Translations under genes and position numbers: made by a program
Shown here: in pieces, positions 1-64,000 of the stretch
How the letters are laid out: each line of letters opens with the position of its first letter
Position numbering within the stretch: position 1 is the stretch's first letter
Notes under the pieces: model-generated
What the model was told of the DNA's origin: nothing
Database searches by the model: none
The model's input: only the letters and a program-made list of their open reading frames with translations
Assembly (NCBI GenBank): GCA_963598245.1
Contig: CAVBSU010000001.1
Location: 6,854-70,853 of the forward strand
Length of the DNA stretch: 64,000 bases
Origin: Lachnospiraceae bacterium
GTDB taxonomy: Bacteria > Bacillota > Clostridia > Lachnospirales > Lachnospiraceae
Reading direction: 5' to 3'

Positions 1-35
1 ACTATTCATTTATTTTCGTTCTCTCCTTTCGGGCA

Positions 36-368
36 TTACGGCTGCTCGGGGATTACGGCAACTGCCTCTATGTCCTCATCTGTTTCATTTGTAAAGCTAT
101 GGCTGTGTCCCTTTGGGCAGTAGGTAGCCTCTCCCGCATGAACTATTTCCGTAACTCCGTCTGTCACAAAGGTTCCTGTTCCCTTTGTCATATAAATAAA
201 TTCACAATTAGTCTCATGCTTATGATATCCTATCGATGCTCCCGGTATGAGCCTTATTGTCTGAATTCTGCAAAGCTCATCTGAAAAAACACGCAGAGCA
301 ACTGATTTTTCTCCGCCCTTAAAGTTGTTTACAAGCTGTTCGTTTATGTTTTCAAACTTAATATGCAT
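36..368 (-). CDS. cupin domain protein
   Basis: 110-aa ORF with a two-motif cupin signature (GYHKHETNCEFIY ... PKGHSHSF). Confidence 0.7.
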   Translation of the reverse strand: MHIKFENINEQLVNNFKGGEKSVALRVFSDELCRIQTIRLIPGASIGYHKHETNCEFIYMTKGTGTFVTDGVTEIVHAGEATYCPKGHSHSFTNETDEDIEAVAVIPEQP

Positions 369-472
369 CTTATTGCCTCTCCAAATTATAACTGCATGTG
401 TTAAAAATTAAACATAGCTCATATTGTAGCATTTTTTTTTGCGATTGTGTCAAGTATTTTTGTTTAAAATCT

Positions 473-1807
473 TTAATAGCCGTCAATAAGGTCATCATCG
501 CTTTCATCACCGACATGTCGGTTTATAAAGCGGGGTCTGTATTTGGAATATACTATAATCTGATCGCTGTAAAGACCTCTGTAGCCCGAAAGCAGATAGC
601 TTACCGCTATGGCTATCATAAAGTACGGTATTCCTTCAAAGCCGAAAAGTTCAAAGCTTATAAGCAGTGTCGTAATCGGGCAGTTTGTAGCTCCGCAGAA
701 AACTGCCGCCATGCCTATGGCTGCACAAAAAGACGGATCCATGCCTGTTATGCTGCCGAAAAAGCATCCGAAGGTGGCCCCTATGCAGAAGGACGGCACT
801 ATTTCTCCGCCCTTAAAGCCTGCCTGTAAGGTTATTGCCGTAAAAAGCATCTTGACAATGAAATCCCAGGGTCTTGCCGTTCCTTCATGAATAGCCCTCT
901 CTATAAGTCCTACCCCGGCTCCGTTATAATCTCTTGTCCCGAAGATAAGTGTAAGCGCTACTATGATGCAGCCTCCCGTAAAAACTCTCAGGTAAGGATT
1001 TTTAAGATATCCGGAATACAGTTTTCCGGTGCCCTTAAGCACCATGATAAAGAGTGCACTTATCGCTGCACAGCAGAGTGCAAGAAAAAATATTTTAATG
1101 CTTCCGGTAAAATTAAAGGCCGGAACCTGACTAAGCTCAAAGGCCTCGGGGTCTATGCCCATTTGTGTGGCAAAGCGTGATGCCACAAGTGCCGAGAAAA
1201 CGCAGGGCACAAGTGCCGAATAATGTATGATTCCCACGCTTATGACTTCCATTGAAAAAAGCGTCGCTGCCATCGGGGTTCCGAAGACTGCTGCAAAGGC
1301 CGCACTCATGCCGCACATGATAAGTATCTTTGTGGTTCTCTCACCGCGTTTCATAAGGCGGGCAATGACATTGCCCAGACTTCCTCCCATTTGAAGAGCC
1401 GCGCCTTCTCTTCCTGCCGAGCCTCCGCAAAGATGAGTAAGTATGGTGGAAATAAAAATCAGTACAGACATTGCTCCCGGAACCCTGCTTCCGGAATTTA
1501 TCGAGCCTATTACCAGATTTGTACCCTTGTCCTTGTAAACGCCGCACTTTCGATAAAGATAAACTATCAGAAGACCTGCAAACGGCAGAAGAAACAGGGT
1601 GAAATCGTGCGAATCTCTGAACGCATTGGATTTTTTCAGGGTAAAGGCAAATGCCGTGCTGTAGGCTCCCACAAAAAGCCCCACTGCACTTGCCAGAAAA
1701 ATCCACAGCACACAGGTGCGAAGCTTAATTATAAGATGCTCTGTCTCATGCAAAAGCTCATGCCTGAAGAGCTTGAGAGCTTCTTTTTTTTCATCGTCCA
1801 TGCCCAT
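473..1807 (-). CDS. ClC family voltage-gated chloride channel / H+-Cl- exchanger
   Basis: 444 aa, polytopic. ClC filter-like motifs GSAGREGAALQ and FGTPMAA. The start codon overlaps the upstream stop (TGATG). Confidence 0.85.
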   Translation of the reverse strand: MGMDDEKKEALKLFRHELLHETEHLIIKLRTCVLWIFLASAVGLFVGAYSTAFAFTLKKSNAFRDSHDFTLFLLPFAGLLIVYLYRKCGVYKDKGTNLVIGSINSGSRVPGAMSVLIFISTILTHLCGGSAGREGAALQMGGSLGNVIARLMKRGERTTKILIMCGMSAAFAAVFGTPMAATLFSMEVISVGIIHYSALVPCVFSALVASRFATQMGIDPEAFELSQVPAFNFTGSIKIFFLALCCAAISALFIMVLKGTGKLYSGYLKNPYLRVFTGGCIIVALTLIFGTRDYNGAGVGLIERAIHEGTARPWDFIVKMLFTAITLQAGFKGGEIVPSFCIGATFGCFFGSITGMDPSFCAAIGMAAVFCGATNCPITTLLISFELFGFEGIPYFMIAIAVSYLLSGYRGLYSDQIIVYSKYRPRFINRHVGDESDDDLIDGY

Positions 1808-3231
1808 CAGCGTTTTTCCTCTGCGGATGCATCTTCACAATCTTCATTGCATATATATGCAGAATTTTTTATAAGCTTAAGATCCCTGAAGCAGATGATA
1901 AGTACCAGCAGTGTAAAGACAAGCTGACCCGGAACAAGTCCCAGAATAAGAAGAAGTGCGGCATATGCATATCTGAGCAGCCACAGAACAGCTCCGACGA
2001 GCACTATTACACAGGCACAAAACTGTAAGTTCATAGCTTCGGCTGAAAGCGCCGGCTTTTTTGCCGAAAGCACAAGCTTTACGGAGGCTGCAAAGGAAAC
2101 GGCTATGCCGGTGAACCAGAGGATCCAGAATAAGTTATGCTTAAGCAAACTTAACCATGTTACACCGCCGCCTGAAGTCTGTGAAACCATATCGATGGCT
2201 GCAAAGAAAACAGTTGCCGATATAAGCAGGCTGTTAAGGCTGATTCCGATAAAGCCCAGCAGTATTTTAAATATGTTTGTTTTTGAGCTTTGCTCAGGGA
2301 TTCTGCTTATATCTACAGTGCGGGGTGTAATAAGCTTTTCCTTAAGCACATCAAAGCTTGATGTAATCGCAGAATTCGGACAGGCTGCCTTACAGTTTCC
2401 GCAGCGTATGCATTCCATGCTGTTTGGCTGCTCCCAGACCTTTATATCCATGCCGCAGGCTTTTTGACAGGCTCCGCAGCTTATGCATTTATCTTTATCT
2501 ATATTAAAGCGGCAGACAGCGACAGGATTAAATATGCTGTAAAAGGCTCCCAGCGGACAAAGATATTTGCAGAATGGGCGATAGTACTTTATTGCCAGCA
2601 AAATTATTACTGTCAGCAGCCCGAGCTTCCAGAAGAAAAGCGGACCTATGGCTTCTCTGAGCCCCGGGTTCAGTGCTATCATGGGCATGCCCGCAAGAAG
2701 CGTGCCTGACGGACAAATATATTCACAAAACCACGGCTGCCCCATGCCGGTCGAATCCTTTGCAAGAGCCGGAAGCAGAAAAACCATGATTAAAAGGACT
2801 GCATACTTAAGCTTTATAAGATGCTTATGTGCAGGAAGATTTTTCTTTTTTCCCGGAAACGGTATCTTGTGAAGCAAATCCTGAATAAAGCCAAAAGGAC
2901 AGAGCCAGCCGCAGACAAAGCGTCCGAAAAAGGCTCCGACCATCATGAGAAAGCCGAACACATAGCAGCTCAGCTTGAATTCTCTGGAATTGAGAGTTGC
3001 CTGAAGCGCACCTATGGGACAGGCATAGAGCGCACCGGGGCAGGAGTAGCAGTTAAGACCGGGAACACAGAAGCGCTTATTTGCGCCCCGGTAGATTTTT
3101 CCTGTGAAAAAACCGCTCACATATCCGTTGGTGAGTGCAAAGAACGCCGCCTGAAATAAATGCCGAATCAGCGTATGCCCCTTTGAAGCCGCCTGCCTGT
3201 CAGAAGAAGCCCCGGAAGAATTTTCAATCAT
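1807..3231 (-). CDS. membrane-bound 4Fe-4S polyferredoxin (NapH/MauN-like) with C-terminal multi-TM extension
   Basis: Contains CYSCPGALYACP, CEYICPSG and CPLGAF motifs plus two ferredoxin clusters (CISCGACQKAC, CIRCGNCKAACP). The last ~170 aa are hydrophobic. Confidence 0.8.
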   Translation of the reverse strand: MIENSSGASSDRQAASKGHTLIRHLFQAAFFALTNGYVSGFFTGKIYRGANKRFCVPGLNCYSCPGALYACPIGALQATLNSREFKLSCYVFGFLMMVGAFFGRFVCGWLCPFGFIQDLLHKIPFPGKKKNLPAHKHLIKLKYAVLLIMVFLLPALAKDSTGMGQPWFCEYICPSGTLLAGMPMIALNPGLREAIGPLFFWKLGLLTVIILLAIKYYRPFCKYLCPLGAFYSIFNPVAVCRFNIDKDKCISCGACQKACGMDIKVWEQPNSMECIRCGNCKAACPNSAITSSFDVLKEKLITPRTVDISRIPEQSSKTNIFKILLGFIGISLNSLLISATVFFAAIDMVSQTSGGGVTWLSLLKHNLFWILWFTGIAVSFAASVKLVLSAKKPALSAEAMNLQFCACVIVLVGAVLWLLRYAYAALLLILGLVPGQLVFTLLVLIICFRDLKLIKNSAYICNEDCEDASAEEKR

Positions 3232-3246
3232 AGCCTTTCCTCCCTC

Positions 3247-3399
3247 TCAGCCTATTCCGATGCACTGAAGGCAGATATTTACAGCCTTTGTAAGCACAAT
3301 CTGCATTTCTCCGCGATTTGCGCCCATGATGCACAATGCTGCCCCGCAAATAAACAGTACTGCACATAATATATTTTTAAGCCTGTTATTCATTTTCAT
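3247..3399 (-). CDS. 50-aa membrane micropeptide with C-terminal CXXC (CD1871A-like, from memory)
   Basis: Hand translation gives MKMNNRLKNILCAVLFICGAALCIMGANRGEMQIVLTKAVNICLQCIGIG. It has one TM helix plus CLQC and fills the 183-bp gap between two co-directional redox genes. It is below the 60-aa cut-off of the ORF track. The second ATG (3393) has better spacing to the AGG. Confidence 0.6.
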   Translation of the reverse strand: MKMNNRLKNILCAVLFICGAALCIMGANRGEMQIVLTKAVNICLQCIGIG

Positions 3400-3414
3400 A
3401 AACCTGTCGCTTTC

Positions 3415-4020
3415 TTATTGTTCAACTGCTTCAAGTAATGCGCTTATCTCACTGTACCAGCCATCCGCGGAGAGAGAGCCGGTAATGATTTTGATTACAT
3501 TGCCCTCTCTGTCCACAAAATAAGTGGTGGGAAAGCCTGTGACATTGTCAAGGATATAATTTTCCAGCGCATCGTCCGGATAATAGTTTTTGTATTTTGC
3601 GCCTCTTAATTTAAGTATCTTTCTGGCAGAATCCAAATTGTCCTCATAAAATTCTCCGTTATAATATATATCAATACAAATGCCTATTACATTTGCACGA
3701 TCGGCAAAAACAGAGGCGGCATGGCTTATATCCGGCATTTCCTGTATGCACCAGCCGCAGCCGGTGTACCACAGATTTATAACAGTCAGCGGATAATCAG
3801 CAAAGATGCTTTCGTTTACGGTTGAGGAGGTGTCATTTATATCTGTCAATGTAAATGAAGCAAAAACATCATTATCCGTTATTGCCTCGCCTTCAGAGGG
3901 CCTGCCACCATATGCCGTAACCGCAGTAAAAACAAATGCCATAATGAGCGCAACGGCAATAAAGCATCGTTTTATAATCTTGAAATTGGACCTGGTAGTC
4001 CATAAAATCTTTGAATTCAT
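3415..4020 (-). CDS. TlpA/redoxin-family thioredoxin-like protein, N-terminally membrane anchored
   Basis: 201 aa with an N-terminal TM helix, the CXXC active site WYTGCGWCIQEMP, and a thioredoxin-fold C-terminus (GFPTTYFVDREG). Confidence 0.8.
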   Translation of the reverse strand: MNSKILWTTRSNFKIIKRCFIAVALIMAFVFTAVTAYGGRPSEGEAITDNDVFASFTLTDINDTSSTVNESIFADYPLTVINLWYTGCGWCIQEMPDISHAASVFADRANVIGICIDIYYNGEFYEDNLDSARKILKLRGAKYKNYYPDDALENYILDNVTGFPTTYFVDREGNVIKIITGSLSADGWYSEISALLEAVEQ

Positions 4021-4161
4021 GTCATATCCATTTCCCTTATCTGTATCAACCTTATCTGTATTGTAATGTCGAACTCATAATACAACAAAATCTCAAACAA
4101 TCCTATAAAAATATAATATATTGAATATTTTGAATAAATATGCGCTTTTTGTCTATTTTCC

Positions 4162-4191
4162 TTGACTATAATGCGTGTATATATTTATAAT
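4162..4191 (+). promoter_or_regulatory. candidate sigma-A promoter for the GGDEF-EAL gene
   Basis: TTGACT (4162-4167), 18-nt spacer, TATAAT (4186-4191). This would give a ~200-nt leader. Confidence 0.4.
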
Positions 4192-4275
4192 TGTGTCCGA
4201 CTGTTGATGATGTTTTTCTTAAAATTGTAAGGGATTTTATTTATCGGTTAAGAACAGTCAATTTTTATTATTCTA

Positions 4276-4285
4276 CCCCCCCCCC
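4276..4285. repeat. C10 homopolymeric tract
   Basis: Ten consecutive C in an AT-rich intergenic region, between the candidate promoter and the start at 4395. Confidence 0.95.
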
Positions 4286-4394
4286 GCGTAAAACTATAAT
4301 TTTGTGTGGAAGCTTGCTGCTGTACCCTTGCTTTAAGCCTTTCTATGCAAAGTTATCTGTATTCATGCGTGGATTATGACGGAGGCTTCGGGAA

Positions 4395-5846
4395 ATGTCT
4401 GATTCTGTAAATTATGATACGGCGAATTTGATAAATACGAAAATCAGCGAAAATCCTTATCATTTGTCCCCCAATGCAAAAGATACTCTTACCCATATTT
4501 ATAATCGAGCAGGCTTTTTTGAAAAGGCTGAGGAAATGCTTTCATCTCATGAGCCCGGTTTTTATTTACTTTCCCATGTAAATATTGATAACTTCAAAGC
4601 CATCAACGAACAGTATGGCACGGAAAGCGGCGACATGGTATTGCGTAATGTTGCTGAAAGCTTCTTCAACTGTCTTGCGGGTACGGGCGGAATATGCGCC
4701 CATTTTTCGGCAGATAATTTCGCTATTCTGTATCCTGCTTCCTACAGTAATGCTGAGCAGATTTTTACCGGTCACGCCCGTGCCTGCACTCCGGACTGCA
4801 TTCTGCAGCGCATTCACATTCGTGTCGGACGCTGCGTGGTAAAAGACCTGTCCGTTCCGGTCAGCTCTTTATATGATCATGCCAAGCTGGCTGCTGACTC
4901 TGTCCGCAGTAATTATAATAAATATATTGAGTATTATACTGAGGATATGCGTGAAAAGCTGCTTAAGCGTCAGTTCATTATCTCCGGTATGGCAGATGCC
5001 CTGAAAAACGGAGAATTTGAAATCTGGCTTCAGCCGCAGTATAACCACGCTACAGGCGCTCTGATAGGCTCCGAAGCTTTATCCCGCTGGAAGCATGGCG
5101 ACAGTTATATCTCACCCGCAGATTTTATACCGATTTTTGAGGAAACTGACTTTATTTATAATCTGGATCTTTATGTTTGGGAGCAATGTTGCAGGCTTTT
5201 AAGGCGTTGGACTGATAAGGGACTTTCTCCTCTGCCTGTTTCCGTCAATGTCTCCCGCTGCGATATTATGCAGCCCGATTTTCCGGAATCACTCAGCAAA
5301 ATAGTAAAGAAGCATGCTATTCCTGCTGATATGCTGCGTATTGAGATTACTGAGTCTGCAATCGGAGGGGGATTGCAAACAATACTCGGCAAAATAAAAG
5401 AGCTTATCAACAAGGGATTTATTATTGAAATTGATGACTTCGGCAGTGGTTACTCCTCTCTTAATACACTTAAGGATGTGCCCGCTTCCATACTCAAGCT
5501 GGATATGAAATTCTTTGAAGACACCGCCGATATGTACCGCGCAGGCTCTATAATCGCTTCTGTGGTACGCATGGCTAAATGGCTGGATATGGCGGTTATA
5601 GCTGAAGGTGTTGAAACAAAAGCGCAGGCTGACTATCTTAAGAGTATAGGCTGTTATTATATACAGGGCTATTATTATGCGGCTCCGATGCCTGTAAGCG
5701 AATATGAGAAGCTTGCGATGAAAAAGCCTAAAGAATTTGAGCTTACCAGGCTTCATTCACTTAAAAGCTTCGATAATAATAAATTCTGGAGTTTGGACTC
5801 CATGGATGCCCTGATTAGAGAATACATTTCTCACAGCACAAAATAA
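4395..5846 (+). CDS. c-di-GMP phosphodiesterase with degenerate GGDEF plus intact EAL domain
   Basis: The GGDEF position reads SADNF. The EAL motifs are present (SEALSRW, EITES, EIDDFGSGYSSL, KLDMKF, AEGVET, QGYYY). RBS GGAGG lies 9 nt upstream. Confidence 0.85.
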   Translation: MSDSVNYDTANLINTKISENPYHLSPNAKDTLTHIYNRAGFFEKAEEMLSSHEPGFYLLSHVNIDNFKAINEQYGTESGDMVLRNVAESFFNCLAGTGGICAHFSADNFAILYPASYSNAEQIFTGHARACTPDCILQRIHIRVGRCVVKDLSVPVSSLYDHAKLAADSVRSNYNKYIEYYTEDMREKLLKRQFIISGMADALKNGEFEIWLQPQYNHATGALIGSEALSRWKHGDSYISPADFIPIFEETDFIYNLDLYVWEQCCRLLRRWTDKGLSPLPVSVNVSRCDIMQPDFPESLSKIVKKHAIPADMLRIEITESAIGGGLQTILGKIKELINKGFIIEIDDFGSGYSSLNTLKDVPASILKLDMKFFEDTADMYRAGSIIASVVRMAKWLDMAVIAEGVETKAQADYLKSIGCYYIQGYYYAAPMPVSEYEKLAMKKPKEFELTRLHSLKSFDNNKFWSLDSMDALIREYISHSTK

Positions 5847-5875
5847 TGCCGGAGCAGAATTTCCTGCCCCGGCAT
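5846..5875. terminator. hairpin between convergent genes (likely clpB terminator)
   Basis: ATGCCGGAGCAG/CTGCCCCGGCAT forms a 12-bp stem with one mismatch. A U-run is present only for the minus-strand transcript. Confidence 0.5.
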
Positions 5876-5911
5876 ATAACAGTATGCTCTTTTTAACTTC
5901 TTTGACTTTCT

Positions 5912-8497
5912 TTATTTCTTCTCCGCCGTAAGCTTGCCTTCTACCGTATCTATAAGTATGGTATCACCCTCTATAACCTTATTTTCAAGAATAGCTCTCG
6001 CCGCTATGGTTTCGACATGCTTCTGTATGAATCTCTTCAGCGGACGGGCACCAAACTGCGGATCATAGCCATTGTCCACACAATAATCCTTAGCCTTTGC
6101 AGTAAGCTCAAGCTTCATATTTCTGTCAGCCAGTCTTCTGTTAATATCCGCAACGGAAAGGTCTATGATTTTGGCTATATCATCTTTGCGAAGCGGCTTG
6201 AAGAGGATTATTTCATCGAGACGATTTAAAAATTCCGGTCTGAAACTTCCCTTTAAAAGCTTATCCACTGCATCCTTGGCCTCGTCTGTTATCTCTCCCT
6301 CCGCATCTATGCCGTTGAGCAGATATTCCGAGCCAAGATTCGATGTAAGTATAATGACTGTATTTTTAAAATCTACGGTCTTACCCTTGGAATCAGTTAC
6401 ACGGCCGTCATCAAGAACCTGCAAAAGCACATTGAATACATCAGGATGTGCCTTTTCAATCTCATCGAAGAGCACAACCGAATAAGGCTTTCTGCGCACG
6501 GCCTCAGTAAGCTGACCGCCCTCCTCATAGCCTACATATCCCGGAGGCGCTCCGATAAGACGGCTTACCGAATGCTTCTCCATGTACTCTGACATATCGA
6601 TTCGTATCATGTTATTTTCATCGTCAAAAAGACTTTCTGCAAGTGTTTTTGCAAGCTCTGTCTTACCTACGCCGGTAGGGCCCATGAAGAGGAAGGAACC
6701 TATTGGCTTTGTAGGATCCTTAATGCCTGCCTTTGAGCGGATGATGGCATCCGATACCTTTTCTACTGCTTCATTCTGTCCTATGACTCTCTTATGCAGC
6801 TCCTTCGGAAGAGACAGTACCTTTGCACGCTCGGTCTCCGAAAGCTTGGATACCGGAATACCTGTCCACTTGGATACAATTTTTGCTATCTCATCCTCTG
6901 TCACACTCTCATGTACGAGGTCACGGCCCTCCTTTGAAACCTTTTCTTCTTCCTGTTCAAGCTGCTTTTTAAGCTCCGGAAGCTTTCCGTAAAGAATAGA
7001 ACCTGCTCCTTCATAATCGCCCTTGTGCTGAAGTATTTCTGCCTCATCACTAAGCCTTTCTATCTCTTCACGAATAGACGAGAGCTTATCGACATTTTCC
7101 TTTTCATACTGCCATTTTGCTTTTTGTGCATCAAAGGCAGATTTAAGCTCTGCAAGTTCCTTCTGAAGCTCATCCAGTCTCTTTTTGGAAATTTCGTCTG
7201 TCTCCTTTCTGAGCGCAGACTCCTCTATTTCAAGCTGTGTAATCCTTCTTTGCTGCTCATCCAGTTCGGCAGGAAGCTGATTCATCTCGGTTTTTATCAT
7301 TGCACAGGCCTCATCTACAAGATCTATCGCCTTATCCGGGAGGAATCGGTCACTTATGTATCTGTTGGAAAGCACTGCTGCCTGAACCAGCGCCGCATCT
7401 GTAATCTTTACGCCGTGAAATACCTCGTAACGGTTTTTAAGTCCTCTTAAAATAGATATGGTATCTTCTACCGTCGGTTCATCGACAGTTACCGGCTGGA
7501 AACGCCTCTCAAGTGCCGGATCCTTTTCAATATATCTGTACTCATCCAATGTGGTCGCACCTATGCAGTGAAGCTCACCTCTTGCAAGCATGGGCTTGAG
7601 CATATTTCCCGCATCCATGGAGCCTTCCGTTTTTCCTGCACCGACTATGGTATGAATCTCATCTATGAAGAGAATAATTTCTCCGTCAGATTCCGATACC
7701 TCCTTGAGCACTGCCTTGAGTCTTTCCTCAAACTCTCCTCTGTATTTTGCACCTGCCACAAGTGAGCCCATATCAAGTGAAAAGACCTTCTTATCCTTAA
7801 GGCTGTCAGGCACATCACCTTCAACTATGCGCTGTGCCAGTCCCTCAACTACTGCCGTTTTTCCTACGCCTGGCTCGCCGATAAGTACCGGGTTGTTTTT
7901 CGTCTTTCTGCTGAGTATACGGACAACATTTCTTATCTCGGTATCTCTTCCTATAACCGGATCCAGTTTCTTCCGGCGTGCTCTTTCAACAAGGTCATAT
8001 CCGTATTTATTGAGAGCATCAAAGGTTCCTTCCGGGTTATCCGAGGTTATCTTCTGATTTCCTCTTACCTCTGAGAGTGCCTTGAGAAAGCTGTCCTTCG
8101 TTATATTATACCGATTAAACAGTTTCTTTACTTCGGTATCTCCCGTATCCATAATTGCAAGGAATATATGATCCACCGACACATACTCATCACCCATGGC
8201 TTTGGCCTTATCCTCAGCCTGAGTCAAAGCTTTATTGGCATTCTGCGAGAAATACATATTTCCCGTGCTGCCGCTCACCTTGGGAAATCCTGCTATAATG
8301 CCGAGTGCATCCTTTTTAAGTCCCTCGGCATCCACTCCCATCTTTTTTAATACTGTTGTGATAAGGCTGTCATCTATTGTCAGAAGACTGTACAGAAGAT
8401 GCATGGCCTCTATCGTCTGATTTCCGTATTCAAGTGCGATTTTTTCGCAGCCGTTTACTGCTTCGACTGATTTCTGTGTAAATTTTTGTATATTCAT
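5912..8497 (-). CDS. clpB: ATP-dependent chaperone ClpB
   Basis: 861 aa with a Clp N-domain, two AAA+ modules (GEPGVGKT and GPTGVGKT) and a long coiled-coil middle domain. Confidence 0.95.
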
Positions 8498-8547
8498 AAA
8501 ACTTCACCTCCTTTTGCTATGGTGAAAATATTTTTCAACTGTCTACG

Positions 8548-8575
8548 ATTATATCATGATTGTTAGCACTGTCAA
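8548..8575 (-). promoter_or_regulatory. clpB sigma-A promoter with extended -10
   Basis: On the minus strand: TTGACA (8575-8570), 16-nt spacer, TGaTATAAT (-10 at 8553-8548). Confidence 0.65.
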
Positions 8576-8589
8576 GCGTTGAGTGCTAA
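8563..8589 (-). promoter_or_regulatory. CIRCE element (HrcA operator)
   Basis: TTAGCACTC-N9-CAGTGCTAA on the minus strand (TTAGCACTG-N9-GAGTGCTAA on plus) is a near-perfect match to TTAGCACTC-N9-GAGTGCTAA. It overlaps the -35. Confidence 0.8.
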
Positions 8590-8628
8590 TTATGCCGTTT
8601 TTCACATTTTTTTCAAAATCTCTGCCAT

Positions 8629-8678
8629 ATAAAAAAGCTCCGCAGGCTTTCTTTACAAAAAAGATTCCTGCGGAAGCT
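8629..8678 (-). terminator. intrinsic terminator of the lipoprotein gene
   Basis: AAGCTTCCGCAGG...CCTGCGGAGCTT stem followed by TTTTTTA on the minus strand. Confidence 0.6.
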
Positions 8679-8751
8679 TTTAATTTTAAAAGTTCTCATG
8701 CAAGTAGGCTTGCATCGGGTTTTTAAGCTTTTGAGCCTGATATAATGTATC

Positions 8752-9642
8752 TCAGCTCTCTACTTTTTCTATTTTGGAAGCCTCTACTGATATTCCGGAA
8801 AGGGCTCCTTCATAATAAACTCTTACTTCCTGTTCTTCTTCGATTCCGTTAAGCAATTCGGAAGCTGCGCTTACCTCAAAAGAACTGAGGTCATTTATAA
8901 CAGTCAAAAGTCCTGCCTCGGCATCAATTCCGTCTACCACTCCCGTAAAGTAGTTTGCCTTGGCATCTGCCGAATCTATGGCATCTGAGGCTACTATCTT
9001 TATGGCAATGGGCTGTGAAAAAGAGCTTTCTCCGCTGTCCCCATCCTCGGCATCATCTAAAACAGAGCCGGCATAGCTTATTACTACCGAATCCCCTGCC
9101 TTGAGCTCGCTGAAGGACACTGTGCGTGACATCTGATTATCGAAGGTTCTTTCCGTTCCGGATTCATCAATAATGGTGAAGTCATTGATATCATAAATGC
9201 TGACAGTTCCGTAAATCTCTGGATCTCTGTTTTCTATGGCAGCCTGCTGCTCGATATCCATAAGCAATGTCACGGTGGCCGCAGGCTTTACATCTCCTTC
9301 CACCTCTGCATACTCTGCCTCGACATCCGAACCTGTAAGGATAGGTGAATCTCCCTCTATCTCTGCATTGGTCGTATCAAATGTCATCGTTACGCCGTCT
9401 GCTGACAGTGTGAGTCTGTTGCTGCTTATGCTTGTGACTATTCCCTCGAAATATTGTGCTTCGTATTCCCCGGGAAGATCTATGACCTCCTCATTGGCAG
9501 TCTCAGTGCTGCCTGTTTCATTAGCTGCGCCGGTAGCTGCCGCCTCGGTTTCAACATTTTCTCCCTTGCCTCCGCAGGCTGTAGCTGCAATCGCAAAAGC
9601 TGCAATCGCCATAATGGCTGTGAATTTTTTCATCAATATCAT
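8752..9642 (-). CDS. acidic lipoprotein, function unknown
   Basis: Signal peptide with a lipobox (AIAATAC-GG). The mature part is rich in E/D/T/S and no catalytic motif was recognised. Confidence 0.6.
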   Translation of the reverse strand: MILMKKFTAIMAIAAFAIAATACGGKGENVETEAAATGAANETGSTETANEEVIDLPGEYEAQYFEGIVTSISSNRLTLSADGVTMTFDTTNAEIEGDSPILTGSDVEAEYAEVEGDVKPAATVTLLMDIEQQAAIENRDPEIYGTVSIYDINDFTIIDESGTERTFDNQMSRTVSFSELKAGDSVVISYAGSVLDDAEDGDSGESSFSQPIAIKIVASDAIDSADAKANYFTGVVDGIDAEAGLLTVINDLSSFEVSAASELLNGIEEEQEVRVYYEGALSGISVEASKIEKVES

Positions 9643-9770
9643 CTCCGTATCTTAATAATATCCTTTTTACAGTGCCAAGGTATTCTACTATAAACTCGTG
9701 TTCTTTTCCTGAAATAAATCTTAAATTTGATTTAATAGTGCCTTATGGCAGCTTATTTTTTATGTATGCC

Positions 9771-12038
9771 TCAGTTATTCTTATAATAGTTTATCAGGCA
9801 TCCGTCCGCAATAATCTGTCTTTCATCCTCTGTAAGCGGGCCTGTAGATGTAGCAAATTCGACTACACTTCCGTCCTTTTTTACGGCATAGGCAGTGATT
9901 GTTTCTGTGTTTTCAAGCACGGCTTTTCTAATCCCCGGTATGAAAATGTAGTCTCCGAGCTCTATAACTGACGGATCCTCGATAAGGAAAGGAACCATTC
10001 CCCAATTTATGCAGTTTGAACGATATCTCTTTGTAGCATAAGATTTTGCAAAGTTTGCCGATGCTCCCAGCACTCTCTGACAGGAAGCCGCCTGTTCTCT
10101 TGCCGAACCGTCTCCCGGAGACATTGCAAAAATGGCAGAGCCAATGTCCGTATTTACAGGATTGCTCTTTATACCGAATGCCGTGAGTTTTTCATAAACC
10201 CTTTCTATTTCCGGGGCAATGCTTCCGTTAGCTATTCTTTCTCTGTCACAGGCTCTTACGGCCTTGCTTCGCGCAGCATATTCAGGATCGCGCTTTGAGA
10301 GGGCAAATTCCGAGAGTTTTTCCGGATTAGAGCGATAGCTTGAGGTTTCTCCTGACGGAATAAGCTCATCCGTGGTTGTTACAGGGTCCTCTATATAGCT
10401 GCATACCTTCACCAGAAGATCCTCACTTAAAGCAGGCATGTGCGGCCAGTCTTTAATATTGGGTCCAAACTTAAGCTCATAATCAGGCTCTTCCTTTCCC
10501 CAGCCTGAATATACTCTCTTTTCATAAATACTGCCGTCATAGTTGTAATCAGGTGCAGTATACTCAACCTCAAGATCAGTAGCCGGTGTAAGCCTTCCTC
10601 CGTTAGCTGCGGTAGCAGCGATGGAGCGGCTGTCCATAAGTGCCACTGCCGAAAGCTGTCCCTCACCCGGCTTTGAGCCCTCACGATTAGGGAAGTTTCT
10701 GGTTGTATGACGGATGGAGAACTCTCCGTTTGCAGGGCAGTCTCCGGCACCAAAGCACGGACCGCAGAAGCATTCTCTCATAATAACACCGGCCTCGATC
10801 AAATCTGACACGGCTCCGTTTCTTACAAGCTCTGCGTATGCCGGCATACTTCCGGGATATACGCTTAATGTAAAGGTGCCGTTTCCGCAGCTTTTACCCT
10901 TTAATATGTCTGCCGCCGCCATTATTCCGTCTATAGTACCGCCTGCACAGCCGGCAATTTCTCCCTGATCCACATAGATATCCTTACCCTTAAGCTTGGA
11001 TTTTAAGTTGATTTCGGCACCGACTATCTGAGAGTTGACATTGACCTCCGTCTCATGAAGAATGTCCTCCGCATTTTCAAGAAGCTCTCTGATGGTATAG
11101 GTATTGGACGGGTGCATAGGCATAGCTATGGTACACTCTATCTTTGAAAGATCTACATAAATGCAGCCATCATAGTAGGCAGCCTCCGCAGGCTTTAATT
11201 CCCTGTAGTCATCAGGTCTTAAATGATTTTCGAAGTATTTTTTTGTTTCCCCGTCAGTCATCCACACGGAGCTCCAGCAGGTGGTCTCAGTAGTCATTAC
11301 ATCTATGGCATTTCTGTATTCTATGGGAAGTGCGGCGATTCCCGGTCCCACAAATTCCATGATTTTGTTTTTTACATATCCGTTTTTATAAACAGCCCCT
11401 ATGATGGACAGCACCACATCATGAGGTCCCACGCCGGGTCTCGGTTTTCCCGTAAGGTATACGGCAACAGTCTCCGGATATGCAAAGTCGTAAGTGCGAT
11501 TTAAAAGCTGCTTTGCAAGCTCTCCTCCGCCCTCTCCTATAGCCATGCATCCCAGTGCGCCGTATCTGGTATGAGAGTCGGTTCCGAGTATCATCTTGCC
11601 GCAGCCTGCCATTGTTTCACGATTATAGCTGTGAATATTTGCCATATTGGTCGGAACATAAATTCCGCCGAATTTATGTGCGGCAGAGAGTGCGAACTTG
11701 TGATCATCCTCGTTTATGGTTCCTCCAACTGCACACAGGCTGTTGTGACAGTTGGTAAGCACATAAGGAAGCGGAAATTTTGTAAGACCCGAGGCGCGGG
11801 CTGTCTGTATAACCCCCACATAGGTTATGTCATGACTTGTGAGCGAGTCAAACCTGAGCTTGAGCTTTTTCATATCATCAGACTTATTGTGAGACCTGAT
11901 TATGGAATAGGCGATTGTTCCCTCGGCTGCTTTGTCTGCTGAGGTTTCAATGCCTGTTTTCTGTTTAAGCTCCTCTGCACTTTCACAAAGCTCAGTGCCG
12001 TAAGCCAAAAAAACTCCCCTGTCATAAAGCTTTATCAT
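9771..12038 (-). CDS. aconitase-family hydratase (putative aconitate hydratase)
   Basis: 755 aa with GTDSHT, the Fe-S ligand region CFCGPCFGAGDC, and a swivel-domain motif GDGSAREQAA...RSNCINWGMVPF. Confidence 0.75.
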   Translation of the reverse strand: MIKLYDRGVFLAYGTELCESAEELKQKTGIETSADKAAEGTIAYSIIRSHNKSDDMKKLKLRFDSLTSHDITYVGVIQTARASGLTKFPLPYVLTNCHNSLCAVGGTINEDDHKFALSAAHKFGGIYVPTNMANIHSYNRETMAGCGKMILGTDSHTRYGALGCMAIGEGGGELAKQLLNRTYDFAYPETVAVYLTGKPRPGVGPHDVVLSIIGAVYKNGYVKNKIMEFVGPGIAALPIEYRNAIDVMTTETTCWSSVWMTDGETKKYFENHLRPDDYRELKPAEAAYYDGCIYVDLSKIECTIAMPMHPSNTYTIRELLENAEDILHETEVNVNSQIVGAEINLKSKLKGKDIYVDQGEIAGCAGGTIDGIMAAADILKGKSCGNGTFTLSVYPGSMPAYAELVRNGAVSDLIEAGVIMRECFCGPCFGAGDCPANGEFSIRHTTRNFPNREGSKPGEGQLSAVALMDSRSIAATAANGGRLTPATDLEVEYTAPDYNYDGSIYEKRVYSGWGKEEPDYELKFGPNIKDWPHMPALSEDLLVKVCSYIEDPVTTTDELIPSGETSSYRSNPEKLSEFALSKRDPEYAARSKAVRACDRERIANGSIAPEIERVYEKLTAFGIKSNPVNTDIGSAIFAMSPGDGSAREQAASCQRVLGASANFAKSYATKRYRSNCINWGMVPFLIEDPSVIELGDYIFIPGIRKAVLENTETITAYAVKKDGSVVEFATSTGPLTEDERQIIADGCLINYYKNN

Positions 12039-12236
12039 CTTTATTTCTCCTTATGCAAAGCCGCTTTTGCGGCTGAAAATATCTGTTCTCGACTGATGCC
12101 GATCGTTTCGCACTCATTGCTTTCGCAATCTTCACACATTATATATGAAATCCTGTACATTGACATTATAAATATTGATTTTTCTGCTATACTGTTGTAT
12201 GGATTGACGATAAAAGTATGTGAATCGGAGAATTTT

Positions 12237-13580
12237 ATGGATCTTTTTGATTATATGCGAGAAACAAATAAAAAAAGTGAAAGTCCGTTGGCTTCCCGCA
12301 TGCGTCCCGAGACATTGGATGAGATAGTAGGTCAGGAGCATATCATCGGAAAGGATAAGCTTTTATATCGTGCCATAAAGGCTGATAAGCTGGGGTCAAT
12401 ACTCTTTTTCGGACCTCCCGGTACCGGAAAAACCAGCATTGCCAAGGTTATCGCGCATACCACAAATGCCGAGTTTGAACAGCTCAATGCCACTACTGCC
12501 GGGAAAAAGGATATGGAGGATGTCATATCCCGTGCCAAACAAAATATGGCAGCCTATGCAAAAAACACTATCCTCTTTATAGATGAAATACATCGCTTTA
12601 ACAAGGCTCAGCAGGATTATCTGCTGCCTTTTGTGGAGGACGGAACCATTATACTTATAGGGGCAACCACCGAAAATCCGTATTTTGAGGTAAACCGTGC
12701 TCTCCTGTCCCGCTCCAGACTTTTTGAACTTAAGCCCTTAAGCTCAGCTGACATAAAAAAGCTTGTTTTTCGTGCCGTAAATGACGATAAAAAGGGTATG
12801 GGCATGTATCATGCGTATATAGATGAGCCTGCTGCCGATTTTATAAGTGATATTTCCGAAGGGGATGCCCGTACGGCACTTAACGCCGTAGAGCTTGCGG
12901 TACTCACTACAGACCCCGAGGCTGACGGACGCATCCATTTAAGCCTTGAGATCATGCAGGAATGCATCCAGAAGCGTGCCATCGGTTACGACAGGGATGG
13001 CAACAACCACTATGACACTATTTCAGCCTTTATAAAAAGCATGAGAGGCTCTGACCCCGATGCCGCCGTTTATTATCTGGCACGCATGCTTGAAGCAGGC
13101 GAGGATATAAAATTCATATCCCGCCGCATTATGATATGTGCCTCCGAGGATGTCGGGCTTGCCGATCCCATGGCGTTAAATGTTGCTGTCAATGCTTCTC
13201 TTGCCGTAGAGCGCGTCGGCATGCCGGAGGCTCGCATACTGCTTTCAGAGGCCGCCGTCTATGTGGCCACGGCTCCCAAATCAAATGCCGGCTATCTTGC
13301 CATAGATAAAGCACTGAATAAGGTCAGAGCAACCGGAAATCTGCCCATCCCCATATATCTCAGAGACATTCATTATGAGGACAGAGAAGCTGCCGGTGAG
13401 GGAACAGGCCGCTTTGCAGGAAACGGCACAGGCTATAAATACGCTCATGACTATCCGGGACACTATGTCGGGCAGCAGTATCTGCCGGATGAGATTAAAG
13501 ATGAATGCTTCTTTGAGCCGGGTCTTAACGGGTACGAAAATCGGATACACGATTATTTAAAAAAGATAGGGCGTGAATAA
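12237..13580 (+). CDS. rarA: replication-associated recombination protein A (AAA+ ATPase)
   Basis: MDLFDY...RMRPETLDEIVGQEHI, Walker [19 protein letters not shown] chose the ATG at 12237 (RBS GGAG) rather than the 47-codon upstream extension in the ORF track. Confidence 0.9.
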   Translation: MDLFDYMRETNKKSESPLASRMRPETLDEIVGQEHIIGKDKLLYRAIKADKLGSILFFGPPGTGKTSIAKVIAHTTNAEFEQLNATTAGKKDMEDVISRAKQNMAAYAKNTILFIDEIHRFNKAQQDYLLPFVEDGTIILIGATTENPYFEVNRALLSRSRLFELKPLSSADIKKLVFRAVNDDKKGMGMYHAYIDEPAADFISDISEGDARTALNAVELAVLTTDPEADGRIHLSLEIMQECIQKRAIGYDRDGNNHYDTISAFIKSMRGSDPDAAVYYLARMLEAGEDIKFISRRIMICASEDVGLADPMALNVAVNASLAVERVGMPEARILLSEAAVYVATAPKSNAGYLAIDKALNKVRATGNLPIPIYLRDIHYEDREAAGEGTGRFAGNGTGYKYAHDYPGHYVGQQYLPDEIKDECFFEPGLNGYENRIHDYLKKIGRE

Positions 13581-13785
13581 TTTTTGATTTTTCTACTTCT
13601 TACAATATCGCGACAAATTCATGAAAATTGAATGTAATCCGATACAAGAAATCATATTTTTATTATAATAGACCCTGTAAATTTAATGTAACCTGATGAC
13701 AGGCTTTGAAAATCTTTGTATTATAAACCTGTCACAAAAGAATATATTCAAAAATCTTTTAATTTTTCATGAGGGGGACAAATCC

Positions 13786-14631
13786 ATGAAATTAAAGAAA
13801 CTGGCTATGGCAGCTATGGCAGCTGCTTTGGCTCTGGGCATGTCGATGACATCTTTTGCTGAGATCGGATATTACGAGTGGTATACCAGCAGATATGGCG
13901 ATTATCCTTATCTTACTGATGAAGACATTCAGTCTGATCCCGTATATTATCAGTATCTCAGTGAAGTTTACGGCTACAATTCAACAGGTGACTATGACTA
14001 CAGCACTGACTATTATTATGATTACTATTATGATTATGACGGCTCCTATTATGCTTATGTTGAGGATGCCTATTGGAGCGGAACCACAGCAAAATGGGAC
14101 ATTGACGGAAAAGCAAGCAAGTATCAGATAAGAATTTACAGAGATAATACCAAGCTTGCCTCCAAGGACACAAAAAGCAAGAGCTATGGTCTTTCAAGCT
14201 ACATCACAAGAGCAGGTTATTACTACTTTGAGATAAGAGCTTATAATAAGTATAGTGGCTGGTCTTCATGGGTATCCTCAGATGACAAGTATTTTTCAGG
14301 CGGAAGCAGCACCAGCTCCGGCACCGGAAACAGTGCAGTTTATGTTATAAACTCCAACGGTCCGACGACTCAGGCTCAATGGATACAGGCAGCTGACGGC
14401 TCCGGCAAATGGTGGTACAGACACGCTGACGGCGGATATACAAAAAGCGGCTGGGAGATGATCAGCAATAAATGGTACTACTTCGATGAATCCGGCTGGA
14501 TGAAGACAGGCTGGCTTAACATTAACGGTGCCACCTATTATCTCGGATCCGACGGTGCTATGCTCACAGGCTACAATGTCATTGACGGCGCAGCACATAA
14601 CTTCGACTCTTCGGGCAAAATGATCAACTAA
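13786..14631 (+). CDS. secreted protein with Tyr/Asp-rich tract and C-terminal cell-wall-binding (choline-binding type) repeats
   Basis: Signal peptide MKLKKLAMAAMAAALALG, RBS GAGGGGGA. The GW/YYF repeats include GWEMISNKWYYFDESGWMKTGW and NGATYYLGSDGAMLTG. Confidence 0.75.
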   Translation: MKLKKLAMAAMAAALALGMSMTSFAEIGYYEWYTSRYGDYPYLTDEDIQSDPVYYQYLSEVYGYNSTGDYDYSTDYYYDYYYDYDGSYYAYVEDAYWSGTTAKWDIDGKASKYQIRIYRDNTKLASKDTKSKSYGLSSYITRAGYYYFEIRAYNKYSGWSSWVSSDDKYFSGGSSTSSGTGNSAVYVINSNGPTTQAQWIQAADGSGKWWYRHADGGYTKSGWEMISNKWYYFDESGWMKTGWLNINGATYYLGSDGAMLTGYNVIDGAAHNFDSSGKMIN

Positions 14632-14680
14632 AAACCTCATACCCTGCAACTTTTTTAAACATTAACTATCATCAACTATT

Positions 14681-14726
14681 AAAAAGCTGAGACTTTTTAT
14701 TTACAGGCAGTCTCAGCTTTCTTTTT
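14681..14726. terminator. bidirectional intrinsic terminator
   Basis: AGCTGAGACT/AGTCTCAGCT perfect 10-bp stem, with an A-run 5' and a T-run 3'. It sits between convergent genes. Confidence 0.75.
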
Positions 14727-14792
14727 GGCTCTGCCGCTTTTTCGGCAGTTGTTCCGCATGTGCGGTGCGTTGATATCAGTAAAAATGAAAAT

Positions 14793-15272
14793 TTATTCTT
14801 CCGCAAGATTTTTCATCAGATTTACCATCTCTATAGCAGAAAGAGCGCAGTCATAACCTTTATTGCCGGCCTTGGAGCCCGCGCGTTCTATGGCCTGCTC
14901 GATATTTTCGGTTGTAATAACACCGAAAAGCACCGGGATCCCGGCTTTTAAGCCAACCTGTGCAATTCCCTTTGCCGTTTCATTTACCACAAGCTCATAA
15001 TGCGTTGTTGAACCTCTTATCACGGCTCCCACGCATATGACGGCATCGTATTTTCCGCTGTCCGCCATTTTCTCCGCAATCACAGGAATCTCAAAAGCTC
15101 CCGGAACCCAGCACGCATCTATATCTGATTCTTCAACGCCGTGACGCACCAGACCGTCCACCGCTCCGTCCAGGAGCTTTTGGACTATAAAGCTGTTGAA
15201 CCTGGATGCCACTATTCCGACTCTCATGCCGTTTTTTGCTACTACATTTCCCTCAATTAAATTGATACTCAT
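14793..15272 (-). CDS. ribH: 6,7-dimethyl-8-ribityllumazine synthase
   Basis: 159 aa (VASRFN...WVPGAFEIP...[12 protein letters not shown]), last gene of the rib operon. Confidence 0.95.
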
Positions 15273-15300
15273 GTCAATGTCTCCTTTTCTTATTTCAAAA

Positions 15301-16521
15301 TCATCCGAATTTTATGCTTCTGAATACATGTCCCATCTTTTCCTGCTTGGTCTTAAGATATTTGACATCATATTTCTGCGGCTCTATCTCGATGGGCACT
15401 CTTTCCTTTATCACAAAATCAAATCCCTCAAGTCCGTATATTTTGCTCGGATTATTGGTAAGAAGCCTTATTGATTTTATTCCGAGATCCTGCAAGATCT
15501 GCGCTCCTGACCAGTATTCTCTCAAATCCGGTGCAAAGCCCAGCTCCACATTGGCTTCCACCGTGTCGCGCCCGTTTTCCTGAAGCTCGTAGGCTTTAAG
15601 CTTATTTATAAGGCCTATTCCTCTGCCCTCCTGCCTCATATAAAGAATGACACCTCTGCCCTCTCTCTGTATACGCTCCATGGCTGTTTTCAGCTGTGCG
15701 CCGCAGTCACAGCGGCTTGAGCTGAAAACATCTCCCGTAAGGCATTCCGAGTGAACTCTCACCAATATATCCTCGCCATCCCCTATTTTGCCGCAGACTA
15801 AGGCTATATGATGCTCACCTGTAATGTCATTGACATAGCCCTTTATCCTGAAATCGCCATATGAGGTGGGCAGCTTTGCACTTGCCTCACAGTGCATGTG
15901 CTGTTCTCTGCGTCTTAGGTAATTTTGCAGGTCATGAATATTTATAAATTTCAGACCGAACCTGTCCGCAAGCTCCCAAAGCTCGGTCGTGCGCATCATA
16001 GTGCCGTCCTCGCGCATGATCTCGCAGCAAAGACCACACTCGGAAAGTCCCGCAAGCCTGCAAAGATCAACCGTAGCCTCTGTATGCCCGTTTCTCGTGA
16101 GCACCCCGCCGTGACGAGCCACAAGCGGAAACATATGCCCCGGACGCCTGAAGTCCTCCGGCTTGGTGTCATCAGCTATGCACTTTCTGGCTGTATAGCC
16201 CCTCTCCTTTGCCGAAATTCCTGTCGTAGTATCGATGTGGTCTATCGAAACTGTAAATGCAGTGCAGTGGTTATCCGTATTTTCACTCACCATCTGCGGA
16301 AGATTGAGACTGTGCGCAAGTTCATAGGACATTGGCATGCAAATAAGTCCTCTTGCATGCTGTGCCATGAAATTGACATTTTCAGTAGTTGCAAACTGTG
16401 CCGCACAGATAAGATCTCCTTCGTTTTCCCTGTCAGGATCGTCAGTGCAAATGATAAGCTTCCCTGCCTTAAGCTCCTCCAGAGCTTCCTCTATTGTGTT
16501 GAATTTTCTGTCTTTATCCAT
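15301..16521 (-). CDS. ribBA: bifunctional 3,4-dihydroxy-2-butanone-4-phosphate synthase / GTP cyclohydrolase II
   Basis: 406 aa with DRENEGDL and HTEA (DHBP synthase), then [11 protein letters not shown] and RCDCG (GCH II). Confidence 0.95.
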
Positions 16522-16554
16522 ATCCGTCTCCCTTTAACCGAAACTCGCCGAATT

Positions 16555-17259
16555 TCAAAATCCGTTTGCCTCCAAATACTCAAGCGAAAGCATGCTTTCT
16601 TTAAAGTCGCCGTCCTTTGCTTTATTATTGTCCGATAACGCCCCTGCGCTGTCTGTCACTGCTGTATCTGCCTTGTGATTTAACAGTCTTTTTACATATT
16701 TCCCGATAATATCATTTTCAAGATTTACCGCCTCTCCCTCATGCTTTTTAATCAGTGTGGTCTCCGAAGCCGTATGCGGTATGATCGACACTGAAAAGCT
16801 TGTCTCATCCAGCTTTGCCACTGTAAGGCTGATTCCGTCAATGACTATCGATCCTTTTTCTACGATGAGCCCTAATATCTTTTCATCGGCCCTTATTCTG
16901 ACCCAAACAGCATTGGATTCTCTTGTCATTGCCATTATGGTCCCGATGCCGTCTATGTGGCCCGAAACTATATGACCGCCGAATCTTCCGTCCGCAGGCA
17001 TTGCCCTTTCAAGGTTCACCTTACTGCCTGCTCCAAGCGTTCCGAGATTGGTGCGCCTCAGGGTTTCCGGCATAACATCGGCCGTAAAGGAATCCCCTTT
17101 TTTATTCGTCACCGTAAGACATACACCGTTTACACTGATGCTGTCTCCGAGCTTCGTTCCTCCAAGAACCCTTCCCGCTGTTATTTCAATTTCTCCGCTT
17201 TGTGCTCCTGCCGTAACCCTTTTTACAGTTCCGATTTCTTCAACTATTCCGGTAAACAT
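16555..17259 (-). CDS. ribE: riboflavin synthase alpha subunit
   Basis: MFTGIVEEIG...GDSISVNGVCLTV, with the duplicated lumazine-binding repeat DGISLTV. Confidence 0.9.
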   Translation of the reverse strand: MFTGIVEEIGTVKRVTAGAQSGEIEITAGRVLGGTKLGDSISVNGVCLTVTNKKGDSFTADVMPETLRRTNLGTLGAGSKVNLERAMPADGRFGGHIVSGHIDGIGTIMAMTRESNAVWVRIRADEKILGLIVEKGSIVIDGISLTVAKLDETSFSVSIIPHTASETTLIKKHEGEAVNLENDIIGKYVKRLLNHKADTAVTDSAGALSDNNKAKDGDFKESMLSLEYLEANGF

Positions 17260-17319
17260 TCAGCCTCCGCCTTTTTGATTTGTATGATGATGCCGCGACA
17301 TTTTTTCTCCTCATCATTA

Positions 17320-18498
17320 TTAAATATCTCCTTCAATAAGTATGTCCTCTCCCAGCCTGATAATGCTTTGATTTTTGAGCATGAACGCATCCTTCGGAAG
17401 CTCTATGCCGTCTCCTTCAACCGGTGTTTTTGCATTTCTTCCGCCGAAAAGCTTCGGTGCAATATATGCGCATATATGGTTTACGATTCCGGCTTTTAGG
17501 GCTTCATAGTGGATTGTCCCTCCGCCCTCTATTAAAACAGAGTCTATATCTTTATTTCCCAATACCTGCATAAGTGCTTTCAAATCGACCTGCTTTTTTT
17601 TGCCGGCGGAGCTTTTCTCTGTTTCCGGCATATTAAGGACATTTATGCCGCATTTTTCAAGCTCTGCTCTTTTTCTGCTCTTTTCAAATTTTTCTTCATC
17701 CATTGCACAGACAACCATCGTTTTATATTCGGATGCAGTCCTTACGATTTTGCTTTCAGGAGGAATTCTCAGTCTGCTGTCACATATAATTCTTAACGGC
17801 TGATGAATTTCATTATCAGAAAGTAGCTTATCTGCATCGCCGTCTCTTTCCTGTTTTTTGTTCTCAGTGCGGGCATTCAATAAGGGATCGTCCCTTAAAA
17901 CCGTCTCTATCCCTGCCATAACGGCGGCATATTTGCTTCTCAGCTCATGCACATGAGCTCTTGCCCTTTCTCCGGTTATCCACTTTGATGCTCCTGTGTA
18001 TGTGGCTATCTTTCCGTCCAGAGTCATTGCATATTTTATTGTTACATAAGGCTCTTTTTTTATTATGTAATGCATAAATATCGGATTTATATCATTACAT
18101 TCTTCATTCATGAAATCCTCTGTCACCTCTATGCCATGTTCTCTTAATATCCCTGCTCCTTTTCCTGCAACCTTCGGATTGGGATCTCTTGAGCCGATAA
18201 ATACTCTTTTGATGCCCTTTTCTATAATTATGTCCGTACACGGAGGCGTTTTCCCCTGATGACAGCATGGCTCTAAAGTGACATAAAGTGTTGCCCCCAT
18301 AGCTTTTTTGTCATCACATTTTAAGAGTGCATTTCTTTCCGCATGACATTCTCCGCAGCGATGGTGATAATCCTCTGCTATAATTTCTCCGTCCTTTACC
18401 AGTACGGCACCTACCATCGGATTCGGGTTTGTCCATCCCGCTCCCTTTTTTGCAAGCTCTATAGCTCTCAGCATGTAATCGGCATGAGTCATTGGCAT
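17320..18498 (-). CDS. ribD: bifunctional riboflavin deaminase/reductase
   Basis: HAERNAL...LEPCCHQGKTPPC deaminase motif followed by a reductase half. The start is at MPMTHADY (18498 or 18492, RBS GGAGG), because the 5' extension in the ORF track would run through the riboswitch terminator. Confidence 0.9.
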   Translation of the reverse strand: MPMTHADYMLRAIELAKKGAGWTNPNPMVGAVLVKDGEIIAEDYHHRCGECHAERNALLKCDDKKAMGATLYVTLEPCCHQGKTPPCTDIIIEKGIKRVFIGSRDPNPKVAGKGAGILREHGIEVTEDFMNEECNDINPIFMHYIIKKEPYVTIKYAMTLDGKIATYTGASKWITGERARAHVHELRSKYAAVMAGIETVLRDDPLLNARTENKKQERDGDADKLLSDNEIHQPLRIICDSRLRIPPESKIVRTASEYKTMVVCAMDEEKFEKSRKRAELEKCGINVLNMPETEKSSAGKKKQVDLKALMQVLGNKDIDSVLIEGGGTIHYEALKAGIVNHICAYIAPKLFGGRNAKTPVEGDGIELPKDAFMLKNQSIIRLGEDILIEGDI

Positions 18499-18520
18499 AC
18501 CTCCGTTCGGAATTATTTCA

Positions 18521-18550
18521 ATAAAAAACGCCCTGATAAAAATCAAGGCG
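18521..18550 (-). terminator. riboswitch expression-platform terminator
   Basis: On the minus strand, CGCCUUGAU-UUUU-AUCAGGGCG (9 bp including one G-U) followed by UUUUUU. Confidence 0.75.
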
Positions 18551-18618
18551 AAAACAATGCATCGGCTTTAAATACTAAAACTATGACGCAAAAAACAGAA
18601 ATACTCTCATATTTCCTT

Positions 18619-18724
18619 ATCTTCTTTCATCCGGACTATACCGTCGGCCGCGGAATTTCACCGCATCATGCAAAATGCTCGTGGGCTGTACCACCGGTGG
18701 GGAATTTCACCCCGCCCTGAAGAT
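18619..18724 (-). promoter_or_regulatory. FMN riboswitch (RFN element)
   Basis: The minus strand reads AUCUUCAGGGCGGGGUGAAAUUCCCCACCGGUGGUACAGCCCACGAGC...GCGGUGAAAUUCCGCGGCCGACGGUAUAGUCCGGAUGAAAGAAGAU. This matches conserved RFN blocks with P1 AUCUUC/GAAGAU, and it lies upstream of ribD. Confidence 0.9.
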
Positions 18725-18843
18725 CTCTGCCTAAGCTGTCTGTTTTATATAGACGCTTAAGCTATTCGATTGTAAATCCAATCCTTCCCGGAAAGGACTA
18801 TTTGATATTACTATGCATGCTTTAATATGTAAAGCTGTTTTTT

Positions 18844-19158
18844 TCATACCATCATGTTGTACGGCCAGCCTATAAGGCTTCCCAGATCATATACTCTTGT
18901 ATATCCTATGCTGCTCAGGTATTCGGCTGCCTCCGCACTTCTGACTCCGGTTCTGCAATAAACCATAACGGGAGTATCCTTTGTCTTGAGAAATTCCTTT
19001 ATGGACTCTTCATTTATGGAGTCTACCGGAAGAAGCTCTGCTTCCGTGGGATGCCCTGTTATATATTCCTCTTCATCACGGACATCCAGCATGACAATAT
19101 CCGGTTCACTGTCCAAAAGCTCCTTTGCCTGCTTAAAGTTTATTTTCTGATAATTCAT
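18844..19158 (-). CDS. rhodanese-like domain protein
   Basis: 104 aa with the active-site loop VYCRTGVRS. Confidence 0.85.
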   Translation of the reverse strand: MNYQKINFKQAKELLDSEPDIVMLDVRDEEEYITGHPTEAELLPVDSINEESIKEFLKTKDTPVMVYCRTGVRSAEAAEYLSSIGYTRVYDLGSLIGWPYNMMV

Positions 19159-19758
19159 TTACCGTAAATCCTCGGCTATTCCTGTGATGATTTCGACACA
19201 TTTATCATATCCTAACAATCCGGAATCCAGACAAATATGATAGTTGTTGCAGCTGCCCCACTTTTTGCCCGTAAAACGGTTATAATAATTGTGTCTTGCC
19301 GCATCCTTTTTTATCATGGTCTTCTTAACTGCGGCAATGTCATCCGTTTCTATTAGCTCCGATACTCTTTTTGCCCTGTGAAGCTCATCAGCATATATAA
19401 ACACATTTATACTGTCAATGCCTGCCTTCGCCAGAATATCATCCGCACAGCGGCCCAGGATTACACACGGACCCTGCTTTGCCAAATTTGTAATAACTGC
19501 CTGTTGTATCTCTACAAGCTTTTCATGGCTGTCGTTATAATATCCGCTCGAGATATTGCTTATAGTTGTCATAAGGCTTTCGAGCTTCGATATCTCCTCA
19601 CTTTCTTCTTCGACAAGCGACATATCTATCCCTGATGCCTTCGCAGCATTTCTTATAATATCCTTATCGTAAAACGGAATACCAAGTTTTTCAGCAACCC
19701 TTTTGCCGATGCTGTGACCGCCCGCTCCATACTCTCTGCTGATAGTTATAATCTTCAT
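19159..19758 (-). CDS. cytidylate kinase-like family protein
   Basis: The N-terminus ITISREYGAGGHSIGKRVAEKLGIPFYDKD is typical of the cytidylate_kin2 family. Confidence 0.75.
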   Translation of the reverse strand: MKIITISREYGAGGHSIGKRVAEKLGIPFYDKDIIRNAAKASGIDMSLVEEESEEISKLESLMTTISNISSGYYNDSHEKLVEIQQAVITNLAKQGPCVILGRCADDILAKAGIDSINVFIYADELHRAKRVSELIETDDIAAVKKTMIKKDAARHNYYNRFTGKKWGSCNNYHICLDSGLLGYDKCVEIITGIAEDLR

Positions 19759-19954
19759 AAAAACCTTACCTCATTTTGAAAATCTACGAGTATTTTATCA
19801 CTGTATTTGGAAACCAACAACATGAATAAACAAAGCTCAGCTTTGAAGTTTGCTTATAAGCAAAGCATTAAATAAACCGCCCGGGGAAAATCTCCTCAGG
19901 CGGCTTATATATCCGTACAAATTGTATTCAGATAATCTTTGAATCCTTCCCGGA

Positions 19955-20332
19955 TTACTTAAGTGTAACCTTAGCTCCGACTTCCTCAAGCTTCTTCTGG
20001 ATATCCTCAGCTGTAGCCTTATCAGCAGCTTCCTTAATGATCTTAGGAGCAGCCTCAACCATATCCTTTGCTTCCTTAAGTCCAAGACCTGTGATCTCAC
20101 GAACGACCTTGATAACCTTAATCTTCTCTGCGCCTACCTCTGTAAGCTCTACATCGAAGTCAGTCTTTTCTTCAGCTGCTGCGCCTGCGCCTGCACCTGC
20201 TGCTGCAACTACAACGCCTGCTGCTGCAGATACGCCGAATTCTTCCTCACATGCCTTTACAAGATCATTGAGCTCTAATACTGACAGTTCCTTAATAGCT
20301 TCGATAAACTCAGCTGTAGTTAATTTTGCCAT
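19955..20332 (-). CDS. rplL: 50S ribosomal protein L7/L12
   Basis: 125 aa with an Ala-rich hinge and the C-terminus [12 protein letters not shown]...[12 protein letters not shown]. Confidence 0.97.
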
Positions 20333-20398
20333 TTTTATTTCCTCCTGAAATTATCTGCCGTCCCTGCGGCTGTGCGAATGTTTGTGCCGAATAATAAC

Positions 20399-20905
20399 TT
20401 ATTCTGCTGCAGGTGCTGCCTCGCCGCCCTTTTCAGCGATCTGATTAAGCACTCTTGCAAGATTTGTGATAGGTGACTGCAGTGAGCCGAGAAGCTTTGA
20501 AAGAAGTTCTTCTCTTCCCGGAACAGTAGCGATCTTTGCCATGCCGGCTGCATCATAATATGCGCCCTCGACAACGCCACCCTTAAGGTTAAGACTCTCG
20601 ATGTCCTTAGCATATTTGGAGATGATTCTCGCAGGTGCTGTCGCATCTGTCTTGGAAACTGCAAGAGCAGTAGATCCCTTAAGATCTCCAACAATGCTTT
20701 CGAACTCGGTTCCTGCTACAGCTCTGTTAATGAGAGTGTTCTTATAAACCTTGTATGTAACACCATTCTCACGAAGCTCCTTACGAAGCTTTGTATCCTG
20801 GTCTACAGTGATTCCAAGGTACTGTACCGTGACAGCTGACTGTGCTCCGTCAAGAAGACCCTTGATCTCATCAACTATAGGCTGCTTAAGTTCAACCTTA
20901 GCCAT
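20399..20905 (-). CDS. rplJ: 50S ribosomal protein L10
   Basis: 168 aa, conserved position upstream of rplL, RBS AGGAGG. Confidence 0.95.
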   Translation of the reverse strand: MAKVELKQPIVDEIKGLLDGAQSAVTVQYLGITVDQDTKLRKELRENGVTYKVYKNTLINRAVAGTEFESIVGDLKGSTALAVSKTDATAPARIISKYAKDIESLNLKGGVVEGAYYDAAGMAKIATVPGREELLSKLLGSLQSPITNLARVLNQIAEKGGEAAPAAE

Positions 20906-20944
20906 GTTCTTTTACCTCCTGTAATATTTCCGCCCTAAAACTGC

Positions 20945-21075
20945 AGAAAAGAAAACTCCATGCCAAAAGACATGGAGGTAAAGTCATAGTACTTTTATTC
21001 CTCGGCAGGCGTCTTTCATCCTTACGCTCGCAGTGCAATGCACATAGAGCACCTGCTGTCTTCGGCAGTTAAAGC
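20945..21075 (-). promoter_or_regulatory. ribosomal protein L10 leader with attenuator hairpin
   Basis: Structured ~130-nt 5' UTR ending in CUCCAUG-N8-CAUGGAG plus UUUUCUUUU (20977-20945). The position and architecture fit the Firmicute L10 leader. Not verified by a covariance model. Confidence 0.55.
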
Positions 21076-21081
21076 TTAGCT

Positions 21082-21110
21082 ATATTAACACACAATTTCG
21101 GGTGTGTCAA
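21082..21110 (-). promoter_or_regulatory. rplJL promoter
   Basis: On the minus strand: TTGACA (21110-21105), 17-nt spacer, TAATAT (21087-21082). Confidence 0.6.
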
Positions 21111-21140
21111 CCGATTCAGATTTCCTTCTTTTGCGGCTAA

Positions 21141-21839
21141 TCAGCCATTAACAAGCTTGGAAACATTGAGGCGAACTCCCGGTCCCATGGTAGATGTAAC
21201 TACTGCGGACTTAATGAATGCACCCTTTAATGCCGAAGGCTTTGCCTTGTTTACGGCATCCATAATGGTCTGGAAGTTCTCTGAAAGCTGCTCCTCCGTG
21301 AATGAAGCCTTTCCGAACGGCACATGAATGATATTTGCCTTATCAAGTCTGTACTCGATCTGTCCGGCCTTAATATCATGTATAGCCTTTGTTACATCCA
21401 TGGTAACCGTGCCTGCCTTAGGGTTAGGCATAAGTCCCTTAGGTCCGAGAACCTTACCGAGACGACCTACAACTCCCATCATGTCAGGTGTTGCAACAAC
21501 TACATCATAGTCAAACCAGCCGTCATTCTGAATTCTCGGAATAAGCTCCTCAGCTCCAACATAATCAGCTCCTGCTGCCAATGCCTCGTCAGCCTTAGGT
21601 CCCTTTGCAAATACAAGAATACGAACCTTCTTGCCTGTTCCGTTAGGAAGAACTACAGAACCGCGGATCTGCTGGTCAGCCTTACGGCCGTCGCAGCCTG
21701 TTCTGATATGAAGCTCCATAGTCTCATCAAACTTTGCTGAAGCATTTTCCTTTGCAATTCTGATAGCCTCATTCTTATCATACTGGAGAGTGCGATCATA
21801 CTTTTTCACATTCTCAAGATACTTCTTACCTCTTTTCAT
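21141..21839 (-). CDS. rplA: 50S ribosomal protein L1
   Basis: 232 aa, MKRGKKY...; conserved rplK-rplA order. Confidence 0.97.
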
Positions 21840-21853
21840 CGAAAGCTACCCCC

Positions 21854-22279
21854 TTATTCCTCTACAGTAACGCCCATACTTCTGCAAGTTCCGGCGATCA
21901 TTGACATTGCTGCCTCGATAGTTGCTGCGTTAAGATCAGGCATCTTTGTCTCTGCAATCTTCTGAAGATCTGCCTTTGAGATAGTAGCTACCTTTGTCTT
22001 ATTAGGAACACCTGAACCGCTCTTTATCTTACAAGCCTTCTTGATAAGAACCGGAGCCGGAGGGGTCTTTGTGATGAAACTGAAGCTTCTGTCTGCATAA
22101 ACAGTGATAACAACCGGGATAATAAGATCTCCCTGATCGGCTGTCTTTGCATTAAACTGCTTTGTGAACTCTACGATATTTACACCATGCTGACCGAGAG
22201 CAGGACCAACCGGCGGTGCCGGTGTTGCTTTGCCGGCAGGTATCTGTAACTTAATGTAACCTGTAACTTTTTTTGCCAT
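21854..22279 (-). CDS. rplK: 50S ribosomal protein L11
   Basis: 141 aa, [35 protein letters not shown]. Confidence 0.97.
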
Positions 22280-22360
22280 AATAGCCTCCTTGTGGTAATA
22301 GCGGGGGTTTTAATACCCTCCCACCTGTATGTTAAAAGTTTTTGACCCGTTACTGAAAGG

Positions 22361-22888
22361 TCAAAGCTTCTTAACTTCTACGAATGATAATTCAACAGGT
22401 GTCTCTCGTCCGAACATCTCGACATTTATCGTAACAAGACGCTTGGACTCGTTGATTGCTTTGATCACTCCGACAGTATCCTTCCATGCTCCGGCAACAA
22501 CAACCACCGACTCGCCTTCCTTGAAGTCGCATACGATTTCGTTCTCGCGATTTCCGAGCATGGCAATCTCCTCTTCGGAGAGCGGTACGGGTTTGGAACC
22601 CGGTCCCACAAATCCGGTTACGCCTCTGGTATTTCTTACTACATACCAGGTTTCATCATTCATGATCATATGAACGAGGACATATCCCGGGAAGATCTTT
22701 CTGTCTATCTTCTTCTCTACGCCATTCTTTAATTCTATAGTGGACTGAACCGGAACTGCTACCTCAAGGATCTGATCCTGGAGATTGCGATTCTCGATTG
22801 TCTTTTCAATATCGACCTTTACTTTATTCTCATAGCCTGAGTATGTGTGAGCCACATACCACTTAGCCTCAGAACCGATATCTGCCAT
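22361..22888 (-). CDS. nusG: transcription termination/antitermination factor NusG
   Basis: 175 aa with KWYVAHTYSGYENKV (NGN domain) and a C-terminal KOW domain. Confidence 0.95.
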   Translation of the reverse strand: MADIGSEAKWYVAHTYSGYENKVKVDIEKTIENRNLQDQILEVAVPVQSTIELKNGVEKKIDRKIFPGYVLVHMIMNDETWYVVRNTRGVTGFVGPGSKPVPLSEEEIAMLGNRENEIVCDFKEGESVVVVAGAWKDTVGVIKAINESKRLVTINVEMFGRETPVELSFVEVKKL

Positions 22889-22899
22889 TTTTTTCTCCT

Positions 22900-23121
22900 T
22901 TAAAGAATAAGCCCTAAAAGTGCCTTAAGGCCGGTGTCAAGTCCGAAGATCAGCAGACCGATAAGAACACTGACGACGATTGTAGCTATTGTCTCTTTTT
23001 TCAGATCCTCCTGATTCGGAAAAATGATCTTTGAGAATTCTGCCTTTACTCCGTTTGCAAAAGAGCTTAGCCTTCCTGCCGCAGAAGTTCTCTCCGCAGA
23101 GCTGTTAGCCTTATCAGCCAT
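22900..23121 (-). CDS. secE: preprotein translocase subunit SecE
   Basis: 73 aa with a single C-terminal TM helix, located between rpmG and nusG. Confidence 0.9.
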   Translation of the reverse strand: MADKANSSAERTSAAGRLSSFANGVKAEFSKIIFPNQEDLKKETIATIVVSVLIGLLIFGLDTGLKALLGLIL

Positions 23122-23279
23122 TACTTTGTCTCCTTATGCGGTGTGTGCTTCTTGCAGAATCTGCAATACTTATTCACTTCCATTCTGTCCGGATGATTCT
23201 TTTTGTCCTTTGTAAGGAAGTAGTTACGCTGTTTGCACTCGGTGCAAGCTAAAATGATTTTGGTGCGCTTTGAAGCCAC
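23121..23279 (-). CDS. rpmG: 50S ribosomal protein L33
   Basis: Hand translation gives [55 protein letters not shown] start with RBS GGAGGTG 7 nt upstream. The stop overlaps the secE ATG (TAATG). The ORF is below the track cut-off. Confidence 0.9.
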
Positions 23280-23361
23280 GGTTATTCACCTCCCAAAAGT
23301 AAATTATACATGCCGCACTGCGGCTTGAGCTTTTATGTTTTCCTGTCGAAAAACATGCAAG

Positions 23362-23385
23362 AAAAAAGGGGCTCACCCCTTTTTA
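23362..23385. terminator. intrinsic terminator (nhaC side)
   Basis: AAAAGGGG-CUCA-CCCCUUUU, flanked by A and T runs. Confidence 0.7.
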
Positions 23386-23493
23386 CTCGGTAAAGATACC
23401 ACAAGCCCGCCATGAAAGTCAAGCTCATTATGCATCTGGACACAATGTTTTTTATGACTGCTCTTCTTAAACCCGGAAAAGCACAATGCTCGT

Positions 23494-24987
23494 TTAAATC
23501 TCGGAAATAGACTTTGCATTAGCTTCTTTTGACGCTGCTATCTTGGCTAATTCCTCTTTTATCTGCGCATCACTGAGCTTGTTTACGCCAATTCCGGTTG
23601 CTGCATAGATAAGCGCAAACAGAGGACAAGCCCACCACATTACCGTATATGGTATATAGCCACCGGCACCATAAGCTGCAATTCCCAGGGTTGTAGCATA
23701 GAAGGCACCTGAATTTCCCCAGGGGAACATGCAGGATACACAAGTTCCTACATCCTCAAGTGTGCGTGAAAGAGTTGCTCTTCCCATTCCATTCTTAATA
23801 TATGCCTCTTCCCACGCTTCTCCTACAAATACCGAACTTACATAGGAATTTCCGGCAATGGCATGAATTATGTAAATAGCGATTTCAGCAGTAAATACGG
23901 TTTTAAGTCTTGAATTCAGATTTCTCATAAGAGGCTCTACCGCCTTATCAAGAATTCCGGCATTTATCATTATAGTGGTAGCTGAAAAACCGCAATAGCA
24001 TATAAGTACGATAGATGCCATAGACATCATGCCGCCTCTGTTAAGAAGATACGAAACCGTTGAATCTATTTCATATCCCTCAGGCGCAATAGATGAAACC
24101 GTAAATCCTTTAACTGCCGCAATAGTACCGGTTGATAGACTGAAGCCCTGAACGGTAAGACCGAGTATGATAGATATGGCTCCGCACGCAAGAAGTGACG
24201 GTACCACAGGCTTTTTAGTCATTACCAATATAAGCATTACAAGAAGCGGAAGTAAAAGCAAAACACTCCAGTTATAAAGATCGTCCAGCTGCTGCATGAT
24301 TATAACAGCATTTTCCGGGAGACCTTCTCCTCCGACATCCAGGCCAAACCCAAGCACTGTATAAAGCACACATCCGATAATCCACGCAGGCATGGTGGTC
24401 CAAAGCTGGGATCTTACATGTGACCAGAGATCTGTGCCTGCACAAGCCGGAGCAAGGTTTGTGGTCTCTGACATGGGAGAAATTTTATCTCCGAATATGG
24501 CGCCGGATATAATTGCTCCTGCGATTATTCCCGTATCTGCTCCGAGCCCCTGCGCCAGAGCCATGCAGGCAACACCGGCAGTTCCGGCTGAAGTCCAGGA
24601 TGAACCGGTAAGCACCGACATGACACAGCATACAAGAAATGCCGAAAGATATAAAAACTTTGGATTTATAAGCTCAAAGCCGTAATAAACAACCATGGGC
24701 AGTGTTCCGCTGAAAAGCATTCCTCCAAGCATGAAGCCGATTGCCCACATAATAAGAATTGTCGGTGTGAGCTGTCCTATACGCTTTCCGATAGCCTTTT
24801 CCATGTAATCCCAGGAATATCCCATCCTCATGGACATAACCGCAGCAATAGCTGCAACTACGAGCAATGCGAATTCTACACGCATCTTTAAAACCAGAGC
24901 GCCAAGAATAATGACTGCTGCCAGACCGACGCAAAGATAAGCTTCGCCTGCCGTAGGCTTACGATAAGTTTTTGTCTGTTCACTCAT
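23494..24987 (-). CDS. nhaC: Na+/H+ antiporter, NhaC family
   Basis: 497 aa with ~12 TM segments. The overall sequence resembles the NhaC family. Confidence 0.8.
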   Translation of the reverse strand: MSEQTKTYRKPTAGEAYLCVGLAAVIILGALVLKMRVEFALLVVAAIAAVMSMRMGYSWDYMEKAIGKRIGQLTPTILIMWAIGFMLGGMLFSGTLPMVVYYGFELINPKFLYLSAFLVCCVMSVLTGSSWTSAGTAGVACMALAQGLGADTGIIAGAIISGAIFGDKISPMSETTNLAPACAGTDLWSHVRSQLWTTMPAWIIGCVLYTVLGFGLDVGGEGLPENAVIIMQQLDDLYNWSVLLLLPLLVMLILVMTKKPVVPSLLACGAISIILGLTVQGFSLSTGTIAAVKGFTVSSIAPEGYEIDSTVSYLLNRGGMMSMASIVLICYCGFSATTIMINAGILDKAVEPLMRNLNSRLKTVFTAEIAIYIIHAIAGNSYVSSVFVGEAWEEAYIKNGMGRATLSRTLEDVGTCVSCMFPWGNSGAFYATTLGIAAYGAGGYIPYTVMWWACPLFALIYAATGIGVNKLSDAQIKEELAKIAASKEANAKSISEI

Positions 24988-25295
24988 TCTTTTTAATCCC
25001 CTTATTTCAGTTTGATCTTACTGCGTTATTTCTTCAGGTTAGCGCGTTAAAGTAAAATCAAAGGGATTATATACCAGGTTGTTTAAAAAATCTACCTGAT
25101 TTTTTCGGCAGTTGTTCTCTCTGAAATAATCAAGGGCTTCGGTTCTTAATTCCGAAGCCCTTGAAAGGATACCAATTTTCGCCCTGATTATACCGTCGGA
25201 TGGCTGATTTCCTTTTGAATCAGCCATCATAAAGACAACGGGGGAGTCTTTTATCCGGTCATTTTTTGCGAAAAAAGTTGCCAAACTTTATATTA

Positions 25296-26087
25296 TCAAT
25301 AATCAGAGTCTTCAAGCTCTGCACCGTCATCAAATGCTGCATTTATTACAGCTTCATCTGTGACGATTTCATCCTCTGCGGCTGTTTCTGCAGTTTCCGC
25401 TGTTGTTTCGGTCACAGCATCTGCCGTGCTTTCTGAAGCAGTTGTCTCTGCCACAGTCTCTGAAGCAGCCTCTGTTACTGTTTCTGCAGCAGCTGCGCTT
25501 GCATCAATCGTAACTTCGCTTTCTGCCTGAGTCTGTTCTGTTACAGTCTCTGTTTGAATCTCAGCAATTATTTCGTCCGTTGCAACGCTCTTTCCTGTCA
25601 TTGTCTCAAGATAGCTGAGCTTTTTCTCCAGAAGCTCTACAAGTTCGCCTCTTATCTTAATCTGCTTTTCCTGTACAGCCTCAAGCAATATAAGCTTATC
25701 CTTTGCTGTCTCAATATCTCCGCTGGTTCTTGCTTCTTTTGCGGCAGCTCTTAAGGTCTTATTCTGTCCCCTCTCACCTGTGAGCTCCTGGCGCTTGGCC
25801 TTGATTTCGCCGGAAAGCTTTGCAAGTTCTTCGCTGGAAGATTTTGTCATATATCCGTTAGCTCTGACAAGCTTCTGCTCTGCCGTAATCTTGGCTGTAA
25901 GCTCCTTGCTCGCCGTTATCAGCTCACTGAGTTTGCTTCGCTGTGTGGCAAGCTCGGCATTATAAACGCTAAGCTCGGATTTGCCGCTGCCCGGTGATTT
26001 GGTTGCGGCGATTGCCGATGATGTCTGACCTAAAACAAGCATTCCTGTAAGTGCCATTAATCCTAATTTCTCAAATGTTCTTTTCAT
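25296..26087 (-). CDS. secreted coiled-coil protein with acidic Thr/Glu/Ala-rich tail
   Basis: Signal peptide, heptad-like K/E/L-rich core, and a repetitive ETVTE/AAETA tail. Function unknown. Confidence 0.55.
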   Translation of the reverse strand: MKRTFEKLGLMALTGMLVLGQTSSAIAATKSPGSGKSELSVYNAELATQRSKLSELITASKELTAKITAEQKLVRANGYMTKSSSEELAKLSGEIKAKRQELTGERGQNKTLRAAAKEARTSGDIETAKDKLILLEAVQEKQIKIRGELVELLEKKLSYLETMTGKSVATDEIIAEIQTETVTEQTQAESEVTIDASAAAAETVTEAASETVAETTASESTADAVTETTAETAETAAEDEIVTDEAVINAAFDDGAELEDSDY

Positions 26088-26330
26088 TGTGTTTTCTCCT
26101 TGTTCGTTTATGTTGTGTAAAGCTTAACACCTGTTTTCTTGTTGTTATGTGCATTATAAACCGCAGTAAGATTTGAAAATACGGAAAATTTGCGGCAAAG
26201 CAATGACAAATGTTTACGCTTTTTTGAAGTGATGTTATCATTTGAAATATATCTGTAAGATGTATTGCCGCAGGCGCAATATATATGTACAAAAGGATGT
26301 CTGCGGTCTTGACGGAGGTATTACTTTCAT

Positions 26331-27047
26331 ATGACTCGCATGATTTATTTTGTTGACGATGAAAAGCATATCAGGGAATTGATAGAAGCATTTTTGCTTC
26401 AGGCAGGCTTTGATGTCGTTACCTTTGCTGACGGAGAAGCCTTCCTTGAGGCGTATAAAAACAGAAAGCCCGACATTGCCATAGTCGATATAATGCTGCC
26501 CGGTGTAGACGGACTCAGCCTGTGCAGAACTGTTAAACAGTCCAGCCCCGGTATTCCGGTAATAATCATCTCTGCAAAGGACAGCCCATATGACCGTGTT
26601 GTAGGCTTTGCCTCATGCTGTGACGATTATCTTGTTAAGCCCTTTCTGCCGCTTGAGCTTGTATACAGAATAAAAATGCTTCTCCGGCGAATTGACAGTG
26701 AAGAGCAGAGTCAGATTCCGGTGCAGCAAGATGAATGCTTAAGCCTGGGCGGACTCACTATCTATCCTGCCGGACGAGTTGCCAAACTTAATGGAAAAGA
26801 ACTGACTCTTACTCCGAGCGAGTTTGATTTTCTTTCATATATGTTAAAGAATAAGGATCGGGCAATAAAGCGTGACGAATTACTTAAATATGTCTGGCGT
26901 GCCGAGTATCAGTTTGATACAAGAGCTACGGATGATTTGGTAAAGAGACTGCGCAGGAAGCTTCGCGAGCATAATTCCGATGTGCGCATTGAAACCGTGT
27001 GGGGTTATGGCTTTAAGCTTAGCAGGGAGACTGATACAACGCCATGA
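26331..27047 (+). CDS. OmpR-family response regulator
   Basis: Receiver domain (DD...D at VDIMLPGVDG...K) plus a winged-helix C-terminus (TLTPSEFDFLSYM...VWGYGFKL). Confidence 0.9.
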   Translation: MTRMIYFVDDEKHIRELIEAFLLQAGFDVVTFADGEAFLEAYKNRKPDIAIVDIMLPGVDGLSLCRTVKQSSPGIPVIIISAKDSPYDRVVGFASCCDDYLVKPFLPLELVYRIKMLLRRIDSEEQSQIPVQQDECLSLGGLTIYPAGRVAKLNGKELTLTPSEFDFLSYMLKNKDRAIKRDELLKYVWRAEYQFDTRATDDLVKRLRRKLREHNSDVRIETVWGYGFKLSRETDTTP

Positions 27048-28531
27048 AAACAAAAAAACTGCTTCACCGTTTGCTTTTTCCGTCATTAGTTATTCTTATA
27101 TTATTTCCGCTTATTTCCTGCATGGTCTTTCACTATACGGCCAGGCAGTACGCCGTAAGAAAAGCCGAAAATGAGCTTGAAAAGCTTCAGACTCTTGTGA
27201 TGCCTTATGTTAATGAAGCATTTGCGGCAGAATCTGACCTTGCTCCGAAGGAGAGAGTTTCCATGTTTGTGAGATCTGCAACTCCTGCCATCAGACGCAT
27301 GGGCAAGATGACAGGAAACGGTCAGATACTTTTGTTTGCCGGAAATTATAATATAGTCTATCCCAGAGAAGAGGATGACCGTGAAGCTGTCGAAGACCTG
27401 GCTGATGCCTGCAGAAAATATATACAGGAATCAAATGACCACTTGTTTGACAGCGCAATAAAGCTCAGTACGGCTGACGGAAATGAATATCTTTCCAGAA
27501 TACTTAAGGTTCCTAATGATACCAGGGAAATAAAATACCTCATAAGCTACTGCCCGGTATCTGACATAGGAGAATGGGTAGGGGCTGCGTCGCTGAGAGT
27601 GCTGCTTATATCATTTGCAGCTGCTGTTATAATTCTTTTTCTTCTTATACATACTGCTGAAAATGTAAATAAGGCTATATACAGATTATGTGATGAGGCT
27701 GAAAAAATAGGAAACGGCTCTTTTTCAGGTATAGACTACAGCTTTGACATTGCCGAGCTGGAAAAACTGCGGGTGTCAATGAATCTGATGTCCGAAAGAT
27801 TAAGTGAGGCCGAGAACGCAAAAAACAGATTCTATCAGAATATTTCCCATGATTTACGCACTCCGCTCATGTCCATAGCAGGATATGCACAGGGAATAGA
27901 AACCGGAGTCTTTGACGATCCTTTGCATGCGGCTCATATTATTTCGGACGAAAGCATGAGACTTACCGGGTTAGTTGAAGGACTGCTGAATCTTTCAAGA
28001 ATAAATGCCTCAGATAAGCCCAGGCTGGTCCCGCTTGATCTTCGTGATGAGCTTGCCGATATATATGAGCACATGAACGGCTTAGCTGTAAAGTCTGAAA
28101 AGCAGCTTCATGTTAATATTGCGGATAATGTAAGCACTGTACTTGCTGATTCTGAATCTCTTGAGAAAATAATCGAAAACATACTGTCAAATGCTCTCAG
28201 ATATGCAAAAAAAGAGGTATGGCTTACCGCCGAAGAGATTGATAATCCCAGAAATGCCTCTACAGACACTGTCGGCTCTCATTATGACAGATATGCCGAT
28301 TGTGATGAGCCTGAACGCGGCATAATCATAAAGATTATTGATGATGGCAATGGTATTAAAGCCGAAGAACTTCCTCATATATTTGAAAGGCACTATAAGG
28401 GCGAGGAAGGCTGCTTTGGTTTCGGCTTAGCCATAGCTTTGGCCGCTGCCGGTAAAATTGATGCCGTGCTTACCGCAGAAAATACCGTGGATAAAGGTGC
28501 TTGCTTTACTCTGCTGCTTAAAAATCAGTAA
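27044..28531 (+). CDS. sensor histidine kinase
   Basis: Two TM segments, H-box FYQNISHDLRTPL, N-box SNALRYA and G-box DDGNGI. There is a 4-nt overlap with the regulator gene. Confidence 0.85.
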   Translation: MKTKKLLHRLLFPSLVILILFPLISCMVFHYTARQYAVRKAENELEKLQTLVMPYVNEAFAAESDLAPKERVSMFVRSATPAIRRMGKMTGNGQILLFAGNYNIVYPREEDDREAVEDLADACRKYIQESNDHLFDSAIKLSTADGNEYLSRILKVPNDTREIKYLISYCPVSDIGEWVGAASLRVLLISFAAAVIILFLLIHTAENVNKAIYRLCDEAEKIGNGSFSGIDYSFDIAELEKLRVSMNLMSERLSEAENAKNRFYQNISHDLRTPLMSIAGYAQGIETGVFDDPLHAAHIISDESMRLTGLVEGLLNLSRINASDKPRLVPLDLRDELADIYEHMNGLAVKSEKQLHVNIADNVSTVLADSESLEKIIENILSNALRYAKKEVWLTAEEIDNPRNASTDTVGSHYDRYADCDEPERGIIIKIIDDGNGIKAEELPHIFERHYKGEEGCFGFGLAIALAAAGKIDAVLTAENTVDKGACFTLLLKNQ

Positions 28532-28627
28532 CAAACCGGTGCCGGGACCCCTTGGGAACCCACTAGTTAGATAAAAGAAAATCCTCTAAAACGGCTTATC
28601 TAAGCCATTTTAGAGGAAATAAAAAGC

Positions 28628-28698
28628 AGCGGGTGATGGGAATCGAACCCACGTGTACAGCTTGGAAGGCTGTCATTCTACCATTGAACTACACCCGC
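28628..28698 (-). tRNA. tRNA-Gly (anticodon UCC)
   Basis: Cloverleaf checked by hand: GCGGGTG acceptor, anticodon stem-loop ACAGC-CTTCCAA-GCTGT, T-arm GTGGG-TTCGATT-CCCAT. No encoded CCA. Confidence 0.9.
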
Positions 28699-28855
28699 AA
28701 CAGCAATTCATATTCTATCAAGTCCTGGCAAATTTGTCAACTGGAATTTTCAAACTTATTGTTCTATAATGGGACAGGTGACAGAATCTGTGACGGAGCA
28801 GCACCATGACAGATAGATGCACATACGCAAAAATTTAAAAAAGGAGAACCAGCAT

Positions 28856-29377
28856 ATGCAGCAAAATCCGATAGCAACTATCACTATGGCTGACGGAAGC
28901 ACTATTAAATTGGAGCTTTATCCGGAGATTGCCCCCAATACGGTCAAAAACTTTATCAGCCTTGTAAATCATAACTTCTACGACGGCACAATCTTTCACA
29001 GAGTCATTTCCGGCTTTATGATTCAGGGCGGTGACCCTGACGGAACCGGTATGGGTGGCCCCGGCTACAGCATCAAGGGAGAATTCAGCCAGAACGGTTT
29101 TGAAAACGATCTGCATCATGCCCGCGGTGTCATCTCCATGGCAAGATCCATGTTCCCGGACTCGGCAGGAAGCCAGTTCTTCATCATGCATAAGGATGCT
29201 CCGCATTTAGACGGCGCTTATGCTGCCTTCGGAAAGGTCATAGAAGGACTTGATGCCGTTGATAAAATCGCAGGTGTTGATACTGATTATAATGACAGAC
29301 CAAAAGAAGATCAGATCATGAAAACCGTAACCGTCGAGACCTTCGGCACGGACTACGACGAACCTGAAAAAGTTTAA
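28856..29377 (+). CDS. ppiB: peptidylprolyl isomerase (cyclophilin type)
   Basis: FHRVISGFMIQGGDP...GSQFFI motifs. ATG at 28856 preceded by AAGGAG. Confidence 0.9.
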   Translation: MQQNPIATITMADGSTIKLELYPEIAPNTVKNFISLVNHNFYDGTIFHRVISGFMIQGGDPDGTGMGGPGYSIKGEFSQNGFENDLHHARGVISMARSMFPDSAGSQFFIMHKDAPHLDGAYAAFGKVIEGLDAVDKIAGVDTDYNDRPKEDQIMKTVTVETFGTDYDEPEKV

Positions 29378-29404
29378 TATTCATTAAAACACCAAATGAA
29401 TCTT

Positions 29405-29647
29405 TTATTTTTTCTTTGCAGCCAGCTCTCTGAGCATATTTACAAGCTCTATATCAGATTCATTTACACGCATATTGGTTTCGAGGTGCGAGCCGTCTGG
29501 ATATGTGATTTTCATATCCAGCACCGCCCCCTCGCCTATGCCCTTTTTCCCTATCTGTGACAAAAAGCCTGCTACCCCAGGATGATTGGATGAAAATGTA
29601 CTCCAGGCTTTTTTTAATTTAAGCATAATCTCGATATTCTCAAACAT
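29405..29647 (-). CDS. hypothetical 80-aa protein
   Basis: The ORF directly follows the CAP-domain gene on the same strand with a 9-nt gap. No recognisable motif. Confidence 0.45.
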   Translation of the reverse strand: MFENIEIMLKLKKAWSTFSSNHPGVAGFLSQIGKKGIGEGAVLDMKITYPDGSHLETNMRVNESDIELVNMLRELAAKKK

Positions 29648-29656
29648 ATATACTCC

Positions 29657-30256
29657 TTACATAGCTGTATAAAATTCCTGTACCCAGACCTTGCCTCTGC
29701 TTGTGTCAATGCTTCCCACACCCAGCATTTGAAAGGCTCCGTTTAAAATATTTGCCCGGTGTCCCGGAGATGTCATCCATGCTGCCACCACCTCATCGGC
29801 AGAAGAATAGCCTATGGCAAGATTCTCCCCTACCGCTCTGTACTTTGGTGCTGAAATATCATCATATACTGAATAAAACTTTCGTCCGTCAGGTCTGTCA
29901 TGTTCAAAATATACGGCTGCTTCTGCGGCTCTTTTTTGAGCAGCGTCTGCTGCATGCGTGCTCCATGAAAGCGCTGTGAGATTATTCTTCGCGCGTTCTG
30001 CATTGACCAGATCTAAAACTTTCTGCAGGGAAGCATCAATCTGTGTATCTCCGGCTTCTCCGCTATCATCTGTATATGCAATTATTGCAGACTGTGCTTC
30101 TTTATCCTGTGAAGAATTATCTGTGCCTGCAGCCATAGGCCCGTTTTGTGTATGAGCTGAAAAATCATACGCGCCCACCGCGAAGGCAGATATACTGTTC
30201 ATGGAAATAACTGCCGCTGTAACTCCTGCCAATAGTATGCTTTTCATGAAGTTCAC
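29657..30256 (-). CDS. secreted CAP/SCP-domain protein (YkwD-like)
   Basis: Signal peptide, then VNAERAKNNL...GENLA...WMTSPGHRANIL. Confidence 0.8.
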   Translation of the reverse strand: MNFMKSILLAGVTAAVISMNSISAFAVGAYDFSAHTQNGPMAAGTDNSSQDKEAQSAIIAYTDDSGEAGDTQIDASLQKVLDLVNAERAKNNLTALSWSTHAADAAQKRAAEAAVYFEHDRPDGRKFYSVYDDISAPKYRAVGENLAIGYSSADEVVAAWMTSPGHRANILNGAFQMLGVGSIDTSRGKVWVQEFYTAM

Positions 30257-30268
30257 TCCTTTTAAAGT

Positions 30269-30706
30269 TTAGGCTTTCAGCCTTTTACAAAGGTATTCTA
30301 TGGCCATTTTGTATCCCTCAAAGCCGTACCCTGCGTAGGTTTTCTCACATGCCATTCCGGCATAGGAAATCTGTCTGAAGTCCTCTCTTTCATTCACCTT
30401 TGAAAGATGTACCTCCACAGCCGGGATTGAAACAGCCTTCAGGGCATCAAGAATCGCCACACTCGTATGTGTATAGGCAGCCGGATTTATAACTATACCG
30501 TCTATTTTGTCAAAATATGCCTGCTGGATGCGATCTACTATCGCTCCCTCATGATTATTCTGATATATCTCGAACTGTACTCCCTGTTTTTCGCATACAC
30601 TCTCCACATATTCGGTGAGTGTATTATAGCTCAGATTTCCGTATATTTCAGGCTCCCTTATTCCCAACATGTTGAGATTCGGTCCGTTTATAATGAGAAG
30701 CTTCAT
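30269..30706 (-). CDS. aroQ: type II 3-dehydroquinate dehydratase
   Basis: MKLLIINGPNLNMLGIREPEIYG...NPAAYTHTSVA. Confidence 0.92.
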   Translation of the reverse strand: MKLLIINGPNLNMLGIREPEIYGNLSYNTLTEYVESVCEKQGVQFEIYQNNHEGAIVDRIQQAYFDKIDGIVINPAAYTHTSVAILDALKAVSIPAVEVHLSKVNEREDFRQISYAGMACEKTYAGYGFEGYKMAIEYLCKRLKA

Positions 30707-30744
30707 GATGTTCTCTCCTTAATGTTCTGCTGTGCGGAGTTTAC

Positions 30745-31965
30745 TCACTCACAGAGTCTTATGATTTCCTCTGCGGCATCTTTTACTGACCTGTCATTGA
30801 CCACGACATCATCCGCAAAGGCCTCATACTTATCCTTTCGCTCTTCATAAAGCTTTTCAAGCGGATTTGCCTGTGAAACAGGTCGCCCATCCGTCGGAAG
30901 CAGGTTTATATCCCGCTTTATCCAAACAATATGGCCATTCTGGTGGATCAGCGGATAATTTTCAGGTCGTGTAACACAGCCGCCGCCTGTGGATATCACA
31001 CAGCCTGATAGCTTTCCGACCTCGGAGAGCACTTCTGTTTCTATCGCTCTGAAGCCTGCCTCGCCCTGTTCCCTGAATATAGTCGGGATATCGGTTCCTG
31101 CCTTTTTTACTATTTCTTCATCCGCTTCTATCAGTCGCCTTCCTGTTATTTCCGCGATTTTCTTTCCGATAGAGCTTTTTCCGGCTCCCGGCATGCCGAT
31201 AATAACAATGTTTTGCATTTCGGCACTAAGCTTTTTATATATATATCCTATAACACTGTCATCTATTTTTGTATTCATAAAAAATTCAGCACTTTGCTTG
31301 GCCTGTGCTACCAGCATATAAAATCCGTCCGCATGCCTGATATTAAGCTTTTCCGCCTGAAGCATAAGAGCTGTTCTGGCCGGATTATATACTACATCCA
31401 GCACACCCTCACACTCAGGAAAATCTCTCAGATCCACAGCTGCCTCTCCGTTATTCGGATACATTCCCATAGGAGTCGTATTTACAATAATCCCTGCATC
31501 CTTATGACACTCCAGATTGTCATAATTATTCTCACCGCCGCGGCTTATTACTATCACCTCAGAGGCTCCCAGATCCCTCAATGCGTGACATATGGTATTT
31601 GAAGCCCCTCCGCTCCCGAGCACCAGAGCCTTCCTGGCATTGACATCAATGCCGCTTGCCTTTACAAGCTCGCAAAAGCCGTAATAATCCGTGTTGTAGC
31701 CGTGCCAGCCGTCCTCCATTTTTACAAGAGTGTTAACTGCTCCCATTCTTTTAGCCACATCTGAAAGCCAGACACAGGAATCCATGACTCTTTTTTTATA
31801 AGGCATGGTAACATTCATTCCCGAAAGGTCAGTGGTGCTCAGGAATTTCTCAACATCTTCCTTTGCAACTTCATAACGCCTGTAATCATAATCGGCAAGC
31901 AGGTTGTGTATCTGCGGTGAATAGCTGTGTTCCAGCTTTTCACCTAAAACACCGTATTTTTTCAT
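30745..31965 (-). CDS. aroE/aroK: fused shikimate dehydrogenase / shikimate kinase
   Basis: The N-terminal ~245 aa are AroE-like (NVTMPYK, GSGGAS). The C-terminal part has Walker A GMPGAGKSS and a shikimate kinase fold. Confidence 0.9.
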   Translation of the reverse strand: MKKYGVLGEKLEHSYSPQIHNLLADYDYRRYEVAKEDVEKFLSTTDLSGMNVTMPYKKRVMDSCVWLSDVAKRMGAVNTLVKMEDGWHGYNTDYYGFCELVKASGIDVNARKALVLGSGGASNTICHALRDLGASEVIVISRGGENNYDNLECHKDAGIIVNTTPMGMYPNNGEAAVDLRDFPECEGVLDVVYNPARTALMLQAEKLNIRHADGFYMLVAQAKQSAEFFMNTKIDDSVIGYIYKKLSAEMQNIVIIGMPGAGKSSIGKKIAEITGRRLIEADEEIVKKAGTDIPTIFREQGEAGFRAIETEVLSEVGKLSGCVISTGGGCVTRPENYPLIHQNGHIVWIKRDINLLPTDGRPVSQANPLEKLYEERKDKYEAFADDVVVNDRSVKDAAEEIIRLCE

Positions 31966-31993
31966 GGTTGAACCCTTTCCTGTAATTTAAAAA

Positions 31994-33145
31994 TCAGATA
32001 ACCTCATTGTAGCTTCCGAGATACTGAAATTCCTCGCAGCAGTCATTGACATCACAGATAATCTGTACGAATTCCTCTGAATAAATAGATGTGTCCAAAT
32101 CAAAATAAAACATAAACTCGAAATCTCTTTCCGGTATGGGACGGGATTCCAGCTTTTGAAGATTTATGCCCAACGCATAGAAGCGTGCCAACATCTTATA
32201 AAGCGCACCGGGTCTGTGTGAGAGCACCACCATGAGAGAGGTCTTGTCGGCTCCCGGATAAATTTCAGGCTTTTTGGATATACAGATAAATCGTGTATGA
32301 TTATTTCCGCAATCGGCGATGTTGGTTTCAAGCGATTTGAGTCCGTAAAGCTCAGCGCAGCGATAGGAGGAGATTGCCGCAATATCTTTTCTTTCCGAAT
32401 TTGCAACCATTTGCGCGGCCATCGCCGTATTTTCCACAGGTGTTATCTTTATGTCATTTCCCAGTGTCTGTATGAAATCCGCACACTGATTTAATGCCTG
32501 CTCGTGGGAAACTATTTCTCTTATGTCCTTTATATCCACTCCCGGCTTTGCCACAAGGCAGTGGTTTATCTTTATGCGTGTGCTTCTTACGATATAAAAA
32601 TGGTACTTGAGCATGAGGTCATAGACCTGCTTTACTGAGCCTGCCGTAGAATTTTCTATGGGGAGTATGCCATATTTGCAAAAGCCCTTGTCCACGGCAT
32701 TGAAAACGCCGTCAAAGCTGTTGAAGTATTGAATGTTCGGCATCGAAAAAAGCTTTTCACAGGCAATGTTGGAGTATGCTCCCTCGACTCCCTGGACCGC
32801 TACCGTAGCTGTCTTAGGGAACATCTTCGATGTCTGCTCTATGGCCGTCCTTATCTCCTCGAATTTATCTGCATTATTTCCTATTATCTTATTTTGATGA
32901 GCACGGCTGAGCTCAAATAAAAGAGAGTACAGCACATGGTAGTAGGGTCTTAAGTCTTCCCTTGCCCAGCCGGATATCTCTGCAAGCTTTTCTCTTTCTC
33001 TTCTTGAATCCAGTGTCGCAAGCCCGTGTTCTTTCTTATACTCTGCAATTTCAGCAGCTATATCCATGCGGTCTTCCACTGCTTTAACTATGAGTCTGTC
33101 GATTTCATCTATATCTCTGCGTAATTCCTCTATACTTCTTCCCAT
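31994..33145 (-). CDS. pheA: bifunctional chorismate mutase / prephenate dehydratase
   Basis: N-terminal CM type II helix (LRRDIDEIDRLIV), PDT domain (VAVQGVEGAYS) and a C-terminal ACT domain (HRPGALYKML). Confidence 0.9.
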   Translation of the reverse strand: MGRSIEELRRDIDEIDRLIVKAVEDRMDIAAEIAEYKKEHGLATLDSRREREKLAEISGWAREDLRPYYHVLYSLLFELSRAHQNKIIGNNADKFEEIRTAIEQTSKMFPKTATVAVQGVEGAYSNIACEKLFSMPNIQYFNSFDGVFNAVDKGFCKYGILPIENSTAGSVKQVYDLMLKYHFYIVRSTRIKINHCLVAKPGVDIKDIREIVSHEQALNQCADFIQTLGNDIKITPVENTAMAAQMVANSERKDIAAISSYRCAELYGLKSLETNIADCGNNHTRFICISKKPEIYPGADKTSLMVVLSHRPGALYKMLARFYALGINLQKLESRPIPERDFEFMFYFDLDTSIYSEEFVQIICDVNDCCEEFQYLGSYNEVI

Positions 33146-33205
33146 ATGTTTTTCCTGTCTGTATCTGTATCTGTCGTTCTGCGACCGGTTTTTTGATATT
33201 CACCT

Positions 33206-34219
33206 TTATTTTACAGCTGCTCTTGCCATCAAAAGCTCGTCATATACCGAAACAGCCGCAGCTGCTTCCACACAGGGTACTGCTCTTAAAACTATGCACG
33301 GGTCATGTCTGCCCCTTATGCTGAGCTTTACATTTTCAAGCGTTTTTACATTGACGCTGTCCTGCTCTTTAGCTATGGACGGAGTAGGCTTAAAGGCAGC
33401 TCTGAAAATTACAGGCATGGAGGATGTGATTCCTCCCAGTATCCCGCCATGATTGTTCGTTTTTGTGCGTACAGTGCCGCCCGTCACCTCGAAGGCATCG
33501 TTATTTTCGCTTCCTTTAAGCTCGGCACATCTGAAGCCGCAGCCAAACTCTATGCCCTTTACTGCCGGTATCCCAAATACAGCCTGCGAAATACGGCTCT
33601 CCATTCCGTCAAACATCGGCTCGCCCAAGCCTGCCGGTACGCCCTCTATAACACACTCAACTATGCCTCCCACCGAGTCACCCTCATCTCTCGCCCTATC
33701 TATAGCTTCAAACATCTTTTCATCGGTGGTTTCTCCGCCTATCATAACAGGCTTTGCGCTGACAGTTATCCCCTGCTCCTCAAGAATTTGCAGACATATG
33801 CCCCCTGCAATACAAAGCGGTGCCGTCAGTCTCCCGGAAAACTGTCCGCCTCCCGGAATATCTCTTCCGCTGCCGTATTTTACCATGGCCGCATAATCCG
33901 AATGCCCGGGTCTCGGCACTTCGGTAAGATAGCTGTAGTCTGAGGATTTGGTGTTGGTATTTTTTATTATCGCCGTAATCGGAGAGCCGCAGGTAAGCCC
34001 GTCAGGATTAAGCCCTGCAATAAATTCAACCTCATCTGCCTCGTTTCTCGGTGTAGAGTACCGATTTTTGCCCGGTCTTCTTCTGTCCATGAATTCCATC
34101 AGTTTTTCCTGGTCAATGCTTATTCCCGCCGGAATTCCCTCCATCGTCACACCTATTGCGGGTGCATGGGACTGACCCCATATCGTAAATTTGAAAATAC
34201 TGCCTAAAGTATTCGCCAT
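33206..34219 (-). CDS. aroC: chorismate synthase
   Basis: FKFTIWGQSHAPAIG...RPGHSDY...GRHDPC motifs. Confidence 0.92.
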   Translation of the reverse strand: MANTLGSIFKFTIWGQSHAPAIGVTMEGIPAGISIDQEKLMEFMDRRRPGKNRYSTPRNEADEVEFIAGLNPDGLTCGSPITAIIKNTNTKSSDYSYLTEVPRPGHSDYAAMVKYGSGRDIPGGGQFSGRLTAPLCIAGGICLQILEEQGITVSAKPVMIGGETTDEKMFEAIDRARDEGDSVGGIVECVIEGVPAGLGEPMFDGMESRISQAVFGIPAVKGIEFGCGFRCAELKGSENNDAFEVTGGTVRTKTNNHGGILGGITSSMPVIFRAAFKPTPSIAKEQDSVNVKTLENVKLSIRGRHDPCIVLRAVPCVEAAAAVSVYDELLMARAAVK

Positions 34220-34285
34220 GTGTGTCTTCGTGCCTTCCTGTGTATTTTCTTTGTACTTTTTTGTTTCTCCTGTCGTTTTTCTTTT

Positions 34286-35575
34286 TCAGCCTGAGACTGC
34301 GGCTTTTCCTCCGAGTTTTTCGAAATCCCTCCAGAAATCCGGATATGATTTTCTCACAGCCCCGGCATTTTCTATTTCCACACTGTCGCTGCATATCACG
34401 GATGCCACCGCCGCACTCATCGCTATGCGATGGTCGTTGAAGCTGTCCGTTTTTCCGCCTTTTAAATGTCCGTTTCCTTTTACCTTAAGTCCGTCTGCCG
34501 TTTCAGTACAATCTGCACCCAGAGCCTTAAGCATCGCCACAGTAGTCTTTATCCTGTCGCTTTCCTTTATCTTAAGCCTCTCTGCATGTATAAATGTCGT
34601 TTCTCCTTTTATCCCTGCTGCAAGCACCGATAATACCGGCACCAGATCAGGCACATCTCTGGCATCTATTATAGCACCGCCCGGATAAATATCCTCTATA
34701 AGCTTTCTTACTGCCCGATCTCCCTGTACCGAAAGCTCATTGAGACCCGTCACTTTAAGACTGCCGCCGCAAAGCTTTGACGCGCAAAGCCAAAATGCTG
34801 CATTGGACCAGTCTCCCTCAACTACCGTCTCGCCGGGTGAGTTATATTTAATACTTACAAAGGCAATATCCTCAGAGTCTGTGCTCCTGCATACAGTTTC
34901 CTCGCATGCTTTAATCCCTCTGTCTTCTATAAAAAGCCTGTCTTTCTCCCAGCACACCCTGACGCCGAAATTTTCCTGTACATCCATGGTCATGAGAATG
35001 TAGTTTTTGGACTCCGCTTTTCCTGTAAGTCTTAGCTCAGACCTTTCTTCCATGAGAGGCATTGCAAAAAGCAGTCCGCTTATGAACTGGGAGGAAACAT
35101 CCGCTGCAAGTGTAAAAATGCCGCCCTTAAGCCTTCCTCCTGTGCTTATGGTCTTGTCCTCGTTTCTTTTCAAGCTGCATCCGTGAGCTGTAAGTTCTTC
35201 CCATAATGGAGAAAGCGGTCTTTCCGAGAGTCTTCCGTGCATGACTATGGTGCAGCCTATGCCCAGTGCACAAACCACAGGAAGCAGAAAGCGAAGTGTT
35301 GAACCGCTTTCCCCACAGTCTATAACTGCCTTTTCCGGTATGAAAGCAGCCGGTATTACCGTGAATACACCTTGTTTTTCATCGTAGCTTATATCACAGC
35401 CCATGGCTCTCAGGCAGTTTGCTGTAGCATCTATGTCCTGCGAGCGCTCACGACATGTGATTTTCGTAGGTCTGTCCGCAAAAGCGGCACAAATAAGCAT
35501 TCTGTGTGCCTGTGACTTGGATGCTATTGCTCTTATACTCCCCTTAAGTTTTGCAGGTTCTATTGTTACCTTCAT
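34286..35575 (-). CDS. aroA: 3-phosphoshikimate 1-carboxyvinyltransferase (EPSP synthase)
   Basis: 429 aa with SKSQAHR, GESGSTLRFL and NDHRIAMS motifs. Confidence 0.95.
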   Translation of the reverse strand: MKVTIEPAKLKGSIRAIASKSQAHRMLICAAFADRPTKITCRERSQDIDATANCLRAMGCDISYDEKQGVFTVIPAAFIPEKAVIDCGESGSTLRFLLPVVCALGIGCTIVMHGRLSERPLSPLWEELTAHGCSLKRNEDKTISTGGRLKGGIFTLAADVSSQFISGLLFAMPLMEERSELRLTGKAESKNYILMTMDVQENFGVRVCWEKDRLFIEDRGIKACEETVCRSTDSEDIAFVSIKYNSPGETVVEGDWSNAAFWLCASKLCGGSLKVTGLNELSVQGDRAVRKLIEDIYPGGAIIDARDVPDLVPVLSVLAAGIKGETTFIHAERLKIKESDRIKTTVAMLKALGADCTETADGLKVKGNGHLKGGKTDSFNDHRIAMSAAVASVICSDSVEIENAGAVRKSYPDFWRDFEKLGGKAAVSG

Positions 35576-35594
35576 ATGTGTTTCCTGTGGTTTT

Positions 35595-36662
35595 TCAGCC
35601 TATGCCCTTTTCTATAAAGCTCTTAAGCTCCGTAAGCTTAAGCTTTCTTATAATGCATCTTCCTATCTGCTCGGGGACGATTATCGAAATGCTGCTGCCT
35701 TTTCGCTTCTTATCCTTAAGCATCATATCATACAGCTCCTCTGCATCATACCCGCAGACTGACGGAAGTCCGAATTTTTCTGTTACAGCCTTTATTTCAG
35801 CCGCACAAGTCTCACTGCATATGCCCTCGCAGGCTGCCGCTCTGGAAAAGGCTGCCATCCCTGTCGCGACTGCCCTTCCGTGTGAAAGCCTGAAATCACT
35901 TTTCATTTCAGCTGCATGAGCCAGCGTATGCCCGAAATTTAAAAGCTGCCTTTTTCCGTTATCAAATTCATCTTCAACTACCACATCTCTCTTAAGCTCT
36001 ATGCAGCGCAGAATTACATACTCTCTGTCAAAGCAAAGTCCTCTTTCCATAAGATGCTCAAACAGCTTTTCATCAAACAGAACGCCATACTTTATAACTT
36101 CTGCACAGCCATCTCTGAATATTTCCTCCGGAAGAGTATCCAGAACATCCAAATCGCATATGACAAGCCCGGGCTGATGAAATGCTCCCGCAAGATTTTT
36201 TCCTGCCTTTAAATCTATGCCTGTCTTTCCTCCGACAGATGAATCCACACAGGCTAAAAGTGAGGTCGGTATCTGAACAAAATCTATTTTTCTCAAGAAG
36301 GTCGCCGCCGCAAAGCCTGCCATATCTCCAACCACTCCGCCTCCCAGGGCGATTATAAAGTCACTCCTTGTAACGGCATTTTCTGCAAGATATTCCAGAA
36401 TTTTTATATAATTTTCCGTGGACTTTGATGCCTCTCCGTGAGGAATAACATATTTTAAAACTCTGTATCCCCCGTCTGATACGCTTTTTTCAACTGCTTC
36501 TGCGTAAAGCTTCTCCACACTGTCATCAGTTATTATTACCGCAGTTTCAGCTCCTTTATTAAGCCCGGCATATTCCTTTATGAGCGCTCCGCATTTCTTT
36601 AAGAGCTCGCGGCCTGCCAGCACCTTATACGGTTTTTTCGTGTCAATGTCTATTATCTTCAC
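35595..36662 (-). CDS. aroB: 3-dehydroquinate synthase
   Basis: 355 aa with GGGVVGDMAGFAAATFLR and NFGHTLAHA motifs. Confidence 0.92.
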   Translation of the reverse strand: MKIIDIDTKKPYKVLAGRELLKKCGALIKEYAGLNKGAETAVIITDDSVEKLYAEAVEKSVSDGGYRVLKYVIPHGEASKSTENYIKILEYLAENAVTRSDFIIALGGGVVGDMAGFAAATFLRKIDFVQIPTSLLACVDSSVGGKTGIDLKAGKNLAGAFHQPGLVICDLDVLDTLPEEIFRDGCAEVIKYGVLFDEKLFEHLMERGLCFDREYVILRCIELKRDVVVEDEFDNGKRQLLNFGHTLAHAAEMKSDFRLSHGRAVATGMAAFSRAAACEGICSETCAAEIKAVTEKFGLPSVCGYDAEELYDMMLKDKKRKGSSISIIVPEQIGRCIIRKLKLTELKSFIEKGIG

Positions 36663-36768
36663 GGTTTTTCCTTTCTTACACTCATCTGCATTCCGGCTGC
36701 CTGCCCCGGCTCAAAGCCTGTGCACTTTTACTTAATTATCTTTCGCCGTACTTCAACCCGGCTTAGCC

Positions 36769-37599
36769 TCAGCCGTCCAGTGCAATCTTCTTCTGACTTC
36801 CTTCATCAAGTATGCGCACAAGTCTTTCCTCATCATCACACTCGACAGCTTCCTTATACTCCTGCAAAAAACCGATAAGCCAGTCCAGCTCCTTTATGAC
36901 ATTGCCCTTATTAGCCATAAAAAGCTCGGCCCACATTCTGGGATTAAGCCTTGCCACACGGGTAAGATCCTTATAGCTGCCTGCCGAAAAGCCCTTGTGA
37001 CTTCCTGCTGTGGGACTCTTTATGTAAGCATTGGATACTATATGCGCCATCTGGGATGTGAACCCGATCATTCGGTCATGCTCCGCAGCCGTTGTGACAG
37101 AAAGCTTTCCGAAACCTGCCGGCTCCAGAAGCTTCTTTATCCTGTCAAGAAACTGCATATCATCATACACCGGCGGTACCAGCACCATGGGCGCACCCTT
37201 GAACATGTTTGCCCTCGAATGCTTGAAACCGGAATACTGGGTTCCTGCCATGGGATGTCCTCCCACATAGGTAAATCCATACTCTCCGGCAAGCTTGAAA
37301 CCCAACTTGCAGATCTCCTCTTTCACTCCCAGACAGTCTATCACAACGGTATGCTTATCTATATAGGGAGCATTTTCCTCAAACCATTTCGCCGCCGCAT
37401 GTATATAGGTGGTGATGAGCAGAAGATCACACTCCTTCATGTTATCATGGGTAAGCTCAGCGTCCACTGCTCCTTCAAGCATGGTAAAGCCCAATATGGT
37501 TCTGTCCGTATCAAAACCCAGAACCTTGTGTCCTGACTCTTTATATGCCTTTGTAAAGGATCCTCCGATAAGACCCAGCCCTACAACTCCGACTGTCAT
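36769..37599 (-). CDS. tyrA: prephenate dehydrogenase
   Basis: Rossmann N-terminus VGVVGLGLIGGS and GGHPMAG motif. Confidence 0.88.
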   Translation of the reverse strand: MTVGVVGLGLIGGSFTKAYKESGHKVLGFDTDRTILGFTMLEGAVDAELTHDNMKECDLLLITTYIHAAAKWFEENAPYIDKHTVVIDCLGVKEEICKLGFKLAGEYGFTYVGGHPMAGTQYSGFKHSRANMFKGAPMVLVPPVYDDMQFLDRIKKLLEPAGFGKLSVTTAAEHDRMIGFTSQMAHIVSNAYIKSPTAGSHKGFSAGSYKDLTRVARLNPRMWAELFMANKGNVIKELDWLIGFLQEYKEAVECDDEERLVRILDEGSQKKIALDG

Positions 37600-38601
37600 T
37601 TATTTTATAACCTCGTGAATCTTTCTTATCTTGTCTGCCATGCGGCTGAATTCATCAGGATCGACAGACGAGGCTCCGTCGCTTAATGCATTCATGGGAT
37701 CGTTATGAACCTCTATCATAAGTCCGTCCGCTCCGCAGGCAGCAGCTGCCATAGCCATAGGCTCTACATATCTTGAGTAGCCTGTGCTGCGGCTTGGATC
37801 TACTATTACCGGAAGGTGCGAATACTCGTGAAGCACGGGCACCGCCGAAAGATCAAGCGTATTTCTGGTATAGGTCTCAAAGGTTCTTATGCCTCTCTCA
37901 CAAAGAATAACCTTTTCATTGCCCCCTGCCATAACATGCTCTGCACTCATGAGCAGCTCTTTCAGGGTATTTGCAAGGCCCCTCTTAATAAGCACAGGCT
38001 TTCTTAAGCGTCCCAGCTCCTTTAATAACTCCGTATTCTGCATATTTCTTGCGCCGACCTGAATAATATCCACCTCTTCAAAGCAGGCGATATCATTTAT
38101 GCTCATAATCTCTGAAATTATAGGAAGCCCCGTGGCCTTTTTCGCCTCTATAAGCATGTCAATGCCTTCTGCCTTGAGCCCCTGAAATTCATAGGGCGAG
38201 GAACTTTGTTTAAAGGCACTTCCCCTCAGTATGCCTGCTCCGGCAGCCTTTACCTTCTTTGCTATTTCAATTATCTGCCCGCTGTTTTCCACCGAGCTTG
38301 GTCCTGCGATCATAACGCAGCTTCCGTTTCCTATCTTTACACCGTTTACATCAATTACCGTGTTTTCCGGATGAAATTTGCGGTTGGCTTTTTTAAACGG
38401 CTCTGAAATTATTTTTACCGAGCTTACTATACTTAAGCTTTGCAGAAGGTCAACATCTATGCTGCTTGTATTTCCCACAAGCCCCAGCACCGTATACTCC
38501 TTTCCTTCTGAGATATGCACCTCAAGATTCTGACCTTTCAGCCAGTCGATAAGATGACTTCTCTGTTCAATGGTTGTATTTGGCTTAAGTACGGCAATCA
38601 T
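37600..38601 (-). CDS. aroF: 3-deoxy-7-phosphoheptulonate (DAHP) synthase with N-terminal ferredoxin-like regulatory domain
   Basis: Type I-beta DAHPS core (GPSSVE, KRG..., DPSRSTG) preceded by a ~70-aa ACT/FL-like domain. Start at MIAVLK (38601) behind GGGGAGGG. Confidence 0.9.
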   Translation of the reverse strand: MIAVLKPNTTIEQRSHLIDWLKGQNLEVHISEGKEYTVLGLVGNTSSIDVDLLQSLSIVSSVKIISEPFKKANRKFHPENTVIDVNGVKIGNGSCVMIAGPSSVENSGQIIEIAKKVKAAGAGILRGSAFKQSSSPYEFQGLKAEGIDMLIEAKKATGLPIISEIMSINDIACFEEVDIIQVGARNMQNTELLKELGRLRKPVLIKRGLANTLKELLMSAEHVMAGGNEKVILCERGIRTFETYTRNTLDLSAVPVLHEYSHLPVIVDPSRSTGYSRYVEPMAMAAAACGADGLMIEVHNDPMNALSDGASSVDPDEFSRMADKIRKIHEVIK

Positions 38602-38620
38602 ATTTTCCCTCCCCGATATC

Positions 38621-38654
38621 ATAAATAAAAAGCTGCACCTGTTTCAAGTGCAGC
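38621..38654 (-). terminator. intrinsic terminator (attenuator) in the aro leader
   Basis: On the minus strand, GCUGCACUUG-AAA-CAGGUGCAGC (10 bp, one G-U) followed by UUUUUAUUU. It lies 20 nt upstream of the aroF RBS. Confidence 0.7.
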
Positions 38655-38707
38655 CCAAAGTCCTTTAATATGTCCTTTTTATCTCAATATGTGCACTAAA
38701 ACAGCTA

Positions 38708-38776
38708 TTACTTTTCCTCCATGTAAAAGTAATAGTAGCTAAAGCTATATGCAAAGCCTGAATTTAAGTGTATCAT
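38708..38776 (-). CDS. candidate Phe/Tyr-rich leader peptide (22 aa)
   Basis: Hand translation gives MIHLNSGFAYSFSYYYFYMEEK*. The codon run TAC TAT TAC TTT TAC lies in the 5' arm of an 11-bp hairpin. The SD is weak (AAGGA 14 nt upstream). Confidence 0.5.
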   Translation of the reverse strand: MIHLNSGFAYSFSYYYFYMEEK

Positions 38777-38813
38777 AAGATAAAATGCGTTCCTTTTTTA
38801 ATGATTTAACGCG

Positions 38814-38842
38814 ATGATATCCCTAAGTCTGCCAAATGTCAA
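38814..38842 (-). promoter_or_regulatory. aro operon sigma-A promoter
   Basis: On the minus strand: TTGACA (38842-38837), 17-nt spacer, TATCAT (38819-38814). Confidence 0.6.
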
Positions 38843-38992
38843 GTAGAATCTGTGTTTCATCTGTTTCTTTCAAGTGTGGTTCAAGACTTTGCAGCTGCTT
38901 TATCGTCTTTTCTGCACTTGCTTTTTTTTGATTAAAGCCTTATAAATGGGCATATAAATTTCGAGATGTAGTTTTGCGGAGAACAAATATTC

Positions 38993-40474
38993 ATGATCAG
39001 CTTTTTGATTTGTTTAATTATACTTATAGCCGGTTACTTTATATATGGAAAAATCGTAAGTAACTCCTTTAACCCCGATGACAGAGAAACTCCGGCGATT
39101 GCAATAGATGACGGCATCGACTATGTCGTTCTGCCGAGATGGAAGCTGTTTCTTGTTCAGTTTCTCAACATCACCGGCCTGGGTCCTGTTTACGGAGCTC
39201 TTCAGGGTGCTTTATGGGGTCCTGTCGTTTTTCTGTGGATTACCTTCGGCACTATTTTTGCAGGCGGTGTACATGACTATTTCTCGGGAATGCTCTCGGA
39301 AAGAAATAACGGAGCTTCCATTTCCGAGGTTACCGGAAAATATCTGGGCACTCCCATGAAAAATATGATGAGAATTTTTTCTGTTATTCTCCTTATTGTG
39401 ATCGGTGCAGTCTTTGCAGTAAGTCCGGCAGGGCTTATCGTTACCCTCTTTGAGGGAAAGGGCTTTGACGGAATTTCTACCTCCGCTGCCATATGGCTTA
39501 CAATCATACTCATTTATTATTTTATTGCGACCTTTCTTTCCATTGACAAAATTATAGGTAAAATATATCCGATATTTGGCATTTGCCTTTTTGCTATGGC
39601 TGTCGGTGTTTTCTTCGGTGTTCTTTTTAAACCTGAATATGAAATACCCGAGATATGGTCCAACTTTGCAAACATGCATCCTGAGCATACCCCTATCTGG
39701 AGCTTCATGTTTATAACAGTTGCCTGCGGTGCTATTTCAGGCTTCCATTCTACCCAGTCTCCCATTATGGCCCGTTGCCTTTCTTCAGAAAAGCAGGGGC
39801 AGTTCGTATTTTACGGTGCCATGGTTTTAGAGGGTGTAATAGCCCTTATCTGGGCTGCTGCAGGATGTGCCGTCTATGAAACAGCCGGAGGACTGAACAC
39901 CGGACTTTTGAAAATACTTAATCTTGGTCAGTCGGCAGCTATTTATGATATCACATTGAGAATTATGGGACCTGTAGGTGTTGTTCTTGCCATGATAGGT
40001 GTTGTTGTGTGCCCTGTAACCTCGGGTGATACGGCCTTTCGTGCGGCAAGGCTTGCTTTATCCGACTGGCTCGGCATTGAACAGGAATCCTATGCCGGAA
40101 GACTTAAGCTTTGTATTCCCGTGCTTGCGGCAGGTGCTCTTATAGGTTTCCTCAATGTCTTTAACATAATCAGCTATCAGGCTGTCTGGAGATATTTTTC
40201 ATGGGCCAATCAGACGCTTGCCACGCTTGTTCTCTGGACAAGCTCGATGTACCTTGCAATACACAAGAAGAATTTCTGGATCTGCGTCATACCCGCCACA
40301 TTTATGAGTGCCGTTACGGTAACATATTTTTGTATGGCAGAGGAATGTCTGGGAATGATGCCTTTCTTCAGAGATAACACAGCCTTTGCCTATCCGACAG
40401 GCATAATCGCTGCGCTTTTATTCCTGGCTCTTTTTATGAAAAAGTCCCGAAAATATCGCCGTAACACATATTGA
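38993..40474 (+). CDS. cstA: carbon starvation protein CstA family transporter
   Basis: 493 aa, polytopic. The N-terminal block FLNITGLGPVYGALQGALWGPVVFLWI...GGVHDY is typical of CstA. Confidence 0.88.
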   Translation: MISFLICLIILIAGYFIYGKIVSNSFNPDDRETPAIAIDDGIDYVVLPRWKLFLVQFLNITGLGPVYGALQGALWGPVVFLWITFGTIFAGGVHDYFSGMLSERNNGASISEVTGKYLGTPMKNMMRIFSVILLIVIGAVFAVSPAGLIVTLFEGKGFDGISTSAAIWLTIILIYYFIATFLSIDKIIGKIYPIFGICLFAMAVGVFFGVLFKPEYEIPEIWSNFANMHPEHTPIWSFMFITVACGAISGFHSTQSPIMARCLSSEKQGQFVFYGAMVLEGVIALIWAAAGCAVYETAGGLNTGLLKILNLGQSAAIYDITLRIMGPVGVVLAMIGVVVCPVTSGDTAFRAARLALSDWLGIEQESYAGRLKLCIPVLAAGALIGFLNVFNIISYQAVWRYFSWANQTLATLVLWTSSMYLAIHKKNFWICVIPATFMSAVTVTYFCMAEECLGMMPFFRDNTAFAYPTGIIAALLFLALFMKKSRKYRRNTY

Positions 40475-40485
40475 AAGGGTACTTC

Positions 40486-41241
40486 ATGACCGTAAATAAT
40501 GATAAGCAGATGCTTTCTCTTTTTGTAGATACCGGCCGCCTGATGCTGCAGAGCGGTGCCGAGATAGGGCGTGCCGACACGACCATCAAGCTTATGGGAC
40601 AGGCCTACGGTGCTGTTCAGACGGATATTCTGGCAATCACGAACTTCCTTGTTGTCACTATGATTATGCCCTGCGGCAATGAATATACCATCACAAGAAG
40701 AATAAACTCCATGGGAACTGACTTTGGCCGCATAGAAGCACTTAACGCCTTAAGCCGCAGCTACTGTGCGAGTCCCTTTAGCGCTGATGAACTCAGAGCC
40801 AAACTCAGTTTTATAGCTGCAAAGCCTAAAAATCCGCTTAAAAGCTATGCCGGAAATGCTCTTGTAGGGTTCATGTTCTCGGCCTTTTTTGGTGCATCAC
40901 TTCCCGATGCCGTAGTGTGCTCCATTCTCTCGCTCTTTGTATGCTATGTATCGAAACATCTTGCGAAATACTGTTCCTCAAATATCTTTTATAATTTTCT
41001 GTGTTCGCTTATTTCCGGCTTCTCTGCCTGTATGGTACAGCTTTTTCTTCCCATTCATGTTGATAAGGTCATGATGGGACTTATAATGCTCATGATTCCC
41101 GGAAGAGCGCTTACCAATTCGATAAAGGATATCTTTCTGGGAGATACATTGTCCGGAATAATGCGTTTTACCGAGGCGCTTTTCTGCGGAGCCGCAATAG
41201 CCTTCGGATTTATTATCCCTGTATTTGTTATGGGAGCGTAG
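40486..41241 (+). CDS. threonine/serine exporter family protein (ThrE N-type, DUF1212)
   Basis: GRLMLQSGAEIGRADTTI motif. I prefer the ATG at 40486 (GAAAGGG 6 nt upstream) over the TTG at 40471. Confidence 0.8.
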   Translation: MTVNNDKQMLSLFVDTGRLMLQSGAEIGRADTTIKLMGQAYGAVQTDILAITNFLVVTMIMPCGNEYTITRRINSMGTDFGRIEALNALSRSYCASPFSADELRAKLSFIAAKPKNPLKSYAGNALVGFMFSAFFGASLPDAVVCSILSLFVCYVSKHLAKYCSSNIFYNFLCSLISGFSACMVQLFLPIHVDKVMMGLIMLMIPGRALTNSIKDIFLGDTLSGIMRFTEALFCGAAIAFGFIIPVFVMGA

Positions 41242-41715
41242 ATGTGTGAAATGATTGATTTCAGCTTGCTATTAAGTATTTTTACATCAGTTGCCGGTTC
41301 GGTTGGCTTTGCGATGGTCTGGAATATGGAAAATAAATATATACCCTATGCCGCCCTCATTGCCTTCTGCACCCGAACCTGCGAGCTTGTTTTTGACAGG
41401 CTTACAGGCGGAACTTTCCTGCCTGCGCTTATTGCAACCTTTGCTGCCGTGCTGGTAGCAGAAGTCATGGCACGAATAACAAAAACCACTGCCGCGCAGT
41501 TTCGCATCTCCGGCATAGTATGCCTGATACCGGGATCCGGCTTATATAATACCATGAACTGCCTCATACGCTCCGATACCGTCGGAGTGCACAGCTATGC
41601 GACTGCTACTGCACACGGTGTTCTGGGTATTGCCGGGGGCATTTGCCTGGGAAGTGCCATGCTTTACATGCTAAGAGTAATTCTGGATAAAGACAGAGAC
41701 GACTTTGCATACTGA
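41242..41715 (+). CDS. threonine/serine exporter family protein (ThrE C-type, DUF3815)
   Basis: 157 aa with 4-5 TM segments, abutting the previous gene in the usual two-gene arrangement. Confidence 0.75.
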   Translation: MCEMIDFSLLLSIFTSVAGSVGFAMVWNMENKYIPYAALIAFCTRTCELVFDRLTGGTFLPALIATFAAVLVAEVMARITKTTAAQFRISGIVCLIPGSGLYNTMNCLIRSDTVGVHSYATATAHGVLGIAGGICLGSAMLYMLRVILDKDRDDFAY

Positions 41716-41774
41716 ATTAAAACGAGGACGAACAAAACTCGTCCCCGATTGATATTAAGATTATTTATTTTAAA

Positions 41775-43121
41775 TTAACATATTCCCTGCGCCATCATGG
41801 CATCGGCTACCTTCAGGAAGCCTGCAATATTGGCGCCTGCCACAAGATTGTAGCCAAGACCATACTTTTCTGCCGCCTCGGCGGAGGAATCATGAATGCT
41901 TGTCATGATCGTACGAAGCTTTTCGTCTACCTCCCCTGCTGACCATGAAAGTCTTTCGGAATTCTGACTCATCTCAAGTCCGCTTACCAAAACTCCGCCT
42001 GCATTGGCTGCCTTGGACGGAGCTACGGTAATGTCCTTTTCCATGAGATACTTCAGTGCTTCATTCGTTGTAGGCATATTCGAAACTTCAATATAATACT
42101 TCGCTCCGGAGGCAAGTATTTTTTCTGCTTCTTCCATGCTTACCTCGTTTTGTGTTGCGCACGGCATCACGATATCAGCCTTTATTCCGTAAGGCTTTTC
42201 ATTCGTGAAGAATTCAGCTCCGAATTTTTCTGCATAATCCTTCAGCTTTACTTTGCCTGATCTTGCATCCAGAAGAAAGCTTATTTTTTCCTCTGTTGTA
42301 ATTCCGGCTTTATCAAGAATGTAGCCTGCAGAACCTGAAATGGTAATGGGCTTTGCGCCAAGCTCCGTGAGCTTTTTAATTGCGCCCCATGTGACATTGC
42401 CGTAACCGGTAAGGACTACAGTCTTTCCTTTAAGCTCATCTTTCCGGTGCTTAAGCACTGCCTGAAGATAGTATACTGCACCATATCCTGTTGCTTCGGG
42501 ACGGATAAGAGAACCGCCATAGGAAAAAGCCTTTCCTGTAAGCACACCCCTTTCGGCTGCTCCGCGAATTTTCCGGTACTGCCCGTAAAGATATCCGATT
42601 TCTCGTCCTCCTACGCCTATGTCACCTGCCGGAACATCCGTATCAGGTCCTATGTGCCTGTAAAGCTCCGCCATGAAGGACTGACAGAAGCGCATAACCT
42701 CTCTGTCGCTCTTTCCCTTGGGATCAAAATCAGAACCTCCCTTACCGCCTCCCATGGGAAGCGTTGTAAGGCTGTTTTTAAATGTCTGCTCAAAGCCAAG
42801 AAACTTAAGTATGGACAGATTTACAGAAGGATGAAAGCGGAGTCCGCCCTTGTAAGGTCCTATAGCACCGTTAAACTGAATTCTGTATCCGCGGTTTACA
42901 TGCACATTTCCTGCATCATCCTCCCACGGAACTCTGAACATGATGACCCGCTCCGGCTCTGTCATTCTCTCAAGCAAAGCCTCTCTCTCATACTCGGGAT
43001 GAGCATCTATAACCGGCTCAAGTGAGGCGAGAACCTCTTCCACTGTCTGAAGAAACTCCGGCTCATTTTGATTCTTAGCTTTACATTCTTCAATTACGCG
43101 TTTAATATACTCGTTTTTCAT
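41775..43121 (-). CDS. gdhA: NADP-specific glutamate dehydrogenase
   Basis: 448 aa with PMGGGKGGSDFDPKGKS and GNVTWGA motifs. Confidence 0.95.
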   Translation of the reverse strand: MKNEYIKRVIEECKAKNQNEPEFLQTVEEVLASLEPVIDAHPEYEREALLERMTEPERVIMFRVPWEDDAGNVHVNRGYRIQFNGAIGPYKGGLRFHPSVNLSILKFLGFEQTFKNSLTTLPMGGGKGGSDFDPKGKSDREVMRFCQSFMAELYRHIGPDTDVPAGDIGVGGREIGYLYGQYRKIRGAAERGVLTGKAFSYGGSLIRPEATGYGAVYYLQAVLKHRKDELKGKTVVLTGYGNVTWGAIKKLTELGAKPITISGSAGYILDKAGITTEEKISFLLDARSGKVKLKDYAEKFGAEFFTNEKPYGIKADIVMPCATQNEVSMEEAEKILASGAKYYIEVSNMPTTNEALKYLMEKDITVAPSKAANAGGVLVSGLEMSQNSERLSWSAGEVDEKLRTIMTSIHDSSAEAAEKYGLGYNLVAGANIAGFLKVADAMMAQGIC

Positions 43122-43454
43122 ATTCCCTCCTTTTTACCGTCCGTCAATTTGTCTGATTGAAATCACACGGCAGCCTTCTTTCAGGTGGTGTTGTGATTGT
43201 CGTCAAACAGACATGTCGACTTTCTTCCTTTTTCACAAAAGACGCCGGTCCTGCCTGAAAGCAGAACTGACGCCCTTGTTCTTAGAGGATATCATGAATA
43301 AAAGCTTTCGACCAATATAAAAACCTTATAACTGCTATAAAGTTTTACTGCAATGTCAATGTTTCGCAGTATTGCAAAGAATAATTGCATATGACACAAT
43401 CACGGTGATAAGATAGTACGATACAGGCATATGATATATAAGGAGGTTTCAACT

Positions 43455-43865
43455 ATGAGCAAGTATTCAGATAAGGCCATGGCCTTAAGAAATGACCCTA
43501 ATACCCATTATAATTGTGCGCAGTCCGTAGTGATGGCATTTGCAGAGCCTGCCGGAATTACCGATGAAACAGCTTTTAATGTATCTTCCAACTTCGGTTC
43601 CGGAATGAAAATGGCAAGCGTCTGCGGAGCTATTACCGGAGGACTTATGACACTTGGTCTTTTCGGGCTTAACAGTCAGGAGATTGTAAACAGCTTCTAC
43701 AGCATATTCAAAAAAAATCACAACAATATGCTTCTGTGCGAAGAGCTTCTCCGTGTCAATGCTTCTACCGATAAGCCCAAAAAACAGCACTGCGATGAAA
43801 TGGTATACGAGTCTGTTGCCGCTGTTGAGGAAATACTGAGAAATCAAATGATTCTTACAGACTGA
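43455..43865 (+). CDS. C_GCAxxG_C_C family protein
   Basis: YNCAQSVVMAF plus a downstream CGAITGG and C-terminal Cys residues. ATG at 43455 behind AAGGAGG. Confidence 0.75.
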   Translation: MSKYSDKAMALRNDPNTHYNCAQSVVMAFAEPAGITDETAFNVSSNFGSGMKMASVCGAITGGLMTLGLFGLNSQEIVNSFYSIFKKNHNNMLLCEELLRVNASTDKPKKQHCDEMVYESVAAVEEILRNQMILTD

Positions 43866-44019
43866 TGATTTAAGGAGCTTCACATTTGCAATTTCAGCTA
43901 TGTGCAAGCTTCTTTTCTTCACTTATTCACAATTTTTTCAGGAACGTTTCGGCCAATATGCATTGAACTCAAACCGTTTTTTTTGTAAAATACTATTATT
44001 TAAAAAACGGAGGTATCTC

Positions 44020-45555
44020 TTGCGTAACATTAGTGTTCTTAAAGAGAAGCTTAATGAAGCTCTCGTCGCTGTCATGCCTATCGTCGGTATTGTTCTGGTC
44101 CTGTGCTTCTCCATAGCACCTATTTCATCAAGCATATTGCTCTGCTTCCTTATGGGAGCTGCCATGATTATCATCGGCATGATGTTCTTTACTCTGGGTG
44201 CGGAAATGGCGATGACTCCCATGGGTGAGCGGATGGGTGCTGCTATCACGAAAAGCCGAAGGCTGTGGCTCATAATTTCAATAGGCTTTTTGCTCGGCTT
44301 TATTATTACCATTTCAGAGCCTGACTTGCAGGTTCTTGCTACTCAGGTTCCGTCAGTTCCCAACATGACTCTTATTCTTTCGGTGGCCTGCGGAGTAGGG
44401 GCATTTCTCGTTGTCGCTCTTCTCAGAATGCTTTTTGCCGTGGCATTGCCGCCGCTACTCCTTATCTTTTACTTGATTGTTTTCTTATTGGCACAGTTCG
44501 TGCCGTCAAGCTTTTTGGGCGTTGCCTTTGATTCCGGCGGCGTTACCACCGGTCCTATGACTGTTCCTTTTATTATGGCATTCGGTGTAGGTATTTCTGC
44601 CATCCGAAGTGACCGGCATGCAGCTGACGACAGCTTCGGTCTGGTTGCGTTGTGCTCCATCGGTCCAATACTTGCCGTCATGATTCTTGGCATGCTCTAT
44701 AATCCGGACAGCGCGGCCTATACGCCTGCTTCCATTCCTGATATAAGCTCTTCCACCGAGCTCTGGGCTCTTTTTTCAGAAGGACTTCCGACATATATAA
44801 AAGAAATAGCCGTATCGCTTTTCCCTATCGCCGCATTTTTCGGCCTATTCCAGATGCTTATGCTGAAGCTCCCTAAAAATGAGCTTATTAAAATACTGGT
44901 CGGTCTTTTTTATACCTATGTAGGACTTGTATTATTCCTTACCGGCGCCAATGTAGGCTTCCTTCCTGCCGGAAATTTTATCGGGCAGGAGCTTGCTGCC
45001 GGAAATATCTCATGGATTATAGTTCCCATAGCAATGCTTATCGGATATTTCATTGTAAAAGCTGAGCCTGCCGTATATGTCCTCAATAAACAGGTTGAAG
45101 AGCTTACCGACGGTGCAATATCGGCAAAGGCAATGGGACTGAGTCTTTCCATCGGCGTTGCCTGTTCGCTGGGGCTTGCAATGATAAGAGTTCTTACCGG
45201 AATATCAATCATGTGGTTAATGCTCCCGGGTTATGCTATTGCCCTTACTATTTCCTTCTTTGTTCCCAAGATTTATACCGCCATTGCATTTGACTCCGGC
45301 GGAGTTGCCTCCGGACCCATGACGGCATGCTTCCTGCTGCCTTTCGCGCAGGGTGCATGTACGGCTGTCGGCGGTGACATCGTGGCAGATGCCTTCGGTG
45401 TGGTTGCCATGGTTGCCATGACGCCGCTTATTACCATACAGGTGCTCGGCCTTATTTCCCAGATAACTGCCAAACAACATGCTGCAGCGGAAGAACCTTC
45501 CTATGTGGGAGTATCTCTGGATGAACTTCCTGAGGACACCATCATTGAGCTTTAA
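44020..45555 (+). CDS. fused tandem DUF1538 membrane protein
   Basis: Two homologous halves each carry FTLGAEM/LTGANVG and AFDSGGV(T/A)(T/S)GPMT blocks (near 44518-44570 and 45281-45330). TTG start at 44020, 6 nt after GGAGG. The upstream part of the ORF-track frame is unlikely to be coding. Confidence 0.7.
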   Translation: MRNISVLKEKLNEALVAVMPIVGIVLVLCFSIAPISSSILLCFLMGAAMIIIGMMFFTLGAEMAMTPMGERMGAAITKSRRLWLIISIGFLLGFIITISEPDLQVLATQVPSVPNMTLILSVACGVGAFLVVALLRMLFAVALPPLLLIFYLIVFLLAQFVPSSFLGVAFDSGGVTTGPMTVPFIMAFGVGISAIRSDRHAADDSFGLVALCSIGPILAVMILGMLYNPDSAAYTPASIPDISSSTELWALFSEGLPTYIKEIAVSLFPIAAFFGLFQMLMLKLPKNELIKILVGLFYTYVGLVLFLTGANVGFLPAGNFIGQELAAGNISWIIVPIAMLIGYFIVKAEPAVYVLNKQVEELTDGAISAKAMGLSLSIGVACSLGLAMIRVLTGISIMWLMLPGYAIALTISFFVPKIYTAIAFDSGGVASGPMTACFLLPFAQGACTAVGGDIVADAFGVVAMVAMTPLITIQVLGLISQITAKQHAAAEEPSYVGVSLDELPEDTIIEL

Positions 45556-45606
45556 TAAGCTTAGGTCAATGTCTCTATATTGCTTTTTATCGAAAGGTTT
45601 TTGTCT

Positions 45607-46302
45607 ATGAATAATCTTTTCTGGATGATAACAATAACAGACCGTCACAGTACCCAGAAATTTACGGATTTCTATCAGAAATATGGCGTAGACATTGCCC
45701 TGTGTACCGTAGGGCGCGGTACTGCGGCCAGCGAGGTCTTGGGCTTTCTCGGGCTGGATATTACCGAAAAAGTGGTAATCTTTGCCACTGTGACCGGAAC
45801 TGTCTGGAAGGGCATAAAATATGGTTTGCAGAACCGCATGCGGATAGATGTGCCGGGAACAGGAATTGCATTTATCATTCCTCATTCAAGCATCGGCGGT
45901 AAGAAAACTCTCATGTTTCTCACCCACGGTCAGGATTTTGTGAAAGGAGAGGAGTCTGTTTTGAAGGATACAAAATATGAGCTTTTGGTTGCTATTATAA
46001 ATAAGGGATACTCGGATCTGGTTATGGATGCCGCCCGTGAAGCGGGAGCCGGCGGCGGAACAGTCATCCATGCTAAGGGTACCGGCATGAAAAAGGCTGA
46101 ACAGTTCATGGGTATGTCTCTCGCCTCCGAAAAAGAGCTTATCTTTACTGTGGTAAAATCCCGGAAAAAAAATGATATCATGAAATCCATCATGGATAAA
46201 GCCGGACTTGAAACAAAAGCCAAGGCCATAGTATTTTCACTTCCCGTTACGGAAACTGCCGGCATGCGCCTTATGGAGGATGAGGATGAGACTGCCTCAT
46301 AA
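45607..46302 (+). CDS. fused tandem PII-like (GlnB-fold) protein
   Basis: Two ~100-aa repeats. The second is clearly PII-like (LLVAIINKGYSDLVMDAAREAGAGGGTVIHAKGTG) and the first is more divergent. ATG at 45607. Confidence 0.65.
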   Translation: MNNLFWMITITDRHSTQKFTDFYQKYGVDIALCTVGRGTAASEVLGFLGLDITEKVVIFATVTGTVWKGIKYGLQNRMRIDVPGTGIAFIIPHSSIGGKKTLMFLTHGQDFVKGEESVLKDTKYELLVAIINKGYSDLVMDAAREAGAGGGTVIHAKGTGMKKAEQFMGMSLASEKELIFTVVKSRKKNDIMKSIMDKAGLETKAKAIVFSLPVTETAGMRLMEDEDETAS

Positions 46303-46346
46303 TCTGCTGCATTTTGCACGCAGTCTACTCTGCTTTGATGAATTTT

Positions 46347-46377
46347 AAAAGGAGGCTTTAGTTTGCCTCCTTTTTTT
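46347..46377. terminator. bidirectional intrinsic terminator
   Basis: AAAAGGAGGC-N8-GCCUCCUUUU followed by a T-run, between convergent genes. Confidence 0.8.
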
Positions 46378-46378
46378 C

Positions 46379-48340
46379 TCAGCTTTCTTCCTGTGATATG
46401 GTTTTCTCCATTTCAGCCGCCTTCGCCTGCTCCTCTATGACATTTTCCTTGGAATTAAGTATGCTCATGAATTCCTCACCCGTGATGGTTTCCTTTTCAT
46501 AGAGATACTTTACTATTTCGTGCAGCTTCATGATATTGTCTTCCAATATCTTGTAGGCTTTCTCATGCTGTCTTCTTACAAGGCCTATTACGGCGTCATC
46601 AATATTCTTCTGGGTTTCCTCAGAGCATGCTATGGACATGTCTCCGCCCAGATAAGCATTGTTCTTTGACTGAAGAGCTACCATATCGAAGCTTTCACTC
46701 ATGCCGTACTGCGTGTACATGGCTCTTGCAATCTTGGTGGCCTGTTCTATATCGTTAGAGGCCCCCGTAGTGATGCTTTTAAATATAAGCTCTTCCGCAG
46801 CGCGCCCTCCTGTAAGAGTAGCAATTTTATTTTCCAGCTCCTCCTTACTCATGAGATAATGATTTCCTTCTTCATCTACCTGCATGGTATATCCGAGTGC
46901 GCCTGAGGTGCGGGGGATAATCGTAATCTTATGTACCGGTGCTGAATTATTCTGCATCGCCGCAACCATTGCGTGTCCCACCTCGTGATAGGCTACAATA
47001 AGCTTTTCTTTATTGGTAAGCACCTTGTTTTTCTTTTTATAACCGGCCATTACGACCTCGATACTCTCTTCAAGATCCTGCTGATTTACTCTCTCTCGTC
47101 CCGCTTTTACAGCACGAAGCGCTGCCTCATTTATCATGTTTGCAAGCTCTGCTCCCGAGGCACCGGGGCAGGCCTTTGCTATACTGTCATAGTTGATATT
47201 GCCCGCCATTTTTACATTCTTCGCATGAACCTTGAGAATGTCTACTCTTCCCTGCATATCCGGAAGCTCTACCGGCACGCGTCTGTCGAAACGACCCGGC
47301 CTTAAAAGAGCCGGATCCAGAGCGTCAGGCTGGTTTGTAGCAGCAAGAATAATGATTCCCTTTGAACCGTCAAAGCCATCCATCTCCGTAAGAAGCTGAT
47401 TGAGAGTCTGCTCTCTTTCGTCATTTCCGCCTAAGCCGCTGCCGTTTCGCTTCTTTCCTATGGCATCTATCTCGTCTATGAAAATGATACATGGGGCTTT
47501 TTCCTGCGCCTGCTTAAAGAGGTCTCTTACCTTTGCGGCACCCATGCCCACATAAAGCTCTACAAATTCAGATCCCGAGATGCTGAAAAACGGTACGTCG
47601 GCCTCGCCTGCCACAGCCTTTGCCAAAAGAGTTTTTCCTGTTCCCGGAGGACCGACAAGCAACGCTCCCTTGGGTATTTTTGCACCGATGTCGCTGTATT
47701 TCTTCGGATTATGAAGAAAATCTACTATTTCTGCAAGCAGTTCCTTAGCTTCCTCTTCTCCGGCTACATCCTTAAACTTTACTCCGGTCTTTTCCTTATC
47801 ATATATCTTCGCATTCGATTTTCCGAAGCCTCCCATAAAACCGCCCATGCCGCCCATGGATGCCATCTTTTTGGAAAGCCTTGAACCGAACCAGATAAGG
47901 ATTATAAACGGAAGCAGGTTGTATAATATCAGCCAGACCGGGGATATCGTAGTCGGTATTTCCTGCGTAAATGTAGCTCCCGCCCTGTACATGCGGTCTA
48001 CTTCCCCAAAGTAGTTATTTATGCGTCCTGTTTTGTATATCTCACCCTCAGCTCCTGATTTTAATGTATAGGTTATCGAGTTATCGTCGAGCTGGACCTG
48101 ATCGACATTGGACTTATCCAGTTCTGTTAAAAATTCCGAGTAGGATGTTGTCTGTATGCTCTTCTCTCTCAGATAAGGCACAAGCATGGCATTTATAAGA
48201 AACAGCACTGCAAGGGCCACGATGTAGTAAACAAGCATGGGCTTATTTGGCTTCGGAAACATGTTATTTGATCCGCTGCCGTCATACTTGCTTTTATTTG
48301 GGTCATTCTGATAGTCAAAAATATTGCCTAGGTTTGCCAT
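46379..48340 (-). CDS. ftsH: ATP-dependent zinc metalloprotease FtsH
   Basis: 653 aa with Walker [12 protein letters not shown] and the zinc motif HEVGHA. Confidence 0.95.
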
Positions 48341-48579
48341 ATTTCTCCTGTTTTTATTTTTTCAATACTTTTTTATGTTTAGCAGTCTTCCTTTCGGACT
48401 GCTAATCGTAGTATAGATGTGTTCCTGGCTTTGTGCAAGCAATCGGGCATAACTTTCACACATTGTTTGCAAAGCCCGGGCGGAACTGTTTTTCATTATG
48501 CGCCATATACAAAATTTCTTTTGCAATCAAGCCCTGCATCGGTATTCGTGACCCTTTGATATCAGTATCATGCTATAAT

Positions 48580-49515
48580 ATGATACTGATGAATGATGAA
48601 TTTTTAAAAAATTTATACTCTGATTGTACTTTGTGTCCCAGACACTGTGGCGTAAACAGATACCGGGAAGTCGGATTCTGCAAAGCCGGTACACTTCCCC
48701 GTATAGCAAGGGCAGCACTCCATATGTGGGAAGAGCCGGTATTAAGCGGAAGCGGCGGTTCAGGGGCTGTATTCTTCTCAAACTGCACCTTAAGATGTGT
48801 TTTTTGTCAAAATCATGAAATAAGTGCGACCGGTTTTGGGCGTGATATCAGCATTGAAGCTTTGTCGGATATTTTTCTTAAGCTTCAGGAGAACGGAGCG
48901 CAAAATATAGACCTCATTACCGCCTCGCATTATCTTCCGTCAGTCACAGCCGCTCTGGAGCTTGTAAAACATAAGCTTAGCATTCCTGTAGTCTATAATT
49001 GCGGCGGATATGAAGATATTGAAAGCCTCCGGCTTCTTGAAGGATATATAGATATCTATCTTCCCGATATAAAATATTACTCCGACGCACTTGCAGTGCG
49101 ATATTCAGCCGCTCCGAATTATTTTAAAACAGCCATCTCCGCTGTAAATGAAATGATAAGACAGGTTGGCCGCCCGGTATATGAAACAGCTGCATCTTCG
49201 AAGCTCATCCGGGGCGTCATTATACGCCATATGGTACTTCCTTCCAATCGCAATGACTCTATTCAGCTTATGAATGTCATAGCAGAACATTTTGATGCCG
49301 GAGACTATCTGATAAGCATAATGAGCCAATACACCCCATTTTACAAAACATTGACCGACGAAAAATATAAGGAAATATCGAGAAGACTTACAAGCTTCGA
49401 ATACGACTCTGTAGTGCGTGAAGCACTAAAGCTTGGCATGAACGGCTTCATGCAGAAAAAAAGCTCGGCAAAAGAAGAATATACCCCCACCTTTAACCTT
49501 GAAGGAGTACCGTAA
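48580..49515 (+). CDS. radical SAM protein (PflX-like activase family)
   Basis: CTLCPRHCGVNR N-terminal Cys cluster and CxxxCxxC (CTLRCVFCQN). The start is uncertain (48580 or 48589), and the 49-codon upstream extension is rejected. Confidence 0.8.
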   Translation: MILMNDEFLKNLYSDCTLCPRHCGVNRYREVGFCKAGTLPRIARAALHMWEEPVLSGSGGSGAVFFSNCTLRCVFCQNHEISATGFGRDISIEALSDIFLKLQENGAQNIDLITASHYLPSVTAALELVKHKLSIPVVYNCGGYEDIESLRLLEGYIDIYLPDIKYYSDALAVRYSAAPNYFKTAISAVNEMIRQVGRPVYETAASSKLIRGVIIRHMVLPSNRNDSIQLMNVIAEHFDAGDYLISIMSQYTPFYKTLTDEKYKEISRRLTSFEYDSVVREALKLGMNGFMQKKSSAKEEYTPTFNLEGVP

Positions 49516-49646
49516 CCGTAATATTTACAAATCGAACATCTGCGCCATATGATAAAATACACTGATAAACAAGATGATTTTGTGATATCATACTCTAAAA
49601 GTGTTGACGAATGATTGTAAGCACCAAGTGCTTGCACTTGTGTGCA

Positions 49647-49904
49647 CAATCATTTGGCAACCTGCCGTGTATGAGTAAGTAGCGCGATAGCGCGGATTAC
49701 GAATACAGGGCAAGGATTGCGGGAGCACGCCAGTGCGTAGCAATCCGCACTTTTAGAAAGCCAAGCAATCATTTGGCAACCTGCCGTGTATGAGTAAGTA
49801 GCGCGATAGCGCGGATTACGAATACAGGGCAAGGATTGCGGGAGCACGCCAGTGCGTAGCAATCCGCACTTTTAGAAAGCCAAGCAATCATTTGGCAACC
49901 TGCC
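49647..49904 (+). repeat. 119-bp perfect tandem direct repeat, 2 full copies plus 20-nt third copy
   Basis: Copies at 49647-49765 and 49766-49884 are identical by eye. 49885-49904 repeats the first 20 nt, and similarity then decays. Confidence 0.95.
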
Positions 49905-49943
49905 ATGTATAATTGACTGTTTTTTTGTGAAGCCGGGTACATT

Positions 49944-50942
49944 ATGCCAAAACTTATAAGTCTGATAATTTCCGTTTATAACGAAGAAAACGGTCTTGAA
50001 TTCTTTTATGAAACAACTAAAGCAATTCTCGATAAATACATCGCCTCAAATCCGTCCTATGACTATGAGCTGTGCTTTGTAAATGACGGAAGTCTTGATG
50101 CAAGCGGTGCCGTTCTCAGTGAGTTGAAAAAAACAGATACAGCACATGTGTCTGTTATAAGCTTTTCCAGAAACTTCGGTCACGAGGCGGCCATGACTGC
50201 AGGCCTTGACTATGCAAAAGGCGATTATCTTATATTCATGGATGCCGATCTTCAGCATCCTCCCTCTTTGGTTTCCGAAATTATGGTCAAATTCGAGCAG
50301 GGCTTTGAAGTCATTAACATGGTTCGTACTAAAAATGAGGATGCAGGCGGCATTAAAAATCTCACCTCTGAGCTTTTTTACACATTGATAAATAAAATAT
50401 CCGAAACCCGACTTATACCGGGGGCTTCGGATTTCTTTGCCATAAACAGGCAGGCTGCCGAGGTTCTTAAGGCTAACTACCGCGAAAAGGTCAGATTTCT
50501 GAGAGGCTATGTTCAAAATATCGGCTTTAACAGGGCCACACTGGAATACGAGGCCGCCGCAAGATTTGCCGGACACAGCCACTACAGTCTGAAAAAGCTG
50601 TGGAAGTTTTCCATAGATACGATTATCTGTTTTTCAAATATCCCCCTCAAACTGGGAATTTATGCAGGCTTTGTTTCCGGAATGCTCGGGATTTTTCTCA
50701 TCATATACACTCTTATCACAAGAAACGGTGCGCCCGGCGGATATGCCACTATTGTTATTGTGCTGTGCTTCATGTTCGCCGTACTTTTTATGTTGCTCGG
50801 CATATTAGGAAGCTATATAGCGGTGCTTTTCAGGGAAATGCAGGACAGGCCCATATATATCATAAAAAACTATGCCGGGGTTGACTCCGGCGATCAAAAA
50901 AGCCTCATACACAACGCCTTACATAAAGGACCCGAAATATGA
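49944..50942 (+). CDS. family 2 glycosyltransferase (polyprenyl-phosphate sugar transferase, GtrB/ArnC-like)
   Basis: ISVYNEE, NDGSLD and MDADLQHPP motifs, plus two C-terminal TM helices. Confidence 0.85.
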   Translation: MPKLISLIISVYNEENGLEFFYETTKAILDKYIASNPSYDYELCFVNDGSLDASGAVLSELKKTDTAHVSVISFSRNFGHEAAMTAGLDYAKGDYLIFMDADLQHPPSLVSEIMVKFEQGFEVINMVRTKNEDAGGIKNLTSELFYTLINKISETRLIPGASDFFAINRQAAEVLKANYREKVRFLRGYVQNIGFNRATLEYEAAARFAGHSHYSLKKLWKFSIDTIICFSNIPLKLGIYAGFVSGMLGIFLIIYTLITRNGAPGGYATIVIVLCFMFAVLFMLLGILGSYIAVLFREMQDRPIYIIKNYAGVDSGDQKSLIHNALHKGPEI

Positions 50943-51616
50943 AAAGATGCGTGATAATAGGCGGCGCACCCATAGATAATTATGAGAGAGTGCGCGGATA
51001 TATAAAGGATGACGACTATGTGATTTACTGCGACTGCGGTCTTAAGCACAGACTTAAGCTTAATCGCAGAGCAGATCTTGTGGTTGGTGATTTCGACTCC
51101 TACGACAGAGAAAAAATCGGAAGCATAAGCATTGACATGGAAAACAGAAAACTTACGGATGAGAATTCCAGCGAGATCATTGAGCTTTGCCCCGTAAAGG
51201 ATGATACCGACACTTCCCATGCCGTGACTGTGGCTCTGGAGCGCGGCTTTGAGGATTTTCTGCTGCTTGGCATGACGGGCCGCCGCATGGATCATACTTT
51301 GGGCAATATCTATCTCCTCCATCGCCTCGATGAGCTTGAAAAGACCGCTATGATTGCAGATGACTACTCTGAAATAAGCATTATAAACCGCAAGCCTGCT
51401 TATATTGATGACAGTATGCCCTTTTTCTCACTTATAAATATCACGGGAAACGCAAGCGGCATAAGCATTGAAAATGCCAAATATCCGCTTGAAAATGCAG
51501 AGATCCTTCAGACGCAAAATGACCTTGGCATAAGCAATGAGGTGCTTCCCGGAAAAATCGCAAAAATCACAATAAGAAATGGAAAGCTTTTATTAGTAAG
51601 AGATGCCGTAGGCTGA
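50939..51616 (+). CDS. thiN: thiamine diphosphokinase
   Basis: 225 aa with VVGDFDS and KDDTDTSHA motifs. ATGA overlap with the GT2 gene. Confidence 0.85.
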   Translation: MKRCVIIGGAPIDNYERVRGYIKDDDYVIYCDCGLKHRLKLNRRADLVVGDFDSYDREKIGSISIDMENRKLTDENSSEIIELCPVKDDTDTSHAVTVALERGFEDFLLLGMTGRRMDHTLGNIYLLHRLDELEKTAMIADDYSEISIINRKPAYIDDSMPFFSLINITGNASGISIENAKYPLENAEILQTQNDLGISNEVLPGKIAKITIRNGKLLLVRDAVG

Positions 51617-51632
51617 GCCCGCGGCATCTTTT

Positions 51633-53138
51633 TTATTCTTCTATTATTTTTTTTGCATCCTTAAAGAAGCTTGCAATTATCAGTATGATTATGACTGCAA
51701 CCGGGAATGCAGCAATTATGGATACCGTCTGGAGATTATTCATGCTGCTTTCCGAAAAGAGAAGCGCAATCGGAAGCATTATCAGTATTACAGCCCAGAA
51801 AAGCTTCATGCCCGTTCCCGCTTCCTCTCCGTCGCCGATATGCTTATAGGAATATGCGCTTGCAACCAGCGTGATTGAATCAAAGGATGTGGCATAAAAT
51901 GCTATCATTGCCAGTATAAGTATTACAAGTACAATCTTCGGCATCGGAAGCGTGTTTAGTATTGCGATAATCGTGCCGTACAGATCACCGTTTGCGGCGT
52001 ATAGTCCCATTGCATCAAATAAGCCTTTCATTTGAAGTCCAAGAGAGTAATTCCCAAGTATGATAAAGGATGTGAATGTTGAACCCAGCCCGAAAATATA
52101 GGCACCGAGTATAACCTCCTTTACCGTGCGGCCTCTTGATATGCTGCCCATGAAAAACGGCGCTGCCACGCACCATACCATCCAGTAGGCCCAGTAAAAT
52201 ATGGTCCATGTCTGCGGAAAGCCTGATGTTCGTAAGGCATCCGTCCATGTGCTTAAGCCTATGAAATTCTGCACAAGATTTCCGATGGCAGTAAAGCCTG
52301 TTTCTATAATATATCTCTCCTGACCTCCCAGCACGAATACATATATGAGCAATGCAAAAAATACATACATACAGATATGCGCCAGATACTTTACGCCCTT
52401 CATTCCGTTCATAACTGAAAATGTATAAACAAAACATGTAACCAGAAGTATGGTTATAGTCAGCCATTTGGAGTCATTTATTCCCGCAATTTCACAAATA
52501 GCTCTCGAAAGAAGCGGTGTTGCCAGTGAAAATGTTGTCGCTGTTCCTGCAATAAGTGCAAATACAGCTACTATATCTATAAGCTTTCCGGGAAGCCTAT
52601 CTGTCATGCTCCCGAGTATCGGTCTGCACGCTTCGGAATATTTCTGTTTATTGCAGCCTCTTACATGCAGCATAAAGCCGAAGCTGGCAGCAAGAGTGGC
52701 ATAAAAGCTCCACGGTATGGGACCCCAGTGAAAAATGGGAATGGTTGATGCCCAGTCCTGAACGCTTCCAAGCTCGGAAATGTGCGGTTCATTCGCATAG
52801 AGTATCCATTCACAGAGCGAATAAAAGAGAATGTCTGCGGCAAGCCCCGAGGTAAACATCATCGAGCCCCAGGAAAAAAAGCTGTATTGCGGCTTTTCTC
52901 CCTTTTTGCCAAGAGTTATGCTGCCATATTTTGAAAATGCCATATATAGCGATGTAAGAAACACTCCCAGCCCTATAATAAGATAATAAACTCCCAGGTC
53001 ATCGCCCAGAAACGCCCTTATCCTTCCAAGTGCAGCTGTCGAGCCTTCCGGCTTAATTACAAAGAAAATACAGCATATAAATATTATTATAAACGGGATA
53101 AGTGTTGTTGACGGGTCAATATTTCTTTTCTTATTCAT
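51633..53138 (-). CDS. BCCT family (betaine/carnitine/choline) transporter
   Basis: 501 aa with 12 TM segments and a Trp-rich block WTIFYWAYWMVWCVAAPFFMGSISRGRT. Confidence 0.85.
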   Translation of the reverse strand: MNKKRNIDPSTTLIPFIIIFICCIFFVIKPEGSTAALGRIRAFLGDDLGVYYLIIGLGVFLTSLYMAFSKYGSITLGKKGEKPQYSFFSWGSMMFTSGLAADILFYSLCEWILYANEPHISELGSVQDWASTIPIFHWGPIPWSFYATLAASFGFMLHVRGCNKQKYSEACRPILGSMTDRLPGKLIDIVAVFALIAGTATTFSLATPLLSRAICEIAGINDSKWLTITILLVTCFVYTFSVMNGMKGVKYLAHICMYVFFALLIYVFVLGGQERYIIETGFTAIGNLVQNFIGLSTWTDALRTSGFPQTWTIFYWAYWMVWCVAAPFFMGSISRGRTVKEVILGAYIFGLGSTFTSFIILGNYSLGLQMKGLFDAMGLYAANGDLYGTIIAILNTLPMPKIVLVILILAMIAFYATSFDSITLVASAYSYKHIGDGEEAGTGMKLFWAVILIMLPIALLFSESSMNNLQTVSIIAAFPVAVIIILIIASFFKDAKKIIEE

Positions 53139-53387
53139 ATGATTTTCCTTATTATATCTTGCGAGTCAGTCTGTAGATTTCACTGCAAGACCGTTCTTTT
53201 TGTTCATTTTTTATTATTTATAACGAATTTTGAACATGATACACTTGTATTCAATATTTGTCAATGTTTTTCAGTTTCCTAAGTGTTATAAATTATTTGC
53301 TAATAATATGTTTTTGGATATAATGAATGATGTCCGGACAAACCAGACATTGCCCGCAGTATTATTCATTCGGAAAGGAATAATTTT

Positions 53388-53801
53388 ATGAAAAAATTTA
53401 TAGAAGAATTTAAGGCCTTTGCTCTCAGGGGCAATGTTATGGATATGGCAGTCGGCGTCATTATCGGCGGTGCATTTTCCGGTATCGTCACTTCACTTAC
53501 CGATAATTTTATCACACCGATTTTAAACCTTATCATGGGCTCGGAGATTTACAGCTTTGAACAGGTAAAGGGCTTTGCCGCCGGCTTTTTTTCGTCTGTC
53601 ATAAATTTCCTCATCATGGCATTTGTACTTTTCTGCCTTTTAAAGGGGATAAATTCACTTATGACCATCGGCCGTAAACATGACGAAAAGCCTGCACCAA
53701 CTACAAAAAAGTGCCCCTTTTGCAAAAGTGAGATTGATATAGAGGCTACACGCTGCCCGCACTGTACCTCGCAGATTCCGGAAGAAAAAGAAAACAGTTA
53801 A
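53388..53801 (+). CDS. mscL: large-conductance mechanosensitive channel with C-terminal zinc-ribbon tail
   Basis: FKAFALRGNVMDMAVGVIIGGAF is the MscL signature. The tail reads KKCPFCKSEIDIEATRCPHCTSQI. Confidence 0.9.
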   Translation: MKKFIEEFKAFALRGNVMDMAVGVIIGGAFSGIVTSLTDNFITPILNLIMGSEIYSFEQVKGFAAGFFSSVINFLIMAFVLFCLLKGINSLMTIGRKHDEKPAPTTKKCPFCKSEIDIEATRCPHCTSQIPEEKENS

Positions 53802-53813
53802 AGGAGAACCAGG

Positions 53814-54974
53814 ATGGGACTTTCCAGTTATACATTTAATTTGCCTACAAAAATCCGATACGGCAAGGATATTACATCGGAAGTGGGCGAAGAGGCAAAG
53901 CTCCTCGGAGCTTCAAAAATTCTCATAGTTGCCGGTAAGAATGTTATCGCCGCCGGCGTTACAAAGCCTGTGGAGGAAAGCTTAAGGGCAGCCGGTATTC
54001 CTTTCTTCTACCACGACAATCTTAGCCCAAATCCCAGAATCAGTCAGGCAGAAGAAGGATATGAAGCTGCAAAGAAAGAAGGCGTTGACTGTATTGTTGC
54101 TGTGGGCGGCGGTACAGCTATGGACTGTGCAAAGACTATCGGAGTTTTGCTCACGCATGGAGGAAAGGTTGAAGACTGGGTGGGCGTAGGCAGGCTCAGG
54201 AAAAGAATTACTCCGCTTATCTGCATCCCCACAACTGCCGGAACAGGAAGCGAGGTTACACCTGATGCAGTTATCACGGATACTGAAATTCATTTTAAAT
54301 ATGATATTTTCGACCCGAATATAGCACCGTGGGTAGCGATGGTGGACCCCACAACAATTTATGGCGCCCCTGAGAAGGTACTTGCTTCTACCGGCATTGA
54401 CGCACTTACACATGCCATAGAGGCATATACCTGCAGGCAGGCTTCTGCTCATACAGATGCGTTTGCACTTTATGCCATAGAGGTTATTTCAAAGAATATC
54501 CGAAAGGCCGTCCTTGAAAGGGATCATGATGCCTTAGATCAGATGATGATAGGAAGCACAACGGCGGGTATCGCATTCGGATACTCCGATGTCGCCGCAG
54601 ACCACTGCCTGGCTCAGGCTCTCGGCGGCTTTTATGATGTGGCGCACGGCGTGGCGTGCGCAGTATTTCTTCCGTGTTCAATCAAATTCAATATTCCTGC
54701 CTGTGCCGAAAGATATGCTGACATTGCCAGACATATGGGATTGGATACCAGAGGAAAGACCTCTCCTGAGGCCTCTGACATGGTGGTTGAAGAAATTCGC
54801 CGTCTTTGTGCTGATCTTAATATGCCTAAGCTTAAGGACATTGAAAATGTAAAACCTGAGGATTTTGAAGCACTTGCACAGGCATCCTATGACTGCGTAT
54901 CTACTCCGAGTAATCCGCGTGACATATCGGTAAATGATTTCCTTGAGTTACTTAAGGAGGCTTACAGCGAATAA
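53814..54974 (+). CDS. iron-containing alcohol dehydrogenase
   Basis: 386 aa with GGGTAMDCAK and a His cluster (DALTHAIE, AHG). Confidence 0.88.
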   Translation: MGLSSYTFNLPTKIRYGKDITSEVGEEAKLLGASKILIVAGKNVIAAGVTKPVEESLRAAGIPFFYHDNLSPNPRISQAEEGYEAAKKEGVDCIVAVGGGTAMDCAKTIGVLLTHGGKVEDWVGVGRLRKRITPLICIPTTAGTGSEVTPDAVITDTEIHFKYDIFDPNIAPWVAMVDPTTIYGAPEKVLASTGIDALTHAIEAYTCRQASAHTDAFALYAIEVISKNIRKAVLERDHDALDQMMIGSTTAGIAFGYSDVAADHCLAQALGGFYDVAHGVACAVFLPCSIKFNIPACAERYADIARHMGLDTRGKTSPEASDMVVEEIRRLCADLNMPKLKDIENVKPEDFEALAQASYDCVSTPSNPRDISVNDFLELLKEAYSE

Positions 54975-55019
54975 AAACCGGACTTTCAAAGCCCTGCCTG
55001 TATGCCATATGGCGCACAT

Positions 55020-55991
55020 TTATATTGCTACGCCTATAAGCTTCTTTCCGGCATTTTTAATCATCGCCAGCTCCTCCAGCACATCGGCACGCTTTGATGA
55101 TTTTAGCTTTTCAGCAAGAACTACCGCATCAGAAGCGGAAAGAAGTATTGCAGTGTCGGCGTTATGATTAAGTCCTTCGGCAAATTTGATATTTTCAACT
55201 CCTGTTGTGATTTTTACGGCATCTGCAATAGCCTTAAGCTCTGCCTCGGAAAGTCCTCCTGTCACAAGCACTGTTTTTATATCATCAGAGAAAAAGTTCC
55301 TTGCATTGGCCGCAACAAACTCTATCTTTTCAGAAGATCCAAGCATGTTCACACCCGGAATGCATGATATTTCAGAAACGGTCTTAATCTTTCCGTCAAA
55401 AAGATATATCATGCCCCATACTGCACATCCAATGAAGCCTCCAAGAATAAATCCTATAAGTATATATTTGTAAGAAATACTGTTTTTAATTGCAGCCATA
55501 TTTTCGGCTGCATAGCTCTCGAAATTTTCAGGTGCCTTCGGTCTGTCCATTTTTACAAGTGTGTCTGCAAGATTTTTGAAATTTGAGACAGCATTCTGAA
55601 GACTTGATATTGTTATCAGGCTGTTAAGTCTTGCAATGTCATCAGAAGCATCAATCTCCTCAAACTTTTCAAGCTCTGCTTCAAGCATATCCACTGTGTC
55701 CTGATACTGCTCGAGCATACCTTCTCTTAGCCCGTAAAGCTTCAGGTCGCTTTCATACTGCAGCTTAAGCAGCCTGTAGTCTTCTTCAAGCTCTGCCTCT
55801 GCCTGAGCGTCTGTTTTAATTTCTTCAGGCATTCCCGAAGAGGCTTTATACATGGAAAGCCCTGCTCCCAAAACCATAAAGATAACAGCGCAGAGAATAA
55901 TACTCTTCCAGTGCCTTAAAAGTTCTTTCATAAGATCAATGAGATCTATCTCCTGCTCATCGTCATTGTAGGCATTATATACGCTGTTCAT
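55020..55991 (-). CDS. Wzz-like chain-length determinant with C-terminal P-loop-less kinase-like domain
   Basis: Wzz N-terminal block EIDLIDLMKELLRHWKSII plus a TM helix, a coiled-coil periplasmic part and a second TM helix. The C-terminal ~110 aa resemble a BY-kinase fold, but no GxxxxGK(S/T) is present. Confidence 0.6.
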   Translation of the reverse strand: MNSVYNAYNDDEQEIDLIDLMKELLRHWKSIILCAVIFMVLGAGLSMYKASSGMPEEIKTDAQAEAELEEDYRLLKLQYESDLKLYGLREGMLEQYQDTVDMLEAELEKFEEIDASDDIARLNSLITISSLQNAVSNFKNLADTLVKMDRPKAPENFESYAAENMAAIKNSISYKYILIGFILGGFIGCAVWGMIYLFDGKIKTVSEISCIPGVNMLGSSEKIEFVAANARNFFSDDIKTVLVTGGLSEAELKAIADAVKITTGVENIKFAEGLNHNADTAILLSASDAVVLAEKLKSSKRADVLEELAMIKNAGKKLIGVAI

Positions 55992-56096
55992 TTATAACTC
56001 CTCCTGTTTTTCTCCTGTCTTTACAGCACTTTTTTAATGCTGTTTTTCGTTCCTGCTTTTGTAAAAATCCGGTCAGGTACGGAAGCTTGTCCCGCA

Positions 56097-57638
56097 CTAT
56101 CTGGAGCCCTTTCCCAAAAATACTACCTTTACGGTCTTTAAAAGTATTCCTATATCCTTGGACAGTCTCCAGTTATCTATGTATTCCATATCAAGCCGCA
56201 CTACATCATCGAAATCAGTAATATCACTGCGGCCGCTGACCTGCCACATGCCGGTAAGCCCCGGTGTCATGCTGAGACGGCATTTGTGTTTGGCTTCATA
56301 CTGCCTGTATTCATCCACTGTCGGCGGTCTGGTTCCGACCAGGCTCATATCCCCCTTTAAGATATTGATAAACTGCGGCAGCTCATCAATGCTGGTTTTT
56401 CTTATGAATTTTCCGACTCTGGTAACACGGGGATCGTCTGCCATTTTGAACATCAGCCCCTTCATGCTATTTTTAGCCATCAGCGCCGTTTTCTGCTGCT
56501 CCGCATCCTGAAACATTGACCTGAATTTATAAAGCGTAAAAATGCGGCCGTTTTTTCCTACGCGCTCCTGACAAAAGAGTGCCGGACCGGGCGATTCCAG
56601 CTTTATAAGCGGCACCAGCACTATCGACACCAGTCCCAGAACAATGCAGCCTGCAAGTGAACCGCATATATCCAGAAGGCGCTTTGCAAGAAGCTGCCTT
56701 TCCGAAAGTACATTTCTGTCAATGGTTACAACCGCATATTTGCCGACGCGACCGATATTTTTACGGCCTCGAACATTCAAGTCGAATATGTCAATGTTTA
56801 CATTGACCGTGATTCCCATCTCCTCAAGTGCCTGCATCCACGGAATAATCATGTCTATATGCCTTCGTTCTTCATCCATGATGAGAACCTCGTCTATTTC
56901 ATGATGTACGGCATAATCCATAAAGCTTTCGCTGTCTGCAACCACTCTGATGCCGTCCGGAAGCCCGGATGTGATTTCCTCACATATTTTTTTTTCGGCT
57001 ATGCGGGCATCCGAGTTCGGGTGTTTTTTCTGAAGAGCTTTGTCAGAGCTATCGCCCTCTTCCGTGCTTTTGTCAAGGAGTGCAACCCCGACTATGGTTC
57101 TGTACCATTCGTTATATGAAAGAATACTGTTTACAACTGAAATTGCACGGGAGCATGGCACAAGCAGTAAAAGTCTGCTTGCAGAGCGGCTTTTTCCGAC
57201 AACCTTTTCCATGAATGTCTTGAGTGCCAGATGTCCCAGAAATTCGAGTATACAGTTCAGTATTACATAATAAACAAAAACCAGTCTTGAAAGGCTTGTG
57301 GAATCATGAATAACATAAAGCCAGAGCGCCATGCAGAGCACGAAAATAAACTGCTCTTTAATGACTGCCATAAGCTCATCAATTTTTCCGCGCCTGTAGA
57401 AATGGTGATTAAAGTCATAACAGAGATTTTCCAGAAGGCTTATGAATATCATCTGAATAAGAAATCTGATATTTGAGATGCCTGTGACACTTCCGAAGAT
57501 CATGCCGTATCTCAAGTGCGTGGCTAATGCCATGCTTATGCTCATGCAGACAATATTTACAAGCATTATGCTGATAAAATCATAAATTTTCACATGTCTG
57601 TCGACCATCTCAAAATCCCTAACATATAATCCATACAT
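56097..57638 (-). CDS. exopolysaccharide polyprenyl glycosylphosphotransferase (WbaP/EpsE-type sugar transferase)
   Basis: N-terminal TM bundle and a C-terminal bacterial sugar transferase domain (ERVGKNGRIFTLYKFRSM, DELPQFINILKGDMSLVGTRPP). Confidence 0.85.
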   Translation of the reverse strand: MYGLYVRDFEMVDRHVKIYDFISIMLVNIVCMSISMALATHLRYGMIFGSVTGISNIRFLIQMIFISLLENLCYDFNHHFYRRGKIDELMAVIKEQFIFVLCMALWLYVIHDSTSLSRLVFVYYVILNCILEFLGHLALKTFMEKVVGKSRSASRLLLLVPCSRAISVVNSILSYNEWYRTIVGVALLDKSTEEGDSSDKALQKKHPNSDARIAEKKICEEITSGLPDGIRVVADSESFMDYAVHHEIDEVLIMDEERRHIDMIIPWMQALEEMGITVNVNIDIFDLNVRGRKNIGRVGKYAVVTIDRNVLSERQLLAKRLLDICGSLAGCIVLGLVSIVLVPLIKLESPGPALFCQERVGKNGRIFTLYKFRSMFQDAEQQKTALMAKNSMKGLMFKMADDPRVTRVGKFIRKTSIDELPQFINILKGDMSLVGTRPPTVDEYRQYEAKHKCRLSMTPGLTGMWQVSGRSDITDFDDVVRLDMEYIDNWRLSKDIGILLKTVKVVFLGKGSR

Positions 57639-57797
57639 TCAGGCGCACAGCCCGCTCAGCCATTATGATATCAAATTTATGTCCATAACCCAACTGTTTA
57701 AATCCTACATTTTCTTTAAGTTGCCGATTTGCTTCATTTTAGCCGCATTTTGTAACACAGACTTTGTTTTTTACAATTAACTCCGCGCATTTTTCGC

Positions 57798-57827
57798 TTG
57801 ACAGATGCCTGCTTTATCAAGTATAAT
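57798..57827 (+). promoter_or_regulatory. tRNA operon promoter
   Basis: TTGACA (57798-57803), 18-nt spacer, TATAAT (57822-57827), located 22 nt before tRNA-Asn. Confidence 0.6.
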
Positions 57828-57849
57828 TTCAACGCTGTCGAAAGACTAC

Positions 57850-57923
57850 GCCTCAATAGCTCAGTTGGTTAGAGCATCTGACTGTTAATCAGGGGGTCCC
57901 AGGTTCAAGTCCTGGTTGGGGCG
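57850..57923 (+). tRNA. tRNA-Asn (anticodon GUU)
   Basis: Hand-folded cloverleaf: acceptor GCCTCAA/TTGGGGC, D-arm GCTC-AGTTGGTT-AGAGC, anticodon loop CTGTTAA, T-arm CCAGG-TTCAAGT-CCTGG. Confidence 0.9.
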
Positions 57924-57944
57924 CTTTTTCATACTCAAAATACG

Positions 57945-58016
57945 GCGCCATGGTCAAGCGGTTAAGACACCACCCTTTCACGGTGGTAACACGAGTTCGA
58001 TTCTCGTTGGCGTCAT
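57945..58016 (+). tRNA. tRNA-Glu (anticodon UUC)
   Basis: Acceptor GGCGCCA/TGGCGTC, anticodon stem-loop CCACC-CTTTCAC-GGTGG, T-arm ACGAG-TTCGATT-CTCGT. Confidence 0.9.
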
Positions 58017-58018
58017 TA

Positions 58019-58056
58019 AGTCCTGAAAGCCTTATCGGTTTTTGGGACTTTTTTTG
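58019..58056 (+). terminator. possible tRNA operon terminator
   Basis: AAGTCC...GGACTT followed by TTTTTT. The loop is large, so the call is weak. Confidence 0.45.
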
Positions 58057-58060
58057 TTCA

Positions 58061-58095
58061 GAAAAAGCTCCCGATAAAGATACCTCGGGAGCTTC
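58061..58095 (-). terminator. intrinsic terminator of the BMP lipoprotein gene
   Basis: AAGCTCCCGA-N10-TCGGGAGCTT perfect 10-bp stem with a U-run for the minus-strand transcript. Confidence 0.7.
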
Positions 58096-58131
58096 TGTAA
58101 ACACTATGGAGTTTAGATTTACTTTTACTAA

Positions 58132-59346
58132 TTATTCCTCAATGCTTAAGTTTACATTCTCAAAGTTATCATTTGTGCACTTTGTGAAGTCGGTATCGAT
58201 TTCAACCTCGCCTGAGATAACTGATGCAAGAAGAGCCTCATACTCGGCAACTGTGTAGTTTTCCATGCTCCATGTAGCTGTCGGAAGGCCTGTAGCACCG
58301 TCAGATGCGCCAAGATTGGAGCAGTTCTCACCGTTGATTTCTGACCAGGTACCGTCATAGGACTTTCCTATAGCCCAGTAAGCTGCATTTCCTACTTCCT
58401 TAAGAGCAGATGTTATAACTGTATCTGACTCACCTGACTGGTCAGAGTCAACACCGATAACATATCCGTCATTTGCAGAAGCGGCTGCTGCGACTGAATC
58501 AAACATGGAACCTCCGCAGGAGAAGATGACCTCAGTACCTGTCTCATACCAGCCGGCTGCCATTGACTGAAGCTCCGGTGATGCTGAGAAGGATGAACCA
58601 TATGCCCAGCTGTATTTCATATCAACAGTAATTCCAAGCTCTTTTGCAGCTGCGTTTGCACCCTGCACATAGCCGTATCCGTAACGGCAGCATGCATCGT
58701 TAGTTCCTCCGCCGCCGCCCATGAAGCCAAGCTTTGTGAAGCCTTCTCTTACGGCTGCGTATCCTGCGAAGTATCCGCACTGCTCCTCATGGAATATAAT
58801 AGCTGCTACATTATCCTTGCCAAGTGACCATCCGTCAATGAATACGAAGTTTACATCCGGATAATCTGCTGCTGCCTTGTCAAGAGCAGTTCCCTGCATG
58901 AAGCCTGCCGCAACAACAACCTTTGCGCCACCCTCGGCAGCTGCCTTCATGGCATCATAACGGTCATCATCTGTTGCTTCTGAGCCATTTGCAGGCTGAT
59001 AGTACTTATAGCTTATGCCATGCTCGTCAGCATAAAGCTTTACTCCGTCATAGGTTCCCTGATTAAAGGACTTATCCTTAAGCTGCCCTACATCTGTTAC
59101 AAATGCAAGCTCATAGGTTCCGTCCTCTGATGTCATTGTATCAGGAATATCGTCAGCTGACTTTTCTGCCGTCTCGGCAGCTTCTGTTTCAGAAGCCTCT
59201 GTCTCCTCAGCTTTCTCAGTTTCTGCTGCAGCCTCTGTCTCCTCAGCTGCGGCTGCTGCGGTGGTTTCTGTTTTCGAGCCTGAACCGCAGGCAGCAAGTG
59301 AAAGCACCATGGCTGCGCTGAAAAGGATTGCTCCAAATTTTCTCAT
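58132..59346 (-). CDS. BMP-family (PnrA-like) ABC transporter substrate-binding lipoprotein
   Basis: Lipobox LSLAAC-GS, an acidic linker, then a BMP/Med-like fold (FVTDVGQLKDKSFNQG, GVDSDQS). Confidence 0.85.
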   Translation of the reverse strand: MRKFGAILFSAAMVLSLAACGSGSKTETTAAAAAEETEAAAETEKAEETEASETEAAETAEKSADDIPDTMTSEDGTYELAFVTDVGQLKDKSFNQGTYDGVKLYADEHGISYKYYQPANGSEATDDDRYDAMKAAAEGGAKVVVAAGFMQGTALDKAAADYPDVNFVFIDGWSLGKDNVAAIIFHEEQCGYFAGYAAVREGFTKLGFMGGGGGTNDACCRYGYGYVQGANAAAKELGITVDMKYSWAYGSSFSASPELQSMAAGWYETGTEVIFSCGGSMFDSVAAAASANDGYVIGVDSDQSGESDTVITSALKEVGNAAYWAIGKSYDGTWSEINGENCSNLGASDGATGLPTATWSMENYTVAEYEALLASVISGEVEIDTDFTKCTNDNFENVNLSIEE

Positions 59347-59596
59347 GTCTTTTTCCTCCCTTTTGGAAATAAAGATATAAAATTTCGGACAAATTGCCCG
59401 ATTGCTATTATATCATGTCCCCTGTCATTGTTCAACATAGCCATGAGGGAATGAAATTCATCTTTCTGAATATCTCTCCCCTGAAAAGTACTTAGAAAAA
59501 CTGACCGCCTGTATTATTTGTCCTTGCAATGTCTGTTTTTTGCATTTATAAATAATGAGCAACCGAAAATAGTCAGTAAAAGCGAAAGATTAAATT

Positions 59597-60664
59597 ATGA
59601 ACACAGATGCAACCCTCCACGCCGATACAAACGAAGGATATGTCACCGTCATAGGCGGCGTAAACATTGACATAGAAGCAAAATCCTTTAAAAGACTTAT
59701 TTATAAGGACTCAAATCCCGGAAATGTAAGCATTTCTCTCGGCGGTGTAGGCTTTAATATCGCCCGCAATCTGGGGCTTATGGGCACCAAAGTTGTTATG
59801 CTTACGGCACTTGCCGATGACAGTCACCTTGCACGCATAGAAAACGAGGCAAAAGGCTTTGACATAGATCTCAGCCGTGCCGTCCGTATTTCTGATGCCT
59901 CAAACCAGACTTATCTTTACATTTGCGGCCCGGACGGCGATATGGAGCTTGCTGTGAGCGATATGGAGCTTCTGCATTCCGTAGATTGTGCTTATATTGA
60001 ACATCATCTGGATGTGGTCAATGCCTCTTCTGCCGTAGTGGTGGACGCAAACCTTGATTCGCAAACCCTTGAATTTATCGCAGAACACTGCACCGTTCCG
60101 ATTTTCGCAGACCCGGTATCCGTAGCAAAGGCAGCCCGCATGAAAAATATCCTTGACAGGCTCTATGCCTTTAAACCAAACCTTATAGAGGGAGAGTTTT
60201 TAAGTGATTGCATTGCAGATAATTCAGACAAAGATACAAGTACCTGTATCAGTGACATCTCAGATAAGAATTTAAACGCCCCCACAGGTTTCAATAAAAA
60301 TAAACCTTATAAAGTAGCCTCACGGCTTAATGATATCGGAGTTAAACATCTGTTCTTAAGTCTCGGAAAGCACGGCGTTTGCTGCTCACGCGCTGCTTCA
60401 GATAAAATTTCCGGTGACAGACAGGAATTCTCCGACAAAATACACCATTTATTCATAAAACCCTGTATCACTGATGAAGTCATAAATGCTACAGGCGGCG
60501 GAGATGCAATGATGGCTGCCATAGTAAAGGGCTTTCTTCTCGGTTTTTCGGATGAAGACACCGCAAGCCTTGCACTCGCCGCTTCAGCTATGGCTGTCGA
60601 AAGCCCCGATACTATAAACAGAAGCATAACACTTGAAAAGCTTTTAAAAAGAGCAGGGCTTTAA
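59597..60664 (+). CDS. PfkB-family carbohydrate/nucleoside kinase (pseudouridine kinase-like)
   Basis: VIGGVNIDI...GGVGFNIARNL N-terminal block and NATGGGDAMMAA C-terminal PfkB signature, with a ~45-aa low-complexity insertion. Confidence 0.8.
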   Translation: MNTDATLHADTNEGYVTVIGGVNIDIEAKSFKRLIYKDSNPGNVSISLGGVGFNIARNLGLMGTKVVMLTALADDSHLARIENEAKGFDIDLSRAVRISDASNQTYLYICGPDGDMELAVSDMELLHSVDCAYIEHHLDVVNASSAVVVDANLDSQTLEFIAEHCTVPIFADPVSVAKAARMKNILDRLYAFKPNLIEGEFLSDCIADNSDKDTSTCISDISDKNLNAPTGFNKNKPYKVASRLNDIGVKHLFLSLGKHGVCCSRAASDKISGDRQEFSDKIHHLFIKPCITDEVINATGGGDAMMAAIVKGFLLGFSDEDTASLALAASAMAVESPDTINRSITLEKLLKRAGL

Positions 60665-60676
60665 ACCTCGCTCCTT

Positions 60677-62029
60677 TTATGTAAAATTCTTTTCCTTGCT
60701 TACAAACCTTGTGGTCTGTGCCTGCCAGTACAGACTTACTGTTCCGATAGGTCCGTTACGCTGCTTGGCTATAATGACCTCTGCCTCGCCCTTTTTCGGG
60801 CTGTCCTGATTATAGTACTCGTCTCTGTAAAGAAACATTACCATATCCGCATCCTGCTCTATGGCGCCGGATTCTCTCAAATCCGAGAGCATTGGTCGCT
60901 TATCGGTACGGCTCTCTACGGCTCTTGAAAGCTGTGACAGCGCTATTACGGGACAGTTTATATCTCTTGCAAGTATCTTCAAGCCTCTGGATATATCCGA
61001 GATTTCCTGCTGTCTGCTGTCGTTGCGCCTCATCCCTCCGCTGCTCATAAGCTGTAAATAGTCAATGATGACCATGTCCAGACCATGCTCCAGCTTTGCT
61101 TTTCTGCATTTGGATCTCAATGCCGCAAGCGTCAGATCTGAAGTGTCATCTATCATTATGTTGGAGCTTCCTATGCGATCTACAGTCTCCATAAGCCTCT
61201 CCCAGTCATCATCACTCAGATTTCCGGTTCTCAGATTTTGAGCGTCTATACCTGAGTCCATGGAAAACAGTCTGTTTACCAGCTGATCTCTGTTCATCTC
61301 AAGTGAAAAAATCATGCATGGACGATGCTTTTTTACGGCTACATATTCCAGTATGTTAAGCACAAATGCAGTCTTTCCCATCGCCGGACGGGCAGCCACC
61401 AGAATAAGCTCCGAACCATGAAAGCCCGTAGTCATATTGTCAAGATCAGTAAAGCCGGTGGCTATTCCGGTGATATGATCCTTGCTTTTGGCTGCCTCCT
61501 GGATTTTGTTAAATACCTCTACCGCGATATCATCTATTCCCGTAAGCTCGCTCTGCACTCCCACCTTTAAAACATCAAACACCCTGTGCTCGGTCTCCGC
61601 AAGTATGTCCTCCGTTTTTTCATTGTCATCGTAGCAAAGCGTGCTTATTGCTCCGCAGGTTTTTATAAGCTTTCGCTGAACCGCCTTATCTCTTACTATC
61701 TGCGCGTAAGCCTTTACATTGACCGATACGACATTAAATTCGAAAATATCCGTAAGAAACTCCGCGGTCTGCATCTCCTGCGGTGCTCCGTCCTTTGCCA
61801 GCTGTTCCTGTACTGTGACCAGATCTATGACTTTATCGTCATCATACAGCTTATGTATAGCCTCGAACATTATCGCGTAGCGTCTCGAATAAAAGTCGTC
61901 CCTGGTGAGTATCCCAAGAGCGGCTTCGACTGCGTCCTTATCCATAAGCATAGAGCCTATGACGGATTTTTCCGCTTCTATATTCTGCGGCTCCGTGCGC
62001 TGAAGTATGTTATTGCTTTCCTCTGCCAT
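60677..62029 (-). CDS. dnaB: replicative DNA helicase
   Basis: 450 aa with PQNIEAEKSVIGSML, Walker A ARPAMGKTAF and ALSQLSR. Confidence 0.95.
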   Translation of the reverse strand: MAEESNNILQRTEPQNIEAEKSVIGSMLMDKDAVEAALGILTRDDFYSRRYAIMFEAIHKLYDDDKVIDLVTVQEQLAKDGAPQEMQTAEFLTDIFEFNVVSVNVKAYAQIVRDKAVQRKLIKTCGAISTLCYDDNEKTEDILAETEHRVFDVLKVGVQSELTGIDDIAVEVFNKIQEAAKSKDHITGIATGFTDLDNMTTGFHGSELILVAARPAMGKTAFVLNILEYVAVKKHRPCMIFSLEMNRDQLVNRLFSMDSGIDAQNLRTGNLSDDDWERLMETVDRIGSSNIMIDDTSDLTLAALRSKCRKAKLEHGLDMVIIDYLQLMSSGGMRRNDSRQQEISDISRGLKILARDINCPVIALSQLSRAVESRTDKRPMLSDLRESGAIEQDADMVMFLYRDEYYNQDSPKKGEAEVIIAKQRNGPIGTVSLYWQAQTTRFVSKEKNFT

Positions 62030-62147
62030 TTATCTTCCTCGGCTTATCCCGAATTTTTGTCAAAGACCTTCATGTCTTTAACTGCCGGCCACTGCCGGCC
62101 ATCCGTCCTCCTTAAGGCTTGTTTCTTACCGGCTCCCGGGATTGGCG

Positions 62148-62594
62148 TCAGTCCTCACCGATAACCTCAACCTTCACCGAGGTCGTAATATCCTTATGAA
62201 GTTTAATCATTACCTCGGTAACTCCGAGACTTTTTATAGGCTCCATGACAATTTTCTTTTTGTCAATGTCTACACCAAGCTCCTTATTGATAACCTCAGC
62301 AACCTCCTTACTCGTTACAGAGCCGAAAATCTTTCCGTCCTTACCTGCCTTAATGCCTATTTTTACGGTCTTTCCGTCTGTTGCCGCTTTCATATCTCTG
62401 GCGTTTGCAACCTTTGCCGCCTCCAGCTTTTCCGCATTGGCATTCTGAAGCTTGAGGTCATTCAGATTCGCCTTATTCGCCTCAACACCAAGCCTGCGGG
62501 GGATTATATAATTTCTGGCATAGTTGTCATTGACCTTAACAATAGTTCCCTTTTTCCCGAGACTCTTTACATCCTCTATAAGAATTACCTGCAT
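62148..62594 (-). CDS. rplI: 50S ribosomal protein L9
   Basis: MQVILIEDVKSLGKKGTIVKVNDNYARNYIIP. Confidence 0.95.
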   Translation of the reverse strand: MQVILIEDVKSLGKKGTIVKVNDNYARNYIIPRRLGVEANKANLNDLKLQNANAEKLEAAKVANARDMKAATDGKTVKIGIKAGKDGKIFGSVTSKEVAEVINKELGVDIDKKKIVMEPIKSLGVTEVMIKLHKDITTSVKVEVIGED

Positions 62595-64000
62595 TATGAT
62601 ACATCTCCTTCACTGATCATTTCATCTATAACTTCTTTGACTTTTTCTCTTGCTTCCGTAAGCGTCATGCCCTTAAGCTGCGCTCCCGCGACGGACATAT
62701 GGCCTCCGCCTCCGAGCTTTTCTGCCATTACCTGTACATTCACATCGTCAATGCTTCGTGCAGATACATATATCTGTTCTCCCACCTGTGTCATAACAAT
62801 TGCTGCCTTTATGCCGTCTATTTCCAAAAGGCTGTTGGCTGCCTGTGCTCCGATAACCGTCGGAGAGTCTGCCAGCAGGGCGTCGCACTCACTTATGGCA
62901 AAATGCTCTCTGTATATCTCGGCCTTGTCTACCGCATCAGCCTTTGCCTTATAATCATTAAGGCTGTCTCTGAACATCTTGCGCACTCTTATGGTATTGG
63001 CTCCCGCTCTCTTAAGGAAGGCAGCCGCTTCAAAGGTTCTTACGCCGGTCTGGTTTGTGAAATTCTGCGTATCAATGGTAATGCCGCCGTACATGGCATC
63101 TGCTTCGAGTGATGTAAGCTTCACATCCATTCCTATATACTGAATGATCTCCGTAATCATTTCACAGGCTGATGACGCATATGGCTCTATATAAGTAAGT
63201 ACGGCATTATCGATGGCTTCCGTCGTTTTTCTGTGATGGTCTACCACCGTGACATTGCCCGCTTTTGAGAGAAGCCCGGGCTCTTCGATTATCTGAGGTC
63301 TGTTGACATCGACTACCGCCACTACGGTCTGTCTGTCTACCAGCTCAAGTGCCTTATCTCCGTCTATGAAAAGATCCTCGGGATAGTCTTCATTGCCGAT
63401 AAAACGGTCATAGAGCGGGGAAAGCGAACGCGACGGCTTCCCCATGCAAATCCATGCTTTTTTACCGAAGGTGGTGGCTATGCGCCAGAATCCGATGCAG
63501 GCTCCGAGGCTGTCCACATCTGCGTTTTTGTGCCCCATGACTATGAGTTTATCGCAGGTGTTAAGCAAATCTCTCAATGCCTGTGCCTTTACTCTCGCCT
63601 TTACTCTGGCATGCTTTTCCTTGGCTTCTGTCTTTCCTCCGAAGAATACGACCTCTTCTCCGTCCTTTAAAACCGCCTGATCTCCGCCTCTTCCGAGGGC
63701 GAATTCTATGGCTGCCCTTGCAGACTCGTAGTTGTCGTTATAATCTTTTCCCGATTTTCCCACACCTATGCTTATGGTAATATCCATATCATTTCCGATA
63801 TTGATAGTCTTTACCTCGTCAAGGATGGAAAACCTGTCTTCTATCATTCTGTCGACATCCTTTTCCTTCATAAAGAAGAAATATTTGTCCTTTTCCAGCT
63901 TCTTTACGATTCCGTTAAGCGAGTTTATATATCCGCTTATCCGCCTGTCCACCAATGCCGTGAGCAGGCTGCGGCGCACCTCCTCTACGGATGCAAGTGC
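62594..64000 (-). CDS. gdpP: GdpP-type c-di-AMP phosphodiesterase (DHH/DHHA1), 5' end outside the window
   Basis: Degenerate GGDEF-like domain (GGDQAV), DHH motifs (HKNADVDSLG, VVDHHR) and GGGH. The frame stays open to the window edge. Conserved gdpP-rplI-dnaB order. Confidence 0.8.
   Translation of the reverse strand, partial: ALASVEEVRRSLLTALVDRRISGYINSLNGIVKKLEKDKYFFFMKEKDVDRMIEDRFSILDEVKTINIGNDMDITISIGVGKSGKDYNDNYESARAAIEFALGRGGDQAVLKDGEEVVFFGGKTEAKEKHARVKARVKAQALRDLLNTCDKLIVMGHKNADVDSLGACIGFWRIATTFGKKAWICMGKPSRSLSPLYDRFIGNEDYPEDLFIDGDKALELVDRQTVVAVVDVNRPQIIEEPGLLSKAGNVTVVDHHRKTTEAIDNAVLTYIEPYASSACEMITEIIQYIGMDVKLTSLEADAMYGGITIDTQNFTNQTGVRTFEAAAFLKRAGANTIRVRKMFRDSLNDYKAKADAVDKAEIYREHFAISECDALLADSPTVIGAQAANSLLEIDGIKAAIVMTQVGEQIYVSARSIDDVNVQVMAEKLGGGGHMSVAGAQLKGMTLTEAREKVKEVIDEMISEGDVS

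What the first reader, a model, noticed from the sequence alone, without database searches (positions are those of the whole stretch)
38602..38842. Phe/Tyr-rich leader peptide with antiterminator/terminator logic upstream of the aromatic supraoperon
Seen: a 22-codon ORF (38776-38708, minus strand) lies between a TTGACA-17-TATCAT promoter (38842-38814, minus strand) and the aroF start (38601). It reads MIHLNSGFAYSFSYYYFYMEEK. Eight of the eleven residues at positions 8-18 are Phe or Tyr, ending in the run TAC TAT TAC TTT TAC. That run forms the 5' arm of a perfect 11-bp hairpin (38735-38725 pairs with 38715-38705). The 3' arm of the hairpin contains the stop codon. Immediately downstream, CUGUUUUAGUGCAC (38704-38691) can pair with the 5' arm, the loop and the first three bases of the 3' arm of the terminator stem (about 13 bp, one bulge, two G-U). 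The terminator is GCUGCACUUG-AAA-CAGGUGCAGC plus UUUUUAUUU (38654-38621). A ribosome reaching the stop would cover the antiterminator segment. A ribosome stalled on the Tyr/Phe codons would leave it free. Established knowledge: this is the logic of ribosome-mediated attenuation, as in the enterobacterial pheL and trpL leaders. In Firmicutes, aromatic amino-acid genes are typically under T-box or protein-mediated control, and I see no T-box consensus (no GGUGGUACCGCG-like block) here. Inference: charging of tRNA-Phe and tRNA-Tyr controls read-through into an 8 to 10 gene operon that makes exactly those two amino acids.
Basis: partly seen in the sequence, partly recalled or inferred. Interest (0 to 1): 0.8.

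Follow-up and report, generated by a model that had tools for sequence, protein, structure and literature searches.

The report
Phe/Tyr leader-peptide attenuator before aroF
A 22-codon mini-gene packed with phenylalanine and tyrosine codons, followed by mutually exclusive RNA hairpins, most likely lets this gut Lachnospiraceae bacterium switch on its aromatic amino-acid operon only when charged tRNA-Phe/Tyr runs low; the feature is real and widely conserved, but this kind of switch has already been predicted in Firmicutes.

Summary
The promoter, the 22-codon F/Y-rich uORF, the 11-bp hairpin, the antiterminator pairing and the intrinsic terminator all lie where stated, upstream of aroF-tyrA-aroB-aroA-aroC-pheA-aroE/K-aroQ.

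Comparative evidence is strong:
- An F/Y-rich uORF (at least 7 of 11 residues) lies upstream of aroF in 50/80 related species, against 1/80 on the reverse strand and 0/80 in shuffles.
- All 55 credible loci have a terminator, and it covaries.
- 42/55 have a register-specific antiterminator strand that starts at or inside the end of the uORF.
- In 38/55 the F/Y and Ala codons pair with that strand, giving the classical 1:2 / 2:3 / 3:4 topology.
- A covariance model built without the window's clade recovers the window leader as the top hit (29 bits, E about 0.002).
- No T-box or other Rfam family matches.

The novelty premise is not. Stav et al. 2019 described F/Y "aromatic amino acid attenuators" (uORF-12 and uORF-13) upstream of aroF/tyrA in Firmicutes, Brewer et al. 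2021 described one in Acholeplasma, and aroR is known in Corynebacterium.

Verdict: a new member, possibly a sister RNA design, of a known kind. Interest is modest.

The parts
38814..38842 (-). Sigma-70-type promoter: TTGACA (38842-38837), 17-nt spacer, TATCAT (38819-38814)
   Evidence: 11/12 match. Both hexamers are conserved in L002 and the -10 hexamer in L001. The transcription start is inferred near 38807.
38790..38796 (-). Shine-Dalgarno-like AAAGGAA for the uORF, about 13 nt before the AUG
   Evidence: duplex -5.6 kcal/mol with the anti-SD. The spacing is long here. 85% of family members have an SD of -5 kcal/mol or better, mostly 5-9 nt from an AUG.
38708..38776 (-). Leader peptide uORF, 22 codons plus UAA (MIHLNSGFAYSFSYYYFYMEEK); an in-frame UAG follows at 38707-38705
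   Evidence: Homologous F/Y uORFs occur in 50/80 species, against 1/80 on the reverse complement and 0/80 in shuffles. The coding signature is shown.
38723..38755 (-). Regulatory codon run, F8 to Y18 (8 of 11 codons are Phe or Tyr): the proposed ribosome stall site
   Evidence: Family codon usage in 49 distinct runs is UUU 143, UAC 122, UAU 85, UUC 18, with only 2 UGG.
38726..38754 (-). Region 1: the 5' strand of the anti-antiterminator (UUGCAUAUAGCUUUAGCUACUAUUACUUU); its core is 38735-38726
   Evidence: In the window the duplex with region 2 is -14.9 kcal/mol (z = -2.5). Across the family the median is -16.1 kcal/mol, and 38/55 loci have z < -2.
38691..38713 (-). Region 2: AAGUAAUAG (pairs with the Tyr/Phe codons and contains the stop codons) plus the antiterminator strand CUGUUUUAGUGCA(C) at 38704-38691
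   Evidence: It aligns to the family's conserved GUAAnAGUGAUUUGUGCUGC block in the covariance-model alignment.
38639..38656 (-). Region 3: terminator 5' arm GGGCUGCACUUG, the AAA loop and CAG. Positions 38652-38639 pair with region 2 to form the antiterminator
   Evidence: 13 bp; MFE of transcripts ending at 38639 or 38636. (window z = -3.4). (80% of cells paired in register, against 33-40% when slid).
38621..38656 (-). Intrinsic terminator: 12-bp stem 38656-38645 with 38641-38630, then the U tract 38629-38621
   Evidence: -17 kcal/mol. Family covariation: 90% paired, 10/11 pairs with changes on both sides, score 0.565 against 0.258 shuffled.
37600..38601 (-). aroF (DAHP synthase family), first gene of the controlled operon; its SD GGGGAGGG is at 38614-38607
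   Evidence: NF006421, 441 bits; T. maritima DAHPS 1RZM, E = 7e-94.
30269..37599 (-). The rest of the operon: tyrA, aroB, aroA, aroC, pheA (chorismate mutase/prephenate dehydratase), aroE-aroK fusion, aroQ
   Evidence: NCBIfam assignments for each ORF listed.

Best explanation
This is a classical ribosome-mediated transcription attenuator of the trpL/pheL type. It senses charged tRNA-Phe and tRNA-Tyr and controls read-through from the 38842 promoter into the aroF-tyrA-aroB-aroA-aroC-pheA-aroE/K-aroQ operon.

The leader RNA has four segments:
- Region 1: the Phe/Tyr (and preceding) codons of a 22-codon uORF.
- Region 2: the stop-codon region plus the antiterminator strand, 38713-38691.
- Region 3: the terminator 5' arm and loop.
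- Region 4: the terminator 3' arm plus the U tract.

When Phe and Tyr are plentiful, the ribosome runs through the F/Y codons to the UAA. There it covers region 2, or after release regions 1 and 2 pair. Regions 3:4 then form and RNA polymerase terminates near 38625.

When Phe-tRNA or Tyr-tRNA is scarce, the ribosome stalls inside 38755-38723. It holds region 1 and ends about 13-15 nt downstream of its A site. Region 2 is then free to pair with region 3 as it emerges (13 bp), the terminator cannot form, and the operon is transcribed.

What is shown: the sequence elements, the alternative pairings, and their conservation, covariation and geometry across species.
What is inferred: that the uORF is translated, that termination occurs at the hairpin, and that tRNA charging is the signal.
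For: (1) All elements are present at the stated coordinates.
(2) The antiterminator is the MFE of the nascent transcript until the terminator 3' arm appears, after which the terminator wins (-17 kcal/mol). That is the kinetic signature of an attenuator.
(3) A short ORF with at least 7/11 F/Y/W residues occurs upstream of aroF in 50/80 species, against 1/80 on the reverse complement and 0/80 in shuffles.
(4) Coding signature: codon position 1 is U in 82% of cases, third positions are U or C, and synonymous UAU/UAC and UUU/UUC are mixed. 85% of loci have an SD before an AUG 4-10 codons ahead of the run.
(5) 55/55 loci have a terminator between the uORF and aroF, with strong covariation.
(6) Antiterminator: median z = -3.0 against shuffles, 42/55 with z < -2, and register-specific.
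(7) Anti-antiterminator: 38/55 with z < -2, covering a median of 16 nt of the antiterminator strand. This explains the conserved F-A-A codons.
(8) Geometry: the antiterminator strand starts a median of 19 nt after the last aromatic codon. In 98% of loci it starts 12 nt or less after the stop codon, or lies inside the ORF.
(9) A motif scan of 185,579 species genomes gave 27 real hits, all immediately upstream of aroF.
(10) Covariance model R1, trained without the window clade, finds the window leader full-length as the top hit (29 bits, E about 0.002). It finds L001-L003 at 46-52 bits.
(11) dS between the window and L001-L003 is about 2, so the conserved leader blocks reflect selection.
(12) The operon makes exactly Phe and Tyr.
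Against: There is no experimental evidence of any kind: no Term-seq, Ribo-seq or reporters. The window's SD-AUG spacing (about 13 nt) is long, so translation efficiency is uncertain. At equilibrium every ribosome-masked fold still shows the terminator, so the switch must be kinetic. Antiterminator covariation is modest and mostly wobble-type (score 0.258 against 0.218). In the window the 1:2 pairing over the antiterminator strand itself is interrupted by internal loops, so it may block the antiterminator less well than in relatives. The leader has no Trp codons although the operon also feeds Trp synthesis. In the one validated F-Y-F leader, C. glutamicum aroR, only Phe limitation had an effect (PMC11802643), so dual Phe/Tyr sensing is not guaranteed.
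Confidence: 0.85

Rival explanations
1. The conserved RNA core (antiterminator strand, consensus GUGAUUUGUGCUGCC, plus terminator loop GAAUCAC) is the binding site of a protein or small ligand that decides between terminator and antiterminator. The uORF would then be auxiliary or incidental.
For: The primary sequence of the antiterminator strand and terminator loop is unusually conserved across Clostridia and Synergistota for a purely structural switch. Antiterminator covariation is weak.
Against: The window's own antiterminator (CUGUUUUAGUGCA) and loop (AAA) differ from that consensus yet keep the pairing. That argues for structure rather than a sequence-specific ligand site. The uORF has a clear coding signature, an SD, and a fixed geometric relation to the switch. 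The sequence conservation is explained by one strand having to satisfy three partners: the codons of region 1, the terminator arm, and in some lineages its own translation. No Rfam riboswitch or protein-binding leader matches.
Confidence: 0.06
2. It is a T-box or another known riboswitch/leader family that the first reader missed.
For: T-boxes commonly control aromatic amino-acid genes in Firmicutes (general knowledge, e.g. Vitreschak et al. 2008, recalled from memory).
Against: There is no Rfam hit in 38500-39000 even at E up to 10, and no T-box in the window at gathering score. There are none in 20 related loci. In 18 more distant loci there is a single T-box, and it is not upstream of aroF.
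Confidence: 0.01
3. The short ORF encodes a functional hydrophobic micropeptide, or the transcript ending at the terminator is a stand-alone sRNA, and the position next to aroF has no regulatory meaning.
For: Attenuator-derived leader peptides and sRNAs can act in trans, as with peTrpL/rnTrpL in Sinorhizobium (titles listed).
Against: Outside the F/Y run and the RNA-constrained segments the peptide sequence is not conserved, and its length varies from 16 to more than 35 residues. All 27 genome-wide motif hits that are real sit 34-150 nt upstream of aroF on the same strand. A trans role would add to cis attenuation, not replace it.
Confidence: 0.03
4. It is a chance co-occurrence of an A/U-rich ORF and hairpins in an AT-rich intergenic region.
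For: UUU, UAU and UAC codons are favoured by low GC content (the leader is 33% GC). Two other ORFs in the window reach 7/11 aromatic residues.
Against: The controls: 1/80 on the reverse complement and 0/80 in dinucleotide-preserving shuffles, against 50/80. Fold z = -3.4. The covariance-model hit has E about 0.002 and is the best in 128 kb searched. The element is conserved although dS is about 2.
Confidence: 0.01

Closest known systems
[quoted passage not shown] 2019, BMC Microbiol 19:66, PMC6429828, Fig. 6b, Table S1 and supplementary text; type locus Clostridium novyi NT NC_008593.1/2309418-2308872)
   Same: A bioinformatically predicted short ORF with an F-Y-F-type aromatic consensus, followed by a terminator stem. 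About half of its 336 examples lie upstream of aroF, and tyrA is the next commonest neighbour. It is found in Firmicutes including Clostridiales and in metagenomes, and was proposed to work like the trp attenuator. The window element has the same gene context, the same logic and the same taxonomic class.
   Different: I could not obtain their alignment or the C. novyi sequence, and the motif is not in Rfam 15. The leader type I found in Clostridium sensu stricto (…QFYSFYFSWGFYFSAG…; L143, L181, L227, L247-L252) fits their 'F-Y-F in the loop of P1' description, and my model of the window's family does not detect it. The window family may therefore be a sister RNA design. Their text describes no antiterminator or anti-antiterminator, and it does not list Synergistetes.
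[quoted passage not shown]
   Same: It encodes an F/Y-rich leader peptide, occurs in Firmicutes (Bacilli, Clostridia, Erysipelotrichia), and some examples lie upstream of shikimate-pathway genes.
   Different: It is mostly upstream of amino-acid transporters, has a more complex structure, and encodes the peptide just before P1. All real genome-wide hits of the window family's core are upstream of aroF.
E. coli pheL-pheA and trpL-trpEDCBA attenuators
   Same: They share the four-segment topology (1:2, 2:3, 3:4), regulatory codons in region 1, a stop codon next to region 2, and an intrinsic terminator before the first gene (established knowledge; summarised in PMC11802643).
   Different: There is no sequence homology, and the Rfam Phe/Trp leader models do not hit. 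The window leader mixes Tyr and Phe codons (5 Tyr and 3 Phe) instead of using Phe alone. It controls the whole common pathway plus both the Phe and Tyr branches. In some family members the uORF is translated straight through the antiterminator strand.
aroR leader upstream of aroF in Corynebacterium glutamicum (Neshat et al. 2014, as reviewed in PMC11802643)
   Same: A leader peptide with Phe-Tyr-Phe upstream of the aroF operon, shown by transcriptomics to act as a ribosome-mediated attenuator.
   Different: It is actinobacterial. Stav et al. state that its peptide and RNA structure are distinct from the Firmicutes motifs. It responds to Phe limitation and not to Tyr, and has far fewer aromatic codons.
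uORFC-13-1 motif upstream of aroF in Acholeplasma (Brewer et al. 2021, RNA Biol 18:2417, PMC8632094)
   Same: A uORF with Phe codons and an adjacent terminator, found exclusively upstream of aroF and proposed to be an attenuator.
   Different: It is reported only from Acholeplasma and environmental sequences, with 24 representatives. The Acholeplasmatales locus I could examine (Mariniplasma, L188, peptide …GYYYYYTS) is not detected by the window-family model.

Membership tests
Classical ribosome-mediated transcription attenuator (trpL/pheL type) | Short translatable uORF with a start codon and ribosome-binding site in the 5' leader | tested here: met
   The uORF runs from AUG 38776 to UAA 38708. 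The SD-like AAAGGAA lies 13 nt upstream, which is long. 85% of family members have a good SD. Translation itself was not tested.
Classical ribosome-mediated transcription attenuator (trpL/pheL type) | Clustered codons for the amino acid(s) made by the controlled operon | tested here: met
   Eight of 11 codons are Phe or Tyr, and the operon encodes tyrA and pheA plus the common pathway. 50/80 orthologous loci show this, against 1/80 and 0/80 in the controls.
Classical ribosome-mediated transcription attenuator (trpL/pheL type) | Intrinsic terminator between the uORF and the first structural gene | tested here: met
   38656-38630 plus a U tract, -17 kcal/mol. Present in 55/55 family loci and covarying.
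Classical ribosome-mediated transcription attenuator (trpL/pheL type) | Antiterminator (2:3) mutually exclusive with the terminator | tested here: met
   38704-38692 pairs with 38652-38639 (13 bp) and is the MFE of the nascent RNA. Family: 42/55 loci with z < -2, and 80% paired in register against 33-40% when slid.
Classical ribosome-mediated transcription attenuator (trpL/pheL type) | Anti-antiterminator (1:2) in which the regulatory codons pair with region 2 | tested here: met
   Window: 38754-38726 with 38713-38691, -14.9 kcal/mol, z = -2.5. Family: 38/55 loci with z < -2 and a median 16-nt overlap with the antiterminator strand. In the window the part covering the antiterminator strand is interrupted by loops.
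Classical ribosome-mediated transcription attenuator (trpL/pheL type) | Geometry: region 2 is free when the ribosome stalls at the regulatory codons and occluded when it reaches the stop codon | tested here: met
   In the window the antiterminator strand starts 20 nt after the last aromatic codon and 5-6 nt after the first base of the stop codon. Family: median 19 nt, and 98% start 12 nt or less after the stop codon or inside the ORF.
Classical ribosome-mediated transcription attenuator (trpL/pheL type) | Read-through rises on starvation for the cognate amino acid or on reduced tRNA charging, and depends on uORF translation | not testable with these tools
   This needs Term-seq, reporter assays or Ribo-seq.
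[quoted passage not shown] 2019) | Located upstream of aroF/tyrA or other shikimate genes in Firmicutes | tested here: met
   aroF-tyrA…; closest relatives are Lachnospiraceae.
[quoted passage not shown] 2019) | Short ORF with a conserved F-Y-F-type consensus followed by a terminator stem | tested here: met
   The peptide …YYYFY… is followed by the terminator. The family consensus is …FAAxYYYFYFF….
[quoted passage not shown] 2019) | F-Y-F codons lie in the loop of stem P1; match to the authors' covariance model or alignment | tested here: inconclusive
   The authors' alignment is not held and the motif is not in Rfam 15. In the window family the outer UGCAGC:GCUGCA pairs do enclose the aromatic run. 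However, the Clostridium sensu stricto leaders, which fit the description better, are not detected by my family model.
T-box leader (RF00230) | Match to the T-box covariance model (specifier loop, T-box sequence, antiterminator bulge) | tested here: not met
   There is no hit in the window at gathering score, and none at E up to 10 in 38500-39000.
Rfam amino-acid leader families (Phe, Trp, His, Leu, Thr leaders; leu/phe leader) | Match to any of these covariance models | tested here: not met
   None appears among the hits at E up to 10 in 38500-39000 or at gathering score in 20 related loci.
Clostridia/Synergistota aroF leader family defined here (model R1) | Significant full-length match to a covariance model built from 36 members, excluding the window and its 3 closest relatives | tested here: met
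   Window 38621-38768 (minus strand), 29 bits, E about 0.002, model positions 1-151/151, and the top hit on both strands of the 64 kb. L001-L003 score 46-52 bits. E-values are rough because calibration was shortened.

The most novel reading that the evidence does not exclude
The window element belongs to an uncatalogued attenuator RNA family that is distinct from the published uORF-12, uORF-13, aroR and uORFC-13-1 motifs. This family has moved together with aroF between Clostridia, Synergistota and a few other phyla. Its nearly invariant antiterminator strand (GUGAUUUGUGCUGCC) and terminator loop (GAAUCAC) carry a second function beyond base pairing, such as a programmed RNA polymerase pause or a factor-binding site. 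In some lineages the strand is itself translated, so that the ribosome unwinds the antiterminator directly.
Probability: 0.12. Interest if true: 0.55.

Novelty: new member of a known kind. Interest (0 to 1): 0.3.

Why it matters
It shows that a gut Lachnospiraceae species, and dozens of other Clostridia and Synergistota, most likely regulate the entire Phe/Tyr pathway by the textbook enterobacterial mechanism rather than by T-boxes. That adds to evidence that leader-peptide attenuation is common outside Proteobacteria.

Practically, the analysis gives:
- a precise four-segment model with coordinates, ready for Term-seq or reporter tests;
- a covariance model and about 80 member loci that could seed an Rfam family;
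- a natural Phe/Tyr-responsive part for engineering anaerobes.

It does not overturn anything. The class was already predicted by Stav et al. 2019, and aroR was validated in Corynebacterium.

Tried and rejected
- T-box, riboswitch or any other known leader: rejected by Rfam searches at gathering score and at E up to 10.
- Equilibrium folding with ribosome footprints masked: uninformative, because the terminator always wins. Truncated nascent transcripts replaced it.
- RNAalifold on the MAFFT alignment: it recovered only the terminator. The 1:2 and 2:3 helices had to be shown by per-locus duplex calculations with shuffles and by projecting a reference structure.
- Retrieving the published motif alignments: the Brewer 2021 supplement holds no sequences, and the Stav 2019 supplement holds text and tables only.
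- Fetching the C. novyi type locus: not possible with the capped genome scans. Two surrogate scans reached other Clostridium sensu stricto species instead.
- Exact-pattern scanning for the family core: it captures only the canonical subfamily. 27 hits are real, and 19 are consistent with the ~17 expected by chance.
- The local hairpin 38703-38694:38689-38680 as an alternative anti-antiterminator: too weak (-4.6 kcal/mol) and not pursued.
- Micropeptide and chance explanations: rejected (see the rival explanations).
Full report
**1. The observation**

- A near-consensus promoter: TTGACA 38842-38837, 17 nt, TATCAT 38819-38814 (11/12).
- A 22-codon ORF from AUG 38776 to UAA 38710-38708, encoding MIHLNSGFAYSFSYYYFYMEEK. 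Eight of residues 8-18 are Phe or Tyr. An in-frame UAG follows the UAA.
- A 10-11-bp perfect hairpin between the Tyr/Phe codons (38735-38725) and the stop-codon region (38715-38705), at -10 kcal/mol.
- A 12-bp GC-rich hairpin at 38656-38630 followed by UUUUAUUUA, at -17 kcal/mol.
- The aroF start at 38601, behind GGGGAGGG.

The whole leader folds better than all 200 dinucleotide shuffles (z = -3.4). It is the only short ORF in the 64-kb window with at least 8/11 aromatic residues.

The downstream genes are aroF, tyrA, aroB, aroA, aroC, pheA (chorismate mutase/prephenate dehydratase), an aroE-aroK fusion and aroQ. The leader therefore precedes an operon that makes chorismate, Phe and Tyr.

**2. 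The alternative structures in the window**

With the full leader present, the terminator is always in the minimum-energy fold, whatever ribosome footprint is masked. That is normal for attenuators, where the decision is kinetic.

CUGUUUUA+GUGCA (38704-38692) pairs with UGCAC+UGAAACAG (38652-38639): 13 bp, one bulge, one G-U. This is the MFE (-14.9 to -16.9 kcal/mol) as soon as 38639 is transcribed. It is displaced only when the complete terminator 3' arm is available.

A ribosome with UAA in its A site would cover roughly the first 7-10 nt of that strand.

**3. Comparative evidence**

AroF homologues were fetched with flanks from one genome per species. The closest are Lachnospiraceae MAGs at 85-89% identity. 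The rest, at 59-70%, are Lachnospiraceae, Oscillospiraceae, Christensenellales and other Clostridia, Synergistaceae/Pyramidobacter, and a few MAGs labelled Treponema.

*The uORF.* A short ORF with at least 7 of 11 F/Y/W residues lies within 500 nt upstream of aroF in 50 of 80 loci. The figure is 1 of 80 on the reverse complement and 0 of 80 in dinucleotide-preserving shuffles.

*Coding signature.* In 49 distinct runs the codons are UUU 143, UAC 122, UAU 85 and UUC 18. Codon position 1 is U in 82% of cases. 85% of loci have a GGAG-like SD before an AUG 4-10 codons ahead of the run.

*Terminator.* All 55 credible loci have a strong hairpin plus U tract between the uORF and aroF. On a 43-sequence alignment, 90% of terminator cells are paired and 10 of 11 pairs show changes on both sides. 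The covariation score is 0.565, against 0.258 for shuffles and 0.04-0.21 for slid registers.

**4. Antiterminator and anti-antiterminator**

For each locus I computed the best duplex between the region downstream of the aromatic run and the terminator 5' arm plus loop. The median z against shuffles is -3.0, and 42 of 55 loci have z < -2.

The pairing strand has a recurring consensus, A(A/G)GUGAUUUGUGCUGCC. It is complementary to GGCUGYRCAGAAUCAC in the terminator, which explains the oddly conserved GAAUCAC terminator loops. Projected onto the alignment, this pairing is 80% formed in register and 33-40% when slid. Variation is mostly wobble-type, so covariation is modest.

The window's version differs in sequence but keeps the pairing.

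The strand starts a median of 3 nt before the stop codon. In several lineages the uORF is translated through it, which explains recurrent peptide tails such as SDLCC, VILCC and VICA.

The coding region itself, namely the aromatic codons plus a conserved Phe-Ala-Ala (UUGCAGC) just before them, pairs with the segment 5' of the antiterminator strand and with the strand itself. The median is -16.1 kcal/mol, 38 of 55 loci have z < -2, and the median overlap is 16 nt.

Geometry fits the model in 42 well-supported loci. The antiterminator strand begins a median of 19 nt after the last aromatic codon, so it is free when the ribosome stalls. In 98% of loci it begins 12 nt or less after the stop codon, or inside the ORF, so it is occluded when the ribosome finishes.

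**5. Family membership and specificity**

A covariance model was built from 36 leaders, excluding the window and its three close relatives. It finds the window leader end to end at 38621-38768 (minus strand) as the best hit in the window, at 29 bits and E about 0.002. It finds the untrained L001-L003 at 46-52 bits.

Synonymous divergence between the window and L001-L003 aroF is saturated (dS about 2). The shared leader blocks are therefore maintained by selection.

A degenerate pattern for the switch core, scanned over 185,579 species genomes, gave 46 hits against about 17 expected by chance. All 27 hits in Clostridia or Synergistota lie 34-150 nt upstream of aroF, which is usually followed by tyrA. 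The other 19 have neither a uORF nor aroF. The element is aroF-specific.

**6. What it is not**

No Rfam 15 family matches the leader at E up to 10. That includes T-box and the enterobacterial Phe, Trp, His, Leu and Thr leaders. None matches at gathering score in the window or in 20 related loci.

In 18 more distant Firmicutes/Mycoplasmatota aroF loci only one T-box was found, and it is not upstream of aroF.

**7. What is already known**

Stav et al. 2019 (PMC6429828; Fig. 6b legend, Table S1 and supplementary text) named two "aromatic amino acid attenuators" discovered in Clostridium novyi.
- uORF-12 has 1258 examples, mostly upstream of amino-acid transporters.
- uORF-13 has 336 examples: 43% in Firmicutes (Bacillales, Clostridiales, Thermoanaerobacterales, Negativicutes) and the rest metagenomic. 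About half lie upstream of aroF, and tyrA is the next commonest neighbour. It has a short ORF with an F-Y-F consensus and a terminator, and was proposed to act like the trp attenuator.

Stav et al. state that both differ from the actinobacterial aroR leader (Neshat et al. 2014). aroR carries F-Y-F and responds to Phe but not Tyr limitation (PMC11802643).

Brewer et al. 2021 (PMC8632094) added uORFC-13-1 upstream of aroF in Acholeplasma.

The kind of element is therefore published, although only as a computational candidate in Firmicutes and not in Rfam.

**8. Relation to those motifs**

I could not obtain the published alignments or the C. novyi locus.

A scan for AT-rich DAHP synthase genes and a follow-up pattern scan found a different leader design in Clostridium sensu stricto and neighbours: C. 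cavendishii, C. tarantellae, Sarcina, Caproiciproducens and Cellulosilyticaceae. Its peptide reads …QFYSFYFSWGFYFSAG…. It also sits directly upstream of aroF with its own terminator.

Further designs occur in Brachyspira, Mariniplasma and a Thermotogota MAG.

None of these is detected by the window-family model. The Clostridium-type leader fits "F-Y-F in the loop of P1" and is the likeliest equivalent of uORF-13. The window's family may be a sister design, but this is unproven.

**9. Verdict**

The mechanism is supported by strong comparative and thermodynamic evidence, with confidence about 0.85, but it is untested experimentally.

The novelty claim is deflated. This is a new member, perhaps a new RNA sub-family, of a known kind.

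This analysis adds four things beyond the literature: the explicit 1:2 / 2:3 / 3:4 model with coordinates; the conserved antiterminator strand and its frequent overlap with the uORF; the extension to Synergistota; and the aroF-exclusive distribution.

**10. Side observation**

The AroF of the window and of L001-L003 carries substitutions at positions that are at least 95% conserved in the other relatives. These align to T. maritima DAHP synthase Cys102 (to Ser), Arg133 (to Ser) and His272 (to Arg). Glu298 and Asp309 are kept.

By my recollection of the 1RZM literature, Cys102, His272, Glu298 and Asp309 are the metal ligands, and Lys131 and Arg133 bind the PEP phosphate.

The gene is under strong purifying selection (dN/dS 0.03-0.05). 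This deserves its own follow-up.

Noticed in passing
window 37600-38601 (minus strand); also L001-L003 at 1501-2499: The AroF of the window and its three closest relatives has lost residues that are conserved in the other 76 relatives. GPC becomes GPS (T. maritima Cys102), KPRTSPY becomes KQS(S/G)SPY (Arg133), and DPSH becomes D(P/V)SR (His272). Glu298 and Asp309 are kept. From memory, Cys102 and His272 are two of the four metal ligands and Arg133 binds PEP. The gene is nevertheless under strong purifying selection (dN/dS 0.03-0.05). It could be a metal-independent or neofunctionalised DAHP synthase homologue heading the aro operon.
   Followed up: partly
window 38794-38813 (minus strand): The block CGCGTTAAATCATTAAAAAA lies immediately after the -10 hexamer. 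It is conserved as CGCTTTAAA(T/C)C(G/A)CTAAAGA(A/T) in L001-L003, even though synonymous sites are saturated. Its function is unknown. Possibilities are the 5' end of the transcript, an operator, or part of the ribosome-binding region.
   Followed up: no
L143, L181, L227, L247-L252: A second, unrelated-looking F/Y leader design (peptide …QFYSFYFSWGFYFSAG…, with its own terminator) lies upstream of aroF in Clostridium sensu stricto, Sarcina, Caproiciproducens and Cellulosilyticaceae. It is probably the published uORF-13 type. The window-family model does not detect it.
   Followed up: partly
L158/L197 (Brachyspira alvinipulli), L188 (Mariniplasma), L186 (Thermotogota MAG), L192 (Anaerolineales MAG), L220: More aromatic-run uORFs with terminators lie upstream of DAHP synthase genes in other phyla: YAYYFFYY in Brachyspira, GYYYYY in Mariniplasma and EYYYYYWF in Thermotogota. 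L192 (31.8 bits, about 2.3 kb upstream, with two tandem DAHPS genes) and L220 (22.9 bits) match the window-family model.
   Followed up: partly
L019, L023, L028, L037, L045, L051, L054 (upstream of aroF): In these loci aroF is preceded by the end of another ORF with the conserved tail …CEEFEYLGSY…, not by a leader. In L037 the family model gives a weak hit (22.8 bits, E 0.12) about 1 kb further upstream, at 303-465. The attenuator may therefore sit in front of an extra upstream gene.
   Followed up: no
L010-L012 ('Treponema sp.' MAGs), L020/L026/L034/L044/L046/L052/L062 (Synergistaceae/Pyramidobacter): The same leader family and a 61-68% identical AroF occur in Synergistota and in rumen MAGs labelled Treponema. 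That suggests horizontal transfer of the leader-aroF unit, or in the Treponema cases possibly mis-binning.
   Followed up: no
window 18615-18728 (-), 20940-21083 (-), 49596-49755 (+), 28628-28698 (-), 57850-58015 (+): Known RNA elements elsewhere in the window: an FMN riboswitch, the ribosomal protein L10 leader, a Clostridiales-1 sRNA and three tRNA genes.
   Followed up: no
window 48268-48416 (+) and 53102-53176 (+): Two other short ORFs reach 7/11 aromatic residues. They were not examined further, and the family model gives no hit there. They are probably chance or out-of-frame readings of coding sequence.
   Followed up: no

Follow-up and report, generated by a model that had tools for sequence, protein, structure and literature searches.

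A Clostridiales-1 RNA array in front of a glycosyltransferase gene of a Lachnospiraceae bacterium: a dispersed, probably mobile element

The locus analysed here lies in a 64,000-nt stretch of Lachnospiraceae DNA (the window), between a radical-SAM gene and the genes for a GT2 glycosyltransferase and a thiamine diphosphokinase (GT2-TPK). An earlier note, made from the sequence alone, had described it as a perfect 119-bp tandem repeat, possibly a duplicated regulatory leader. Judged by its covariance-model match and its predicted fold, the locus is a member of Clostridiales-1, a structured RNA family on record since 2010. What had been seen as a 119-bp 'perfect repeat' is the period of a Clostridiales-1 array. 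From the members compared, Clostridiales-1 is a ~160-nt four-stem motif scattered between the genes of Lachnospiraceae and related gut Clostridia. We consider it likely that the array is a dispersed, array-forming and probably mobile element, which would sit here in the 5' UTR of GT2-TPK and is not a dedicated regulator of GT2.

Identity and architecture of the array

The Rfam cmscan gave a full-length match to RF01699 (Clostridiales-1) at 49596-49755, with 112.7 bits, E = 7.8e-25 and model positions 1-166 covered; the curated gathering threshold of the family is 48 bits. The second copy was found by the Rfam scan as a 5'-truncated match (69.8 bits, model positions 44-166). The match and the minimum free energy (MFE) fold agree on unit 1, the complete RNA (49596..49755, + strand, like all RNA features below): a closing helix P1 (49596-49604 paired with 49747-49755) surrounds the long hairpin H1 (49605-49659), H2 (49663-49712) and H3 (49714-49746), each placed by both the Rfam alignment and the MFE. 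These are the four stems of RF01699, and the fold has a free energy of -78.5 kcal/mol. Compared with shuffled controls, unit 1 had a z-score of -8.5 and the 119-nt unit one of -6.3, and the whole of 49583-49943 reached -9.7. A structured RNA element on the + strand, as the earlier note had proposed, is thus borne out by the RF01699 match and by folds far below those of the shuffles, and its individual pairings are real as well: the upstream pairing of AATGATTG with CAATCATT is the long hairpin H1, the 'rod hairpin' with its GA/GA loop is H2, and the GGAUUGC...GCAAUCC hairpin is H3. The family itself had been missed: the 119-bp repeat begins inside the known RNA, and its register cuts hairpin 1.

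All the conserved loop nucleotides of RF01699 are present in the window, i.e. GCUUGC at the H1 apex, AUGAG.AAG.AG / CGGAUU.CGAAU in H2 and GGGAG / CG.AG in H3; they are invariant or nearly so among 71 aligned members. In the same 71 sequences, RNAalifold counted double compensatory changes at 21 of the 26 predicted pairs. G-U pairs outnumber A-C pairs in the alignment, which favours the + strand as the RNA sense. Taxon and habitat agree: the closest relatives of the flanking genes are from gut or rumen Lachnospiraceae or Clostridia, and nearly all of the 120+ Clostridiales-1 loci come from Lachnospiraceae and Clostridia in gut and rumen samples. No assigned function for the family was found in the searchable literature.

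The repeat was delimited by TRF at 49647-49910 (period 119 bp, 2.2 copies, 99% matches, score 521). Copy 1 (49647..49765) runs from the H1 3' arm to 10 nt past P1, and direct string comparison with copy 2 (49766..49884) gave 119/119 identity, so the claim of two copies without mismatch holds. The third copy (49885-49910), described as identical for 20 nt before decaying, extends over 26 nt with a single mismatch (49905 G->A) and diverges beyond. In 100 shuffles the 20-mer CAATCATTTGGCAACCTGCC never appeared; the window has it three times. In the structural register, unit 2 (49756..49874) comprises a linker, a mini hairpin 1 (49760-49777), H2 (49782-49831), H3 (49833-49865) and the P1 3' strand (49866-49874); it keeps the last three, and its long hairpin 1 has shrunk to an 18-nt stub, GCCAAG/CAAUCA/UUUGGC. 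Left unconstrained, 49752-49876 folds at -52.1 kcal/mol into a mini-unit of four stems closed by a 7-bp helix. The array ends in a fractional unit of 36 nt (49875..49910), which includes copy 3; here the linker is followed by a second mini hairpin 1 (49879-49896) and by the opening bases of the H2 5' strand. The two mini hairpins are the GCCAA/UUGGC 'junction hairpin' of the earlier note. An unstructured tail (49911..49943) with a TTGACT box (49913-49918) and a T7 run (49920-49926) precedes the GT2 start. The array is not CRISPR-like, as had been stated: its units abut with zero spacers, where CRISPR has short repeats and unique spacers of similar length. The 'GUGCG-N8-CGCAC + UUUU' pairing, which had been thought terminator-like, found no support: a terminator scan of 49300-50100 returned no terminator-like site, and the UUUU is the 3' strand of P1.

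The duplication is genuine and common to at least two strains. That the copies might be an assembler-made duplicate of a single unit could be suspected from their perfect 119/119 identity, and from the frequency with which Clostridiales-1 repeats interrupt assemblies, leaving contig ends or, in L028 and L061, runs of N. Against this, L122 (GCA_963615365.1), the independent assembly of a second strain, crosses the junction of copy 1 and copy 2 and tells them apart by two loop SNPs, their tetraloops being GGCA and GAUA. Moreover, among the Logan k=31 contigs of run SRR13434695, one (L123) ends 30 nt into the repeat and another (L121) begins where the 3' edge of the repeat yields its first unique 31-mer; branching of a k=31 graph at both exact repeat edges indicates a true duplication, being impossible from a lone 26-nt repeat. 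The run and one of the assemblies possibly share a sample, in which case the independence of the run would be incomplete. Besides, the usual assembler error is to collapse tandem repeats, not to make new ones. We therefore find an artefact scarcely credible. The exact unit junction gave no match in the genome and metagenome contig collections, in which the species of the window is not represented; copy number at strain level was thus seen in L121-L123 only. The reading of the 100% identity as recent tandem duplication or homogenisation is supported.

Position of the array and relation to the GT2 gene

Upstream of the array lies the radical-SAM gene (48580..49515, + strand; Pfam PF04055, gene calls in L122 and L123), of 311 aa in other assemblies; a longer ORF from the GTG at 48433 was discarded, as it is on no record and other assemblies call the 311-aa form. 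Immediately downstream, a GT2 glycosyltransferase gene of the PgfS/ArnC type (polyprenyl-phosphate glycosyltransferase-like; 49944..50942, + strand) is recognised by Pfam PF00535 (E = 2.4e-29) and, in full-length NCBIfam alignments below the curated cut-offs, by PgfS (225 bits) and ArnC-like (130 bits) models. The start of the thiamine diphosphokinase gene (50939..51616, + strand) overlaps the GT2 stop; it scores 124.5 bits with TIGR01378 (cut-off 76.4) and has the Pfam TPK domains. The earlier annotations of both genes were thus correct.

Two promoter-like sites were found by consensus scan on the + strand, both upstream of the array. TTTACA-18-TATGAT (49524..49553), which agrees with the consensus at 10 of 12 positions, is the candidate start of the element transcript; it is unconserved in family members. 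CTGATA-18-TATCAT with its TG extension (49562..49591) is the 'extended -10' to which the earlier note had attributed a leader: the site is there, but it is the less likely of the two, because a start ~7 nt downstream would clip the first P1 bases. No promoter-like site was detected between the array and the GT2 ATG. As promoter-like sites lie exclusively upstream and no terminator precedes the ATG, the array is most likely co-transcribed with GT2-TPK as its 5' UTR. Transcription would proceed from the upstream promoter-like site, or by read-through from the radical-SAM gene, and in the strain of the window the array would form a long and very stable structured leader. There is no strong Shine-Dalgarno sequence in 49911-49943, and the fold of 49866-49943 reveals no significant structure over the RBS or ATG (z = +0.67). 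The TTGACT box is shared with two relatives (L124 and L125); as nothing else is shared there, these relatives could not define the right edge of the insertion.

Could the array be a dedicated cis-regulatory leader of GT2-TPK, i.e. a tandem riboswitch or a protein-binding attenuator? Its position fits, directly upstream on the same strand with no intervening promoter-like site, as does its dense conserved structure, and tandem aptamers are known for other riboswitch classes. This half of the proposal stands; the regulatory half is largely refuted by the comparative data. The element was found in none of 80 GT2 orthologous loci, and the gene order at the rSAM-GT2 junction differs in relatives. 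Downstream of 68 members lie genes of ~100 Pfam families, none of them found more than four times, and 29% of the copies face a convergent gene. Nothing resembling an expression platform is present, with neither a terminator nor a structured RBS or ATG, and the second 'aptamer' is deprived of most of hairpin 1. No riboswitch model was matched: the loose resemblance to c-di-GMP-I (GEMM-I) that had been noted, and not regarded as diagnostic, was not upheld, RF01051 giving no match even at E<=10 in 49450-50000 or 49756-49950, and a permissive scan for this or any other Rfam family returned Clostridiales-1 and noise only. A dedicated leader is, in our opinion, very improbable. The absence from the 80 orthologues, the shifts in gene order, the diversity of downstream genes and the lack of a riboswitch match together argue that the element is neither a conserved GT2 leader nor a dedicated switch for the sugar-transferase gene. 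It probably reached the rSAM-GT2 junction by insertion or rearrangement, instead of being an ancestral GT2 regulator. If GT2 is affected at all, be it in mRNA stability, translation or spacing, this would be a side effect that scales with copy number and not the result of ligand sensing.

Arrays, mobility and possible function across the family

Near-identical tandem arrays of Clostridiales-1 exist in at least 62 other species, as seen by direct inspection of the sequences of 62 array-bearing loci. They share the plan of the window: a distinct, full first unit, n truncated units and a fractional last one, 2 to 4 or more units in all, with neighbours 95-100% identical. Their abutting copies were confirmed with Rfam's own model, and in all the arrays examined each repeated unit forms H2 and H3. 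Homology between copies is confined to ~210-230 nt with sharp edges. Several genomes carry 3-4 copies on different contigs; the window has a single locus within its 64 kb. A gene in the same orientation starts within 300 nt of 65% of the copies, often 10-60 nt away. A true contig end is no more than 200 nt away at 28 of 119 loci (24%); since short-read assemblies break at the element, MAGs systematically report too few copies of it. Unequal recombination, or slippage during replication, between short direct repeats is the probable origin of the array in the window and probably also keeps it homogeneous. Partial downstream copies of the element would provide these repeats; here the pair would be the 26-nt repeat at 49647-49672 and 49885-49910.

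A few candidate regularities were examined and discarded. H2 and H3 always fold in truncated units, but a self-closing helix is not consistently formed. A defined terminal module (mini hairpin 1 and the H2 start, ending before AUGAG) did not emerge either: a self-repeat was seen in 19 of 72 last units, with scattered end points. Insertion right after host terminators concerns 8 of 129 elements, versus 2.4% at control positions. In neither subfamily is anything conserved more than ~9 nt upstream of P1 that could be a common promoter. Finally, the flanking 7-mers do not extend the RNA helix: where they are not palindromic they remain direct repeats, never inverted ones.

Signs of mobility come from the GATACC subfamily, which has an 18-20-nt terminal inverted repeat and locus-specific direct repeats of 7-9 nt. 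By longest common substring (LCS), flanking direct repeats of at least 7 nt are found at 37% of loci versus 13% in permuted pairs. Between tig and clpP, one syntenic junction in 78 is filled and 77 are empty; removing the element and one ATAAAAT 7-mer restores the typical 23-nt spacer with its RBS. We infer from these observations, namely terminal inverted repeats, duplication of a 7-bp target and filled versus empty sites at tig-clpP, that at least one subfamily is MITE-like in its behaviour. The ends that an autonomous IS would match have the form GAT(ACCA)GGGTCAAAAGG. Scatter with target-site duplications, which the earlier note had named as the mark of a MITE and as evidence against its own leader reading, was found in part, at family level (GATACC subfamily, flanking repeats, tig-clpP site). 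Presence/absence polymorphism likewise appears at family level, at tig-clpP; for the window, GT2 orthologues lack the element, but the synteny there is rearranged. At the window's own locus, the longest common substring of the flanks is an 8-nt direct repeat, TTTTGTGA, at 49578..49585 and 49923..49930; it was matched by 152 of 5000 shuffles (p about 0.03, marginal) and is possibly a target-site duplication. No clear terminal inverted repeat comparable to that of the GATACC subfamily is seen at this locus. Among the loci in hand there is no sequence-identical empty site, and the predicted empty tig-clpP site is absent from the metagenome contigs; both results are uninformative and do not count as negative. 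The plasmid collection contained no Clostridiales-1 match, the phage collection one unverified scaffold and IMG/VR only 16 true matches: the element is not primarily plasmid- or phage-borne.

Other members look like stable sRNA genes and not like mobile DNA. In L052/L084 and in L004/L022 the element is kept at orthologous sites between species, with flanks ~70-90% identical, and in L052 and L084 it is followed by a canonical terminator. These cases, and the classification of Clostridiales-1 as an sRNA and not a cis-regulator by Rfam and Weinberg et al. 2010 (PMC2864571), speak for an independent sRNA gene, trans-acting or protein-sequestering, in which the duplicated H2-H3 would multiply binding sites and the adjacency to GT2 would be incidental. 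The invariant internal loops of H2 and H3 with their tandem G.A pairs, the covarying stems, and the folding of H2 and H3 in each repeated unit also suit such a gene. On the other hand, the upstream promoter is unconserved even among copies that are 96% identical, the window has no terminator between the array and GT2, most copies are co-oriented with a nearby gene, and arrays stop at no fixed register, as expected of mutation more than of design. We judge such an sRNA gene to be unlikely, though it deserves to be kept in mind.

The converse would be a purely selfish repeat, MITE or minisatellite, without RNA function, its 'structure' reflecting transposition inverted repeats and recent common ancestry. 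The MITE-like features of one subfamily, the multi-copy, assembly-breaking nature of the element and the arbitrary phases of the arrays are all compatible with it. What it fails to account for is that conservation is strongest in the H2/H3 internal loops and not at the termini, which vary between subfamilies, that internal helices display compensatory changes across genera, and that the element is retained at orthologous sites in divergent species; nor has a partner transposase been identified. Such a repeat seems improbable to us. Near-invariance of internal loops across genera is in itself unexpected for a purely selfish repeat.

As a tentative proposal, which we would not put beyond a possibility worth pursuing, Clostridiales-1 would be no ordinary sRNA gene but a mobile, array-forming structured element inserting into AT-rich intergenic sites with 7-bp duplication, building arrays by unequal recombination and carrying H2/H3 modules recognised by a protein. 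Such an element would tend to gain partial downstream copies of itself, between which unequal recombination would generate near-identical arrays with copy numbers varying between strains. Our best guess as to what maintains the invariant H2/H3 internal loops is protein recognition, of either the RNA or a single-stranded DNA form; this might serve the spread of the element or a benefit to the host, e.g. tuning of the stability or translation of downstream mRNAs.

For the window itself, the result is mostly a correction: a 'novel tandem riboswitch-like leader' belongs to a family catalogued in 2010. Its wider value is that the comparison informs on an orphan RNA abundant in the human gut microbiome and yields testable leads: variation in copy number, a transposase or binding protein as partner, and possible effects on the mRNAs downstream. 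Annotators should be aware that a repeat found at the end of a Lachnospiraceae MAG contig may be Clostridiales-1. If true, the mobile-element proposal would mean that gut Firmicutes have a functional MITE-like RNA module of a new class.

Comparison with known systems

Unit 1 resembles Clostridiales-1 (RF01699) as described by Weinberg et al. 2010 (PMC2864571) in its four-stem architecture and conserved loop nucleotides, in taxon and habitat, and in the lack of a consistent downstream gene class. Apart from a '-mergeTandem' display flag in the alignment file, that description does not include tandem arrays with truncated units, assembly breakage or insertion-like termini. The window departs from the model in its second unit, where hairpin 1 is a stub.

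Tandem riboswitch aptamers (e.g. glycine) and c-di-GMP-I/GEMM-I also have repeated structured modules in a 5' leader position; the window array differs by lacking a match to their covariance models, a conserved gene association and an expression platform, and its copies are identical recent duplicates, not diverged cooperating aptamers. As with the sponge sRNAs CsrB and RsmZ, one transcript could present repeated similar stem-loop modules. Those of Clostridiales-1, however, are complex units of 100+ nt and not short GGA hairpins, and their number varies by recent duplication; we know of no binding protein for them.

MITE-like repeats share with the GATACC subfamily the terminal inverted repeats and the target duplication. 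Clostridiales-1 differs from them in its conservation in many genera, its internal loops being invariant and its stems covarying, as is seldom the case in MITEs, and in that some copies are stable at orthologous sites with their own terminator; to our knowledge it has no transposase partner. Pneumococcal BOX, Correia/CREE, RUP, ERIC and REP/BIME elements are likewise short, non-coding, structured intergenic repeats, dispersed and often co-transcribed with their neighbours. BOX is modular, A-(B)n-C, with tandem internal modules of variable number between fixed ends. The 'full unit + n truncated units + stub' plan of the Clostridiales-1 arrays resembles it, as an architectural analogy drawn from description and not from sequence, which implies no homology.

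Identity and origin of the tandem array

An Rfam scan of the whole window identified nucleotides 49596-49755 (+) as a full-length Clostridiales-1 RNA (RF01699), with a score of 112.7 bits (E = 7.8e-25) for a gathering score of 48; the locus is a further member of this already known family. Also present in the window are a full-length FMN riboswitch (RF00050; 18615-18728, - strand, 112.1 bits), a ribosomal protein L10 leader (RF00557; 20940-21083, - strand, 65.7 bits) and three tRNA genes found with Rfam (28628-28698 on the - strand, 57850-57923 and 57944-58015 on the + strand). The MFE structure of 49596-49755 recovers the four-stem Clostridiales-1 architecture, all on the + strand: the closing helix P1 (49596-49604 paired with 49747-49755), the long hairpin H1 (49605-49659), the rod-like H2 with its two G.A-rich internal loops (49663-49712), and H3 (49714-49746).

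The single strong tandem repeat detected by TRF in the window (49647-49910; period 119, 2.2 copies, score 521) begins within the H1 3' arm. Copies 1 (49647-49765) and 2 (49766-49884) are identical at 119/119 positions, while copy 3 is 26 nt long, with one mismatch (49905), and diverges beyond; the 20-mer that starts the unit occurs three times in the window versus none in shuffled sequences. Scanned by itself, copy 2 is a 5'-truncated Clostridiales-1 (69.8 bits, model positions 44-166). Moving the register to 49752-49876 gives an unconstrained fold that is again of four-stem topology (-52.1 kcal/mol), with an 18-nt stub hairpin 1 (49760-49777, +) and a new 7-bp helix closing the unit. On the same strand, the array closes with a linker followed by another stub hairpin (49879-49896) and by the beginning of H2, up to 49910; the last 33 nt before the GT2 glycosyltransferase ATG (49944) contain neither significant structure relative to shuffles nor a terminator detectable by the terminator scan. 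The fold of 49583-49943 is far more stable than shuffled controls (z = -9.7). The earlier note had described the repeat correctly, and its view of the region as a structured RNA is supported. All its hairpins are present except a terminator-like one, GUGCG/CGCAC followed by UUUU: the closing helix uses this UUUU as one of its strands, and the scan for terminators was negative.

The tandem duplication is real, and the note's suggestion that it is recent is supported. The window's FtsH protein recurs on an NCBI contig from a second strain (assembly GCA_963615365.1), and this contig runs through from unit 1 to unit 2 and ends inside the latter. There (positions 1-270, reverse strand), the H2 tetraloop is GGCA in unit 1 and GAUA in unit 2, with 2 positions differing, whereas it is GAUA in both units of the window strain; this contrast is due either to the window strain having homogenised its units or to the other strain having mutated later. 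In addition, one Logan k=31 contig from SRR13434695 stops exactly 30 nt into the repeat and another from the same run starts at the first 31-mer found nowhere but at the array's 3' edge. Since a lone 26-nt repeat would leave a k=31 graph unbroken, this sample, from which one of the assemblies may itself derive, also has the duplicated junction.

The array is bounded by a 26-nt direct repeat made of the H1 3' arm and the start of H2 (49647-49672 and 49885-49910). It would have arisen by unequal recombination or replication slippage between direct repeats spaced 119 nt apart, a process that yields exactly the structure observed and can keep the copies identical. Partial downstream self-copies, found in the family after 19 of 72 last units (short stub-hairpin class excluded), could seed such expansions. 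An 8-nt sequence, TTTTGTGA, brackets the whole array (49578-49585 and 49923-49930), but it is only marginally unusual (p ~0.03) and we refrain from calling it a target duplication.

Structure and arrays across the family

A pattern search with the H2 loop consensus gave at least 120 loci, and the family was surveyed with a profile HMM built from the retrieved loci together with the Rfam model. Nearly all loci among the matches listed belong to Lachnospiraceae or Clostridia. Double compensatory changes were found at 21 of the 26 predicted pairs (71 sequences), the + strand being favoured because G-U pairs outnumber A-C pairs; on this comparative evidence the RNA structure of the family is real. 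The internal loops of H2 and H3 are invariant across family sequences, and our best guess is that recognition by a protein keeps the two hairpins so.

Tandem arrays are frequent in the family. Adjacent same-strand copies, full or partial, occurred at about 20 of 119 loci in an unbiased scan (matches listed). A second scan, requiring two H2 cores one unit apart, brought the total to at least 62 array loci, one genome per species, with up to four or more units and neighbouring units mostly 95-100% identical; the Rfam model confirmed the abutting copies. Direct inspection of the sequences revealed a recurrent plan: a full unit, n truncated units without the 5' strand of P1 and with the 5' arm of H1 partly or wholly missing, and a fractional last unit. 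The window array is a short-period (119 nt) case of this plan. Array breakpoints are not the same from species to species, and truncation affects the 5' end in some copies and the 3' end in others, which points to a mutational process rather than a designed module. Array copy numbers in public MAGs are unreliable because runs of N, either scaffolding gaps or masked stretches, lie within arrays (L028 5532-5637; L061 2097-2220). Besides arrays, we noted a degenerate copy from which hairpin 2 is precisely deleted (L078 3350-3453, - strand) and isolated pieces of the 5' or 3' end lying 1-4 kb away from a complete copy (L102 4938-4979; L115 6742-6789; L041 5825-5884).

Insertion-like behaviour

The element disrupts assembly: among the matches listed, no more than 200 nt separates it from a true contig end at 28 of 119 loci, and several genomes carry copies on three or four contigs. 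Copies resemble one another over only about 210-230 nt; the edges are sharp and the flanks unrelated, even where copies are 96% identical. No conserved promoter was found upstream of family copies, including the 96%-identical ones. One large subfamily looks, from its termini, like a MITE: its 5' end is GATACCAGGGTCAAAAGG, an optional 3' stub hairpin provides an 18-20-nt terminal inverted repeat, and locus-specific AT-rich direct repeats of 7-9 nt flank it. Flanking direct repeats of at least 7 nt were present at 37% of loci versus 13% of permuted pairs (matches listed). That they form an RNA helix was ruled out, the non-palindromic cases remaining direct.

The tig-clpP locus reads as a clean presence/absence case. 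Synteny holds there in 78 of the 80 species, and only in UMGS96 does the junction contain the element, after the stop codon of the trigger factor gene and before the RBS of clpP (L319, the same as L115, 3787-4000). ATAAAAT is found on both sides, its upstream copy overlapping the tig stop codon; the spacer that remains once the element and one ATAAAAT are removed measures 23 nt and retains the RBS, relatives' spacers being 21-24 nt. Against simple mobility, species whose flanking sequences share 70-90% identity have kept other copies in orthologous positions, some of these copies with a canonical terminator. We read the element as a structured module that is dispersed and probably mobile.

Element-bearing contigs also occur in MAGs labelled Prevotella, Bacteroidales, Bacteroidaceae, Treponemataceae or Fusobacterium (L040, L066, L068, L076, L083, L110, L113, L212, L227, L268 and L269), which are probably binning contamination and not true hosts. 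One and the same variant (identical HMM score of 70.7, model positions 17-155) was seen in seven IMG/VR viral contigs (L399, L405, L412, L414, L415, L421, L422), and a full copy in an unverified 'Bacteriophage sp.' scaffold (L204 717-876, MT837528.1) syntenic with L068; these copies could be prophage-borne or host DNA in viral bins.

The array as probable leader of GT2-TPK

The flanking genes had been called correctly: GT2, encoding a PgfS/ArnC type enzyme, then the thiamine diphosphokinase (TPK) gene, which overlaps the GT2 stop codon. Promoter-like sites on the + strand are found only upstream of the array (49524-49553 and 49562-49591) and the terminator scan revealed none between array and GT2 ATG, so that transcription through the array into GT2 would be the simplest reading. 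By position, the array is probably the GT2-TPK leader, and it would be co-transcribed in the window strain as a highly stable, roughly 350-nt 5' UTR. No clear Shine-Dalgarno sequence precedes the GT2 start (49911-49946), where GGG at -9 to -7 is all that is present, and TTGACT is the sole upstream motif common to the window and relatives. Two relatives (L124, L125) combine a canonical TTGACT-N18-TATAAT promoter with a GGAG RBS; as both are missing in the window, GT2 expression there may depend on transcription through the array.

The leader proposed in the earlier note stands as to position; as a GT2 riboswitch it does not. Clostridiales-1 is absent from all 80 GT2 orthologous loci (Lachnospiraceae, Oribacterium, others; best 79% identity), gene order at this junction differs in relatives, and the 68 downstream genes among the family matches listed fall into about 100 Pfam families, each seen at most four times, which disfavours a dedicated role in regulating GT2-TPK and any constant association with GT2-type genes. 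Any effect on the operon would be a by-product dependent on copy number. Family copies among the matches listed have a co-oriented gene start within 300 nt in 65% of cases and face a convergent gene in 29%. No Rfam riboswitch model matched, including c-di-GMP-I (GEMM-I), to which the note saw only a loose resemblance; this agrees with the original authors' judgement that Clostridiales-1 is neither cis-regulatory nor a switch (PMC2864571).

Gene order is FtsH(-) rSAM(+) | GT2(+) TPK(+) BCCT(-) in the window, GT2-TPK-rSAM(-) in L124 and L125, and BCCT-GT2-TPK-rSAM-FtsH, all on one strand, in a third relative (L126). The array sits at this synteny breakpoint (window 48340-49944), and L064 and L106 likewise have in common a block bordered by the element but lying in opposite orientation; the repeats may be markers of rearrangements or take part in them. 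Read from GTG 48433, the radical-SAM ORF reaches its greatest length (360 aa), a product not on record, other assemblies using ATG 48580 (311 aa).

The published description of Clostridiales-1 is one short paragraph that gives no function (PMC2864571), and no later functional work was found in the searchable literature. To our knowledge, the array architecture, assembly breakage and insertion-like termini have not been described for the family. As a motif the locus is already known; what the family does as a whole offers a useful lead on an abundant orphan RNA of the gut microbiome. That behaviour is closest to structured MITE-like repeats such as the pneumococcal BOX elements, with their A-(B)n-C organisation, the likeness being architectural only.
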